From positions 20,798,260 through 20,862,259 of the forward strand of contig OZ316897.1 in NCBI GenBank assembly GCA_973895155.1: DNA of 64,000 bases, read 5' to 3'. This DNA comes from Marsupella aquatica (lineage: Eukaryota > Plantae > Marchantiophyta). How positions within the stretch are numbered: position 1 is the first letter of the stretch; every line of letters starts with the position of its first letter. The notes beneath the pieces are model-generated. The model worked only from the letters and a program-made list of their open reading frames with translations, had not been told where the DNA came from and made no database searches. This document shows positions 1 through 64,000 of this stretch, piece after piece. The position numbers and the translations under genes are program-made.

Positions 1-1140
1 TCACTGGCAGGGGTCTTCACTACATCGGAGCACGAGTGAGGCTGCGCCTGCTTTCATTTGCTCTTTATCAAATTCGAAATTGGAACCTCTTAGCCAAAGC
101 TTGGGCAGGCAGTAGCAAGTCCCTTTCTAGGTGCTATGCGAGGCTGTTGGAGTCTTTAGCCAGGCACGATGAACCCATCGAAGTCGATGGACGCCGAAAT
201 TTTATCCAGTGTAGTTGTGCTGACCACTTCGCTTATTCTTGCGATTTTAAATTCCAAAGTCTCGGACCCTTGGCCTCTTCACCCTATCAATCCCGTGAGT
301 ATTTTATCTTTTCACTCATTCTTGTGGCACCTTCCGCTCTGAAATACTTCTACAATGGAAATCAGAAACGCTAGCTTTCTCCAAGAGAAGACTCCTCTAC
401 AGATTTGCTGTATGCGTGACTTTCTTATGTTGGTTTGGTGGCAGCAGCATCGGCCAATCCTTGAATCCCAAACTGAAAGCTGAAATCGACAAACTGTAAA
501 TCGACATAAGACGGATTTCAAGAAGTCGAACAAAGTTCACAGGGAACCTTTCCAAACCTCACGGGTGAACACATGTACCCCACGGGTGAAAGATCACAGC
601 TTTTGAAACTTCGCCAGACTACAACCGTTCTCGGCCTCAAGTGACATGATTTTATTATACTCATATAAATAAACTAGCGCCCTCTAAGACAAATTACTAA
701 CACTAACCAGAGGATGGGACGTAGAATGCAAAGTTCTCTTGTAGAACATTTCTGCACATGAATTCAAGACAAGCTATAAATATGACTTTTGTCCTTTGCA
801 TCGTTTCCCAATCAGTGATAGGATCTCCGTGTAATTTCTCCACTTGTGGGTTCGTAAGTAGAGTACAGCATAGTAACTAGCTTCATGGTTACTACCCTTT
901 CGTGGTTGCTGGCTAGACGGATTCCGCCCACAACTTTGTTTCTTGGCTATACTATCCCACAATACCTTCAAATCCTGCACGGCAGGCATCCACCCATCGG
1001 GTCGAGAATTGAGGAACTAGCCTGCTGAAGCGGTTCCATCAATTGAGTGAACCGAAATTTTGGCGTGACATTTTCATCATTTAGACTACTTATGCCCAGC
1101 GATTCATCAAGAGATCTGAAGAATCTCTCGGCCCTGGAAT

Positions 1141-4100
1141 TCAAGGGCCAGTAAGTTTAAGCCTCTTCGCAATGCCTGCAGTGTACTTTCCCTGATGGAA
1201 AGCTTGCTCCAACTCCAGCTTGGTAGGTTTTCTTGTCCCATCTCCAGCAAAGGTGCCGGCTCCGTATGGAGACCCACCCTTCAGTGCACTGATCTCGAAC
1301 ATGCCCGCTCCGAAGGTGTACCCAATGGGCACAAACATCATTCCGTGATGCGTAAGCTGTGTAATTGCAGTCAACCTGCCCCACAAATTGCATTAAAACT
1401 TTTCTATTAGAAGAGTCTCGACACATTATTCCACAAACAAGGGAACCAAATCCCTGCTCACTTCCATCTGTCAACTCCAGCTTCGACCCAAAAAAACATT
1501 TCACCGGGGTTCAAGTTCGGCTCCAGAGTGTCAATTTTACTAGATGGAACTTATCAAGGTTAGGAGTCACATTGCATAAATCCGTAACATTTCACTTCGA
1601 TTGATTTGTTGTCATTTCTCTGATTTGCTTCAAGGAGCTAATTGAGACACCAAAACGCTCTGGACAATTTTTAAACCAAGCGACCGTCACGACAACAACT
1701 CAGCTTCGTCGAGTAGGGATCAGAAAACGAAATCTGGCACTCACGCCTTCTTGACTGACCAGGCCACGCAATGGACTGTGGAAGAGGAGCTGGAAGTGAG
1801 GCACGGTAATAGAATCTACAGTAGCTATGTTAAGAGATCGGCAAGAACAGTCCACGTTGGAAAGGAAGGACCAGAAAACTCACGCGGTGGTCTCTTGGCC
1901 GCCTCCCTGTGATCCAGTGGAGTAGAAGAGGCCGGCCGGTTTCCCTGCCAAAGCCTGTGTGCGCCACAGCCCACCGGTGGCATCGAAGAAAGCTTTGAAC
2001 TGGGCTGCCATCATCCCGTAACGGGTGGGAAATCCAAACAGAAAGCCATCCGCCTCCGCCAGCTTATGAGGATCGATGATTGGGATTGTTGTTAACTTGG
2101 GTGGAGCACCCATCTTGCCCAATACGTCCTCGTTGAGTATCTCTGGAACCTGTGATCCATGGTGCCCCATTCCCTCTTTCTGAGAAAATCCTTTCTCGGC
2201 AAGTTTTCAGTCCAAAAATTACAGCAACTGCGGTCGGACTAAAACGGTGTCCCAATGCCCTCTATGCAAGCCAAGCCTTGTTGGTTGGAAATTGAGTCCC
2301 ATTCCCTGTTCTAAATGCTCCATCCCAAAGCAGCAAAACTTCACCACTCTTAGCTATGAAAACTCTATTGCCATTCTCTCCTTGAATAGCTCCCACCCCC
2401 CACCCCCCCACCCACCAAAGAAAAGTATGAAATTCATAACAAACAAAGCTCTGGAACTCACTACTGCTTGTGAGAAACACTGAAACGGAAAGAACGGGGC
2501 AGACACAGGTGATCAAGCACACCTGGAACAAAGTGGCTTCGACGCCCTCGACGGAGTTCGCCCCGTTTTTTATCTCCTCGGCCAGCTGTGCGACATGGCC
2601 GTACATAGAGTAGTATCTGCAATCGTCCAAACATCATAACAAAGCGTTGATCTTCCACATTTCAATAAGATTTCCTCACAGCTCACAGATTAAGATATCA
2701 ATCAATTTTGCCCCCACAACAGTGTGGGTACGAACCAATTCATAGACCGGTGCATACACAGAGGTCCATCTCACACGGAGTGAGGACCGCAGCCTCAAAA
2801 GAATGGAAAGCAGCACAGTGACATGAGAGGAAATTGAATATAAACCCAAAAACCAAAGACCCTACATCTCCGAAATCAGAGCTTGATCCTCGGATGGACA
2901 AAACAGTTTTTGACATCCCAAGAAGGTGGACATTTATACAATCGAAAGATCAAATCTAAGCAAAAAATTGTGATCCAGGCAGGTTGTCACATTCCATCCC
3001 AGGATTTTGCCAGACATTGTTGTGTACGAGAGCTTCAGATTTCCGAAATCATGACGCCTATGATTCCGTTCATTTCGGAAATTCGACCGAAGGTGATGTA
3101 TAGCCTGCCATTTACATGTCACAAAGACATTGTGACATGTAAAAAGCAGGGCGGAAGACACGCCCCATCCACTGCTCCGTCGACACGGCGCCAATTTCGG
3201 TACAGATGCAATGTGACAAAAAACGTCCAAAGTTTGTGCCGTTTACTCTTTTATGTTTAGAAAGGCACAACTGCACAACTGACTCATCCTGGTATTGCGT
3301 TTTACTGTTCAGTTGTTCCTTTCCTCTATTCTGGTGAGTAAATAGTGCCTTTGCAACACAGGAAAATGGAGGGCAAAAGATAACTATGAGGACATCATCG
3401 GAATCCGCCTCGATCCAGACTCCCATTCGGTGTCGACAGTTCATTTAGTATCGCCACCTCATCAATGAACTATATTCTTGCAGCACCCTGTTTTTCCCAA
3501 GCGCCTCGAGAGCAACAACCACAATACAAGTATCCAGGAACAAATCACGACTTGATGGTTATTCCATCCCCATCGATGAAACCGTACTTCCAGGGTACAC
3601 GAACACACAACAGACATCTAAAACCAACTATTTACCCTCATCGCCAAACAGATTGCCACGGCCCAGACTCCTTTCCACAATCTGCTTTTCCCACTGGCGC
3701 GCTTTCCGAGAACCGCCAATCCAATTGGACATCCCGTCTCTGTGATTACGTCTATACGACCACAGACGAAACACAGATAGAGCGCACAAAAAACTCGAAG
3801 GCCGCCTTGATCAGATTAGATTTCCCTCCCCGACGGACAACGGCACACGACCGAATTTCAATCGTTCCATCGAGAAATGCTGTTTTTCGTCATAAATGAA
3901 GTCATCAGCGCAGAAGAAACAGAAGAATACAAACAGAGCCGTAAAGAGATCGAGAAAGCCCCGAGCGAGACCTAATCATAAAATGGAGGGCATAGCATAG
4001 CAGAGATCGATCGAGACAACAGAACAGCATTCAGCATTCATTCGAGGAGGAACTGAAATAACTATTATTGCACTCACACAATGTACACCTTCGTCACCAT
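1141..4100 (-). CDS. FQR1: Flavodoxin-like NAD(P)H:quinone oxidoreductase (FQR1/WrbA family), 4 exons: 4078-4100, 2523-2616, 1884-2149, 1141-1375; 205 aa
   Basis: Spliced translation [16 protein letters not shown]...[25 protein letters not shown]...[32 protein letters not shown]...[14 protein letters not shown]. All introns are GT-AG and in phase; exon lengths sum to 618 nt. Confidence 0.93.
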
Positions 4101-5526
4101 CGCGTCGATCCTCTTGCGTTTGTCGACACCACAATCCTCGAATAATTGCTCCGCTTCAGAGCATTGGTGTCAAATCTGTCATCAATCTCAACAGTAACTG
4201 TTAAATACCGACACCGAACAATCTCGATCGAAAGATGAAGCTTTCTAAATCGTATACAGCGGCGTCTTTACGCACCCACACGGTTTACATCCTTACGCAC
4301 TGTAATTCCAGAAACTGTTTAATGGGCGAGAGGATCGACGACATAGATAGGATCTATTGTATTAACGGGATTTATGGTACGTCGATTTCTGGATCGAATT
4401 GTAAGAGAGCTTCATGTTTACACAAGTACAAGGTTTAGAGCTTACGCAGTGTAATTAGGACCATTGCTCAATGGGAGTTGGAATCGACGGCAGTGATAGG
4501 ATCGAACGAAGGAACGGGATTTATGGGCCGTCGATGGTGCGTCCCGGGAACGTCCTTGAAAGCCGCCTTGGCACGGTATCTTGCAAAGAACAGTGCCGGA
4601 GTGCCGGTTATGCGGTCGGCCGGGTACCGTTTGGCAGCTTCTCGGAAACCTCGTCGGGAACCTTCAGTTCGGGATATTTTTTAACGTTTTTTAAGATAGC
4701 GAATGACACCTTGTGCCAAGGAGCACATGCTAGTATCTACTTTTATTATATTATTTTTCGCATTTTTAGATCACCCTAATTTAGAAAATGAAGCCAGGAT
4801 GGATCTCTAAGTTTGTTAAAATGCTCACATGTATTTTTGCAAATGGAGATGGACTGCATTTTACTTGCAATGCCACAAAAAATATTCCTACTTAGTCCAT
4901 CTCAATTATGTAGTTTCTGTCTAGGGTCCATGGGAGCATCATTTTCCCGTAATTTAAGATTGATAGTTTCATTCTGGCTAATGGGGTTTGTGGTTAGGTG
5001 AGAACAAGCTTGGCAACCAGTTTTTAGTGACATATCATTCTGGTGTTACCTTATTTAGAAGCCTACTCAGGTTACTTAGTTTAATAAAGATTTTCATATA
5101 TATTTGTATTTCAATTTGCCTTAAGCCACCACTGTCCACCAGGTCCCGGGTGGGAAAAAAGTGCAATTTAATACTTTTTAGAGAACATTATTCACTCATT
5201 TTAGTAACCTGGATCCACCAGGTTTGCTTCAGGGACTATGGCCCTTTAAACAAAGTGTATCTTTTGTATTTATTATTTGAGTTTTGATTTCCGTTTTCTA
5301 GAGTGACCCCCTCGATCTCTAGGTCTATATTTATGTCCCAATCTTGCCCATCCTTTGTTAATATATTTTATTATCCTTATATTCAATATTAAATTGACAT
5401 ATCAAACATGAGGGATACCAAAACCCAAACCCCTATCTTTGCAAGAGTATGAGAAATCCCGCTGAGAGTAAAAAATAAGAAGTTCAACATAATGTCAACC
5501 ATGTGACAACCATTTGTCTTATTTTT

Positions 5527-5664
5527 TGTCGTGCGCATACATATCGCTACACAACATACATCGCTTGTCACATACATCCAGACATAGTCACACTGCCACA
5601 TCACAAATACAAGAGAATGGAATACAAGTGGAACTCATGTCCACACATGTCCAAAACCCACAAT
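5527..5664 (-). repeat. Terminal repeat segment A (outer copy, 138 bp)
   Basis: Matches 5996-6133 with 2 substitutions (tgtc/tatc, cactgcc/cactacc). Confidence 0.92.
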
Positions 5665-5993
5665 AATCTCCATACAATCGGCACAACGATCTCGGTCAAC
5701 AATACCCCATCGATCCCGCACCGATCCGATCACACACGTATGTCAAGCCAACGCACCTTGCACTACTCAAGGAATCCACGTTACACAAGCGGAGCTCACA
5801 GCCACCATAGCCACACTCAAGCTCCTCTCTCTCCAAGGCTCAACATTGAAAGATGACCTTTCAATGCCTCACAAGTGAGAAGTACCCTCTCACACAAACC
5901 TGACAGAACCTTATCGGCTCCAATAGCACTCATACCAAACGTACATACTCTAATAGCACGATATACTACTACACTACTCAGAATGGTGTGACA
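5664..5993 (-). repeat. Terminal repeat segment B (3' copy, 330 bp)
   Basis: Matches 21359-21688 with 2 CpG transitions (ccacgtt/ccatgtt, gcacgat/gcatgat). Confidence 0.92.
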
Positions 5994-5995
5994 AC

Positions 5996-6133
5996 TATCG
6001 TGCGCATACATATCGCTACACAACATACATCGCTTGTCACATACATCCAGACATAGTCACACTACCACATCACAAATACAAGAGAATGGAATACAAGTGG
6101 AACTCATGTCCACACATGTCCAAAACCCACAAT
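5996..6133 (-). repeat. Terminal repeat segment A (inner copy), directly after the polypurine tract
   Basis: Direct repeat of 5527-5664. The minus strand reads PPT AGGGGGGCG-AT-TGTGGGTTTTGG. Confidence 0.9.
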
Positions 6134-6142
6134 CGCCCCCCT
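6134..6142 (-). promoter_or_regulatory. Polypurine tract of the gypsy element
   Basis: Minus-strand AGGGGGGCG, 2 nt before the TG start of repeat A and downstream of the integrase stop. Confidence 0.7.
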
Positions 6143-6306
6143 AGCTGGGAGTAAGGTCCCCTAACTCTAGCTAGCCATGAGTTCTACAAGGTTGATATAC
6201 ACCTTTTTAGGTGTGAAGATCAGGAGGCCGGGTGCAAGTGAGCCCCATCGATCACCTACCTGCAATCCATATCTGCCAAGAGAACACAAATGATAACTAG
6301 TCGGCT

Positions 6307-7656
6307 TCACCGACACTGAGGACACAACCATGATCCACTAGGAATCACCTGCAATGGTGGTGTCAAACATGATATGTGCCATCCTCTAGAACACTTATCA
6401 CAAATCAACATAGTAGCTGCTCCCTGAGCAGATCCACACAACATACATTTCAAGCCAGCACGAACATGTGCCAAGCTTGGATCTACTGTACCATCAATGT
6501 TGGGAAGGTGACATGGTGCACAGTTGCGCACATGATCCTTCCAAACCATACCATCGCGTCCCTTCAACATCAGGACACCAGAAGGCAACACTTCACGCAC
6601 ACGTAAGATTGTCCGGTCTGCGGTCACATCAAGTGTCGTGGGTGCTGTCTGCTGCAAATAAACATAATCACCAAGATGAAATCGTCGAATGCTTGCACGG
6701 TAACCTCCTCCACGAATAGTGGCATACCTCAAAGTATCACGATGTTGGGCAATGGCAAGGTTGTCAAAAGCCATGGGCATCACTCTCTGAAATACCCGTG
6801 CTCTCTCTGAACACACCTTGACCCAAACATCAAGATCATCCAAGTTCACAACTGGTGCAGCATGACGACGAATAGCTGCTGGCAAATCTGGCTCTCTACC
6901 ATAGAGCAAAAAGTAGGGTGAGAAGGATGCAAGTGATGCTTGCCGACTGAAACGGTAGCCAATAGCTAACCAAGGTAGCTGGAGATCCCAATCTCCCAGA
7001 TGACCAACCTGCAAGCCATACTTACACAATCCTCTCTTCACAGTTTGCACAACTCTCTCAGCTAATCCATCTGCCTCAGGATGATCACGAGAGGTAGTGC
7101 GATGATCAATCAGAGCTTGTTCACACAAACTCTCAAACTCTCCACGGAACTCAGTTCCCTGATCAGTCAATACCTCAGCTGGTGCTCCAAAATGACGGAG
7201 TACACGATCCAAAAATGTAGCAGCAACTCCTCCACTGGCTTTATCTGGCAACGCCACTAGCTCAATCCACTTGGAGAAGTGCTCCACCATGACCAAAACA
7301 TACCGATTATGACGTTGGGTAAGAGGTAATGGACCAGCAAAATCCAAACTCCAACGATATCCCAAACCCATGATCGGTAACGGGTGCAACTGGGGAGTGG
7401 GAGCATTAAATGATGCTCTCACTCTGTCACATACCACACACTTAGCTATCAACTGCTGGACATGAGTGTGCATACCACGCCACCAATATTGTGTCTGCAG
7501 CAAGCTGTAAGTGCGCTTCACACCAAAGTGAACCAACTCCTCGTGCGCATGTCGCACCAAATGTACTTGTTGTGATGGTTTTGGTACCACCAACATCCTA
7601 CCATCATGCAGTACTCTCAAAAGATGGTTTCCCTCCCATCGAAACCTCTTGGCTCT
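6307..7656 (-). pseudogene. Gypsy integrase (HHCC zinc finger, DDE core) with C-terminal PHD finger
   Basis: HEELVHFG...CVVC; WSLDFAGP, VLTDQGTEF, ADGLAER. The C-terminal CMLC...ICDKCSRGWHISCL...WLCPQC is a C4HC3 PHD finger. Confidence 0.92.
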
Positions 7657-8074
7657 CTATAGAACCCTGTCACGTTCCTTGGCATCAACACTGCCAACAA
7701 TAGAACTATTGCGCAGATATTCCAACACTCTCACATCATTGTGAATATCTTGCTGTCCAGAAGTTACCTCACCAATATCCACATCTGAAGACTCATCATC
7801 CACTCCATCCAATGAGGTAGAGTCCACAGATCCACTGTATGCTGGCACCCAACAAAGAAAGGCAGATGCATGCCATCCTGGCACCATCTCCTTATCTGAC
7901 TCATCATGCCATCTAGCTCCAGTCTCATCCTGCTGACTGGTACATGGATTGCGGCTTAATCCATCTGCATCCAAGTTCACTTTTCCAGGCCTATGCACCA
8001 CCTGGAAATCATACTCCTGAAACAACAATGCCCATCATGCAAGCTTCCCTGTAAGCTTGTCAGACTCCATTAAC
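7657..8074 (-). pseudogene. End of gypsy RNase H and linker (3' of the copia insertion)
   Basis: KWLMESDKLTGKLA*WALLFQEYDFQVVHRPGKVNLDADGLSR continues ...TDHQPLK from 14688 across the CACTT TSD. Confidence 0.9.
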
Positions 8075-8079
8075 CACTT

Positions 8080-8554
8080 TGTTGGGTATTTACTCTTACG
8101 TCTAGGTTAGGTATGACGTGGTTGGTACAACAACGTGGGTTGGTACAACTACGTGGTTAGGTACAACTACGTGATTAGGTACAACTATGTGGTTAGGTAC
8201 AACTACGTGATTAGGTACAACTATGTGGTTAGGTACAACTACGTGATTAGGTACAACTATGTGGTTAGGTACAACTATGTGGTTAGATACAACTAAGTTG
8301 CACACTATATCATAAGAGGCATGTGTGCTTGGAGAGGTAGAACCAAGGCTCATTGTTATGGAGCCACTTGAGAGATAGGGAGAGCGTACACTGTGGAGAC
8401 TCGGTATAGCCGACGGGCTTAGAGTTCAGTAAAGCTCTCTTGTGTGTTCCCGTGGACGTAGCCTCAAGGAGGTGAACCACGTATCTCTTGTGTCGACTAT
8501 TGTGCGTTGGATGGTTCATGGGCTTGCCGTTGCGATCGTCGTCTATGCTCAACA
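8080..8554 (+). repeat. Copia 5' LTR containing an 18-bp tandem array (about 10 units, G(G/A)TTAGGTACAACTA(C/T)GT)
   Basis: TGTTGGG...CAACA; array at about 8104-8295; direct repeat of 14208-14682. Confidence 0.95.
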
Positions 8555-8556
8555 AT

Positions 8557-8568
8557 TGGTATCAGAGC
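8557..8568 (+). promoter_or_regulatory. Primer-binding site (initiator tRNA-Met)
   Basis: TGGTATCAGAGC, 2 nt after the LTR. Confidence 0.93.
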
Positions 8569-9708
8569 ATGCTTGGGAGGTGACGTGTGTTCGTGACGGG
8601 ATTTCATGACGGTTTTTCCAGCGTTGAGTGTTGGTGGATTTTCCAGAGTTCCATCGCATGGAACTTGGAGTTTATGGGCTCAACGGATAGATCAGGGCAA
8701 GAGCTTTCTAACGGTGTGAAGAAATCGTTGAACGGAGCTCGTGGTGCAGAGAGATCTAAGTTTTCGTCGTTCTGGATTTTGTGAAGAAAGTTGGCAATCG
8801 ACTCAGAGGGAGAAGCGTCAAGTGTTTTGACTCAACGGAGAGATTGAGGCAAGACGATTGTTTTTGAGTCCGGGATTGGCTCTTTGATGCAAAGAGGAAG
8901 GCTAAGCAAAATCAATTACCTTGTTGGACTTGGTGACGGCACCAAGTGCAATTGATCAACATTCATTGTTGACAAGGTACCATTTTTTTCTCTTTGAAAA
9001 ACTGATTCGAAATTGGCTATGGCAATTGAGAGAAATCTGTCATTTTTACCAATTTTTTTCTCCCTCGTTCTTTCCTCGTTTTGGGTGCTTCTTATATCGA
9101 TCTTCATCGCCTCGGAGTCTAGTTTCCAAATCTGAAATCGGATCTTGATTTCGTCAAAACCCGAGTGAGATATCTTGCGTTTGGTGTCGAGGGGTACATT
9201 CTGCCGTGTGTATTTTCTGCGCGCGCGACCAGATTTCGACGACGAAAGGTGGTAGGTGGTTTTGGGGGTTCGAGGACACATGTCAGCCCCTCGATTGTTC
9301 TTCCAAAATTCCCACAGGGCCTGTACAAGGGTCATAGAATATTCCAAAAAACCAGAGAGCTATTTTTTGACCGTCCGACAAAGATTTCATCCACCGAACG
9401 GTAACTTTTTTGGTTATTTTTCGGCGAGGTCATAGCCATTGAAGTTGGCAATGCAGCGCACCAATCACATCGCAATTCCGACAACGGGTTGTACTTGGTA
9501 TTTCGGTTATTCCCTGAGGTGGTCAAAACGGGGGAGTTTCCCAAGGTTTTACCCACCTCGACCAAAATTTGAATAACTTTTCCGTCAAATTTCGATTTTG
9601 ATTTCGGTTTTCAGTATTGGACTCCTAGCTTTGTGGGCTACGCGGCGGTGTTGAGTTTCGAGTTTTTTGAGAAGTTGTGAAAAACAACATTTTTTGTGAC
9701 TTTCTCAT

Positions 9709-10731
9709 ATGAGTGATTCGGAGGAGTTTTTTGAAGACGTGGAACTTGAAGCACGAGGATCACCGCGGAGGTTTCAGGGGCAGAGAGAGGAGCAGGAGGA
9801 AGAGCACGTGACACCGATACCATCACCGGTGCGGCGTGTGGTGGAGGAAGCAGTACTACTACCGGAGCTCACGGTAAAGAAGAAGATGGGGACTTTCAAG
9901 CTTGGGGGACCCAAGTATGAAGTGACAAAGTATGATGGGCGCTCTGACTACTTGCTATGGGAGAAGCAGGTGAAGGGAGTGCTTTATGCGTCAAGGATGG
10001 GCCAACTGCTGAGCCCTCGTGAAGACGATGTTGATGAGAAACAATGGGACCGCATGCAGGAGCAGGGAGTGTGGTGTGTTACACTCTATCTCATGCCTCC
10101 CATCATCAAGCAGTTGGGTGCACATAAGGATTGCATGTCCTTATTTGCGGAATTGCAGAGCAAGTATCACCGCAAGGAGTTGTCGAACCGGCTCTACACT
10201 TCCTACAAACTGATGAGTTTCAGGATGAAGGAATCTGGTACGAAGTTGCAAGACCATGTGGATGCTTTCAACGACATGGTTGTTGACTTGAAAAACCTTG
10301 GGAAGACTTTGAATGATGAGACGAAGGCTCTGCAACTTCTTAGTTCATTGCCTCCATCTTACCAGTCCCTATCACGAGTGTTGTTGCATCATGATAGGGA
10401 TACCATTTCATACAATGACGTGGTAAGTTCTCTGCTTAGTGATGATCTTCAGCAGAAGATGCACATCACGTCACAGCCTTCATCATCTGGTGCTGCCCTC
10501 AATGTTAACCGTGGGAGGAGTATGCAGCGACCAACTGGGGACCGTAGAACCCAGTTTAGATCTAAATCCAGATCTAAGTCCAAGGGTAAATCCCCTCAGA
10601 GGAGGCAGGTGACATGTTGGAAGTGCAACCAAGTTGGACACTTCAAGCAAGACTGTAAGGGAAAGGCAGCGGAAACTTCATCGGCAAATGTGGCTAGGGC
10701 TGATGGAGAAGCTGATTTACTCAATGATTAG
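9709..10731 (+). CDS. Copia Gag (UBN2-type, CCHC knuckle CWKCNQVGHFKQDC)
   Basis: KYDGRSDYLLWEKQV, LLSSLPPSY and zinc knuckle; ends at an in-frame TAG. Confidence 0.9.
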   Translation: MSDSEEFFEDVELEARGSPRRFQGQREEQEEEHVTPIPSPVRRVVEEAVLLPELTVKKKMGTFKLGGPKYEVTKYDGRSDYLLWEKQVKGVLYASRMGQLLSPREDDVDEKQWDRMQEQGVWCVTLYLMPPIIKQLGAHKDCMSLFAELQSKYHRKELSNRLYTSYKLMSFRMKESGTKLQDHVDAFNDMVVDLKNLGKTLNDETKALQLLSSLPPSYQSLSRVLLHHDRDTISYNDVVSSLLSDDLQQKMHITSQPSSSGAALNVNRGRSMQRPTGDRRTQFRSKSRSKSKGKSPQRRQVTCWKCNQVGHFKQDCKGKAAETSSANVARADGEADLLND

Positions 10732-10878
10732 TATGTTTTATGAAGCCGGGGGTATGCCCTGTGCACGTCATCTAGGAGAGCAGATGATGTGTGAATTCTT
10801 GATTGTGCTTGCTCTTTTCATATTTGTTACATTCGTGAGTTTTTTAGTTCTTACTCTATTTCAAACGGTTCAGTTCTG

Positions 10879-13800
10879 ATGGGAAATGATCACTCCTGTC
10901 AAATTGAGGGAATTGGGTCTGTGAAGATTCAAATGTTTGATGGCGCTGTGCGCACAGTGTCCGGAGTCAGGTATGTACCTGGCATGCGTAAGAATCTGAT
11001 TTCACTCGGTGTGTTGGATTCAAATGGTCATCAATGGAGCGTTATTGATGGTGAACTTCAAGTCAGGTCGGGAGAGACAATGATTTTGAAGGGGAGTAGA
11101 CAAAAGAATTTGTATGTGTTACAGGGCAATACTGTATGTGGAGAGGCCAATGTAACCAAGTCTCACGAGGAGATGACTCAACTGTGGCATTCACGGCTAG
11201 GCCACATGAGTGAGAAGGGTTTGGCTATCTTACGGAAGAATGGACTCATTTCTGATTTGCAATCTTGTAAATTAGAGTTTTGTGAGCATTGCATTCTTGG
11301 AAAGCAGCATCGTCGTGCTTTTGGTGTTGGAACTCATCGTTCCAAAGCGGTTCTTGAGTACATACATAGTGACGTGTGGGGTCCATCCCCGACTCCCTCA
11401 CACTCTGGAAAGTTGTACTATGTATCATTTATTGATGATTACTCAAGATTTGTGTGGATTTATTTCATGACGCATAAGTCTGATGTCTTGTCCATTTTTA
11501 AGAAGTGGAAGGCCCAGGTGGAGAATCAGACTGGAAACACGATCAAGTGTTTGGATACAAGGGTGAAGAGTCTGAGGTCAGACAACGGCGGGGAGTACAC
11601 TTCAATGGAATTTGAAGAGTACTGTTCAGAACAGGGGATAACTCGCCATCTCACCACAGTTTATACTCCGCAGCAGAATGGTGTCGCTGAGAGGCTCAAT
11701 CGGACACTGTTGGAGCGGTCACGGAGTATGTTGAGCCAATCAGGTTTACCACAAGAATTTTGGGCAGAAGCTGTCAATACCGCAGCTTATTTGGTAAATC
11801 TTTCTCCTTCTAGTGCTATCAATTTCAAAACGCCGTTTGAGATGCGCTATAAGCGGCAAGCAGACTATCATGGCTTGATAATTTTTGGAAGTGATGCATA
11901 TGCTCTCACACCAAAGCAGAATAGGACCAAGTTGGATCCTACCTCCAGGAAATGTGTTTTTCTTGGGTACCAGAGTGGTGTGAAAGCCTATAGGCTATGG
12001 GATCCTATTGCCTGTAAGCTCGTTGTTAGTAGGGATGTTTCCTTTAATGAATCCAGATTATTGAAGGAGGGGGAGAATACTCAGGTCTCCCGTACTGACA
12101 AAGGAAAATCTCCTATCCCGGATCTCGTTGAGGGGGAGATTGGTTATGAGGTGCATGACCGGAGAGAAGGAGTTGCTCCAATTATGGAGCTGGTTCCTGT
12201 GCCAGAGGAACCAGAGGAGTTTGTTGATGCTGGTGAGCAGCAAGTGGATGTTGTTGAGCTTCAAATTGTACCAGCACACGCAGATCAACCGGAGTCATCG
12301 GCTAGAAGAACATCTGGTCGCACTGTACGCGCTCCATCAAGGTATGGACAGTGGGTTGATTCATCTCAACTGCAAGAGGATGATTTTACAGCTGATGATG
12401 AGGGTGATGCGTTAATTTTGGAAGAAGGAGAACCTTCTTCATTTCATGAGGCAAGTGCTTCAAAGGAGAAGCAGAAGTGGACTGCAGCAATGCAAACGGA
12501 GATGCAGTCACTAAAGGACAACAAAACTTGGGAGCTTGTTAAGCTGCCTAAGGGTCAGCAAGTGGTGGACAGCAAGTGGATTTACAAGCTGAAGGATAAT
12601 TCCATAGGAGGTGGATCGAAGGTCTACAAGGCTAGATTGGTAGCAAAGGGATTCACACAAGAGAAAGGTGTGGATTACAATGAGGTCTTCTCACCAGTTG
12701 CTAAGTACTCTACAATACGACTATTGTGTGTACTTGTTGTAATGTTTGGTCTGCTCCTAGATCAGATGGATGTTGTCACAGCTTTCCTCTATGGCACATT
12801 GGAAGAGGTGATCTTCATGAGACAACCGCTAGGTTTTGTGAAGAGAGGACAGGAGGAATTGGTTTGCAGATTGCTGAAATCCTTGTATGGGTTGAAGCAG
12901 TCACCAAGACAGTGGAACAAGCGGTTTGACGATTGGATTCGGTCACAAGGTTTTCACAGAAGTGTATTTGACCCTTGTGTGTATTTGAAACCGGTGAAGA
13001 ATGTTGTCTTTGGGTTCATTGTTTTAGTACTTTATGTGGATGACATGCTAATTGCAGCCAAGGATAGGTCTGAGATTGTTAAGCTCAAGGCACTGCTTAG
13101 TGCAGAGTTTAAGATGAAGGACTTAGGGCCAGCTAAGAGGATTTTGGGTATGGAGATCACTAGGGACTTGGAGGCTGGCAAGCTATGGTTGACGCAGAGC
13201 AGTTATGCGAGGAAGGTAATTGCAAGGTTCAACATGGAGAATAGCAAGCCAGTAAGTACCCCGTTGGCTCCACACTTCAAGTTATCATCAGCGTTCTGTC
13301 CTACGGATGACACAGAGAAGGGGTTGATGTCAAAGGTTCCATATGACAAGGCAGTGGGGAGTCTCATGTATTTGATGACTTGCACTAGACCTGATCTTGC
13401 CATGGCTATGGGCAAGGTGAGCAGGTACATGTCGAATCCAGGGAAGGTACACTGGGAAGCAGTGAAGTGGATTATCAGGTACTTGAAGGGTACCGTGGAT
13501 CATGGTCTTTTATTTGATGCGAATGCAAAGAATGCTAGATCATTGATTGGCTATGTAGATTCTGACTATGGACAAGATTTGGACCGAAGGAGATCAACAA
13601 CAGGATACGTGTTCACACTTGGCGGTGGATGCATAAGTTGGAGGTCTACTTTGCAGAAGTGTATTGCTCAGTCTACTACAGAAGCGGAGTATGTTGCAGC
13701 TGCAGAAGCAGCAAAGGAAGCGATTTGGTTGGATAGACTTATCACTGAAATGGGATTGCCACAGGGGAATGTGAAGCTCCATTGTGATAGTCAAAGTGCG

Positions 13801-14016
13801 CTCCACCTTGCTGTGAACCAGGTGATGGACAGCAGAGTGAAGCACATTGACGTCAGGTACCATTTTATCAGGCAGGCTGTGTCTGATAATTTGTTTGAGC
13901 TAGTCAAGATTGATGGTAAACTCAACCCGGCTGACGCATTTACCAAAGTGATTCCTTTGGAGAGTTTCTCTAGACACCGTGACGTATTGCAGGTTTTGCA
14001 ATTGCATCACAAGTAG
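10879..14016 (+). CDS. Copia Pol (C-terminal part of protease, GAG-pre-integrase, integrase, RT, RNase H)
   Basis: LWHSRLGH, IHSDVWGP, LRSDNGGEY, QQNGVAER, YKARLVAKGF, LYVDDML, YVDSDY, KHIDVRYHF; intact 1045-aa ORF. Confidence 0.95.
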   Translation: MGNDHSCQIEGIGSVKIQMFDGAVRTVSGVRYVPGMRKNLISLGVLDSNGHQWSVIDGELQVRSGETMILKGSRQKNLYVLQGNTVCGEANVTKSHEEMTQLWHSRLGHMSEKGLAILRKNGLISDLQSCKLEFCEHCILGKQHRRAFGVGTHRSKAVLEYIHSDVWGPSPTPSHSGKLYYVSFIDDYSRFVWIYFMTHKSDVLSIFKKWKAQVENQTGNTIKCLDTRVKSLRSDNGGEYTSMEFEEYCSEQGITRHLTTVYTPQQNGVAERLNRTLLERSRSMLSQSGLPQEFWAEAVNTAAYLVNLSPSSAINFKTPFEMRYKRQADYHGLIIFGSDAYALTPKQNRTKLDPTSRKCVFLGYQSGVKAYRLWDPIACKLVVSRDVSFNESRLLKEGENTQVSRTDKGKSPIPDLVEGEIGYEVHDRREGVAPIMELVPVPEEPEEFVDAGEQQVDVVELQIVPAHADQPESSARRTSGRTVRAPSRYGQWVDSSQLQEDDFTADDEGDALILEEGEPSSFHEASASKEKQKWTAAMQTEMQSLKDNKTWELVKLPKGQQVVDSKWIYKLKDNSIGGGSKVYKARLVAKGFTQEKGVDYNEVFSPVAKYSTIRLLCVLVVMFGLLLDQMDVVTAFLYGTLEEVIFMRQPLGFVKRGQEELVCRLLKSLYGLKQSPRQWNKRFDDWIRSQGFHRSVFDPCVYLKPVKNVVFGFIVLVLYVDDMLIAAKDRSEIVKLKALLSAEFKMKDLGPAKRILGMEITRDLEAGKLWLTQSSYARKVIARFNMENSKPVSTPLAPHFKLSSAFCPTDDTEKGLMSKVPYDKAVGSLMYLMTCTRPDLAMAMGKVSRYMSNPGKVHWEAVKWIIRYLKGTVDHGLLFDANAKNARSLIGYVDSDYGQDLDRRRSTTGYVFTLGGGCISWRSTLQKCIAQSTTEAEYVAAAEAAKEAIWLDRLITEMGLPQGNVKLHCDSQSALHLAVNQVMDSRVKHIDVRYHFIRQAVSDNLFELVKIDGKLNPADAFTKVIPLESFSRHRDVLQVLQLHHK

Positions 14017-14207
14017 AGTTTTCTTAAACATTCATTGTAATTACTGATATATGCTCTTCCTCATTCCTATGTATTAGGCTACGGCTTAGTTCTGGTTTGC
14101 TCTAGTTAGAGAGGGAAACCGGTTTGGTTTCTGTCCAGAACTTCCCGCTGAGGGATCATATACATTGGCAGTATTACTCTCCCCTAGACCAGAGTCAAGG
14201 GGAAGAT

Positions 14208-14682
14208 TGTTGGGTATTTACTCTTACGTCTAGGTTAGGTATGACGTGGTTGGTACAACAACGTGGGTTGGTACAACTACGTGGTTAGGTACAACTACGT
14301 GATTAGGTACAACTATGTGGTTAGGTACAACTACGTGATTAGGTACAACTATGTGGTTAGGTACAACTACGTGATTAGGTACAACTATGTGGTTAGGTAC
14401 AACTATGTGGTTAGATACAACTAAGTTGCACACTATATCATAAGAGGCATGTGTGCTTGGAGAGGTAGAACCAAGGCTCATTGTTATGGAGCCACTTGAG
14501 AGATAGGGAGAGCGTACACTGTGGAGACTCGGTATAGCCGACGGGCTTAGAGTTCAGTAAAGCTCTCTTGTGTGTTCCCGTGGACGTAGCCTCAAGGAGG
14601 TGAACCACGTATCTCTTGTGTCGACTATTGTGCATTGGATGGTTCATGGGCTTGCCGTTGCAATCGTCGTCTATGCTTAACA
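14208..14682 (+). repeat. Copia 3' LTR
   Basis: Preceded by PPT AGTCAAGGGGAAGAT; followed by TSD CACTT. Confidence 0.95.
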
Positions 14683-14687
14683 CACTT

Positions 14688-16040
14688 AAGAGGCTGATGA
14701 TCAGTGATCAAGGTGAAGGGGTTACCAAACAAGTAGCAACGAAAGTGTGCAAGAGCCCACACTACTGCTAAACACTCTCCCTCATAAGAGCTATACTTAG
14801 CCTCTACTGAATTGTTTGATCTAATGGCATAAGCCACAACAAACTCATTTCCCTCATCATCCTTCTGAGTCAACACTGCTCCAAGTCCTACTCCACTCCA
14901 ATCAGTGTGTAGCTGAAATGGTCTGCCTGAAATGGGTCTTCTCAAAATAGGGGATGATGCCAACCTTTGCTTCAACTCCTGAAAGGCATGCTCCTGGTCA
15001 TCACCCCAAATCCATTCCTGATCCAACTTAGTGAGTATGGTCAAAGGTTTAGCAAGCTGGCTAAATCCTTTAACATACCTCCTGTAGTAGCTCGCCAATC
15101 CCAAGAATGCACGAACTCTACTCACATCAGTAGGACAAGGAATCTGTGTAATGGCCTCCAGTTTAGTCTGCTGTACACCCAATCCCCCTGGATATATGGT
15201 GTGGCCCAAATACTCAATGTGGTCTTGGAAGAACTTACACTTGCTAGGATGGAGCTTCAACCCATGTGCTCTCAATCTCTCCAACACAGTCTGCAAGTGC
15301 TGTTGATGTTCTTCCACAGTAGAAGAATAGACCAAAATATCATCAATATAACATCTGACAAAATCCAAACCTGCAAGGATTCGATCCATGACTCTCTGAA
15401 ACTCAGCTGGTGCATTCTTCAACCCAAATGGTAAGAATAACCATTGATACAAACGATCTTTGCCATAAGAATCAATCCCCCAGAATGCTATCTTGGACCT
15501 TTCAGCATGCCTAATTGGAAGCTGATGGTATCCTGCCCTCAGATCCAATGAACTGAAAACCTTTGCATGCCCCACAGCATCAAAGATCTCCTCAGGTGTG
15601 GGCATGGCATATCGATCAGATTTTGTCTGGCGATTAATAGGTCTGTAATCACCACACATGCGCCTATCTGTGTAATTGCCATGCACATCCTTCTTGGCTG
15701 GCATCACTGTGGCAGATGCATACTCCCCATATGAAATCTCTACCAATCCAACCTCCAACAAATCTTGAGTTCTGCTTTGAATCAAAGCTCTCTCCATGTC
15801 ACTATAACGGTATGGTCTATGAAAGATTGGCGCATCACTAGCCAATTCAATCTGAATACCAGGGCCCTTCAATGTCCCCAAATCCTTCATGCTGAATGCA
15901 AAACAATTCCAATAACTTTTCAGGAATCGATGCATGCGACGTCTCTCCTCCCCTGTTAACTTAGGGCCAAGCTGTGGTTCCCAACTCTCCACCAAATCCC
16001 TAATATCTCTTTGTAGGGTAGAAGAGATAGCCGATGATTG
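14688..16040 (-). pseudogene. Gypsy reverse transcriptase and RNase H (5' of the copia insertion)
   Basis: RMCGDYRPIN, SSLDLRAGYHQ, LPFGLKNAPAEFQR, YIDDILV, LHTDWSGVGLGAVL, ITDHQPLK. Confidence 0.95.
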
Positions 16041-17303
16041 CTATTTAGCAGTAGATTGAGCAGTCCCTTCCTGCTCAACAATCTGTCCAGCCGCCAATCC
16101 TGTCATAGGTCCATGGACTGTCTGCTCGCCCCCAGCTGTGGTCAATACTGTCTCAGTGGACCGCAAGCTCACCAAGGGATAATCAGTAATTTCGGCAGAG
16201 CGCATCCGCAACTGTTTAGCTACTCCCAAGCTGATAATCCAAGTCAAACAATTCAAATCCATTGCTTGACCAAGAACCTGGCGCCGCAAACCCTCTGACA
16301 CAGAGGCAACTGCAGTGGTGCCAGTCAAAAATCCCATAGCACGCTTTCTCTCATCAGCAGTAGGCTCCACTAACTGCTGGAGAGCTGTGTCCCATATAAG
16401 TCCAGGGCCACCTGCTCTGAATGCATATGAAGCAGAGTGGCTTACAAGAGTGGGTAATGCACAACGTGGGCACCCAACTGCATTGACCATTGCCAATGGA
16501 GGTCTATCAGGTTGGGTCACACCCTGTGCACGACGCCCTGGATCCAAAATATCATCCACCACTAAGGCTGGTGAGTGTGGAATACTGTCAAATGCGCGCT
16601 TCAGCACCTCACATGGGATCAAATTAGTCCACCACAAGCGTGGACGATGTGCACGAGAACCCACACGTGTAGCATCCAATAACATAGCAGGTCCAATCCA
16701 AGACCTCACCTGGTGAACACTGGCAACAATCCGACTATGATCATCACCTAACAATGGCACATTCTCCAAAATGTATGCTGGAGACTGTGTCTGATGTAGC
16801 TGGAGATGACGCAGCACCTGTAACATCTCCCAAAACAATGCAGAGCGTGGATCATGAAGTCCATGCCTAATGCCAGCTCTAGATTGGCCTTGACATGGCC
16901 AACCAGCAATCACCAAATCAATGGGGCCAACACGATGTAGATGATCCGCCCCCAACAATGAAATATCAGTAGGTAGTGCATGCTGATAACCACGAACAGC
17001 ATCCACTGGCAGCAACTGTGGATGTCTATCCACCAACATAGCCACATGTCGCAATGAGACCCTCCGTGTTGTCTCATCTGTCTCCACATACAAATAACGA
17101 CGCACAGGAATTCCTGCCTGAAGAATAGTAGCCAATCCAGTGCTAATCCCACCAAAAAGATCCAACAAACAAATACTCTCCGGTGGATACTGCCAAGCAA
17201 TAGGAGTGGTATCCAATGGTGAAAGAGTCACAGGTCCATCTGCAAGAGACTGCTCTGCTCCTGACTGTGGTGTAAAAGCATGACGCCATGCATCATGTAC
17301 CAA
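16041..17303 (-). pseudogene. DNMT3-like C5-cytosine DNA methyltransferase domain within the gypsy polyprotein
   Basis: Motif I LDLFGGISTG, II YVETD, IV IAGWPCQGQS (catalytic PC), VI ILENV, VIII RAHRPRLWWTNL, IX/X ERKRAMGF...RRQVLGQAM; same frame as PR and RT. Confidence 0.9.
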
Positions 17304-17315
17304 TCATGCTGCTGC

Positions 17316-19028
17316 CTATGGCAAGGCTTGTGCAGTGCCCCACACTGGTGGCACAACACTACCAATAGGTAATCCTCGCATGATGTGCTCCTCATGAGAC
17401 TCCTCCAATGGTGGAACATCGGCTGCATGTGCAATACCCTGAATCAAATCATCAGGTCCAGCAATTACACCACTGAATGCTGCCAAAGACAATGGTGTGG
17501 ATTTAGGGCCTCCCACAGGTCCACTAAATCTCACTGGCAATTTGCTCAATCGAGCATCTCCTGACTGCCAATCAGGTCTATATGACACTGATTCCTCCCA
17601 AAAATCAAGAATAAATCCCATGGGGTAGAGCACTGTACATCCCACCAACACATCATATGACTCTGCCTTAGTCAGAATAGCTCGCGCCTGTATCTGTGAG
17701 CTATCTGTGGTATGACCTTCCTGAATTCTCAAATCAAGTGGTCTCCTAGTGATATGCTGTGTAGGTGTAGGTCCCCCCAATGAAGTCTGAATGGGAAAGG
17801 GACAATCCTCCAAATCCTCTGGACGCAATCCCAATCCACGTATGGCAGACTTCCCCAACATCAAGGGCTGAGCACCAGTATCCAATAACACTCTCTCTGG
17901 CTGGTATACTGCTCCAGAAGGCCCAACTAATCGGAAGATACCACTCCGATTATCCAATGACACAACACTAGGTTTAAACCTAGTTCTCTCAAATGCAGGG
18001 CGTGCTGGTAAATCCACCAACCTCGTTGTTGCTGCATGCCATGTCTCACTAGTAGCAGTAGGTGGCATGGTCTTCACTGCATCAACACTGCAAGTTGCTT
18101 CTGCATGGGAAACAACCACTGGAGTGTCCTCACAGAGTGTAGCTGCCAATCTGAACACTTCTGCAGGACCAACTCCCAAGTTCAGCATGTCTGTCGCTGA
18201 AAATAATGGGGTGCGTACTATGGCAGTAGCCGCCCCCAACAAGGTACCTGTCATCCCTGCTACATCACTACCTGATTCTGCCAACTTACCCACATCAGGG
18301 TTTGTCCGAACCGGGTTCATAGAGGCAGTCTGAACTGTCTTTGACAATGTAAAAGACTGAGGAAGCTTTGTCTGCCGACGTGCATCCCCCCTTTGTGGAT
18401 CTAACTCCACTACTGCTCCTCGGGGCTCAAGAGCTTTGGCTACCCCACGTGTCAAAGCTGCTGATGCATCAATATGTGCAGTGCCACACATGAATCCCAT
18501 GGTGGCAAGGTCTCCATCAGCTCCATAAGATGTGGAAGGACCATGGGATGTGGAAGGTCCATAGGATGTAGATGCCCCATCACCAAAATTAGGTCTCACC
18601 TGGGAACTTGCCATGGCAGCTAGTTGTTGCTCCAATTGAGCAATCTTAGCATCCTTTGGATCTATGGTTACAGCAGGGGCAGCGTCACCTCCCTGTCTCC
18701 CTGCATGTGGCATGCCACGACCACGTCCACCACCTCTACCTCCTCCTCCTCTTCCCTGATCATGTGTACGGGATCCTCCTCTCCGTAACTCAGGGTGGAG
18801 TGAGAAACACCTATCCTTGGTGTGTCCAGGAGCTCCACAGTGATCACACTGTCGCTGATCAGGCGTTGATGCTCTCCCTGATCCTCTATGATCTGGACAA
18901 TATCTTTGTGCATGATCCCCACCACAGGTCCAACATCCTGACTGCTGTCCAGGATAAGAGGGCACAGGTCTTTGGCTGGTAGACTCTCGTGCAGTAGGCT
19001 TCTCCCTCTGGCTCTTCCGTGCAGTAGG
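17316..19028 (-). pseudogene. Gypsy Gag C-terminus (two CCHC knuckles) and aspartic protease
   Basis: CWTCGGDHAQRYC, CDHCGAPGHTKDRC; protease VLLDTGAQ...YDVLVG. Confidence 0.88.
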
Positions 19029-20030
19029 CTATGGTGTGGATGTAGATGCAGCCTTTGGTGCTTCCTTGGCAAATCCGGAAGTCACCACCTTCTCATTCAC
19101 CATATTGAGCTCAATGCGCTCAGAAAGGGTGAAAACAACTGCTAATGTGGGATCTGCATCCCTAAGCAGAGTGACATCTCTCACTCTGCGTCGCAATTCT
19201 CTGTCCAAAATTGCATACCAAAACTGGACTGCCTGAGCCTCTGTCACTCCCTTGGTGACAGTGATCAATCTGCGCATACGTGTGTATGCCTCACGTAGGC
19301 TCTCTCCAATCTTGCATTGGAACTCCTAAAGACCCTTCAACTTATCAGTTCTCACACCCTGATAGTTCTGCTTCAGTACCTCAAAGAATTCCACCACAGG
19401 ATTAAATGCTGGCGCAACTCCAGTTCCTATCACAATCACACCGGCAGGAGTAGTGGTGGATGCTGCTGGAGTGCTGCTGGTGGATGGTGTGCCACTCTGG
19501 CTAGTGCTGCTAGAAGAAGCAGCAGCTGTGGCAATGGGTTGGGCAGCCGCACTAGTGCCATAGGTGATGGACACGTAATTAGGCGACCAATGCTGCCTCC
19601 ATGCATCAATCTCAACCAAATGAGCCTTCCGAAACTCATGGTAGTCATCCATGGGTGGCCCCTCCAAATGCTGGAATAATCCCTTCCATGCCATGAAAGG
19701 GGTAAACAACGTGACGTTACGCAATGTCTGCATATCGCACCACGTATCAAACTCCTGGATGAAGTTATCCAGATCAATTATGCCAACTGCATCAGAGTAT
19801 CGTCGTGGGCCCTTTGTAGCCCCGTACATCTCGTCCATATCCCACAACAAAGGTGCAACCACCTGATGATGAGGAGAACTGGTCACTGAGTCCTCATCAT
19901 AATCACTGTCTGAAGCTGCACTGCTGACTGCTACCAATGCCGCTGGCCGAAACTGTGCCCCACTCCGAGTGAAACCGGTCTGTCGTCCATCGGGTAATCC
20001 AGCAGCACCAGAAGAATCCGTGGTGACCAA
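19029..20030 (-). pseudogene. Gypsy Gag N-terminal/capsid region
   Basis: Same frame as the downstream polyprotein, with TAG stops at 19326 and 19029; DLDNFIQEFDTW and FQCKIGESLREAYTRMRRL are gag-like. Confidence 0.7.
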
Positions 20031-20588
20031 CCCTAACCTAATCTATGTGCTAACCCTAAGGGCAATCTATCCCTGTCAGCACCACAAGCACTCACCATGG
20101 TGTGTTGGGCATCACTCCAACATCACCAAGAGAGAAATACACAGCACACTAGAATGTCTAGTTGCAAACCCGGATCACTCCTATGGAATCAAGCGCCCAC
20201 ACGAAACTAACATGGCGCATAAACAGGAAACATGTGTGAAGAGGATCCAGAAACAAGAATGGATACCATTCAACTCTCCACACAAAAGCAAATGCAAATC
20301 AATATGACAATGTGCATAAGGTTCAAGGAAGAGCCTTCATAATAGGCTTCACAATGGCACTCCAATGTTGTAGATGAGAACCAAGGCAAAATTGGTTCAA
20401 TCTGTGAGTCTAGATGGACTCAGAAGTATCAAAAACCCTAGAACAGCCTCTGATTTGGCCTAGAATAGGCCTCTAAACAAACTGGGAAGTGTATAAAGCC
20501 CCCTGGCGCTTGAATCTAAACAACAAGTTGTCAAAGCTTGTGTGTACACAAGGTGGGATGAGAACTTGCCATTTAAGCGCTCGTGGCT

Positions 20589-20757
20589 GGAAATAGCCCC
20601 GGGATGGGTGACCTCCTCGCGCTCGATCTTGTGCCTCCCCTCGCGCTCACGGCCCGGAATAGCCCCGGGATGGGTGACCTCGACCTCGCGCTTGCCTGCA
20701 CTCGCGATGGGTGACTTCGCGCTCGTGGTTGGGAGCACTTTTGGGATGGGTGACCTC
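20589..20757. repeat. Dispersed GGGATGGGTGACCTC motif (4 copies) in the gypsy 5' leader
   Basis: GGAAATAGCCCCGGGATGGGTGACCTC-like sequence twice, plus two shorter GATGGGTGAC copies. Confidence 0.7.
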
Positions 20758-21000
20758 ACGCGTCGCCTCGCGCCTGACCCCAAAAACAACTACTTCCTTC
20801 ACGAAAAGCTCCCGAAAACTGTCGATTTCCTTCATGAAAAACGCAGCCCTTCCACAGAATTGGCAGCAGCTTGATTCAACACCTTTGACCCTCGTTTCTT
20901 TCACTAAAACGATGATACCGTCGCACGGGGCATTGGCAGCTCCGTTCCTTCAGGAAAAGAGCCGTCGCTTCACCTGCGCCTTGCCAACATCGTCCAACAA

Positions 21001-21088
21001 TAGCCGGCAATCAGATTTGAAGCCCCACAGTAGCCGACAATCAGATCTGAAGCCTCACAGTAGCCGGCAATCGGATCTGAAGCCTCAC
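21001..21088. repeat. 30-bp tandem repeat x3 (TAGCCGGCAATCAGATCTGAAGCCTCACAG) in the gypsy 5' leader
   Basis: Visible tandem units; gives SRQSDLKPHS x3 in ORF 20711-21361. Confidence 0.85.
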
Positions 21089-21358
21089 GGATCGACTTCC
21101 ACTGTCCAACATCTACTCAACATTCGCTTTCCTCCACGAATCATCAATCGACCTCCAACTCAAAACCTGTCACCAATCACAGATCTGTACATCGATCGGG
21201 AAGCAGGCCGATCGGACAACAACGATACAGGTCAAGATACCAACGATCTGTTCGATAACAACACACAATCCGAGCTACCACGAACCATCAACAACTCAAT
21301 CAATCGAACTTCTGTCCGCACAGTCCGTACATCAGATTTCGAATGTGATCTTTCAATG

Positions 21359-21688
21359 TAATCTCCATACAATCGGCACAACGATCTCGGTCAACAATAC
21401 CCCATCGATCCCGCACCGATCCGATCACACACGTATGTCAAGCCAACGCACCTTGCACTACTCAAGGAATCCATGTTACACAAGCGGAGCTCACAGCCAC
21501 CATAGCCACACTCAAGCTCCTCTCTCTCCAAGGCTCAACATTGAAAGATGACCTTTCAATGCCTCACAAGTGAGAAGTACCCTCTCACACAAACCTGACA
21601 GAACCTTATCGGCTCCAATAGCACTCATACCAAACGTACATACTCTAATAGCATGATATACTACTACACTACTCAGAATGGTGTGACA
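21359..21688 (-). repeat. Terminal repeat segment B (5' copy); with 21357-21358 it reads TGTCACACC...GGAGATTACA on the minus strand
   Basis: Direct repeat of 5664-5993; segment A is absent beyond it. Confidence 0.92.
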
Positions 21689-22868
21689 TTTTGCTTTCAA
21701 TGCAATGAATTTTTATTTCTAAGTTTCCTTTCTTTTTGTGTGGCACAAAATTTCAGAGTCATAAAGTTGGATAGGATCTTCATTTAGTTTAGACTGTTAA
21801 GTGGCAATAGGACCCTTTGTCCATGGAATGCATTTTTATTGATAACTTTGACTGGAGGGATAAGTTGGTTTATTTAATTATTAAGATCCCACAGAATGCT
21901 TTTTGTGCAGTAGTCAAAACAAATATGTACATAAATCTCATGCAAGTTTAGATCATATTCCAGCAAAGCCCGGAACAATTAAAGAGCCTCACTGAGGAGA
22001 GAGTATCTAAAAGGCAAGAAAATCCAATTAAGACATTGAAAGTCTAGGAAGGCCAGAAAGCCCCAAAAAAACCAGGAGCCAAAAACCTAGCAAGATTGTA
22101 GTAATAGTTAGGCTAATCCTAGTCACAAATTTGATTAGGTTCCCATATGGGCTATTGTTTTTTAATCTTTTGAAGTGAGGCAGAGTGACAAGCCCCTTCA
22201 TATGGGCAATAAGAGCCTCTCAAAATTTGAGCTGTAGCCCTTGTTTTTGTGGAGATTTATGGCCCACAATGCTCAGTAGACAGGATGTTACTTTTTTCAA
22301 ACATAGCTCGCGGTGTATATGATATGGAAACTTGTTAGATCTGATTTGATGTGGCTACTAGGAGGGGTATGATCCCTCGTTAACATCCACTTTTCCTTTG
22401 TTGCATTTGCCACCTCATTTTCTAGTTTGGCTGTTTGAACTGGATCTTTTGTTTGGGTTCATTTGAAAGGGCCTTTTATCAAACTGAGAGAAAAACCCTA
22501 AGAGCATCCGCACCGGACAGCCATTCAAGGCGCCCAACAGTGAAAATGCAGGGATTCCTTTGGGAATCCACTTTTGGACTCCCCACCGGAACACAACAGG
22601 GTTCCACTAACACCCAGGGCCCGCCGAAACTCGCTCCTGCCACACCACTTCTGCCCTACAGTAGCGGCCCTGGCTTTGCCCGCCAACGGACCTCCTGTTT
22701 GGCTGAATGGTCGAGATTGAAGGTCGCAGCTGGATCTGACGGACGGAAGGAGGCGATGCTAGGCCCAAAATCCATGAACACATTTGATGATGACACCTGC
22801 CCGAGCTCCTTGTGGTGCTACAGTTTAGGGACTGTGTAAACTGTAGTCGCTGTAGTTGCGGGATCACC

Positions 22869-23872
22869 ATGGCTGGAACCAATGCTCGGGGGCAAAATTT
22901 TGCTAATGCAGAGTTGAAGCAAGTGTGCATGTCCTGGGTGAACATTTCTGAGGACCCCATCGTAGGCGTAGGGCAGAAAAATGCAGCATTTTGGGATCAT
23001 GTTGCTGCTCACTACAACCATCACCGACCAAAGGGGACTCAAGAGAGGGGAGCGAGATCATTGGAAAGCAAGTGGTAGGACCTGAAACGTGATGTTGCAA
23101 AATTTTCGGGTGTATATAGTGCTGTAGAGGACCTGAGGTTGTCGGGAGCAAATCAGGAGGACACTCTACACAAAGCTCTGGAATTATATCAACAAAAGAA
23201 TGCAAAGGGGAAGGAATTTGCCTTCATAGACTGCTGGTACATGCTCAAAGACTGCCCTCGATTTTCGCAGACAGTGGAGGACATGGCATCCAAGGGGAAG
23301 GGCAAATCTCAGAGCAAGGGAAGGACAAATCAAATGTGCCTCCAACACCACATTCGCCAACATAAATCATTAACCAGCATGGTGGAGGTCTCTCAATAGT
23401 AGATGGAATGGAATTCAGCTCAAATTCACAGCAGAGACCGATTGGCAACAAGTCTACCAAGAAGCTTAAGTCTGAGGAGTGCTCTTTTCGCATTGCAGCT
23501 TATGCTCAACGGGATATGGCAGCCGCCAATGCCAAACGGATGAAGATATTGGAGGATCAGAGCCTACCCAACCTGTTTAGTATGAGAGCTGCAGATGTAG
23601 ACGACGAATGCAGGGAATTCTTTCGAGCTTGTAGAGCCCGAGAGCTTACCAAATTCGCACAGAGAATTGAACAAGAAGAGGCTGAGGCTGCTAGAGCTAG
23701 TACTAGACGTAGTACATCAAGTTCCTCACCGGAGGTGCCAATTAGTGAGCAGCCTGTTGTTCCAGAATTAGTCCAGACTCCAGAAGCCACTGGCCTTGCT
23801 GGTAACAAGAATTTCTTCATGAGTCAACTGGAAGTGGAACAAGCACTAGGGAGGGGAAGTCCAATTGAGTAA
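22869..23872 (+). pseudogene. Harbinger ORF1 (Myb/SANT-like, NAM-associated type)
   Basis: RGQNFANAELKQVCMSWVNISEDPIVGVGQKNAAFW...RSLESKW*, FAFIDCWYMLKDCPRF, RPIGNKSTKK; one stop plus a frameshift. Confidence 0.82.
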
Positions 23873-24080
23873 GATCCAGGACATTTCGTAGCTCATAGCT
23901 CAATTTTCCACTGCAGATTAACTAATGTGTCTGTCCAATTTTGGAAGTTTAGACCAGATTTCAGAATTCACATTGTACATGCAGAAATGAGATCAGAATT
24001 TGCTCAGAGAATTGTGAAATTGTGATGTTGTGTCCATTTGAATTCAACTTTGTATGTACAATCTTTGGTGCTGAACTAAA

Positions 24081-25137
24081 TCACTACATCTGTCCAACAT
24101 AATCGAATTGATGACCTCTACCTTTGAGAGCCCACAAATGCTCAACTAGATCATTTCACAGCATGTAGTGAGTGTCTGAATCCTCAATGACTCGAGTTGC
24201 AGCCAAGTACTCTTTCCAGTCACTAGTTGTGAGTCTCTCTCCTTGCCTATTGCTTCCTTGCTGTTGTTCCCGTTCTTGTGGCAAATTCTCTAGTCGCTCA
24301 TCATTTATTATCATATTATGTAAAATTACACAGGCAAGAAGGTTGTCTTTGATCACAGCCTGGTTGTAAATCCTCACAGGATTCCGAATAATGCTAAAAC
24401 AAGCTTGCAACACACCAAAAGCTCTCTCCACATCCTTCCATGCACCTTCTTGGCATCTGGCAAACCACTTTCTAGCTTCACCCTGTGGCAATGCTATTGT
24501 CTGAACAAAAATTGACCAATCCTCTCCCCTCATTGATTTCCAGTTGTCTCTCCATGTCTTCCTTGGTAGGCTGCCTCACGTATTTTTCCTAAAAAACCTC
24601 TCGAATGGCTCTGCAGAATCTCTTCAGAGAATCCATAGTTGTGGTTTCTCCAATGCGGCAATACTCATCCATGGCATCTGCTGAAACACCAAGTGAAAGC
24701 TGTCTCAATGCTGCTGTAACTTTCTGAATTGAAGATAGGCCCTTCACTCCAGCAGCATCCCGTTTCTGGACAAAATAATCGTCAGCTTCACACACTGCAT
24801 CATGGATTTTCCAGAAAAGATGTCTTCTCATTCTATATCGCCTTCTGAATTGAGCATCTGTGTACACTGGATTCTCTCGAAAATAGTCCTTCCAAATTCT
24901 CTCATGCCCAAGCTCTCTGTCTCGATCAATGTTCTTGCTTTTTCCAGGCAATGATCCACCTCGTTTCTTCCTATTGTGTCGCCTGTAGAACTCCATGAGA
25001 GCCAAAGGTCCAGAAATAGTGGTGTGCTCCCACCACGTCTGTTCCTGATCCAGCTCTTTCAATTCATCTCGAATTTGCTGATTCAATTGAGCCCGCCACT
25101 CGTCATGAGAGGTCATTATCTCCAAGCAATGCTGCAA
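24081..25137 (-). pseudogene. Harbinger (HARBI1-like) transposase with internal deletion of the DDE core
   Basis: FRRRYRMRRHLF, QKVTAALRQLSLG, DEYCRIGETT, WSIFVQTI, KDVERAFGVLQ, ACVILHNMI; the GSIDC...LADGIY segment is absent near 24520. Confidence 0.88.
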
Positions 25138-26310
25138 ATGTGACTAGTCGATTGTGGCCCTAATTTACACCATTTCTCGTGCAATGTTTGGAGCAATGGA
25201 GGCTGCGTGCTACTCTGCGCCTCTCAAATTGAGCTATGGTGGCCAGGCCTCGGTTGAACCTGTGGAGGTATGGCCTCGATTGAAGGTCCGCAGCTATGGT
25301 GGTCGAGTCTCATCAGTCGCAGGCCTTGCATTCTGTCCTCGGAGTGTCGAGTTGGGTTCCTGTGAAACCAATCTCGTATGGCCGCAGCACCCGAAAATGG
25401 CGGCCAAATTTAGCGGGATGGGTGGGGGCCGGCTATACTGCCCGGGCGAGTGAGTGCCCAACAGCCTCGCTAATCTTGCCTATAGCGGGCCGTTTTTGGC
25501 CGCATGGGTAGGGATGCTCTAACAGAGGAAAGGCAGGCACCTATTTCATAGCTAAGATTTACCACAACATTTAACAAATCAACTACAGCAACCTTTTGGG
25601 TTACAAAAGCAGCAAGCTCCATATCAACTAAAGAGTTACACATGGCGGTCCATGTGAACGTCATATTGAGAAGAGTGTGGATTTGTTGCCTGCGTGCAAG
25701 GATTAAGCCTTAACACCATCTCTGAGTAATATGCGTACAATGGGTATGACGAGGATTGTGATTCCAAATAAAATAGATGAAGATCTCCTAAGTGGCAAGA
25801 TTATTGTAGGTTACACCACAATGTACTAATTCGTGTTGACTACTTTCACCGAACCTAATATTAGGACACGTTGCCATCATTTACAGTGCTGACCTTTAGA
25901 GATGTTTCTCTCGTTTCCAACCCGTAGTCAAAAGTAAGCTTTAAAGTACAACGAGGGACTCAGCTTAGTACTCGACCACATCGGAGTCAGCCGCCTCCTC
26001 GACAAGTTTCAACACAAAGCTTCACCCCAGTTTCTCATAGTAGTTGTAACAGTTTTCATAGGAAACTATTCAACAGGTTCAATACAGAGCCAGCCAATGG
26101 ATTGCTTATAGTAGTCTCTCCAGTACAAATGCTCCAACATTGGGCGCAATGTTCCAAGTTACTACTGTAGAAGAAGAATAGTCCTACATAATAAATGGGC
26201 CAGCATTCTACCTTGGGTATCACATTCAGTAAACCCAAACGGGCCGACATCTGTCAAAATTGAGAATTACAATAAGTCCTAAAATCGATGTGGTAACAAT
26301 GGTTACATCA

Positions 26311-28747
26311 TCAAAGTGACTTCCCCTCAATTTGAGGCTTTCCCTTATCCTGCGGTTTGGGCTTCCCCTTGCCTTTGCCTTTCCCCTTCCCTCTCCCCTT
26401 CTGCCACTTCAGATAAATTTGATATGACAGCCCAGTAAACACCATGGCAACACCCCCCCACTGTTCACATGTGAGGGCATTGCCATTCCAGAGGGCTGAG
26501 ACTAGAATGCTGACAAACTTCCGAGTGGTAGTAATGGTGGTGTTAGTCAAAGCACCAAAACGACTAATTGTCATAAATATAAAATTCTGGCCAATTGCAC
26601 CACACAGGCAATACATCAGAACGTCATAAGCAGCTTCAGGATGCTCTCTACAAAACTGTATCGCCTCATAGCCACCACCTTTGGACCAACCGAACATGAA
26701 AATTGTCATGTATATGGATCCCCAAAAGTTCATTCCCAACATCAGCTGCCAACCACTTGTCTTAGGGTAACTGCAGAGACAAACGGACGACACACATCAG
26801 CAAATCTCCAGGCAGCAGGACAACACTTCACTGCAACGGATCCATGAAGGAAAACAAAATTGTGCTGCGAAGGAAAAAGTTTTTTATTGTGCATACTGAA
26901 CAGGAGGACAATTCTTGTCAGCTTGACATACCTCAATTTGATTGAATCTTGAGTTGAATTTGTAAACCCATCAAGTAGCAGATTCAAAAAACATAATCCA
27001 TATCCATAAGCTGCATTTGGACTTGCAACAGTGCTAAATTTCTTGCTGCTACTCTGCAGGAAAGAATTTTTAAGCACAAAGAAAACAAGCCTCATGAATG
27101 CCGGCCACTCAGAAATTCAAAATGTCTCAACATTTCTGACTCAAAAACACCTTCATCAAAAAGATTACCTAGTGATGCAACTCGAAAGCTGACCAGAATT
27201 ACATACAGCCTACAGCCTACCATCAGACAGCAAACTCAGAAAAACCATCTGACCGGCAAGGGGAGATCCCTAAATAACTCCACAAGAAATCAAAAGCCAC
27301 GTTTCACAGCTACTGACCTTGAACAGAGCAAATGAAGCCACACCACCCGCAACCAAAAACGTGCAAAAGTATTCAGGCCACGTATAGTGCACTCCATAGA
27401 CGATTGCGCCCATGAACATTACTGCCATCCAACAAGAATCAAATCAGTTGGTCCCATCGGCTGTATGTTATAATCACCGCTTAAGCGCCAGATCAGATTA
27501 CGGGACTTGTTGTAATGGCCCAAAACTCTACTGAGCTGAAAGTGAAATAATGGAAAATAATCGAAACGTTGCGAAGAATGTCCTATAGCAATGAATCTGA
27601 AGAAATTGTTCTAATGCAAGCAAGTCTTCAATTTCATAAAGCACCTTCACAAAACCTAAATAAAACCAAGGAATAAGGAAGGTAAAAGTACAGGTACGCT
27701 TATTTGGGTGCAAAAACGGATGTGATATATACCTGGAATCATCTTCGATGATTTGGCCAGCACCTGTTGAGGAAATCAGAATAAAAGTAACACCGTCAGG
27801 ATCGAGCAGCTATAAACTTCTAAGAGGATGTACACTAAGGTATTACGTGAAATGAAAACGGATACTGCGGTAAACAGCAAGGTTTCAATGTTAAGGACGA
27901 GAAATGCTCTCTGATCTCGCACTCATACACCTTGGAAAATGGCACAGGATGGCAAAAAATCACCTGGGCAGGATAGCTTATATATTTCAGTGCCAGGATT
28001 CCGCAAGCTGGTCCGACGGAATTCGTGATACTGGCGCTCCAGAAAGTCCATAGTGGAGCTTGAGAGGTACTCTTCCGACTCCACAGTTCCAACACTGCTC
28101 TTCAATTTCAACCCAACAACTACGTGTCAAGCGGATGTTATGGCATTCCATTCTAGCAATGCTGTATATATATCCACTGACGACTTCGCAGCTTTTCAGC
28201 TTTAACGCAACAAACCGAACATTTTCGACCTGCTAGTGGCAAACCTAGACCAGCAACAAGTACTTTTAATGTTTGGGAAATCCTACTGTTCGCATTTTTA
28301 AGTTGAACAGCAGTAAAATTCATACAGTGACGTGATAAAGCCAAGAGTGAGAACTCACTAATAAAAGACCAAACGAAGCAAACGACATTTTGAGCCCAGT
28401 TGAGAAACGTGAGGTGCTCAAATCTTTTGCCATCAGGCCCAAATTTCTTCGTAGACCTGTTCAGCCAAACGGTTCCAACAATGAAAGTTTCAGATCAGCT
28501 GAAAAGAGTATCTGAAAAGTACCTGGTATTTAATTCAGTAAGATACTAACGTCTAACCAAAATGGAGGACCCTCCAGTGCCTGGATAGAAAGTAGAATTG
28601 ATAGATTCTCGCTATCAAGAAACACGGCAATTAGACTTCAACAACTTACAAGTTTTCCTGCAGCACGCCTTGATAGACATAAGCAGACCAGATGCCTAGC
28701 ACGCACAATCCGAGAAGCAGAAGGCGCCCCACGGCACCGTCTGCCAT
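26311..28747 (-). CDS. UDP-galactose/UDP-glucose transporter (UTr1/UTr3, SLC35B1-like), about 7 exons
   Basis: MADGAVGRLLLLGLCVLGIWSAYVYQGVLQE; FEHLTFLNWAQN; SITNSVGPACGILALKYISYPAQVLAKSSKMIP; LDGFTNSTQD; GQNFIFMTISRFGALTNTTITTTRKF; GT-AG introns; Lys-rich tail. Confidence 0.92.
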
Positions 28748-30952
28748 ATCCAAGACCTCCTTGCTCTAGTCTCCTCTCCTCTCCACGAACTTGCGATTGT
28801 GTTGAATGGAACTCCTTGGTCACGCGAATCCCCTCCTAAAATTAGGTTTTTCAGTCACTCACAAAGTCATTCACAACTTTGACATCCCCTAAATACAGAA
28901 CGCAGAGTTGGTGACCGTTTTGGCTCCGCGTCACAGATGAAAGCTTTCCAATCTCCCACAATGTCGACCGATAACGACACGATGTTTTCGCAAGCTTCGC
29001 GCCGCGCTCCTTCTGCTCCTTTCCGCTTCAATCTCTTCTCCACTCACTCAAAAACACACCCCCTCCGATGTCCCTTCTCCTCTACGGAAGAACCAAACCA
29101 GCGGGCTCCAATCTTTCCAATCCTCTCCGCCTCCCTTGTCCCCCTCTTCTTCCTCCTCGCGACGATCGATCACTCACTTCGAGCGAAAATCCTCCCCCAC
29201 GACAGCACGGCACGCAGATTATCAAGAGGACCACAGAACCAACAAACACCTTCCGATTATTTCCTCCCGCGGCAGGCAGCCAGGAGGTCGATGCCGCAAG
29301 GAGAGAGAAGAACTGTGCAACAGAAAATCCTCCTCAAGGCAGAATAAATAATGATGAGCAAGCAGATGGGAGGAGCTCCGAGAGCAAGTACAAAAGGCAG
29401 GCCGCACGAAGCCCAGTCAAGCAAAGCAAAGCAGCAGACCCACCGAGACGCGAAGAGAATAGAAAAATCGACAGAAGCAGTGGTGTTCAGTCAGTCACCA
29501 CTCTCATCTCATGATTGTACAGTGGTTTCAGACAAGCCCTCAGCATTACAGTCAAGAACGAGAAAAGAGGAGTGAGCCAATTCAGAGCAGACCACAGAAC
29601 ATCACAGAATGCAGATCTTCTACTCGAGCTTTCGTCTCTTGACCAATGCTCTCGTCCGATCGATGCTCTTCTTTCGCTCTCTCTCGTCTGATTTGTAAGA
29701 CCTCTTCCGAAGAATCCTCTTTCATCGACCAAAGACTCCTGTATGCACAGTCCTTCGCAGAAAGGACGGCCCGAGGACTCTAGAGGTCGTTCGCGGGAAT
29801 CGATACCACGTGTACCAGATCGACGGCCCTGGTATTGCCGTCGCGTCATAGGGGGAGGCGTGGCCGTCGATCAGACGTCATTGAAGCGGCCCCGGACTGA
29901 GTCCTGCTTTCAGACCCAAACCCCGGCGCGGTCCTGTGCGCAGTATTCAGCACGGTTTTCATCCCCCTTGCTCCACTTTCAAGGGCGAGGAATGATCGCA
30001 TCAAGGTCACGCGCGTGGATAGGGACTGTAAGGGGGAGTCGCGGTCGGTCCCGTGCACAGTATTAAGCATTGTTTGGAGCCCCGGTTTAGCTTCAAAGGC
30101 GCAGAAATGGTCGCAGCACGGTCACGCGCGTGGATAGGCACTGTACAGGGGAGTCACGGTCTTCCCTTCTACGTGAGGACAAGATCGTGCGGCATGTCAT
30201 GTCGCGCCGACCAATCAATATTGTTGGTGAAAAGTGCTTTTATTCAAACCGTTTTTTAGTACCTTGTGGTACTACCGTAGTGATTTGGTTCGCTACTTTG
30301 ATGGCTAAATATTATGTTGACTCGCTTCCATGCTAAACGGATCTCCATTTATTTTTCCAGGCTAAAGAGTTTTCTCATTTTCCGTATATCACTTAGACCT
30401 AGCCAAAACTTGTGTTCTGGCCTATATAAAAGTCATTTGGCATACCTGAAATAGGTGGCAGTTTGATCACTGCAGGATGTAGGAATGCTGTGTCAATTAT
30501 TGTCTACAAGCACAAAGTATTACTTTTGGTTCCGCTCATTTCCCTCACTTTTATGGTCAGCTTGGATGCATTACAATTCTCAGTGTGTCCCAGACCAATT
30601 ACGTGTCAAGATACTAAAAACTGGTTGCTAATTCTGACTGAATTGGTGGACAAGAATATAGAACACAACTGGAAAAAGGAGATGACCCAAGGGAGTGCAA
30701 AATTCGTTTGCAATGAAATTCAAATAATGCAAATCATTTCAGTCAAGGAGCCAAAGTTTAGAAATGTCTGACCCACCTATCCAGATTAAATCAAATTAGG
30801 GAATAAAATGGAGCAAAGGGCAGCAGTTCTACTCGTTACACTGTCCATATCTAAATCTAAGAAGGAATAAAAGGAAGCAAAGGGCCCCACTCTTGTTCTA
30901 AGTCCCATTGTTCGACATGTAGGGATTGAGCTCCCTTAACTCTCATTGCAAG

Positions 30953-31786
30953 ATGTCAAAGCTGATGCAAGGGAGCTTGGCCACAATCAAAGAAGCTTGT
31001 CGTCGACCCATCTGGGAGGAACCCAACCTCCAGTACGATGGCACCGAGCCACCCAAGGGATGGCTCGATCGGCTGAAGCGACTCAGACAGATTCATGGGT
31101 ACAACGACAAGGAGATTGTCCACGTTGCAGAAAAGTGTATGAAAGGGTCTGCTCAGCTATGGTTCCGAATTCACCAGCCCAAGTCCTTCGAGGCCCTGCG
31201 CACAGGGTTGCACATGAGATTTGCCTCTGGCCCAATCCTAGTTTCTCAAAACGCCCTTCCACGAGCAAATGGTGGTCGCTTGGGTTCCGCCTCGCCTGCA
31301 AAATCGCATGTTAAGAAACTCGTGCCTAGTGTTGTTCAATGGGATGTTGGAACCAACTCCTCCCCGCCGAAGAGTTTGGAACTCGTTGCCAAATCAGTTG
31401 TCTTGGCAGATAATGATACTGGAAAACAAGCCAAGACCACCCACAGAAGCCAAGAGTCACGAGACGACTCAGACTCTAGTAATTTGCTACCACAAAGCAA
31501 GTCAAACATTGCCTCCTCCAATGTCAGCTTGAGCACTTCAAAGAATAGGATGGAGATTCAGACTTCTGCACTCAATTCAAACACTCGAAAGGGTGACAAT
31601 CATATAGACAGAGGAACCAAGAGCATGGATACTACATCTGTTTCTCTATCGAGTATGAGGTTTGATTCTGGCCCATACGTAAGGATTCCTTTCTGTCATC
31701 AGTTTTCTCCTCACTTATTTCTTGAACAAGTCGCCCTTTATAGAAGCAAGCTTTCATTACTCAATCGATCGACTGCTTTCAATTAG
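30953..31786 (+). CDS. Orphan ORF with a retrotransposon-Gag-like N-terminal domain followed by a Ser-rich region; possibly exon 1 of a longer spliced gene
   Basis: YDGTEPPKGWLDRL...AEKCMKGSAQLWF...SFEALRTGLHMRF resembles the Ty3/gypsy capsid pattern. No LTR or pol nearby; possible GTAAGG donor at about 31679. Confidence 0.45.
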   Translation: MSKLMQGSLATIKEACRRPIWEEPNLQYDGTEPPKGWLDRLKRLRQIHGYNDKEIVHVAEKCMKGSAQLWFRIHQPKSFEALRTGLHMRFASGPILVSQNALPRANGGRLGSASPAKSHVKKLVPSVVQWDVGTNSSPPKSLELVAKSVVLADNDTGKQAKTTHRSQESRDDSDSSNLLPQSKSNIASSNVSLSTSKNRMEIQTSALNSNTRKGDNHIDRGTKSMDTTSVSLSSMRFDSGPYVRIPFCHQFSPHLFLEQVALYRSKLSLLNRSTAFN

Positions 31787-33248
31787 GATTCTAACAAAAA
31801 TAATCTTCCCTCCTTTAAAAAGAATCGAAGGACTGCACCAATGTACTCGTTTGCCAAACGAAGAACGGCAAGTTATGAAATTCTTTGACAAGCATGTTGG
31901 AGTTAAATTGGAGCTACATTGGAGCTTTTCCTTCATTCCCTAATCCATGCCTTTAGAGGTTACTGAAAGTGCTGGCAGTAAAATTTTAGGGATGAATATC
32001 TCATGGTAGACAACAACTTCGATTTCAGGTAGACGCTCCTATATAATGCTTACATGGAGGTAGTTTTTGTGCTATCATTTTCAGTCGCCGGATCTCAGCC
32101 AAGGATGTGCTCGAAGGGGATGGGTCAAAAAGCTTACCACTCAGTTGTAAAACTTTGCCAATAAACTGGAAAGAAGCTCTGCTGAAGTTCAAGCACGCTA
32201 TCCATCTGGCTATGCGTGAGAATATCTTTGGATGCCCACCTCCACTCTCCTCAATCCTGATGTCTTTGTTAGTATCAAAAGTCTACCTAATTCAGTATCC
32301 GTATCCATTATTGTGACTCTCTATGTTTTGACCTCTCTCCTTCTGAAATAGAGTTTATTTCTTGTCCGCTTGTACAATTATTGGCTAGGCAACAATCTTT
32401 GCTTGCATTGCTTTGAGTTTCAGGGGGTGACTGGACACAAATGTCACCAGATTTTTGCAAATATTATCTTCGTTGTTACCGTATGCGGACTTCTGGCTCT
32501 AAGAGGGAGCTTATCCACCGAATCAGAGATCATCTGGAGTGAGTCGTCTCTTCCAATTCCTGGCAAATGTTGCTTAATTGGGTCAAACTAAACTGTTTAC
32601 AATGTGTTCCTCGTTTGAAAGGACAACTTCTTTACCTCCCTTGTTTTGTAGCAGAATGGTTTTAGCTCATAGACATATGGAAAATCATTTTAGAATTTTA
32701 AAAGATTAGAGTGGTGAAGCTTTTTGGCTATTGTGATATAAAATGATGCTACATGTTATGTAAGTGGTTTAGGGAATGCCAGTGGCATGGCAGGCACTGA
32801 GCGACTAGCAGCTTCTGCAGATTGACCGATGGTTCAGGAGCACACAAGTACCCTCGAAGTTCCTTTGTAATTGATTGTGCTGGTTGGTGAATCATTTCTC
32901 TCTCTTAGTTGTCATTGTGCATTCCAAAAGACTACCCTCTCTGACATGTTTTGTAGGAACTCCACTCTAGGGCTACATTACGAGCAACTTAAATGACAAA
33001 GAACAAGAATTCAGTTTGTCAAGGTGCCTTTCAAAAGTTCGTTGGGTTTGGTCATCTTTGCTACGAATATATAACTTCTGATTTTTTGTTGTTGTTCTTT
33101 GATGGCATAATAAAGTTAGTTCAGGTCACAAAGTGCACATGAAATGGGGAGGGAGTATTGCACAAGACTTTAAAATATTGTGAAAATGTGATCTTAGGTG
33201 TTGTGTGCTTAGGCGATGTGATCTTGTTTGAACAGAAGTTGCGAGCTG

Positions 33249-33633
33249 GGTAAGTTCTGGCAGGCATCACTCCTACATGTTGCTAAAATTACCACAGAGT
33301 ACCCTTGAAGTTTGCCTAATGACAAGAATACCCCTCCTAGCTGTATGGTGTGCCATTGTTTCTCAGCCACTCCCTGACAAGCCAGTTAAGAGGAAGGGAT
33401 GGAATTTGCAACAGACTTGCAGCAAGCACATTCTTGAATAGAGGGATTCATGTCAGAATTTCAAATAATATACTGCTTTTTAAGTTTAGGCTGGAAGGGA
33501 CTGAATCTGACCTCAAGAAATCCCAAACAGATCCCCTCAATTGAAATATGAGGGGCATTTCTGTAAACTTTAAACTTTAAGGGTATCTGAATATTATCTT
33601 GGCAACCTGTAGGGGGAATTTGGTAATCTTACC
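33249..33633. mobile_element. Degenerate Mutator-like MITE
   Basis: Imperfect TIRs of about 85 bp (GGTAAG...CCTACA.GTTGC...TACCCTT.AAGTTT...CCCCTC); no TSD recognisable. Confidence 0.6.
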
Positions 33634-35652
33634 AAAAATAGTAGTCATCAGATTCAATGTTTTAAAAGGGATGAAGTTTTGAGAAAGCACTAAAGTCCTC
33701 CAACTTACAATGTATACACTTCTTCCGGAGTTGATATCTAGAACAAGACGACCAAAGTAGACACTAACCTTGTGTGGCTTGCCATGTGTGAAGGTTTGAT
33801 GTCCTAAATGGCAATCAGTTCGACAACAGCATCAGGACAGTTGTTGGGCGCGTTGTGAAGGACTTCAAAAGTACTTCGTCGCATGAACAAATCTTCACAG
33901 TACGTATTTGATTTAAAAACTGTGTTCCAAGGCTGATGCAAATTTCCAGAAGCGATGCTGTTGCCTTTCTGAGACAGCTGTTTCTATCTATCACATACAA
34001 TTTGACTGCTTGTCTGAAATTGGCAATACATATTTCAGGTGGAAGTATATTGGAGCAAGGGACAAGAAGCATTTGATCCAATGCGTCCGCTTCAAATCAC
34101 AGCAAGAGATTTGTTTTCGCTGCATCCCCTTCGTCAGGTGTGGACCGATGCAATGCCCTTCGGCGCCTGAATCAATGAGGCCATTTTTGTCTTGTTGGGA
34201 GGTTCACTGAACAGACTTGGGCAGCAATTTCCTTGACACATTGAACTCACTAACGTAACAAGCTCAATTGCTTCATGACGCACTAAATGTTGGGTTTTGT
34301 TGCAGAGATGGATAAATGAAGATGCCAGAAAAGGACTGCTCGATGAGAAAAGGATCTTTACGCTGGATAAGAAGAATATGAAGGATTGGGTGAAGGTTAC
34401 TCCATAACGACAGGTGGCTAAATATGTATATTTAGCCACACATCTGTACCTATGGTCACTGTTTGAACTGGTAATACACCTGGTATCCGGTTTCTGCCTC
34501 ACCAACACAAGATTTCTATTGAGTGAAATTCAGAACAAGAGAACAGGAAACACTGATTAAGTAGTACGTTACAGTCACCATTCAGTGGTCTCAATTTGAA
34601 TCATTTTGATCTGCCAGTCTGGAAGCTTTTGCAGTAGTAAGGTCGGGTTCAGAAAAAGTGGGCATTCAGAACCTGCTTATCACAAAGCCATGATTTCGAG
34701 CCCGAAAGGGTTTAGTCCTGTCGTGCCTGAGTTCTTACCTAATCGTCTAGCAAGATATAGTCTCAGTACTACTGTTAGGATGGAAATCGAGATTTGTACC
34801 GAACCTTCTGAAACCTCGGGAGCGAAATCATCATTTCCCTCGGTGAAACTCAAGTGATCAGTTTGTACAACTCACTAATGTACATACTGATCACTTGAGT
34901 TCTCCCTGTCCAGGAGTGGATAGGTCACGCCCACCCAGAATTCACATTGAGAAGATTGAAAACCGCGCATGAGTTCACACGACCGCAAGGTATCTGTAGA
35001 AACCTTCTAATAGGTCTGCTTAATTTCATTCACAACCATGGCTCTTGAAACGCTCAAAATAATACTTGTTGCAAAGCGCCTGCCTCAGCATTACAGACAT
35101 AGGACTGATATACACAGATTGCTAGGAAAATTTCCTTAAAGTACTCCATTGCAAGTGTAACGGCAGGCTATTAGCACAAACGCAAGTACCAAAGCTGAAC
35201 ATAAGATGGCAGTGTGGAAGATGACCAGAAATTCTTATAATGAATGGAAATTTGACCAGCGTCAGCTTCTTTAGAGAATGTGGAACTTCTACAATAATCG
35301 GTCTGGAACTTTGCTACAAACTATTTGGGCAGCTCAATCACTCTAACCAATGGCTACGCTTACTGGAACAACTCGATTTGTCAAAACATGCTCTACACCA
35401 TTTGATGTCCTGTCTAAAATAACTCATCTCCATGCAGGCATCTTGGATCTTGATCACTCGTGGGATAGCCACCCCGTAGTTTCACAGGTGCTTGTGGATC
35501 TCAGTACCTGCAACTTACAGACCTCGACTTCTGCATAAAACCAACTGACCTATTGGATATGCTATTCTTTAACCATGTACCATGCATCACCATGGCTTCG
35601 GCTCCTTCCGTTCTGGATATTTGAAGGACAAAAATGTAAGGGCAGCTAAAGT

Positions 35653-38600
35653 TCACCCTTCATGTAGAGCATCCATAAGATACATCTTGCTCAAACTTTG
35701 GCCAGAAAACCTGTACACACCAACGAATGAAGTAGTTTAGGGACCACAATAGTTCATTCTAAGACGCAGTTGACCAATACGTACAGCTCCCTGTACCTTA
35801 TATTAAGGTTACAACACCATGGACTACAGAATTACAGATGGTGGTTCGAGACTCTTACCCATTGACTTGATCACAATAATTGGCCACTTGATTCGTGATG
35901 AGGTAGCTGTCAAGCCGAGAGGGCTCTGGAATTGGTTTGAAAATTGGGTTATTTGAATCCTCCTCCGGTAGAGGCTCTTCACCCGATACTCTCCTGGCCA
36001 TGTTCTCAGCCCTGCGTTATGATACAATGTAATCAAGCTTCAGTAGAGGCCAAAGAGAACCCTGCAACTACTAAGAGAAATCATCCGAACCCAACTTTCA
36101 AATGATCCAAGCTGTCAACTAGCGTTGTCTGCAACAAACCTCCCTGACTCAAAAATATTGATATCCCCATAGAACTTCCGATTGAACCTTCTTCCCTCAA
36201 TTTTGAAAGCGGGGACAAAAGTTGTACCTTCTCTTTTGCAGCCATGCTTGTTGCTGACCTTGTTGTCTCGATAAGTTTCGATAGTAGTATTGGAACTGAG
36301 GACGTAGATCAAAAATAATTTCAAGCAGTTAGTCTTCGAGCTTGAGTGTACTAGTTTCTAGAGATTACCATAACGCATCAAGTAGCACTTCAATTTCAAG
36401 AAACAAGCCCACTTCAGCTCATCAATAAGTGAAGCATCTGACCTTCTGTTGTTCCATTCCCAGATCATCCATGCATTCGATCAAAAATTCCAGATTCTTT
36501 TCATAAAAGGGGTTTGTCGACAGCAAAAGGCGATCGAAATCACTCTGTCAAGGCCAAGATCCCAAAGCAGAGAATAGGCATGGTCAGTATCGACCTCTCC
36601 GACCAGAACGGTGAAAGAGGCCAATGACCATACTTTAAGTAATACTGACATCAATCTTGCGTAACTTTGCAAAACGAAAGCCACTGCTAAACTGTAACGA
36701 CCAGAAGTAACTTGAAACATGGCGCTCACGCAGGCAAGGCATCTTGCCTGGTGTGAGTGAATTTCATTGAAGTATACAGAAAGCAAAGGCAGAATGATGA
36801 GTGTTGCATAGGAGCAAGATCTTTCTTGGGATATACCTGTGTAGCAGGTGCATCTGTCTCCAGCTCGGTCATGACAGAGCTCACAAGGGATGAGTTGGAA
36901 ATTTTCACCTGCACAACAGCTCAAGTCAAGACTCCGGCACATTGCAGCAATCATCTAAGTCCTGGAACATATCCTAATCAATAAGATTAACTCGAAAAAC
37001 AGAAAACTATCCTATTTCGGTATGGTGGCCTTACTGGAATTTCTTCAAAAATACTGGTCCAAGACATATTCTTCTCCCGCAACCTGTTTCCCAACACGAT
37101 CATCGTGAGCTAAGATAACTTTGGTGACGGAAATAAATCATAACTGCCCAGGAGCTTTGAAGTGAACTAGTGTAATACAGCACAGCAGATTGAAGTGACT
37201 GGTAGACTAGTATACTTTTCTCCGGTGAAGTTTTGGGTGCGATATAGCTCCATGAAGGAATCGGTCAATCGGAGGGCCTTCAGGGCAAGAATGCCTTGCG
37301 ATGATCTTAATGGGTCATAGATGATACAAACACAACGCTTGATGTTTTCCTGTTCAAAAGCCACGAGAAGACGGGGAGTTCAGTTCCACATGTAACCCTC
37401 AAAGATAAGGAGGCCGGTCACAACGCCGTGCCTCCCAAATTTGCCTCAGAGAGAACATGATCTTGTCTGACGAAGGGTTGAACTTACAAATTTCAGCCAG
37501 TAAAACCTAGACTGGGCAAATATGAGATTCATATTGAACGAAAACTCGGACATTTCCTCATCAATACCTGATAGTTGAGAAAAGTCTCAATCAGCTCCAC
37601 GGTTTGATAGGAACCCATATAAGTTGATTGGTACCTGTACGAAACACATCAAAATAAGCTTATCTGCTGTTGAATGAGCAACTCATTCCTTTGCCACAAT
37701 TCAAATTCAAAATGAGTGGACCATAGGACAGTCAGTACACACCAACCAACAGTGTTGTTATCAACATTGACCTCCCGCAAGCAGCGCATCATCTCTAGCT
37801 GATAATTAGCACCATCGGCCTCTCCTTCTTCATCCTCCTCTCCACCGCGACTCTGTATTTCATACGATATCTGTGAGAATGAAATCCTGGCTTGACCGCT
37901 ACGACTTCAATAAATGAAAGTCATTCTACGAACTCTGGCATTGGCGTCTCACATACAAGCAGCGAAATTGATAGCTTTTCAGATGGGTTTTTGACTGCCC
38001 ACCGGGAAAGGGAAGCAATTCGTGACTTCCAAGATGCTTCCAATATCGAGCCCCAGAAGCTGACCGGTGACAAGAGCTGGTGCACTTTCCTTGCAGTGCT
38101 TTACAATCTTCAAAACCACCTGCGTTCATAGTACAAGCAGCAAATGGAGGAACATTAATCTCACGTAGGGAGCTTGCGAAACTCACGCAGAGCATAAACC
38201 TAGGAAATTCATTTCGTTAGTGCACCAGGAAATAGCCTACGACCTCTTCACAAGTACAAGAAGGACCTGGGCATCAGAGAATTCTAGCTGACAGTTAAGC
38301 ACTAAGCAGGAGCCGGAGGATTGAGGTAAGATCAGGAAAAGCTAAAACATCACTGGAAGGCGTCGCATAATGGAAGAGAGAAAATCCATGATCCAATGTG
38401 GTCACCTCCCTCGACTAACAGAAAGGCAATAATTTTACATTTCAGATGGTAAAATCACATACCAGACCATCAATCTGGACAACTCGCAGAGGAACGACAA
38501 CTTCTTCGGTAGCTGCTGCTTGCGCGAATGAGCGAACCGGAGCTGCAAGCCACGATCACACAGACCAAGACCGTGATCAGACGGGAAATCTAGACGGGGG

Positions 38601-39551
38601 ACCAGTTGCCACTACAACCGCGTACCCGATCACTACAAACAAGAAAACAACTATTTGATCATTCTTTCAGTAAATGGCCCACTTGAATGTAAGGGACAAC
38701 TCTAGACAAAAAAAACACGTCTACCGGTACAGCAACCGTTCTTAACCACGTTAACGCACCACTGAGAAGCGCAAAAGAAGGGAAACACATTATAGAAAGT
38801 AGGAAGTTAGTATTCCGAGCCGTGCCTTCCGCCATGTTTTCGATTCCCAGATCAGGAAAATGAAAGAGGAAAGGAAACCAAAAACGAGACCCTACGACTA
38901 AATCAAACACGTCGACTCCGCAGACCAAGAGCCTGCCAAAACACCATTCACACATAGCTGAAGCGCAGATACATGGCAGGCAGTGAAGGTGAGATGAAGG
39001 TCATACGTGCAATCCCTTCCGACATTATCTCAATTCGAAATTCCAAGAACGAGACAGATCGTGAGTAGGGTAAGATTTCTTTGCGGGAGAATGCTCCGAC
39101 CTACTTGCGAACGACTTGAACGAACGAGACAGAGTGTATCGTAGCGATTAATCCAGCTAAGATCACTGCGCCAGGCTTAAACGAATGATAAAAACTAATG
39201 CAGTTGCGATCGAATCGACGAATCAAACGAGAAAATCAAACCCTACAGCACGAGCGAGAGCAGGAAGGAGAGAGCACAACGCGAGAGAGGTAACGCTTCT
39301 GCACCAACACAAGCTAAAACGAGAGGTAATGCTGCTATTGCACCAACGATACTTCACATATCAGTATTAGGGTTTTTGCGGTCCTGGACCCTAAACCTTG
39401 TGCCCCTCTTGAACAATTCGGTCAGTGCGGGCGGAAGTGCCAAAACGTAATCCTCGCCATGAGCGCATCAAAATATATCTTCGAGAAGCGCAGGAGACAG
39501 CGCAAAATTTGAAGACGGGAAAGGGGTCTTACCTGCTGTGCCGTCCGCCAT
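35653..39551 (-). CDS. TIF3H1: Eukaryotic translation initiation factor 3 subunit H, about 12 exons
   Basis: Exons translate to [21 protein letters not shown]...[99 protein letters not shown]; GT-AG introns. Confidence 0.95.
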
Positions 39552-39799
39552 GATTGCAATCCAGAAATCGTCGGAAGCGGGGAACAAAGAGCGCGAGCGA
39601 GACGACGACGAAGCTCAGAGAGAGAGCTTCGGGAGGATTGGAGGGAAGACCACGAGAGAGATGACCTAAACCGAAACAAAGAAACATACCAGAAACTGTG
39701 TGCTCCATGTTAATAAACTACAAGCTCGGATGGGATCCCCATGACAAACGTTTTTCTCCGATATTATTACAACGTTCTCATAGGGTCTATGCAAGCGTA

Positions 39800-41893
39800 T
39801 ATTTTTATTTTTATTTTTTGGGGAAAAAACGTGCGCACTTTATTGAGAACAAACTAGTCTGAGGAGAGGAGACAGGAGAAAGGAACAAGGAACAAATAAG
39901 GGTTGTTGAAAGAGGGAGCACACCCAGAGAAACGAAGGTGAGACCACCCCAAACCGGCCGCCTAAGGGGAGGAGGTGGGCCATAGAAGAGAGGAGGGACC
40001 CAAAAAGCCAAAAATAAACAGAACCAACCAAGATCTGAATATGAAAAAGGAGCAACCAAAACAGCCAACCTAGCCAGAACCACCAAAGCCCCAAGAGGCC
40101 CCCCCGCTGAACACCATCTGTCCTGGGCTGCCTTCGATGGCAATAGCCAACCACCACATCCCCAGCTGCATCGAGGCCAGACCACTCCTTGAGATCACCA
40201 CGCCCTCTATATATACGAGAGTCCACCTCTATCTCCGGTCATTCCCTGGATCACCAAGAAGAGAGCCTTGATGATTTCACCTTATTGTGCCCTGGCGATG
40301 TCCTGCGCTGGTACCCGAGGTTATGCCTCGAGATCCCTAAGCATAGCCCGGGGCAGAAACTAGCAGACCAAAGATTCCATCGTGCCTGATCTTCATTTTT
40401 ATACCAATTTATGATCCTAGAGCTTGAGTGTAGAACACCTCCCAAGGAAAGCAGCCCTAGCTGATGCGACGGAGAAAAGAGATAGGCAACCAGTACGTCC
40501 AGATGCCAATTAGGTACTTTAACTTTGGCATTTAAACCTCCCACTCGCCAATCATGAGCTCCATATGTAACAGCCAGCAGCCAGCCTAGTGGAGACAGAG
40601 AGAGCAGGGGACACACCTACAGGGCCAAGGTTAGAATCCAACCAATTACCATGAGAGAAGCTCCCCTAGATATCCGAGAATCCTGGGAATGGCACGGGAC
40701 AAATGACTGCTTTCACTAGAATTGTTATCTGAGAGCCTACAGATCCTACCTATCCAACAATGTAGTTCCATGAGTAGCCTACGTATCTGTCTTTGTCTAA
40801 TCTGTCTGATTGCTACATATGCAGCGGAAAAAAGTCTGTGCTTCTGTAAAGAGAGATATATGAAACCAGACTCGAATAGTCCGATGAGAATCTAATTCTG
40901 AGAGTGCGGTGGTAAAAAATGTCAATACTGGCCGCCAGCCATTGTGAACCAAGAGCCCAGGAAGGGGGGGGAAGCCAGATGGCGGGACAGAGGAATATGT
41001 CTCCAAAAGGTGAGAACCAAGCTACCTTCTCCAATGGCAAGCGCCAGATGAGAGAACCCCACAGAGCAGCGAGAAGAAGCCATAAGGGACAGCAAGGGAA
41101 AGACCCACCAACCATTGGTACTTGTGGAGGAGGAAGAGAGCAACAAGGAGATAAATGGAACGAGGGATGTACTGTGCCATATGGTGATGGGAGGAACAGA
41201 CACCAGATGAGGATCGGAACTAGCCCATGATAGAACTGAAGGGATGGGGCAATCCCAGAATAGGAGAAGAAGAGAACGTTACGGGAAGAAAGGAGGCTCT
41301 AGAACATATATTAATATAATAAGAAATGAGCCGTGGGCAAAAGTATCCCAAACAGAAAGTCAACGGGGACAACGAGAGGTCAGAGGACCAGAGATATACT
41401 TCTCAGCATAGTATAGACGATTTTTCTTTTTTTTTGAGTCAGAACAAAGAGCCACCGAACTAAGATGCTGAACGACAGATGATGCGGCCAGAAAGGGGGA
41501 GAAGACTACAATCTGGCTCTGAAATAACCGAGAGTTTCTATTTTTCCAAAGGAGCCACATTGTTTCATAGATAACAAAAATACGAGCAGAGAGCAATGGG
41601 GTACGACCAAGGGCAAGGTCCAATGTGCTTGTGAAAGAATGTCCCCCCGAAAGATGGGAGAGAGACGGCACCCGCTCATAGAACCAGGCAGTCCGGTTCC
41701 AGGCACAAATAGCTTGCCCGCATGAGAAGAAAATATGAGGATCTCCATGTCCACACTGCTTAGCTCATTTTCCTGAAAATAATCCTGCAGCCAGGACCCA
41801 CCATAAAACATTTTTACCACAATTAGACAGATCTGATCGCCAGATCCTCCTCCACCTGCACTCCCATTCTCCTGCTGAGTCTGACGTCCCCCA
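39800..41893 (-). mobile_element. Degenerate L1-type LINE 3' portion with A-rich tail
   Basis: ORF 41360-41671 (ETMWLLWKNRNSRLFQ) is typical of a plant L1 ORF2 C-terminus; (A4-6T)n tail at about 39800-39820 on the minus strand. Confidence 0.55.
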
Positions 41894-44800
41894 TGTGATG
41901 CCTAGCCAGGAATCACTAGGCCAGTTTAAATGATAAAATAAGGAGTAAACCCTGGAAACACATTAGTATAGTAGCAAAAATATGGAAAATATAAACAATT
42001 AAGGGTGGCTATGGAACCCGAGCCGAGGCCGGAAGTAAAAACGCCGGGGGGAGGGAACACGATTAGGGTTAGGGCACGCTAAGTGCCGGTGGCTATAGGT
42101 AACTAACGGGAAGGAAGACCAGTTAGGGAGGGGTAAGGATCGATCGCAAGGAATGACGGCTTATTTGCAAGCACGAACTAAGCAGACGACTACGGGAGGC
42201 CAACTACTGTCCGCTGCTCAGGCAAGCACTCGGGGTGGAAGCAGATACCAACAATCAACTCAAGAAGGGTATGAGCAACATCAATCAAGCTGCTCATTTT
42301 TGGGGATGCCTGTTAGAATGGGCAACTGAGTACATTGGGACCTACGAGGACAAAGAATCAGAGAGAGCCGCTCGAGAACGGCAGGAGCTCGCTCGACTGT
42401 GGGAGCTGCAGAAGTCTGCCTTCTTAGGAGGAGAACTCATTACGACTGAATTCTTGTGGACGCCTATTGCTGACAAACTCGATGATCTTCTGTTTTGTGA
42501 GAACAGAATAGTCGGCATCCGGGAGGCCATCAACCGCTACAACGACATACATTGGGAGTTGAAGGGTAGCACGGAGGGGTGGGCGAAGGCAACCGTGCTA
42601 GGAGAAACATCCACGGCAGCCGCTATGAAGAGGAAAGGGAACATCAATGAAGAGACCACCCCTGCGAAGAGAACGAGGTCGGCGGCACCAAGGAAGCCAG
42701 CCGAGCAAGGGAGTAGGAGGCAGGAAGAAGCCGAAGAAGAGGAGGTCGACCCCATCAATGTCGTTCCAACAAGGGATGACACCTAGAAAGGCTAGGCGGC
42801 GACCCTCCCCAAGGAAGTGCAATTACACTTTGCACGTGAAGAGGATGCTTGCTTTACGGCTATGCAGACTCGGAAGTACCAGGGCTTCATGGCTGGATCC
42901 GGCTTGGAAGCCTTTGTAAAGTTACCATGGCTGAAACCGGAGGTGCCGGATTCAGACTTATTAGAATTTGTGGGATCTTGGGAGCCCGAGACCAATTCCA
43001 CAAGGGTGTATGGGAAAGAATTCTATCTCACTCCCCGAGTGATTGCCGAAGTGTTTGGCTTGCCGATGGGCAATAAGACCAAAGTAGATACCCGGAACAC
43101 CTTGCCAGACAAGGAGTTCCGATCATTCCCAGGGCCATCAACGAAGAATGGCTTCTTTTGGAACACCTGCACCAACCCGCACATAGGAGAGAATCGATTT
43201 CTTGCGGGTAACCATGCACTGCAACTTGCCGAAGCCAGAGATCGGCAAGGCACAGGTTTACCTGGCGGAGAGGCTAGACCCCAACCGGGACTACAACGGA
43301 TACCTCCCCACCCAATTGAAGAAGATCTTGAAGGAGGAACAGCAGGTGATCGGCAAGGGAAGCGTGTCCCGGCTTGGCTATCATATGTCGATGTTGTGCC
43401 GGTATGCCTGAAGTCAGATATTCGCCCTGGTACTTCCCCTACAGGCAAGAGCACCAGAGGAGGTTCCGGAACAGAGGCCGACAACAGAGAAACCGACCCA
43501 ACCCAATAGTCCTACAATCGAACAGGTGTTTAGGCCGAGGAAGGAGGACTTGCCGATGCAGCAACCAGGCATGTAGAATCTGCTGAAATTGCTGGAGAAG
43601 GAAAGGAGAATAGCAATGGCAACAGGACCGGTACAAAATACTGCTCCCGAAGTCCGCCTAAGCCAACTTACCAGGGAAAACCCCTTTACCGGGGTTAAGG
43701 AGAGAAGGAGGCCGGAACACGAGCCGGGAGTCCAAATGTATGTAGGAGCCTCAAGTCCCGAAGCCGAGGAAAAGCAGCCCGAAGCTCCTGGTCGCAACAA
43801 GGAGAAGAAGAGATCAACGTGGAAGCCGGAGGAACTAGGACCCGTGATCTGTGAGGCCGTGTTAACGGCAAACCCAGGAGAGCAACGGGGGAGCCGGTAG
43901 TCCAAGCCGTAGAGGAGGCGGTAAAAGACTACGAACATGATGACTCCGACTACGGGTCGGACCATCATGTTCTAGGAGTAAGGACCTGTGGCAGGTTCAT
44001 CCCCACTCTTCCAAGAGTAGTTCGAGGGGACCCCACCTAGCAGAGCAGCCCCGAGTCTCCCCCACCAAATATCGCTCCCCCGAGCTTTGACGACATAAAA
44101 CAGATGGCACAAGAGTTTCAGGAGCAACTCAGGGAGGAAGAGAAGGCAGCCCTGGCTAGGGAGAAAGATTTACTAGGGGGAGAATGGCCAGAGCACATCA
44201 GGCGGCTTGCAGAAAAACAAAACAGCCCTCCAGCCACGATAGAAGAAATCCGCAAGGCGGCTTGGGAACAAAGGCCGCAATGGTTGATGCCGATGACTTC
44301 TACTCACTCCGCCTATGCTCAAGAAAGAGCCATGGAGTACGGGGAGATGTGTGGGGAACTTGCGCTCAACATCTTTGGGGAGGAGTTGGAGCAGGGACCC
44401 TTTTTCCAGAGGGAGATGTTGGAGAAGCGCCGATTAGAAGAAGCGGTGGCTTTGGAGAGAAGGACGAGGTCATTTGTCAGCTTAGGGCAAGGGAAGCCAA
44501 GGTAGAAGACCTGAAGGCGGCCAAGAAAGCCCAAGATGAGTTGAAAATTAAGCGGCATCAGCTAAACATCATGCAGGGGCAATTGGATACCGCGTAGTCT
44601 GATATTCAGATTATCAAGGATAAACTGACTCGGACCCAAGGAGAGTTGGCCGATGCGATCAAGGAGAAGGAGAAGTGGAAGCGAGAGCTGAGAGACACAG
44701 AGGAGGCCCACATAGCAGCCAACAATCGGGCCATGGCGGAGACCCAGAGAAGGGAGAGGGCGTTGAAGGGGGAGCTCGAGGATATCCGCGGAGCCCTTGA

Positions 44801-45029
44801 GCAGAAGGAGGCCGAGTTAGGAAAATCCTATTAGGCGATTATTGTGTTACGATAGGAGCTTGCATCCCTGACGGCCAGCTTCAAGGCCGACCTCCGTGAG
44901 AAAGACGACCAGCTCGACTAGACTTATGCCAAGATGAATAAAATGGAGTCTGAGGTCGTAACGGAGCTCGACAAGGAGCTAAGAGCAACCCAGGAAGAGA
45001 GGGCTACCTTAAAAAGGAAGCTAGAGGAA
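41894..45029 (+). mobile_element. Older, decayed and truncated copy of the giant ORF-containing LTR
   Basis: Starts TGTGATGCCTAG like 53768. ORF fragments 42235-44834 are homologous to 53883-57533, with many stops; cut at 45030 by another LTR. Confidence 0.88.
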
Positions 45030-46916
45030 TGTGACAGGGCCCCAAACCCGGTAGTAAGTTAGTGATGACTTATAATTGCATATATAAGTAAAAAGACAAG
45101 TAAGTGTAGTAAAAGTGTTTGGATTTTCAAATTTTTTATTTTTGTTAGTTCTAATAAATGGATGCGACAACTGGAGGCCGGAGTTGAGAGGCGTGTCGGG
45201 CGGTGACGTATGACAAGGGAACCATTGAGGGGGTACAAGGAGGCCACAAGGCAGCCCAAGGAGTTGGAGCCAAGGTGTGGGCATCTTGGAGGGGTGGGGG
45301 CTGGTCGGAGGCTCCACATAAGGCGCAAAACGGGAAGAATGACCAAAATATAGAAAACATTGAAACTTAAAACAGATGTTGTTGCGCTAGTACTATTCCA
45401 AACATGGTCATGTTTGGATTCATTTTGAAGCCCTCAATGAGCTTCATGCAAAACTGAGGTTCTCTAGTTTATTTTAGGTCTATATAAAATAGTGATATCT
45501 TGAGGGACCTCAACACTTGTAAAACAACAAACTAGGCAATCTTGGAGTAGTGATGGTGGGAGGGCCCTTAGAAGGAAGGGGTTCTCACACTTGTGTTCCC
45601 CTTCACTATTTGTGTGGTCCTCACATGGTTTTTGTTCTCTTTCCCTTCCCCACTCCGTAGAAGGGGCCCTCACACTTTCTTCCTTCCCTTTTTTTCTCTT
45701 CTCACTTGTGGGGTTTCCACCCATACCTAAACTCTAATCCCTTTCCCTCTTGTGCTTGCTTTCAACGTGTGTACGGACCCTGCTTGTACAAACATCAGAT
45801 TTTTTACCATCTCAAAATCAGGAGTCTATGGGCTTGTTGGAAAGAGCTCGTCGAGCTGAATCCAACGATGTGTCACACGGCCGGAACGAAGCTACGATGG
45901 GGGAGATACGACAAATCGCATTTTTGAGAATATGAGGGTTTTGAGGCCGTACGGACGTCCGTACGGAAGGAGGCCCCGGCTTTGCAAGGGAAGTAGGAGG
46001 TAGTAGCACATACGGGGAAACCCGTGATCCGTGTTTTGCAAAGCCGGGGGAAACATGTTGTACGGACGAAACGAAGGGAGACGGTGCCCCGTAAACACTT
46101 AAACGATCATATCTTGGCCGTTTGACCTCCGTTTTGTGCACCGTTTATGGAGCCATGATCAGGAAGAGGAGGGCTCCTCAGATATGTTTTCAGAAGTGAA
46201 TTCTGAGAAAATTTTAGTTTCGATAATTATAGGGGCCCCCTCCTTTTACAACGAACCGGTGGTGGCGAACAGGAGGATCGGGGCTCAAGCCAAGGCACCG
46301 TGAGTGAGGAGGAGGAGGACTGATGAGGAGACCAACTCACGGGGCTCAAGTCAGGGCACCGTGAGTGAGGAGGAGGAGGACTGATGAGGAGACTAACTCA
46401 CGGGGCTCAAGCCATGGCACCGTGAGTGAGTGAGGGTGGCTGTACGGACTTGGTCGTACAACCTATTGACTTTGAAATCTTTTTGGATGTGGGCACTCAT
46501 GGGCTTGTTGGAAAGAGCTCGCGGAGCTGATTCCAACAAGAGGCGGTGCTCCTCAAACAGAGCCAGGATGAGGAAGATAAGGCCCCGCGAAGTTGGTTGG
46601 TACGAGATATTGAAACGCCCAATCATAATTGGGTCGTCCGGAGTCTGTTTGCGGAGCCATTTACGGATTCGTGATCAGGAAGAGTAGAGCTATCCAGGGC
46701 TCCCCTTAGGGGAGTAGTTGGACATATTTGAGGTTTCCACCATGAGTGGCCCCCTCACTTCCCCGAGACTACAAATGATTACGGTTGGCACCGTCGAAGG
46801 CACCGACGGTCCCGTAGTTAGTTTAGGGTTTTTAGGAGCATGTGTGTGTTGCATGTTTTAGGTTAGGGATTTCTTTGTGAAGGGTTTAGGGTTTAGGGTT
46901 TAGGGCGACTGTCACT
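45030..46916 (+). mobile_element. LTR (~1.9 kb) of a non-autonomous element, with 59-bp tandem repeats (46279-46430) and TTTAGGG telo-box repeats (46881-46905)
   Basis: TGTGACAG...CTGTCAC(T) inverted ends; followed by the degenerate Met PBS TGG[tatc]AGAGCC. Confidence 0.65.
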
Positions 46917-48407
46917 TTGGAGAGCCAGGTACTTTTGAAAGGCTTGAAGTCAAATCTTGAAGTTTTTTGAGAACAGGAAAGCCCTACAGTCTTTGACCGG
47001 ATACAGCAAATCGGAGGTGATTCCGGATTCAACATCAAAAAATTGGAGAGGGCGATTCTTGCATCAGCCCGAATTCAGATACTGCTTCTCACTGATGAAA
47101 AGTTTGAGTTGTCAGAGGAAATTCGCCGGTACTCCTGCCCTACCCCGATGATTGACCGTGAATATGTTTTTGTTGCTAAGATGGTGGAAGACAATCAGTT
47201 GTTCAATCCTCCATTGGTTACTCCTGAATTTACTCAGCCTCAGTTTGAAGAAGACCAGGACTTATCTGAACCGATTCCTTCTGTTGAGCCTTGCAATTTT
47301 TCTCCAGTTAATGACTTTCCAAGAGAGGATGTTTTGGAGGAGGATGAGGAGCCGAGTACCGAAATCATTCAGATGGAGACCATTGAGGACTCTTTTCCCC
47401 CTGTCCACGGATCCGGTCTTGAGAAGCGGAAGCAATTCAAAACCCACTCTTTAGCCAGAAGTCTTAAGAAGACCCGAAGATTCCCACCCGGTGTCCTCAA
47501 GCGAAAGATGCCACCAAGCGATAGTTGAGGCCTGAAGTACCATAGAAGATTTCTGAATTTCAGGGCACTGTTTAAAGAGCCTGATGTACTACAAAGATTC
47601 AAAGGAGAGCTTTATAAACTGTGACCTTTTTTCAGCTGTGATTACTTGATGACTCCGAACTGAGATGTTTTCTGTTGGCGAATTTCCCCCTTATGTTTTA
47701 TTCTTCCTACTTTGGATCCTTTGCAAAACTCTATCTCAATTGTACCTCAATCGCTTTTAATCAGGAATTATGAAGCGATCTCTTTCCTTTCAATAAGTTT
47801 ATTCATTTTCTTTTCTTTCATCCTCTCCATGTTTATCCCTTAGTGCTCAGTCCCTGAAAACTACCTTTTCCTTTACATATTTCCCAAAAATCTCCAAAAA
47901 ATATTAAAATCAGAACCGTTTCTATCCTTTGAGTCAAAATACCTCAAACCGTTTCATTTTAACTTTAAAACTCTCTTTGTTTTTCCTTAGCTTACCCATC
48001 TTTTGATTTTTCCTCAGTGAATTCTCCCTAACTTTTGACCTCTCCTCCATTAAATCTCCATGTCTGGCCATAGAACTCCTGGTTCTATAAGGATTGCTGC
48101 TTTGAGAAGAGCTTTTCTTCAAGCTCAGACCTTGAGTTTGAGAGGAAGGAATGACTTGCACTGGATTGCCATTACTTGGTGGGAAGATGTTACCATGCAT
48201 ATTATCCATTTTTCTCTCAATGGGACCATCAATAACATTGAGCATTTGGTACTGGACATTTATGCTTTGGCCAATCCTCCAACAAGAAGAAGACACCACC
48301 CTAGAAGATCATGATGCTGGAGGAGACCATGACCCGGTACATCCGAAGAAGAGAATTTTCCAAGACTCAAGTGTTCGCGAGGTCGCTTCACATTTGAGGA
48401 GGGGTTA
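46917..48407 (+). mobile_element. Short non-autonomous internal region ending in a chromovirus-like PPT
   Basis: Contains only a short acidic ORF (47043-47528); ends TTTGAGGAGGGGTTA. Confidence 0.5.
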
Positions 48408-49657
48408 TGTGGAAAGGTAAAAAGGAACTACGGAGTGAAAGTGATCCATTTTAAAACATTTAAACCTTACTTGAAGCTTATTTAGGTTTATCCGACACCC
48501 CTTAATCCATTTTAAGCCTCAAAGGAATGTTATGGAAGAAAGCTAAGAAGTTTGAGTTTGGAAGGAAGAATCGCTTCAAACAAACAATCACTTTCAAAGA
48601 AATCCGAAAGAAATCGCTTCGGGAGGAAGCAGAAGAATCGCTTTGCAGAAAGACCGGCTGAAGAATCGCTTTGGAAGTTGGAAAATCGGTTTAGACTATT
48701 GGCAGCAACTTTGACGAATGATTGCGGATCGGTCTGATATCGGTTTGAGAATATTTTTGGTGCGTTGGAAAGATCTTATCAAGGGCTATAAGGAGATTTC
48801 AGTTTGGTCCCAAACAACCAACTTCAGAATAACCCAAACCGATTCTCCAAGGTTTTTTGGCATATGTTACTTAAATCGTTTTCTATCTCTTTTCTCACCT
48901 CTTGAGCCTTTCCATGAGTTAGATAGAGTAGGATATAGAGGGACATAGTTTAGTGTACCTTTAAGAATTAGATTTAGAGAGTCTTAGACTTATTTTACCT
49001 TTTAGGATCCTAAGTTTAGATGAGAAAAGGTTTTTAGGCTTCTAAACCTTTTGGCATCTTAAACCTTTTGAGGGAGCCTTACAAGTGGACTCCCAAGATC
49101 ATGATTCATTGTCTTTTCTTCAACATTGATTTTTGACCAAGTGTGGGTCTTTTTCTCAGCCAAATTGGGCTTAGGAGAAAGAATTTAATGGAGAAGACTT
49201 GTACCACTCACATCAATTGAATTTCAAACATTTCATGGATAAAACCTAAGTATTCAAGTTTTGATATTTGAATTAGTTGTAGGAAATAAATTTGAATGGA
49301 TAACTAAGGTGTGCCTTTGAAATCTAGTTGAAATGGGAATTGTACCAACCTTCATGACGTAAAACCGATCACTACTAAGTGTATAAGGAAGTTAGAGGGA
49401 AGAGAAAACCTTCCAATCTATCGAGAAGAAGCTGAACCTAAGGAATTTCATTTCAACATTTGTGACATACTAATCGTTTCAGGATTATATAAGGAAAAAC
49501 AACAAAGAAATCGCTTGAAGATTTCGAACATCACAAAACCTTGGTAAATCGGTTTGTTTATTCTTTACGGGACCGAATCTTGATATTTAAGGATAAAAGT
49601 ATATACATTTGTATTATTCCACTTACCACATATTCTTTTTGGCGCCGCTGCCGGGGA
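48408..49657 (+). mobile_element. Athila-like LTR (~48408-49630) with tRNA-Asp-type PBS (49640-49657); internal part truncated
   Basis: TGTGGAAAG...CTTACCACA ends; TGGCGCCGCTGCCGGGGA resembles the Athila PBS. Confidence 0.62.
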
Positions 49658-50149
49658 ATAAATCAAAAGCGATTTATGAAGGAGGCCAACAGAATTGGCC
49701 AAAAGAAAGATTGAAGTACAGACAGACAATCGATTTTGATATGATAAACGGATTGTGTAAGGCCAAGAAAGAAATTCACGACAAGAGGATTCAGCAGGTG
49801 GACAATCGGATTGACTCCTGAAGGAACATATACTTTGTAAGTATGGACGATTCAATGCTCTTTGGCTTTCCTTTTACATTTAAAGTAGAACCTTTCTCAA
49901 TAGACAATGCTCCTTCAGCGTTGGTTAAGTTACTGAAAGAAGAGGCAAAAATGGAGATAGCAAAAAAGGAAGTCAAGGGGAAGGCCAAGAAATCGCTTAG
50001 GAAAGTAAAATCACCTGCTAGCAAAGGATCTCCATTACCACCTCTGAATTGAATGGACCTATTGGCCTTAAGGTAAGTAAATCTTTTCAATTAACATTTT
50101 TTCCTTTAAACATTTTCACTTTTGATTTTATAAAATTCGGCCACGATAA

Positions 50150-53100
50150 CCCCATGGCAGAGGAAACCAGAAGGCACAACCCAGAGACCAGCAGGAGGTA
50201 TCCAACCAACCATAACAAAGACATGACAAGTACACCATGATCACCCATTTACCAACATTCATACCTCAGAAGCACCCAGCCTACTCCTTGGTGCCTCAAT
50301 CCTTAATGCATCCCCCAAACAGAACCAAAATCATATCTACCCCATTGAAAGCCACAGCAGTGCTAACCGGATGAAATCCAACAATCACTACGTCGCATCC
50401 ATACTATCCTCTCCCTATTTATAACTTCTTTCACTCTCAGCAGTCTGGTCCGTCTATTACACATAGGTAGAGTCAGCCCAACCGCAGCCACATGATCAGC
50501 TGCCTCAGATAAAATAAACCTAATATCAAATTTGCGTACTCCATTGTTCTGAAACATGTGCTCATTGCGACCTAACCAAAGTGCCCATAAAATCTGGTAT
50601 AATACAAACAACTTGATTATCTTTAGATGCTCTTTACCAAGAGCCGAGTCAATCATCCCAATCAGCCCTGCATTAAAGTCTACAAAGATGCCTCTCAGGC
50701 ACTGAACAAAAGGCGCCAACATTTCTGTGCGTGCAGACACCTGATGAACAGGTGAGGAATGGTTTCAGAGAATTCAGGGCACAGCTTGCACACCCCGTTG
50801 CCCTTGCCAATCCTCGCTGCCCTCACCCCAGTGAAAAGCCCCGACGCCACAATCCTCCAGAGAAATGTCTTGGCACGCATGGATAAGTCAGAGCCCCATA
50901 ACCCTGCCCATCCAGCACTCCATTCATCCTCTGTCCTCACAATCCCCCACGTTTTGTTCAGACTCTCTGAATCACCCACCTCAGGCCTGAGAAGCAAGTA
51001 TGCTCTTTTATTTGAAATTTTGAATGTTCTCAATGGTGTTTCATTGTCTGTCCAGCACCAGCAGCCAGGTCCAGGTTCAAATCCCCATACGCATAGTGAA
51101 ATACTCGTCAGCATCGTCATAAATCTCTGACCCAATGTTATGTGATCACCAGTAAAGCCCCGTAGATGTGCCCATCTCTCAGTCATCCCTCGCCATCCGT
51201 TCTCATCCTCCGACCAAAGATCCTGGATTCTTCTGAGACCTAATCTGCCATAGAGTACCATCACTGCTGTCATCTCTTCTCCGCTCCACGACTGAGATCC
51301 CTTGGTGCAGCGAAGAAAATCCCCAATAGACCATCTTCCATGTACCGTGTCAATGGGACAGAAAATCAGATGTGCTCTCAACAACTCCCAGGCTTTCCAG
51401 GGTCCTCCTGTATACACCAGTCCATGCCATGCTCTTGGACAGCAAAGCAGCAGCTTGTCGCGAAAGGTGTAACCATTTCTTCTCAACACTTTATAATTGG
51501 CCCATCCAATAAGGTTCAGGTTTTCTGCAAACATCTTGGCCCATTCTGAGTCGGGGTGGTCTATAGCCCCAGTAAACCACTTTGAAAGTAGTGCATTCGA
51601 GTGGCTGCGGAAGTCCTTGAAACCTAATCCCCCGTCCCCCTTGGGTCGAGAAATCCGAGCCCAGGAGACCAGTGGCACTCTTCTCCCTCCTTCATTGTTA
51701 TGCCCCCACAAAAAGTCCCTAGACAAGGCTGTCAGCTTCTGTGCCAGGCTCGTTGATGCTTTCATAAACATAGTATGGTAAATTGGTATAGCAAGTAAGA
51801 TGTGCCTAACCAGAAGCGAACGCCCCGTGAATGTAAGCATCTTGTTGGACCAAGAAGAGAGTCTTTTCCCAATCTTGTCCAAACAAAAGCTGTGTCTTCA
51901 AGTCCACACCCAATGGTGCCCCAAGGTACTTTTGAAGCTCCCCCGGAGCACTGATCACACACCCTGTGTCTCTCAACCACATCGGAATAATCAACATTGC
52001 CAGCGGTATCACAATTGATTTACGCAGATTAAGCTGAGCACCAGTGGCCCCCTCATAGCACTGAATCACCTTTGTTACATGTTGAAAACTTCTCTTAGTT
52101 GCAGGGATAAACATCCCCATGATGAAAAAAAGGTGAAGGATGGTTTCCAGCCGTCCGTTGCACAACTTGCAGTCACCGTTGCTCATCTCTAATCGAAGCG
52201 CACGGGCTCCAGTGAACAAGCCCCCCACAATGATCCTCCAAATAAAGGTCTTGCCTCCGATTGGTAAATCCGATCTCCACAGTCTGTACCAGCTCTCATT
52301 CCAACCTCTCTCCTCTCGGGTAAGAGACCAGATCCTGTTCAGGCGTTCGTGATTTGAGGTCTTGGGCCACAGGAAATCATACACTCTGCAATTCTCAATT
52401 CTGAAATTCTTCAATGGTTCAGGTCTATCTGTCCACCTCCACTGTTTGGCATACAGGAAGTACTCTGACCGGCAGTGTGAAGCGCTCCATATACTTTCCA
52501 AGAACTTCCGCGCAAGCAATTGATGCTCTGTAGAGAAGCCATGCATATTGCTCCATCTAAGTGGGAGGTCCTTCCAACATCCTTCCTCCGCCGACCAACC
52601 ATCACCAATCAATCTCATTCCCAGCCGGCCACAGATCGTAGCAATGTCCATGATGGCCGAATTAGGAAGAGAATGAAAGCCCACCATGCATCTGAGTATG
52701 TCGGTGATGCTCCACCGGGCAGGCAGCCCCCCCCGACCAGGCTCAAAGGATAGATGAGCTCTCACAAGCTCCCAGCATCGCCAGAGACCCGTAGTGTAGG
52801 GGAGCCCACTAAAAGTATGAGGTGTACATAAAAGCAACTGGTCTTGGAATGAGTATCCATTTCTCCTAATAACCTTGTAGTTCATCCACCCCAACAGTCC
52901 CAGATTGGCCGCCAACATCTTGGACCATTCCAGTTCAGGCGAGTTCAGTGCTTTAGTGAACCATTGCGAGAGCAGGGCATCAAAGTGACTGCAGAAATCC
53001 CGAAATCCCAGTCCCCGGCCCCCTCCACCCGTGGCAGTGTCATCCTGTCCCAAGCCACCAACGGAACCTTCTTCCCTCCTGAGTCGTTGTATCCCCATAG

Positions 53101-53767
53101 AAAATCCCTATTGAGAGCAATAATCTTCTTGGCTAGACCAGAAGATGCCTTGCAATACATTACATGGTAGATCGGAATTGCAAGCAGTACCTGTTTAACT
53201 AGTAATGATCGACCAGTAAAGGAAAGCAGCTTGTTGGACCAAACAGCAAGCCTGGCACAGATTTTATCAAGGCAGAACTTGTGCAGTTGTTCCATGCTCA
53301 AACCCACACCAAATGGTGCACCAAGATATTTCTGCATCTCTCCCCTTTGACTGATATGACAGCCTGTGTTATTCAGCCAAGCCGGGACCTCCTCCATTGC
53401 CAATGGGATCACAACTGATTTCTTCAAATTCAGTCGAGCACTGCTAGCCTTCTCATAACAGTCAAGAGCAGTTGTTGCTTCTTCAAAAGCATTCTCAGAT
53501 GCAGGGATAAACATCCCCACATCATCCGCAAATAGTCTGTAACAAATAGTGAGATCAAGCGAGATCTACAAGCCACAAAGTCTACCCGCTGCCAGCTCTG
53601 CATCAAGAAAATCCATGAGTGGCTGCGTGGAAATCACAAATAGCAATGGTGATAAAGGGCAGCCCTGTCTTACCCCACGCTTGAGCTCAAACGTGTTAGT
53701 TAGTAAGCCATTCACCAAGGCACGTGAGGATGCCTGAGCCAACAACGCTCTTATCAGAGTGATGAAA
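50150..53767 (-). mobile_element. L1-type LINE ORF2 fragments: two diverged RT-C-terminal/zf-RVT modules in tandem; 5' part displaced by the LTR insertion
   Basis: RGVRQGCPLSPLLF, LFADDVGMF, KYLGAP, LLAIPIYH, GGLGF, KTFLWR, CKLC...ETIPHLF, LWALWLGRNEHMFQ; frameshifted. Confidence 0.88.
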
Positions 53768-56700
53768 TGTGATGCCTAGACAGGAATCACTCGGCCGGTT
53801 AAGTGGGTAAAGCAGGAAGGCACCCTAGGAACACCTTAGTATAGGGACAAAACAAGGAAAATATAAACAATTAGGGGCAACCATGGAACCCGGGCAGAAG
53901 CCGGAGGTAAGGTTGAGGGTGAAAACCCGATTAGGGTTAGGGCGCGTTAAGCGTCGGCGGCTAGGAAGGATCAACGGGAAGAAGGACCGGCAGAGGGGAG
54001 GGGTAAGGAGCGCTTGCAGGAGATGGTGGCTCATTTGCGAGCACGAACTAGGCAGACGACTACGGGAGGCCAACTACTGTCAGCTGCTTAGGCAAGCACT
54101 CGGGGAGAGAGTAGATACCGACAATCGACCTAAGGAGGGTATGAGCAACGTCAATCAAGCGGCACATTTCTGGAGATGCCTGTTCGAACGGGCACCTGAG
54201 TACATCAAGACTTACGAGGACGAGGAGCCAGAAAGGGCAGCTCGAGAACGGCAGGAGCTCGCTCGATTGTGGGAGCTACAGAAGACGGCTTTCTTAGGAG
54301 GCGAACTCATCAAGGACGAGTTCCTGTGGACGCCTACTTCCAATCAACTCAACGATCTTCTGTTTTGCAAAGACAGCGTCGTCGGCATCCGAGAGGCCAT
54401 CAAGAACTGCAACGACATACACTGGGAATTAAAGGGTAGCACGGAAAGGTGGACCCAGGCAACGGTGCTAGGAGAAACCTCCACGGCAGCAGAGATGAAG
54501 AGGAAGGGAGCCGTCAACGATGAAGCCACCCCGGCAAAAAGAACGAGGTCGGCGGCACCAAAGAAGCCAGCCGAGCAGCAGAGCAGGAGGCAGGGAGAAG
54601 CCGAAGAGGAGGAGGTCGATCCCATCAAGGCCATTCCAACCAGGGATGACACCTGGAAAGGCTGGGCGGCAACCCTACCGGTGGAGGTGCAACTACATTT
54701 TGCACGGGAGGAGGATGCATGCTTTACGGCCATGCAGACCAAGAAGTACCAAGGCTTCATGGCCGGATCCGGCTTGGAGGCCTTTGTAAGATTACCATGG
54801 CTGAAGCCGGAGGTACCGGAGTCAGACCTATTAGAATTCGTGGGGTCATGGGAACCCGAGACCAATTGCACGAGGATATATGGGAAGGATTTCTATCTTA
54901 CTCCCAAGGTAATTGCCGAAGTGTTTGGCCTGCCGATAGGCAATAAGACCAAAGTTGATACCAGGAAGACCTTGCCTGACAAGGAGTTCCGGTCGTTCCC
55001 CGGGCCATCAACGAAGAATGGCTTCTTCCGGAACACCTGCACCAACCTGCACATAGGAGAGATGATCGACTTCTTGCGGGTGACCATGCATTGTAACTTG
55101 CCGAGGGCAGAGATCGGCAAGGCACAGGTCTATCTGGCAGAAAGGCCAGACCCAAGCCGGGACTACAACGGGTACCTCCTCAACCAATTGAAGAAGATCT
55201 TAAAGGAGGAGCAGCAGGTAATCGGCATGGGGAGCGTGTCGCGGCTGGGCTATCACATGCCGCTGTTGTGCCGGTATGCCAGAGGTCAGACTTTTGCCCC
55301 GGTACTTCCCCTGCAGGTAAGGGCACCCGAGGAAGCTCCAACGTCGAGGCCGTTGGCTGAGAAGCCTCAACCACCTGTTAGTCCTACGATCGAGCAGGTG
55401 TTTAGGCCCAGGAAGGAGGACTTGCCGATGCAGCAACCAGGCATGCAGAGTCTGCTGAAACTACTGGAGAAAGAAAAGAAATCGGCATCGGCAACAACAA
55501 CAACAACAACAACGGCAACGGGAACGGCAACAATGCAGGACACTACTACAGAGGTAGGCCTACACCGGCTCACAAGAGAAAACCCCTTTGCTGGAGACAA
55601 GGAGAGAATCAGGCCGGAATCCAAGCCAGGTGTTCGAATGTACGTGGGAACCTCAAGCTCCGAATCTGAGGTAGAATTGCCTGAAGCTCCTACCGACGAA
55701 GAGGAGAGGGAGAAGCCGGACGTCCAAGAGGTAGAGGAGGCAGTGGAGGACTGCAGCCATGATAATTCCGGCTATGGGTCGGACCATCACGTTCCAGGAG
55801 TAAGGACCTGTGGCCGGTTTGTCCCCACACTTCCAAGGGTAGTGCGAGGGGACCCCAACCAGTAGAGTAGCCCTGAGTCTCCCCCACCAGATGTTGCTCC
55901 CCCGAGCTTCGATGGCATAAAACAGACGGTGCAGGAATTTCAGGAGCGAATCAAGCAGGAGGAGGAGGCCGCCCTGGCTAGGGAAAAGGATTTACCAGGA
56001 GGAGATTGGCCGGAGGACATCAGGCGGCTAGCCAAAAAAGGAAGCAAACCTCTAGCCACGATTGAAGAGATCCGCAGGACGGCTTGGGAGCAGAGGCCGC
56101 GATGGGCGATGCTGATCACTTCTACTTACTCCACCTACGCTAAGAATAGAGCCATGGAGTATGGTGAGATGTGTGGGGAACTTGCGCTCGGCATCTTTGG
56201 AGAGGAGTTGGAGGTAGGACCCTTTTTCCATAGGGAGCAGTTGGAGAAGCACCAATTAGAAGAAGCGGTGGCTTTAGAGAGAAGCAAGAAGGACGAGGTC
56301 ATTCGGCGGCTTAGGAGGATGGAAGCCGAGATTGAAGATCTAAGGGCGGCCAAGAAAGCCCAAGATGAACTGCGGATTAAACGACATGAGCTGAACATCA
56401 TGCAGGGGCAGTTGGACACCGCGCAGGCTGATAATCAGAATATCAAGGATAAACTGACTCAGACGCAGGAAGAGTTGGCCGACACGATCAAAGAGAGGGA
56501 GAAGTGGAAGCAAGAGCTGAAGAATACAGAGGAGGCCCACATAACAGCCAACAACCGGGCCATGGCGGAGACCCAAAGAAAGGAATGGGCGTTGAAAGGG
56601 GAGCTCGAGAAAATCCGCGGAGCCCTTGAGCAGAAGGAGGCCGAGTTAGGGAAATCCTATCAAGGGATTATGGCGCTGCAGCAGGAGCTTGCGTCCCTGA

Positions 56701-58454
56701 CGGCCAGCTTCAAGGCCGACCTAAGGGAGAAGGACGAGATGCTCGAACAGACTTACGCCAAGATGAACCAGATGGAGTCTGTCATCATTGCAGAGCTCGA
56801 CAAGGAGCTAAAAGCAACCCAGGAGGAGAGGACTACCTTGAAACAAGAACGGGAGGAAGCCCAGAAGGAACTAGAGGAGGCACGCAAGGACCTGGATGAG
56901 ACCCAGGAGGAGTTGGAGGAAATCACGAGGAAGATGGAGAACCTCCAGCGGCGGGCCGACAACCAAACGGAGCGGCTGAAGAAACAAGCCGCAGTATTTA
57001 GGTGCTTGTCTTCATCAGGCCCAACTCCAATTGGGGCAACCAAGTTACCGGGAGTGGTACTGGCCGAAGAAAAAGCCGCGCCAACTGCACCAGTGCCGGA
57101 GGTAAGTGGGAAGGGGAAGGGACCAGCTGCCGAACCAGAAAAGAAGAAAAAGCGGAAACCTTCAGGGTCAAGGAGTAATCCGACTCCACAAGCCGTGGTG
57201 ACCAAAGAGGTAGAACCAGCACCATCCTCCGACATGAATACGGCAATAGATCCCGCTATGATCACAGGTAGGGATGGTGCGGCCCAAGCCGAACTACTCA
57301 GTAAGGAGGCCAGTATTCCAGATCCGCCTCTTATGCAGGCCGGGGAGACCGTAGCCGAGGCTGAGGCCGTAACCGATTCTCGAGCCGATGCCGACGCCGA
57401 TGGTGGACCCAGTCAGGCCGATGGAGAGTTGACTCAGTCAAGGGCAGGTAATCTGTCAGGGAATGAGCCTACGGCAGTGGCTGAGGAGGAAGCGTTGGGG
57501 GCGTCCATTAAGGATCCACCACCGGTGTCGTGATGGTGCAAGGGCGCCGTTCCTTTTAGGGAGGGCGGACGTGGAGGGAGGAGGCGTGAGTGGGCAGGGC
57601 GGGCGCGGATCTCCACGTTTAGGATTAGGATCAGAACCAGGAGCGGCCCTGACACTTAGCTTAGTGGGATTGCGGTCCCACTGGTAGGAGCAACACTTGT
57701 GCTCTTGCCTTGCTGTACATAGGTAGATTCGGGCAAGTAGATTACTGTTAAGTAGATTAGGCTTACGATGCAAAGAATGGCGGATCCACTACCAGGATAA
57801 GTACCTGGGCAGCGGGGAGCTCAGGGCCTCTTCTTTAGCAAGTTTTTAGTTTGCACCAGCCGGGCTGGGATCAAGTAGTACGAGAAGCTCTCGGTTAGTC
57901 ATACAGTGACCCTTGTGTATATTCATGTTTCCTCATGCCTAAGAGCTGAATAGAGTTGGCCTCACGGCTTAGTTCGCAGAACTTGTGTATGAGATGTACT
58001 GTTTGTATGGCAAGTGCATGGTATGACTCAGTCAGAATGAGTCATTTTGCTATTTGTGTGTCGCATTAACTTGTGTGAAGAGTGCCCACATCAACAGAAG
58101 GAAGGAAAGTAAGCAGGGGAGTGAGAGTTGGATGTGTCGAGCTAAGAGAGGTCTTAGCGGCTTAACCAAGTCTATTGGGGATCATTCCGGCGGCGGAATC
58201 CAAACATACCTAACAAGACGGAGGGGAAGACAGGGGAAGACAGGGGAAGGCCTATATTAGGCCGGCTACATATCTCATGACCCGATGAAGGATCTGTCCA
58301 GTATATGTGTGTAAAATGTTAATAGTAGTAGTAGAAGGTTAGCAGCGTCCCATGCCGCTAAGCCGCGGAAACGGCCTCGCCAAGCACGAAACCTGCGGGA
58401 ATCGGCTTGAGCTGGGGGGTTTCTTGGGTTTAGGGAGCCATGGGACGCACCACA
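53768..58454 (+). mobile_element. Giant (4,687 bp) 5' LTR of a Tat-like Ty3/gypsy element, containing a long ORF
   Basis: TGTGATGC...GCACCACA inverted ends; followed by TTTT-TGGCGCTAGA PBS and gag. The same start sequence follows a PPT in the copy at 63597. Confidence 0.82.
53883..57533 (+). pseudogene. LTR-encoded accessory protein (~1,200 codons; one premature TAG at 55863): plant-mobile-domain-like motif, coiled coil, disordered tail
   Basis: ORFs 53883-55865 and 55929-57533 are in the same frame, and the 41.9-kb copy has CAG at the stop position. Motif LLEFVGSWEPETN...LTPKVIAEVFGLP; E/K/L-rich heptads at about 56270-57000. Confidence 0.75.
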
Positions 58455-58458
58455 TTTT

Positions 58459-58475
58459 TGGCGCTAGATGGAGGG
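58459..58475 (+). promoter_or_regulatory. Tat-like primer-binding site
   Basis: TGGCGCTAGATGGAGGG, 4 nt after the LTR CA. Confidence 0.75.
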
Positions 58476-58715
58476 GGCATTTCTTAAGCCGTGAGATATG
58501 AAGTTAGAACGGAAGCGTAGGTAATGATTGACCTTACGCCGAGGGAAGAAAGAGTGATTCAACGGGAGAGAGCTCGACTGTAGCAGCTCGCCGGGTGGCA
58601 TGATACACAGCGACTGAGAGGGGCAGAAAGAGCTGGTAGCTCCGAAACTGGAAGTGGCGTCGAAGAAGACATACCAGAAGAAGAGTCGGTAAGGAGAAGT
58701 GAGTCTCCAACCGAC

Positions 58716-61700
58716 ATGGGGGAACCAGAGGCACGGCCAGACGAGAGGCCAGGGACCAGATTGAGCCAGCGGTCGCGCATACATTACAAGGCATTTCATG
58801 GGAGAGGAGATGAGGATCCGGACGAATGGTTGGATGATTTCGAGGGAACCGCTGCAGCAAATGGAGAATCGGCCATCAAGATGCAGATTCTTCCCGGCCT
58901 GTTCAAGGGTGAGGCTAGGCCTTGGTACAGAGCATTAGATGTGGAAGATCAAGCCATCTGGGATATCTTCAAAACACTCTTTGTTAAGGAGTTTTGACCC
59001 ATTGGAACTTCAGAACTAGCAATGCTGAAGTTGGGACAACTTCGGTTCAAGGAGAACAAATCCTTCAGGAAGTTCTTGCAACGCTTTCAGAAACTGGTAA
59101 GACGTACAAAGACCAATGCATCTGAAGGTATGCAACTTCAATGGTTGGTGAATGCTTTGCCACAGAAGATGAGTTTTGCAATTAGGAAGGAGAACCCGGA
59201 GACTTTAGCCGAAGCAATTAAGGATATTCAATTATACATTAATGCAGATATCACAAGCCGGAAGAAACAGCTTAAGTTTGAGAGTTCCTCATCAGAGGAG
59301 GGATCACCCCATAAGAAAAAAGATAAGAAGAAGAAACATCCCAAGAAGTCTAGAAGTGATAAGTCAAGCTCGGATAGTGGGAGTAGCAAGAGTGAGTCAT
59401 CTTCTAGTTCTGAAGAAGAAAAAACTAGGAAAAGGAAGGGCAGAAGGAGAGGGAAGACGAAAGTCAAGATGGAGGCTAAGCCACCAGATAACATCGTAGC
59501 CCTTACCGAGCAACTTAAGGCTATCATTGCAGAGGTAAAACCAAAGAAGAAGGTAGTACAGGAGGATAGCTCTGTATGGTGTGCCTTATGTTATAAAACC
59601 GGACACCATAAAGATGCGTGTCCTAAGCTTAATACTAATCATGTTCGGCATGTGGCCGAGATCAGACCATGTCAGGGAGAAGTAGAGTACTTTTTAGGAG
59701 ATGCCGCTGATAGTGTTTTCGGCATCAGTGAGACTGGAGCACGAGACCTATCCAACAGACCTGCATCTCTGTGGTCAGGGTTAAGGAACAATCCAGGAGA
59801 GATGTATCCTCGGATTATTCAGAACCCGTCAGTACCTCCTAGGCCGAATGTGCAAAGATTTGCGGCGTGCTATAATTGTGGTCAACCTGGCTATTTTGCT
59901 AGAGAATGCCCGAATGCACGCAAACAGGGTGATGGACAACCAGCTCAGCTATGTATGGGATGCCGACAGGAAGGTCATATGCTAGGGCAATGTCCTACTT
60001 GGTTGGCAGGCCTGGCCGCAAATCATAAGCTTTTGCCGATCAAGATCTTACCGCCAGGTACTACCCCCGGAGGAGTTCAAATCAACCACATCGAACTAGG
60101 ATGGCAAGAGGATACCGAGGCAGAGTTCGTACCATCTGTTGATGAGGCCAAAGCCCTATCAACCTTCTCAGAGGAGGATTTAGATCATGATTGCTACCGG
60201 GTCTCTACTCGATCTACCAGAAGGAAGGAAAGGTGGGATGGGCTGGCCAAAAATAAAGGGAAGGTTACGGAGGAAAGGATCGACTCTTCGTCAACATCAA
60301 CAGAAGGAGAAGGGAGGGCTCCGGCAATACAGGTAAGCCATGAGCCCACCAGTGAAACCAATCCTTCACAAGATAGCGACTTCAATCGAGATCATCCTAA
60401 GTTGTTCTACCCCTCTGTTACGGCTAGTGTTAAGGAACAACTAAGAGAATTAGAAACCCTGGAGAATACCGAAGCCATTGCCAAGGATGTAAAACGAGCA
60501 AAAGCATTGTTTGCTTCGGAAGACCCAACAGCTGTGGAGACTAGCGTGGCAAAACTGGCCGAATCCAAGACGGAAACACCACCAGAAGAGAAGCCGATTG
60601 TTCCCTATGACCTGGCTAAAGATGTACTAGAATCTAGAGTCTCGGCAACAGTAGGTCAACTATTGAAAAATAGCCCGTATTTCCGGAAGCAATTAAGGAA
60701 GGCTATTCTCGGCAAGCCGAGATTACCCAAGGTAGCAACCAGATCCGACGTACTAATGATAGAAGAAGATCAAGGAGCCCCAACATTACCATTAATGATT
60801 CAAGGAGAATTATTACTACGGGTACCCATCGATGGAGGATCAGGGGTATGTATTATGATTGATTCAACAGCAAAAGGGTGGGGTCTAACACCGGAGATGA
60901 CTGGAAGAGTGTTGAACATGGCCAATGGATATCAGGTCATTCCTACGGGAGTGTTAACCGGCATCAAGACAGAGATAGGAGGTATCTTCTTTAGCATTAA
61001 CTATGTAGTAATGAAGCCGGTAAATCCTACGTCATTCCGGCTATTGATTGGTAGGCCATGGCTGTACCTAGCCGAGGTAATAGAAGATTGGGGTAAAAAG
61101 CAGTTCACTTTCGGGACCCCCTCTATCACGGTATCTTGGGACACTAAGGATGACCGTAGGAAAAGCATAAGGGAAGTAGATGGGTACGACAGTGGACTGG
61201 AGTCAGCCGATGAAGTACGTTGGTTAGAATGCCTCACTAACCTAACCGAAGAAGGTGTCTTTGGACCAGAGGTAGCCCCCAGCGGATTATGGCAAGAACC
61301 AATGGAAGGTGACTTGGAAGAAGAAGACGAAGAGGTCGAGGACTGCTTTACAATAGAATCCACCTTTTTAGCTGCAATTCCGGAGGAAGTAAAGGATGTA
61401 GACCAATTGGATGAAACGGCTAAGTGGGGAGCAGTAGCAGGGACAGTGGATTTTCTGCAGGCGTTGTGGCAGAGCCGACGGGGTTCACAACGCCATCGAT
61501 CATCGGCAAGGAATTAAATACCAAGGGATCGGCATACAAGCCGATTACGAGGGCAGAACAAATTGAGGCCCTATTAGAAGCCGAGAGAGCACAGCGGCCT
61601 AACTCTCAGGAGTAAGAGGTGGATGAGATGGACAGACACGATCCAGAGCCAAGGCAGGAAGGGGAGCCGACCACTAATTCAAAACCGAATAGACCGGTAA

Positions 61701-61897
61701 GGGGACAATCTATGGACACCAAGGAAGGGACCGACTCGGCTAGTCCAGCCGAGATTCCAGTTTATGGAGGTATGAGATTAGAGAGACTGGAAGCCGAACT
61801 GGACCCGAATTTGAAGAAGCAGATTAATATGATCCAAGCACGACAATGATTTGCGGCCAGGCCTGCCAACCAAGTAGGACATTGCCCTAGCATATGA
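58716..61897 (+). pseudogene. Gypsy Gag (three CCHC-type knuckles) and protease, truncated before RT
   Basis: FHGRGDEDPDEWLDDF...GEARPWY; in-frame TGA at 58995; CALCYKTGHHKDAC, CYNCGQPGYFAREC, CMGCRQEGHMLGQC; VPIDGGSG...LLIGRPWL. Confidence 0.88.
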
Positions 61898-63597
61898 CCA
61901 GTAGTTTCAGCAGACTCTGCATGCCTGGTTGTTGCATCGCCAAGTCTTCCTTCCTGGGCCTAAACACCTGCTCGATCGTAGGACTAACAGGTGGTTGAGG
62001 CTTCTCAGCCAACGGCCTCGGCGTTGGAGCTTCCTCGGGTGCCCTTACCTGCAGGGGAAGTACCGGGGCAAAAGTCTGACCTCTGGCATACCGGCACAAC
62101 AGCGGCATGTGATAGCCAAGCCGCGACACGCTCCCCATGCCGATTACCTGCTGCTCCTCCTTTAAGATCATCTTCAATTGGTTGAGGAGGTACCCGTTGT
62201 AGTCCCGGCTTGGGTCTGGCCTTTCTGCCAGATAGACCTGTGCCTTGCCGATCTCTGCCCTCGGCAAGTTACAATGCATGGTCACCCGCAAGAAGTCGAT
62301 CATCTCTCCTATGTGCGGGTTGGTGCAGGTGTTCCGGAAGAAGCCATTCTTCGTTGATGGCCCGGGGAACGACCGGAACTCCTTGTCAGGCAGGGTCTTC
62401 CTGGTATCAACTTTGGTCTTATTGCCTATCGGCAAGCCAAACACTTCGGCAATTACCTTGGGAGTAAGATAGAAATCCTTCCCATATATCCTCGTGCAAT
62501 TGGTCTCGGGTTCCCATGACCCCACGAATTCTAATAGGTCTGACTCCGGTACCTCCGGCTTCAGCCATGGTAATCTTACAAAGGCCTCCAAGCCGGATCC
62601 GGCCATGAAGCCTTGGTACTTCTTGGTCTGCATGGCCGTAAAGCATGCATCCTCCTCCCGTGCAAAATGTAGTTGCACCTCCACCGGTAGGGTTGCCGCC
62701 CAGCCCTTCCAGGTGTCATCCCTGGTTGGAATGGCCTTGATGGGATCGACCTCCTCCTCTTCGGCTTCTCCCTGCCTCCTGCTCTGCTGCTCGGCTGGCC
62801 TCTTTGGTGCCGCCGACCTCGTTCTTTTTGCCGGGGTGGCTTCATCGTTGACGGCCCCCTTCCTCTTCATCTCTGCTGCCGTGGAGGTTTCTCCTAGCAC
62901 CGTTGCCTGGGTCCACCTTTCCGTGCTACCCTTTAATTCCCAGTGTATGTCGTTGCAGTTCTTGATGGCCTCTCGGATGCCGACGACGCTGTCTTTGCAA
63001 AACAGAAGATCGTCGAGTTGATTGGAAGTAGGCGTCCACAGGAACTCGTCCTTGATGAGTTCGCCTCCTAAGAAAGCCGTCTTCTGCAGCTCCCACAATC
63101 GAGCGAGCTCCTGCCGTTCTCGAGCTGCCCTTTCTGACTCCTCGTCCTCGTAAGTCTTGATGTACTCAGTTGCCCGTTCGAACAGGCATCCCCAGAAATG
63201 TGTCGCTTGATTGACGTTGCTCATACCCTCCTTAGGTCGATCGTCGGTATCTACTCTCTCCCCGAGTGCTTGCCTAAGCAGCTGACAGTAGTTGGTCTCC
63301 CGTAGTCGTCTGCCTAGTTCGTGCTCGCAAATGAGCCACCATCTCCTGCAAGCGCTCCTTACCCCTCTCCTCTGCCGGTCCTTCTTCCCGTTGATCCTTC
63401 CTAGCCGCCGACGCTTAACGCGCCCTAACCCTAATCGGGTTTTCATCCTCAGCCTTACCTCCGGCCTTGGCCCGGGTTCCATGGTTGCCCCTAATTGTTT
63501 ATATTTTCCTTGTTTTGTCCCTATACTAAGGTGTTCCTAGGGTGCTTTCCTGCTTTACCCACTTAACCGGCCGAGTGATTCCTGTCTAGGCATCACA
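61898..63597 (-). mobile_element. Inverted partial copy (first 1,700 bp) of the giant LTR, in 3'-LTR context
   Basis: Reverse complement of 53768-55467. ORF 61887-63482 is nearly identical to the N-terminal 528 aa. Preceded on the minus strand by purine-rich AGCGAGGAAGGGC. Confidence 0.9.
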
Positions 63598-63610
63598 GCC
63601 CTTCCTCGCT
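63598..63610 (-). promoter_or_regulatory. Putative polypurine tract
   Basis: Minus-strand AGCGAGGAAGGGC immediately before TGTGATGCC. Confidence 0.6.
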
Positions 63611-64000
63611 GAGATATAGCTCGATGATGTAGTCTTGCAGCTCATTGTAGCTGGAATCTCTGGTGATGGCTGTCTTCTCGCAATTAACCTCTGCTACCTT
63701 GGCCACCAGCTTCGCGTATCTTCGTTCATAAGCGGCTTTCTTGGGACAAGAGTACCAATAAGTCTTGGAGAACTTAGCACCTACCTTGCCAATCAAGGTC
63801 CAAAATCCCAAGGCTGTAAGGGTCATACTAACCTTTGTAGTCTGGTTTGTCGAGTCCACGTTCCCGCTGTTCGGTCTGCTTACTGGTGGAGGCCTTCTTT
63901 GTCCTAACTAAATCTCGCCACAACCCGCTCTTATCTCTCAATAATCTCCTTGTAAAGGTCAGCTTGATGTGAGCAAAAAGGCGAGTGAATGGCAGCGTCC

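What the first reader, a model, noticed from the sequence alone, without database searches (positions are those of the whole stretch)
5527..21688. Gypsy element with split/permuted direct repeats (B-body-A-B-A), as if a two-LTR circle integrated via an internal CA-gt-TG site
Seen, on the minus strand: B (21688-21359) - body - PPT - A (6133-5996) - GT - B (5993-5664) - A (5664-5527). The PPT abuts A and the priming site abuts B, so reverse transcription should yield LTR = A+B (TGTGGG...ATTACA). Yet the outer ends are TGTCAC...CGACA, which are the two halves of the internal A/B junction (GA(C/T)A-GT-TGTC, near-palindromic) minus its 2-nt spacer. They are flanked by TTTT/TTTT. The B-A join at 5664 looks like a slightly trimmed LTR-LTR circle junction. 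Knowledge: A1-ORFs-B1-A2-B2 split repeats are the hallmark of tyrosine-recombinase PAT/Ngaro elements, not of DDE-integrase gypsy elements; this element has a DDE integrase and no visible recombinase. Inference: the family may integrate from a circular intermediate cut at an internal att site, which would be an unusual replication route.
Basis: partly seen in the sequence, partly recalled or inferred. Interest (0 to 1): 0.85.

Follow-up and report, generated by a model that had tools for sequence, protein, structure and literature searches.

The report
Retrotransposon integrating from an internal palindrome
This broken copy belongs to a family of plant jumping genes whose inserted copies begin and end in the middle of their terminal repeat, likely because their integrase cuts the new DNA copy at a small internal palindrome while the copy's true ends are joined together, a route not known as the normal one for such elements.

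Summary
Observation confirmed, and it is a family trait, not an accident. The element is a Gypsy with a Dnmt3-like methyltransferase, D,D(35)E integrase and PHD finger, no recombinase hit, and a nested Copia. Contigs of other runs leave the element with unlike flanks exactly at the two outer ends. In 88 related loci, 24 distinct sites show A-nn-B-A and 21 a single A; none of the 12 visible 5' ends has A before B. Of 11 sites with both ends, 6 have exact 4-bp target duplications and 3 one mismatch. The internal joint always has a 2-nt spacer and remains GACAGCTGTC at 42-51% integrase identity, while the B|A joint varies (14 of 23 inexact). An 11-nt self-primer match places the reverse-transcription ends at that B|A joint. 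Best reading: integrase likely cuts the internal palindrome and the true ends are end-joined, probably as a circle. The repeat layout was noted once in print (KnitGypsy-Dnmt3, PMC5890265) without a mechanism; this scan reported it twice before on other genomes. No circle or cleavage was observed, and the missing mirror form B-A-B-body-A is unexplained.

The parts
21689..21692 (-). left target-site duplication AAAA
21359..21688 (-). B1 (330 nt); starts TGTCAC, the element's integrated 5' end; likely holds the promoter and transcription start
   Evidence: unlike flanks behind 21688 in 4 of 4 runs; promoter inferred
21539..21549 (-). predicted 11-nt self-primer ATCTTTCAATG (predicted RNA 5' end)
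   Evidence: 11 of 11 pairs, 0 of 300 shuffles reach it; not formed in the minimum-energy fold
21348..21358 (-). predicted primer-binding site CATTGAAAGAT directly after B1; no TGG tRNA-type site
17319..20042 (-). gag-like region and aspartic protease (weak Pfam hit, below cutoff); in-frame TAG at 19326 and 19029
16044..17303 (-). C5 cytosine methyltransferase, Dnmt3-like; preceded by in-frame stops at 17316 and 17304
   Evidence: PF00145 E 4.5e-11; best solved relatives DNMT3A E 1e-11
14685..16040 (-). reverse transcriptase and RNase H, interrupted by the Copia
8080..14682 (+). nested, unrelated Copia element; 475-nt LTRs with 3 differences, 5-bp duplication CACTT
6307..7656 (-). integrase with H2C2 zinc finger, D105-D165-E200 (D,D(35)E) and C-terminal PHD finger
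6133..6142 (-). polypurine tract AGGGGGGCGA
5996..6132 (-). A1, ending GATA (C>T from GACA)
5990..5999 (-). internal palindromic site GA(C/T)A-GT-TGTC; family form GACA-GC-TGTC; predicted integrase cut site
5664..5993 (-). B2
5657..5671 (-). B|A joint GGAGATTA|TTGTGGG; predicted end-to-end join of the reverse-transcription ends
5527..5663 (-). A2, ending CGACA, the element's integrated 3' end
   Evidence: unlike flanks before 5527 in 3 of 4 runs as listed
5523..5526 (-). right target-site duplication AAAA

Best explanation
This is a broken copy of a methyltransferase- and PHD-bearing Gypsy family whose copies begin at B and end at A with 4-bp target duplications, likely because the DDE integrase cuts the new DNA at the internal palindrome GACA-GC-TGTC and the true reverse-transcription ends are likely end-joined, probably as a circle. 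Steps: (1, inferred) RNA starts inside B1 and its first 11 nt prime minus-strand synthesis right after B1, as in Tf1. (2, from established LTR replication) that primer and the PPT give a linear A-GC-B-body-A-GC-B whose ends are not TG...CA. (3, inferred) host end-joining links the B end to the A start, leaving a variable scar. (4, inferred) integrase nicks after each CA of one palindrome; with a 2-bp spacer this leaves two CA-3'OH ends with 2-nt 5' overhangs, the shape of processed retroviral ends. (5, shown by the genomic products) these ends are inserted with a 4-bp duplication and the spacer is lost, giving B-body-A-GC-B-A. One-LTR circles cut the same way, or later A1 x A2 recombination, would give the common B-body-A form.
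For: Unlike flanks pile up at 5527 (11, 22 and 2 contigs in X1, X4, X5) and at 21688 (5, 3, 3, 6 contigs in X4, X8, X3, X2). In 88 loci: 24 distinct A-nn-B-A sites in three further sequence subfamilies and 21 distinct single-A ends. Exact 4-bp duplication at 6 of 11 sites with both ends, one mismatch at 3. 2-nt spacer at 24 of 24 joints; 22 are GC or its C>T/G>A derivatives. GACAGCTGTC in 13 of 88 loci against 0.3 per shuffled set, including L067, L075, L080, L084, L085, L086 at 42-50% integrase identity. Self-primer match with four different sequences: 11 of 11 pairs in 7 of 15 B copies, 10 of 11 in 5, 9 of 11 in 3; TATA-like words upstream in most relatives. B|A joint inexact at 14 of 23 sites, with deletions, filler and PPT remnants; its two common forms show no signal on a tree (4 changes, the mode of 500 shuffles). 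A2 shares private changes with its own A1 (median distance 0.073 within, 0.124 between). Intact D,D(35)E; no recombinase hit in 14 frames of the element.
Against: No circle, cleavage or transcript start was observed; no genome was held. A symmetric two-LTR circle has two identical palindromes and should also give B-A-B-body-A, yet 0 of 11 both-end loci (5 B-body-A-B-A, 6 B-body-A) and none of 12 visible 5' ends show it. The minimum-energy fold does not form the primer pairing, and the window copy has no clear TATA word. L047 and L024 lack a 4-bp duplication. A2's nearest neighbour is its own A1 in only 7 of 15 elements. The tree test has 11 labelled rows, and the 2-nt loss could arise later by slippage in ATAT. 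One search showed only 24 of 312 loose ends, so rare ordinary ends cannot be excluded. Related loci are short-read metagenome contigs.
Confidence: 0.7

Rival explanations
1. Same internal cut, but no closed circle: integrase binds the left palindrome of the linear copy (the left repeat is double-stranded first), holds both new ends, integrates them, and the cell then joins the free B and A ends in the chromosome.
For: Explains why only B-body-A-B-A and never B-A-B-body-A is seen (0 of 11 both-end loci). Fits the variable B|A scars equally well.
Against: Needs a repaired double-strand break at every insertion; the many B-body-A copies with 4-bp duplications (L014, L027, L049) are the direct product expected of one-LTR circles. 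No direct data.
Confidence: 0.3
2. The B|A joint is made by reverse transcriptase jumping end to end, or is copied from the parent RNA as in Ngaro/PAT models, giving an over-length linear DNA whose two outer palindromes are each processed as one end.
For: Would also give only one orientation. 9 of 23 joints are exact or exact up to one transition.
Against: A templated joint should be inherited, but joint types are scattered across the tree and A2 follows its own A1, with no separate A2 lineage (A2-A2 0.124 = A1-A1 0.125). An end-to-end jump without inheritance is not excluded.
Confidence: 0.15
3. A tyrosine recombinase, supplied in trans, integrates a circle at the A|B joint as in DIRS-order split-repeat elements.
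For: Same repeat topology as A-coding region-B-A-B DIRS elements (PMC5890265 passages).
Against: Variable 4-bp duplications (AAGG, ACTA, TACA, CCAA, ATGT, ACCT) unlike the joint, loss of the 2-bp spacer, TG...CA ends, conserved D,D(35)E integrase and no recombinase hit.
Confidence: 0.03
4. A one-off rearrangement or misassembly of an ordinary LTR element.
For: The window's duplication lies in an A-tract; no empty site was found.
Against: Same ends in many other copies and the same layout in three other subfamilies.
Confidence: 0.01

Closest known systems
KnitGypsy-Dnmt3 of Klebsormidium nitens (de Mendoza et al. 2018, PMC5890265; read: passages, section 9, a term search of 3 supplementary files; the main supplementary PDF was too large to read)
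   Same: Gypsy with a Dnmt3-like domain in the polyprotein; Fig. 4c legend says its repeats are arranged as in a DIRS element. K. nitens integrase proteins are 51-54% identical to this integrase, two of three with PHD.
   Different: What I read gives no termini, palindrome, target duplications, priming or integration route, and the word PHD does not occur in the main text. It reports the element for K. nitens; close relatives here are named from liverworts and peat mosses.
PAT/Ngaro-type split-repeat DIRS-order elements
   Same: A-body-B-A-B topology; the outer ends are the halves of an internal joint.
   Different: They use a tyrosine recombinase; this family has a D,D(35)E integrase, a PPT and 4-bp target duplications.
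Tf1/sushi and plant Tcn1 self-priming Gypsy elements (PMC7175516 and PMC6317226, passages)
   Same: 11-nt sequence inside the repeat complementary to the site right after it; no tRNA-type site.
   Different: They have ordinary LTRs at both ends; here a PHD finger follows the integrase and no chromodomain was hit. Kinship was not tested by phylogeny.
HIV-1 integrase cleavage of the palindromic two-LTR junction (PMC1905944 and PMC4372172; abstracts and outlines only)
   Same: A retroviral-type integrase can cut an internal palindrome and circles can feed integration.
   Different: There the cut site is the LTR-LTR join itself, the product is an ordinary provirus, and it is a side route. Here the cut site is a separate encoded palindrome inside the repeat and appears to be the only route.
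Bacterial copy-out/paste-in insertion sequences (IS256 family ISCth4, IS911, IS30; PMC7780238, passages)
   Same: A DDE enzyme integrates two abutted ends separated by a short spacer in a circle junction.
   Different: Their junction is made by the transposase from flanking DNA; here it is encoded in the element and copied by reverse transcription.

Membership tests
Ty3/Gypsy LTR retrotransposons | domain order protease-RT-RNase H-integrase | tested here: met
   (protease hit is below the Pfam cutoff; methyltransferase lies between protease and RT)
Ty3/Gypsy LTR retrotransposons | D,D(35)E integrase with zinc finger | tested here: met
   D105, D165, E200
Ty3/Gypsy LTR retrotransposons | short target-site duplication and TG...CA ends | tested here: met
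   window plus 6 of 11 exact, 3 of 11 with one mismatch, 2 without
Ty3/Gypsy LTR retrotransposons | a complete LTR at each end, bounded by the primer site and the PPT | tested here: not met
   ends lie at the internal A|B joint; it is Gypsy by its proteins but not a canonical LTR element by structure
KnitGypsy-Dnmt3-like elements | Dnmt3-like C5 methyltransferase inside the Gypsy polyprotein | tested here: met
KnitGypsy-Dnmt3-like elements | DIRS-like split repeats | tested here: met
KnitGypsy-Dnmt3-like elements | common descent with the published K. nitens element | tested here: inconclusive
PAT/Ngaro (DIRS order) | split direct repeats A-body-B-A-B | tested here: met
PAT/Ngaro (DIRS order) | tyrosine recombinase gene | tested here: not met
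   no such Pfam hit in the frames scanned; frames under about 100 aa were not scanned
Tf1/sushi-Tcn1 self-priming group | first 11 nt of RNA complementary to the primer site | tested here: inconclusive
   complement present and co-varying in four subfamilies; RNA start not measured; minimum-energy fold does not form it
Tf1/sushi-Tcn1 self-priming group | chromodomain after integrase | tested here: not met
   PHD finger instead
Tf1/sushi-Tcn1 self-priming group | RT phylogeny inside the group | not tested
   no reference sequences of the group were fetched

The most novel reading that the evidence does not exclude
A whole green-plant Gypsy clade has uncoupled its integration ends from its reverse-transcription ends: it carries a dedicated 10-bp palindromic attachment site inside the repeat and integrates only after its DDE integrase cuts there, using circular cDNA (two-LTR and one-LTR) as the obligate substrate. 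It would be a natural retroelement for which circle-junction integration is the normal route.
Probability: 0.5. Interest if true: 0.9.

Novelty: new variant of a known kind. Interest (0 to 1): 0.78.

Why it matters
LTR elements and retroviruses are taught to integrate the ends that reverse transcription makes, with circles as dead ends or a minor reserve. This family's genomic copies show ends that reverse transcription should not make, and point to one 10-bp site and one enzyme, so an in vitro test is direct. It would link retroviral-type integrases to circle-junction insertion sequences in mechanism and suggest how split-repeat layouts can arise without a recombinase. In practice, LTR finders look for paired terminal repeats and would likely miss or mis-bound a very abundant, methyltransferase-carrying family in bryophytes. 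Close homologs in Marchantia polymorpha place relatives in a laboratory plant.

Tried and rejected
No whole genome was held, so copies could not be counted in the assembly. No RNA holder was listed. No empty site appeared among the loose ends shown. The viral collection gave one distant hit with no bearing. RNA folding of B gave z-scores of -1.36 and -1.15 and did not form the primer pairing. Circular-looking contigs L082, L046, L088 (terminal overlaps of 123-141 nt) and the A-GC-B-body order in L082 and L003 were not used as evidence for circles, since repeat collapse in assembly gives the same picture. Summed depth (tens of thousands or more on the element, 16-390 on flanks) suggests high copy number, but the tool says it is not a copy number. 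No second A was found after the palindrome in 9 distant or collapsed loci, so the full layout is shown only for the window and three subfamilies (L083 type for the 3' end only). Same-site duplicates were counted once: L006/L013/L014, L019/L020, L026/L074, L028/L030, L032/L036, L035/L037, L057/L078, L060/L068, L069/L070, L072/L073; L017 ends inside A and was dropped; L035, L065, L079 were left out of the tree, and L065, L072, L079 out of the A1/A2 comparison. The L024 row used a wrong start and was redone. Literature searches found no description of this route in the held library; 'KnitGypsy' occurs in one paper. Subscription journals and Repbase were not searched.
Full report
Observation. On the minus strand the window reads B1 (21688-21359), body, PPT, A1, GT, B2 (5993-5664), A2 (to 5527). 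The B copies differ at 2 of 330 sites and the A copies at 2 of 138, all C>T or G>A. The outer ends are TGTCAC and CGACA with AAAA outside each. The body encodes a gag-like region, a weak protease hit, a C5 methyltransferase closest to DNMT3A among solved structures, RT, RNase H, and an integrase with D105-D165-E200 and a PHD finger. It has six in-frame stops and a nested Copia at 8080-14682 with a CACTT duplication, so this copy is broken. No recombinase family was hit in the frames scanned.

Other copies in the same or close organisms. No genome was held, so I laid contigs of public runs. Loose ends with unlike sequence pile up before 5527 in X1 (11 contigs), X4 (22) and X5 (2), agreement 0.4-0.63; none was listed for X2 (24 of 312 rows shown). 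They pile up behind 21688 in all four runs laid (5, 3, 3, 6 contigs; 24 of 42 rows shown). No such pile was listed at the PPT end or the primer end. Both flank junctions are matched without differences in two runs each, with 28 letters inside the element.

Relatives. An alignment of 27 integrase-PHD proteins fetched 80 metagenome loci (the best 80 of 526), 1 viral and 7 genome-collection loci. Named protein relatives come from Calypogeia, Marchantia, Riccia, Sphagnum, Klebsormidium and Haematococcus; the window's host is therefore likely a bryophyte (inference). After merging same-site duplicates, 24 sites end A-nn-B-A-flank and 21 end A-flank. None ends A-nn-B-flank among loci matching these repeats; L003 and L082 run from B into the primer site and were treated as collapsed. 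Eleven sites show both ends: 5 B-body-A-B-A and 6 B-body-A. Six have exact 4-bp duplications (L014, L019, L027, L049, L050, L054), three have one mismatch (L001, L064, L072), two have none (L024, L047). None of 12 visible 5' ends has an A before B.

Two joints behave differently. The A|B joint has a 2-nt spacer at 24 of 24 sites: GC 9, AC 7, GT 5, AT 1, TC 1, AA 1. GT, AC and AT follow from GC by C>T or G>A change, so the family form is the palindrome GACA-GC-TGTC (inference). That exact 10-mer occurs in 13 of 88 loci against 0.3 per shuffled set, and in distant loci it lies 53-237 nt after a G-run at 42-50% integrase identity (L075's nearest G-run is closer). The B|A joint is exact, or exact up to one transition, at 9 of 23 sites; 5 lack 2 nt and 9 carry other changes, including loss of most of B (L035), loss of the start of A (L065), filler (L025) and PPT remnants (L005, L025, L047). 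The exact and 2-nt-short forms need 4 changes on a 15-row tree, the commonest value in 500 shuffles (11 labelled rows, low power). A1 and A2 of one element are closer than copies between elements (0.073 against 0.124) and share private changes, but A2's nearest neighbour is its own A1 in only 7 of 15.

Where reverse transcription should end. No tRNA-type TGG site follows B1. Instead the 11 nt after B are complementary to an 11-mer near the middle of B, with a different sequence in each of four subfamilies: ATCTTTCAATG (window), AGTTCTTTGAG, GTTTTTCTAGA and TCTTTGTCAAG. Pairing is 11 of 11 in 7 of 15 copies (0 of 300 shuffles each), 10 of 11 in 5, and 9 of 11 (not above chance) in 3. TATA-like words lie about 25-35 nt upstream in most relatives but not clearly in the window. 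Tf1 primes with its first 11 bases (PMC7175516, passage). With such a primer and the PPT, the predicted ends join exactly to give the window's B|A joint. The minimum-energy fold does not show this pairing.

Mechanism. The primer site and PPT predict a linear A-GC-B-body-A-GC-B. The genome holds its circular permutation, opened at the palindrome, lacking the 2-bp spacer, with a 4-bp duplication. Nicks after each CA across a 2-bp spacer would leave two CA-3'OH ends with 2-nt 5' overhangs (inference from the sequence and from recalled retroviral end processing). HIV-1 integrase can cut a palindromic two-LTR junction and such circles can feed integration (abstracts); bacterial copy-out/paste-in transposases integrate abutted ends from a junction (passages). 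The variable B|A scar fits fresh end-joining at each cycle. I put the internal cut at about 0.85 and the whole chain at 0.7. The weak point is symmetry: a closed two-LTR circle has two equal palindromes, yet the mirror product was not seen, which favours a biased cut or joining after integration. The two readings overlap in all but the timing of the join.

Known and new. De Mendoza et al. 2018 state in a figure legend that KnitGypsy-Dnmt3 has DIRS-like repeats with Gypsy domains. The sections and three supplementary files I searched give no mechanism; the main supplementary PDF could not be read. Neumann et al. 2019 passages hold no mention of PHD or methyltransferase. Ten searches of the held library found no account of this route. 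That circle junctions were once proposed as retroviral precursors and then set aside is recalled, not from a call. This scan reported the same kind of element on two other genomes; I saw those notes after my tests, and they are not independent support.

Verdict. A real, family-wide structure; Gypsy by its proteins, not a canonical LTR element by its ends, and not a DIRS-order element. New variant of a known kind, interest 0.78.

Noticed in passing
window 8080-14682 (+): Nested Copia with 475-nt LTRs (3 differences), a TGGTATCAGAGC primer site and a 5-bp duplication CACTT; it splits the host element between RNase H and integrase.
   Followed up: partly
window 5669: Loose ends pile up behind 5669 in three runs (6, 10, 6 contigs), starting TCAAAAAAA on the + strand: A joined to a different upstream sequence. 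Another subfamily's B end or a short derivative; unexplained.
   Followed up: no
window 21694-21703 and 5502-5510: The left flank holds GCATTGAAAG, also found in B next to the predicted primer, and the right flank holds GTTGTCACA, matching the internal joint. Probably chance; no target resemblance was seen at related sites.
   Followed up: no
window 21539-21561: A hairpin CATTGAAAG-GTCAT-CTTTCAATG covers the predicted primer; a copy of the primer site just upstream also appears in the L001/L019 subfamily.
   Followed up: partly
window 41893-45014, 53767-56843, 61898-63597: Three related long repeats, one inverted at 98%, with a perfect 54-nt inverted pair at 59973-60026 / 61846-61899 around a zinc-knuckle ORF (58998-61517); LINE-type zf-RVT pieces at 50695-53107.
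   Followed up: no
window 26311-26796 (-): Exon of a UAA-family nucleotide-sugar transporter.
   Followed up: no
L082-L086: Contigs filed in prokaryotic genome bins carry this element and its palindrome; likely eukaryotic contigs mis-binned.
   Followed up: no
L024:2510-2523 and 11588-11600: No 4-bp duplication; the flanks show an imperfect duplication of about 8 nt and the left flank ends TAGC, like the joint.
   Followed up: partly
L054:9335, L062:7221, L041:3100: A ends one GTCACGACA repeat unit early; in L054 a 4-bp duplication still follows. Likely later loss between tandem units.
   Followed up: no
L057, L078: Deleted derivative running from integrase into the second half of B and then A, lacking A1 and the palindrome.
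   Followed up: no

Follow-up and report, generated by a model that had tools for sequence, protein, structure and literature searches.

Organization of the element and its setting

The 64-kb window (the whole stretch of DNA analysed, to which all positions refer) contains a retroelement that spans 21688 to 5527 on the minus strand (Table 1). Judged by its domains and stop codons, this element is a defunct member of a bryophyte Ty3/gypsy family. The gypsy set of protease, reverse transcriptase (RT), RNase H and DDE integrase is complete, with the protease under the Pfam cutoff in the window copy. Gag, protease, a DNMT3-like cytosine methyltransferase (DNMT), RT and RNase H share one frame, 14625-20042 (-), in which stops fall at codons 239, 338, 909, 913 and 1334. 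The original prediction for this DNA had placed the DNMT in frame with Gag, protease and RT, in the order protease-DNMT-RT, and this much of the architecture holds. It had overlooked the integrase-PHD region behind a nested copia element, the split repeats and the self-priming site.

The element had also been assigned to a land plant, and its surroundings agree. An intron-containing host gene for a UDP-galactose transporter 3-like protein lies at 26310-28750 (-), and one of its exons, which lies 10 kb away, shares 92% identity with Calypogeia fissa, against at most 81% with any other named species listed; the host is therefore very likely a liverwort. Bacterial contamination of the window was considered and rejected. 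At 1883-2206 (-) there is an exon of an FMN-reductase/flavodoxin-like host gene.

Table 1. Features of the gypsy element, in the order of its own strand
Feature	Position	Strand	Remarks
4-bp target-site duplication, 5' side, AAAA on element strand	21689..21692	-	homopolymer
Terminal repeat A1, 330 bp, begins TGTCA	21359..21688	-	2/330 mismatches vs A2
Predicted self-primer, likely transcript 5' end; 12 nt complementary to primer-binding position	21538..21549	-	
Primer-binding position, directly after A1; complementary to stretch inside A	21348..21359	-	
Gag region, from the Met where homologs begin; two CCHC-like knuckles	17901..19838	-	premature stops 19326-28, 19029-31
Aspartic protease core (LLDTGA)	17754..17900	-	PF13650 E 0.0048, under cutoff; over cutoff in homologs P0182
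Two premature stops (17316-18, 17304-06) between protease and DNMT, apparently private decay	17304..17318	-	P0001 (76% identical) aligns unbroken
DNMT3-like C5 methyltransferase (folded ~16209-17186) plus unstructured tail; last domain of ORF1	16044..17303	-	
Conserved in-frame TAG-CAA-TCA, type I (UAG-CAR-YYA) readthrough context	16035..16043	-	
Reverse transcriptase and RNase H, first part of ORF2	14688..16040	-	PF00078, PF17919, PF17917; Ty3 RT best solved match, E 3.5e-67
Nested Ty1/copia interrupting ORF2	8080..14682	+	LTRs differ 3/476; 5-bp duplication CACTT
ORF2 remainder: integrase zinc finger, DDE core, C-terminal PHD finger (6313-6447)	6307..8074	-	PF17921, PF00665, PF00628
Premature stop in ORF2 remainder	7657-59	-	
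Polypurine tract adjoining B1	6134..6146	-	
Repeat B1	5996..6133	-	99.3% identical to B2
Internal B1/A2 junction, predicted integrase cut site	5988..6003	-	CACGACA-NN-TGTCA in family
Repeat A2	5664..5993	-	
Terminal repeat B2, ends GCACGACA	5527..5664	-	
4-bp target-site duplication, 3' side	5523..5526	-	

The integrase C-terminus is formed by a PHD finger, and a chromodomain is not present there. The nearest solved relatives of this finger include CHD4, ATXR5, DPF3, KDM5B and PHF21A, several of which have PHD fingers that read unmethylated H3K4. We found no match to a tyrosine recombinase in the element, where rve and H2C2 matches and 4-bp duplications occur instead. On the strength of the DDE integrase, the duplications and the missing recombinase match, we rejected an identity with the DIRS order.

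Homologs align in one open stretch across the four stops upstream of the DNMT, and at the stop at 19031 about 97% of the depth in contigs of sequencing run X1 differs. From these comparisons, all four look like decay of the window copy. Because of these stops and the premature one in ORF2, the window copy cannot make the enzyme. Within the element (5527-21688), mismatches between the repeats are limited to 3 of 458 positions, although its coding part carries five premature stops. The copy may therefore have been moved in trans after it had already broken.

CpG observed/expected is 0.35 in the element, 0.49 in the nested copia and 0.27-0.77 in relatives, a measure that is not diagnostic. The leader (20043-21358) stands at 0.83, versus 0.22-0.42 for the coding regions. 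In the repeats of old copies, C-to-T change affects 27% of CHG, 22% of CG and 7% of CHH sites. Neither CpG depletion nor mutation context separates the element's own enzyme from host methylation.

The DNMT3-like domain

The DNMT lies in a 420-codon stop-to-stop frame at 16041-17303 (-). The C5-methyltransferase motifs I, IV, VI, VIII, IX and X occur in linear order, with the catalytic Cys, as DLFGGISTG (17162), GWPCQ (16904), ENV (16766), RAHRPRLWWTNL (16655), ERKRAMGF (16352) and LGQAMD (16274). Among Pfam profiles, PF00145 matches the frame at 43.2 bits (cutoff 22, E 4.5e-11) and is the only domain it carries, so that the DNMT is without a reader domain of its own. The best match by sequence among solved structures is DNMT3A (E 1e-11). 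A predicted model of the domain (mean pLDDT 75.9) also finds DNMT3A, both with Foldseek (E 5.8e-17) and by structure alignment (VIA; Z 25.6, rmsd 2.9, 270 aligned residues). Z scores are 22-25.6 for DNMT3A/B/C, 22.6 for M.MpeI and 21.7 for M.HhaI, making DNMT3 the nearest fold by a modest margin. The catalytic Pro-Cys (Cys137), Glu180 and the Arg-x-Arg pair (Arg220/222) vary little or not at all among 28 aligned homologs of 33-80% identity. Taken together, the profile match, the model and the conserved residues identify 16041-17303 as a DNMT3-like C5 cytosine methyltransferase domain, in line with the motifs and the DNMT3 kinship that had been predicted. Chance similarity was rejected.

To gauge selection, we compared the DNMT between loci. 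For the window against five loci (L002, L018, L005, L038 and L040), dN/dS is 0.14-0.21, at dS values of 1.7-2.7 that are near saturation. It is 0.12 for L038/L040 and 0.17 for L076/L079. These ratios resemble those of Gag and protease and are higher than that of RT. Values of 0.39-0.71 among near-identical moss copies are as expected of decay following insertion. By these ratios, the methyltransferase domain is under purifying selection between lineages. We rejected a captured passenger gene as an explanation, since the domain is in frame with Gag, protease and RT and under selection; the earlier view of an integral domain is thereby upheld. In intact copies, the conservation of the catalytic residues suggests that the enzyme is probably an active 5mC methyltransferase.

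Relatives and their spread

Named species with DNMT relatives are Calypogeia, Marchantia polymorpha, Riccia sorocarpa and three species of Sphagnum, at up to 66% identity over nearly the whole query. Many annotated M. polymorpha proteins are members of this gypsy-DNMT family, and the protein matches listed include none labelled Klebsormidium. A metagenome scan gave 455 confirmed stretches, 80 of which were kept as loci for comparison. In run X1, 15,515 contigs aligned over 5.4 kb, a depth that does not equal copy number. Viral contigs yielded only 17 distant phage-type methyltransferases, with E values of 4e-15 or weaker; the DNMT tree contains only element and phage enzymes.

Among prokaryote genomes, the search returned a single true element (L098) plus four weak matches. 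L098:1-9285, an open-frame member of the family, sits in an uncultured-cyanobacterium bin. It is probably a eukaryotic contig binned in error, and the same probably applies to P0031.

A conserved stop between DNMT and RT

We compared the region between DNMT and RT in the 55 informative loci, i.e. those of the 80 examined in which the end of the DNMT and the start of RT are both present. In 50 of them, an in-frame stop lies 17-24 codons before the RT anchor. Most of these 50 belong to one moss-type family and several are the same insertion across assemblies, and hence independent stop-bearing lineages number only about six. The stop is TAG in 35 loci and TAA in 15, and the next codon is CAR in 48 of 50, compared to a background after TAA/TAG in these loci of 3.4% for CAR and 0.28% for CARYYA. 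UAG-CAR-YYA is described in the accessible parts of PMC3542737 as the type I readthrough motif, used by tobamoviruses among other plant viruses. The full CARYYA hexamer is found in the window (CAATCA), L005 (CAACCA), L038/L040 (CAGTTA) and L098 (CAATCA), and codes three different residues there (Ser, Pro and Leu). L042 and the large moss family (CAACCC) are one base off. Of the five loci without the stop, L036 and L070 are frameshifted, L057 is a stop-less copy, and L076 and L079 represent a distant stop-less lineage.

L098 has 1162 and 1047 open codons with TAG-CAA-TCA as the sole stop between them (DNMT identity 47%). The closest homolog ends at the same residue as the window's DNMT frame. 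Among 25 hand-picked long raw-ORF homologs, 22 end 96-163 residues past motif X; in the remaining three motif X was not matched, and the one that was scanned gave no RT match. In contigs covering 15990-16095 from four sequencing runs that contain the window's own family, no difference of at least 3% was listed at 16035-16043, with variation at the neighbouring positions 16029-16031, 16033, 16034, 16051 and 16055; as contigs drop rare variants, this result shows the common state only. In an RT tree (23 rows, midpoint-rooted only), the nine stop-bearing rows make up one side of a 98/99 branch.

From this pattern, the stop at 16041-16043 is almost certainly programmed rather than a product of decay. 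The frame had been expected to be broken by point-mutation stops alone. Decay would account for the four upstream stops; the stop at 16041-16043 is a conserved trait of the family. Since the conserved stop follows the DNMT, ORF1 comprises Gag, protease and DNMT, with UAG-CAR-YYA before RT, and the single Gag-protease-DNMT-RT polyprotein of the original prediction has to be given up. We think it very likely that Pol is made by readthrough of the stop.

Two other accounts of the stop were weighed. That one continuous Gag-protease-DNMT-RT polyprotein is made and every stop is a point mutation is true of distant relatives in which DNMT is fused to RT without a stop (L076/L079, P0152, P0154/P0182), and is stated for the Klebsormidium element in the peer-review file of PMC5890265, as far as accessible. 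Retention of the stop in 50 of 55 loci, with no listed variant in the window's own family, and its position as the sole stop of the otherwise open L098 make this account hardly credible here. Alternatively, the stop may truly end ORF1, with Pol produced through re-initiation, splicing or a second promoter. The ATG 6 nt past the stop in the moss family, together with its imperfect hexamer, fits such a scheme, as does TAA in 15 of 50 loci, and some of the gene models annotated in Marchantia and Sphagnum (P0124, P0128, P0130, P0135 and P0153, as protein models) continue into RT or integrase. However, ORF2 is kept in phase with ORF1 in all stop-bearing lineages, and CARYYA persists even though the residue it encodes differs (three in all). 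The first downstream Met has no conserved position, falling at codon 36, 48, 3, 117, 5 and 5 in six loci, which argues against re-initiation; in the window, L005 and L038 it falls past the conserved W-x-P motif of RT. A true terminator is thus improbable, and readthrough remains the preferred account. The stop-less fusions and L057 indicate that Gag-level DNMT is not needed in all relatives.

RNA folding gave a weak hint of a stem-loop 3' of the stop. In all six junctions folded, a 5' arm at about +10 pairs with a 3' arm near +100, with z scores of -1.2 to -3.6 versus dinucleotide shuffles. Against a codon-preserving null, only two of eight junction folds were clearly better, and control windows scored equally well. 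An alignment fold of the junctions returned no consensus structure.

Split repeats, internal junction and predicted self-priming

The repeats are laid out as A1, body, polypurine tract, B1, 2 nt, A2 and B2. The same layout is found in L062, L074, L076 and L078, where L074 and L078 are one insertion, and L076 and L074 are separate lineages. All four start with TGTCA and finish with CACGACA or a near match, and each lies between 4-bp duplications that are not homopolymers. The B1/A2 junction equals two element ends joined by 2 nt (CA-NN-TG). In a scan of 82 sequences, the junction motif was present at B1/A2 in the window and in L002, L022, L038, L062, L074, L076, L078 and L098.

The bases following A1 are complementary to a stretch within A over 12 nt in the window, 17 in L062, 15 in L076 and 13 in L098, and the letters of the complement differ by lineage. 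As a control, none of 500 30-mers reached such a complement length in the window, L062 or L076. L074 (12 nt) and L078 (8 nt) have a complement to A2 only. The predicted self-primer in L062 and L076 lies, by eye, about 30 nt past a TATA-like box. By eye, no tRNA-type primer-binding site (PBS) was seen after A1, and the 64-kb window holds no tRNA gene. At 21538-21562, the predicted self-primer follows its own complement within A, the two forming a short hairpin, and a like inverted repeat is visible in L062 and L098.

Based on these features, we rather favor a cycle in which the transcript would begin inside A1 and prime itself Tf1-style, RT would build a cDNA whose true LTR, present at either end, is B+A, and the cDNA ends would be joined and then opened by integrase at the internal CA-NN-TG junction, giving A1-body-B1-A2-B2. 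Of 21 loci that have a 5' A, representing 17 distinct flanks, not one has B ahead of it, and hence the integrase cut would have to be one-sided. A joined circle would hold two junctions, and a symmetrical cut fails to explain the absent 5' B.

Copies of the form A-body-B, lacking A2-B2, were seen at L024, L036, L058 and L072, with a 4-bp duplication that is exact in L024 and L072 and has one mismatch in L036 and L058. These copies could be due to B1-B2 recombination or to integration of a one-LTR form.

A proposed role for the methyltransferase

The explanation that we find best overall, and towards which we lean slightly, is that of a leaky-stop gypsy element in which the DNMT is made at the Gag level, packed, and likely to methylate new cDNA. 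Ribosomes would mostly stop after the DNMT and occasionally read through, yielding plentiful Gag, protease and DNMT at one common level but little RT and integrase. Because the DNMT closes ORF1 before the leaky stop, the enzyme would be packed in the particle in bulk: fused to Gag, it would enter the particle, where the protease would free it beside the new cDNA. This cDNA would be the likeliest substrate, with about even odds that the enzyme acts chiefly on it, inside the particle or shortly afterwards. The PHD finger of the integrase would then steer insertion according to the state of the histone H3 tail, and the new copy, methylated before its arrival, would blend into silent chromatin.

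The same architecture could instead serve an enzyme that, once freed, works on host chromatin or on integrated copies within the nucleus, as a self-limiting brake or by silencing in trans. Gag-level production would leave a large excess of enzyme for this purpose, a brake of benefit to the host is raised as a possibility by de Mendoza et al. (accessible parts of PMC5890265), and the C-to-T changes at CHG, CG and CHH sites in old repeats are what any nuclear methylation would give. Nonetheless, we consider it unlikely: the domain has no reader of its own, the PHD finger is on the integrase, beyond the stop, and the usual route into the particle is fusion to Gag. Retention of the domain as a DNA-binding or structural part, e.g. 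to hold the internal junction or the ends of the cDNA, while transferring few or no methyl groups, would suit the odd split-repeat cycle of DNMT lineages with and without the stop, and the Klebsormidium enzyme was inactive in yeast. Yet human DNMT3B likewise failed in that assay (both results from the accessible parts of PMC5890265), and Pro-Cys, Glu and Arg-x-Arg are conserved across homologs of 33-80% identity, making a non-catalytic role rather improbable. Base composition does not decide between these rivals and methylation of cDNA in the particle.

Comparison with known elements

Retrotransposon-borne cytosine methyltransferases have been described previously in dinoflagellates and algae, according to the accessible parts of PMC5890265, and the predicted resemblance to the Klebsormidium case is borne out. 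That source describes for KnitGypsy-Dnmt3 of Klebsormidium nitens, as we see in the window element, a gypsy coding region that contains an unrearranged DNMT3-like domain without introns and under purifying selection, and DIRS-like split repeats with gypsy domains. The host there is an alga and here a land plant, and the KnitGypsy-Dnmt3 DNMT is said to share its ORF with RT and RNase H, whereas in the window element a readthrough-type stop is conserved between them. As this stop breaks the DNMT-RT frame, we regard the window element as a variant of the KnitGypsy-Dnmt3 kind, not a member. The main text of PMC5890265 does not mention a PHD finger, and its accessible parts do not mention self-priming or an internal junction for KnitGypsy-Dnmt3, all of which are seen or predicted in the window element. 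The KnitGypsy-Dnmt3 enzyme gave no methylation in yeast, a result called inconclusive by the authors; SymbioDIRS-Dnmt3 methylates CG in yeast, and methylation of cDNA was proposed earlier for Symbiodinium elements (PMC5890265, accessible parts). The DIRS order, including SymbioDIRS-Dnmt3, has in common with the window element the A1...B1-A2-B2 layout and a DNMT3-like domain; what sets the window element apart is its DDE integrase, its TG...CA ends and its 4-bp duplication.

Type I readthrough in tobamo-, beny- and pomoviruses uses the same UAG-CAR-YYA with the downstream frame in phase (accessible parts of PMC3542737); here it would occur in a retrotransposon, after protease and DNMT. Our literature search found no description of CARYYA-type readthrough in retrotransposons. 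SIRE1 uses a UAG-CAR-YYA motif before its env-like ORF.

In Tj1 and in Tf1/sushi/Tcn1 elements, as in the window element, the PBS is complementary to a stretch of the 5' repeat (PMC4600332 and PMC6317226, accessible parts). According to the same sources, Tj1 needs an in-frame stop upstream of Pol, which lies directly after Gag rather than after a DNMT. Tj1 has ordinary LTRs, a 5-bp duplication and no DNMT, in contrast to the split repeats, 4-bp duplication and DNMT found here, and Tcn1 elements have a chromodomain where the window element has its PHD finger. EpiLTRs of Cymbomonas and Euglena likewise combine an LTR element with a DNMT and a chromatin-reader domain, but their DNMT is sister to DNMT4 and is accompanied by DAM and a chromodomain (bioRxiv 10.64898/2026.05.21.726589, accessible parts). 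The available text of that preprint names 'streptophytes (Gypsy-DNMT3)' as a distinct earlier case, without land plants or bryophytes.

An opinion paper holds that transposons encoding a methylase do not occur in 'land plants, such as tracheophytes', having been lost on land (PMC6338049, accessible parts). Our search of openly accessible papers found no description of a land-plant Gypsy-DNMT3 or of a stop between DNMT and RT, and the accessible parts of PMC8616336, 10.1101/363937 and PMC8557442 make no mention of a bryophyte gypsy-DNMT family. What appears to be new here is the conserved readthrough-type stop between DNMT and RT in a land-plant Gypsy-DNMT3. Though the window copy is dead, the dN/dS ratios and protein matches indicate that the family is selected and present in a model liverwort. 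With many M. polymorpha proteins in the family, the role of the enzyme is testable in a genetic model plant. The conserved stop predicts as much enzyme as Gag, a rate of readthrough that can be measured, and cDNA that is methylated before integration, and the split repeats together with the DDE integrase predict an unusual integration intermediate. More tentatively, and with clear doubt, one may picture a liverwort/moss clade in which a virus-type leaky stop loads active DNMT3 at capsid level, cDNA is methylated before insertion and integration occurs by way of the internal junction. Were this true, the element itself would, where abundant, write part of the methylation of its host genome.

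Other repeats

A second architecture, RT-RNase H-DNMT-integrase(-PHD), occurs in P0155, P0156, P0158-P0161 and L080:573-3431 and forms its own branch in both trees. Elsewhere in the 64-kb window, a repeated long-ORF family with no convincing Pfam match occupies 41900-45000, 53768-57533 and 61887-63597, two of its copies being direct at about 83% identity and one inverted at 98% over 1700 nt. A zinc-knuckle ORF lies at 58998-61517, and pieces of Harbinger-like transposons (PF04827, PF14303) are found with LINE-like zf-RVT frames at 22800-24600 and 50695-53107.
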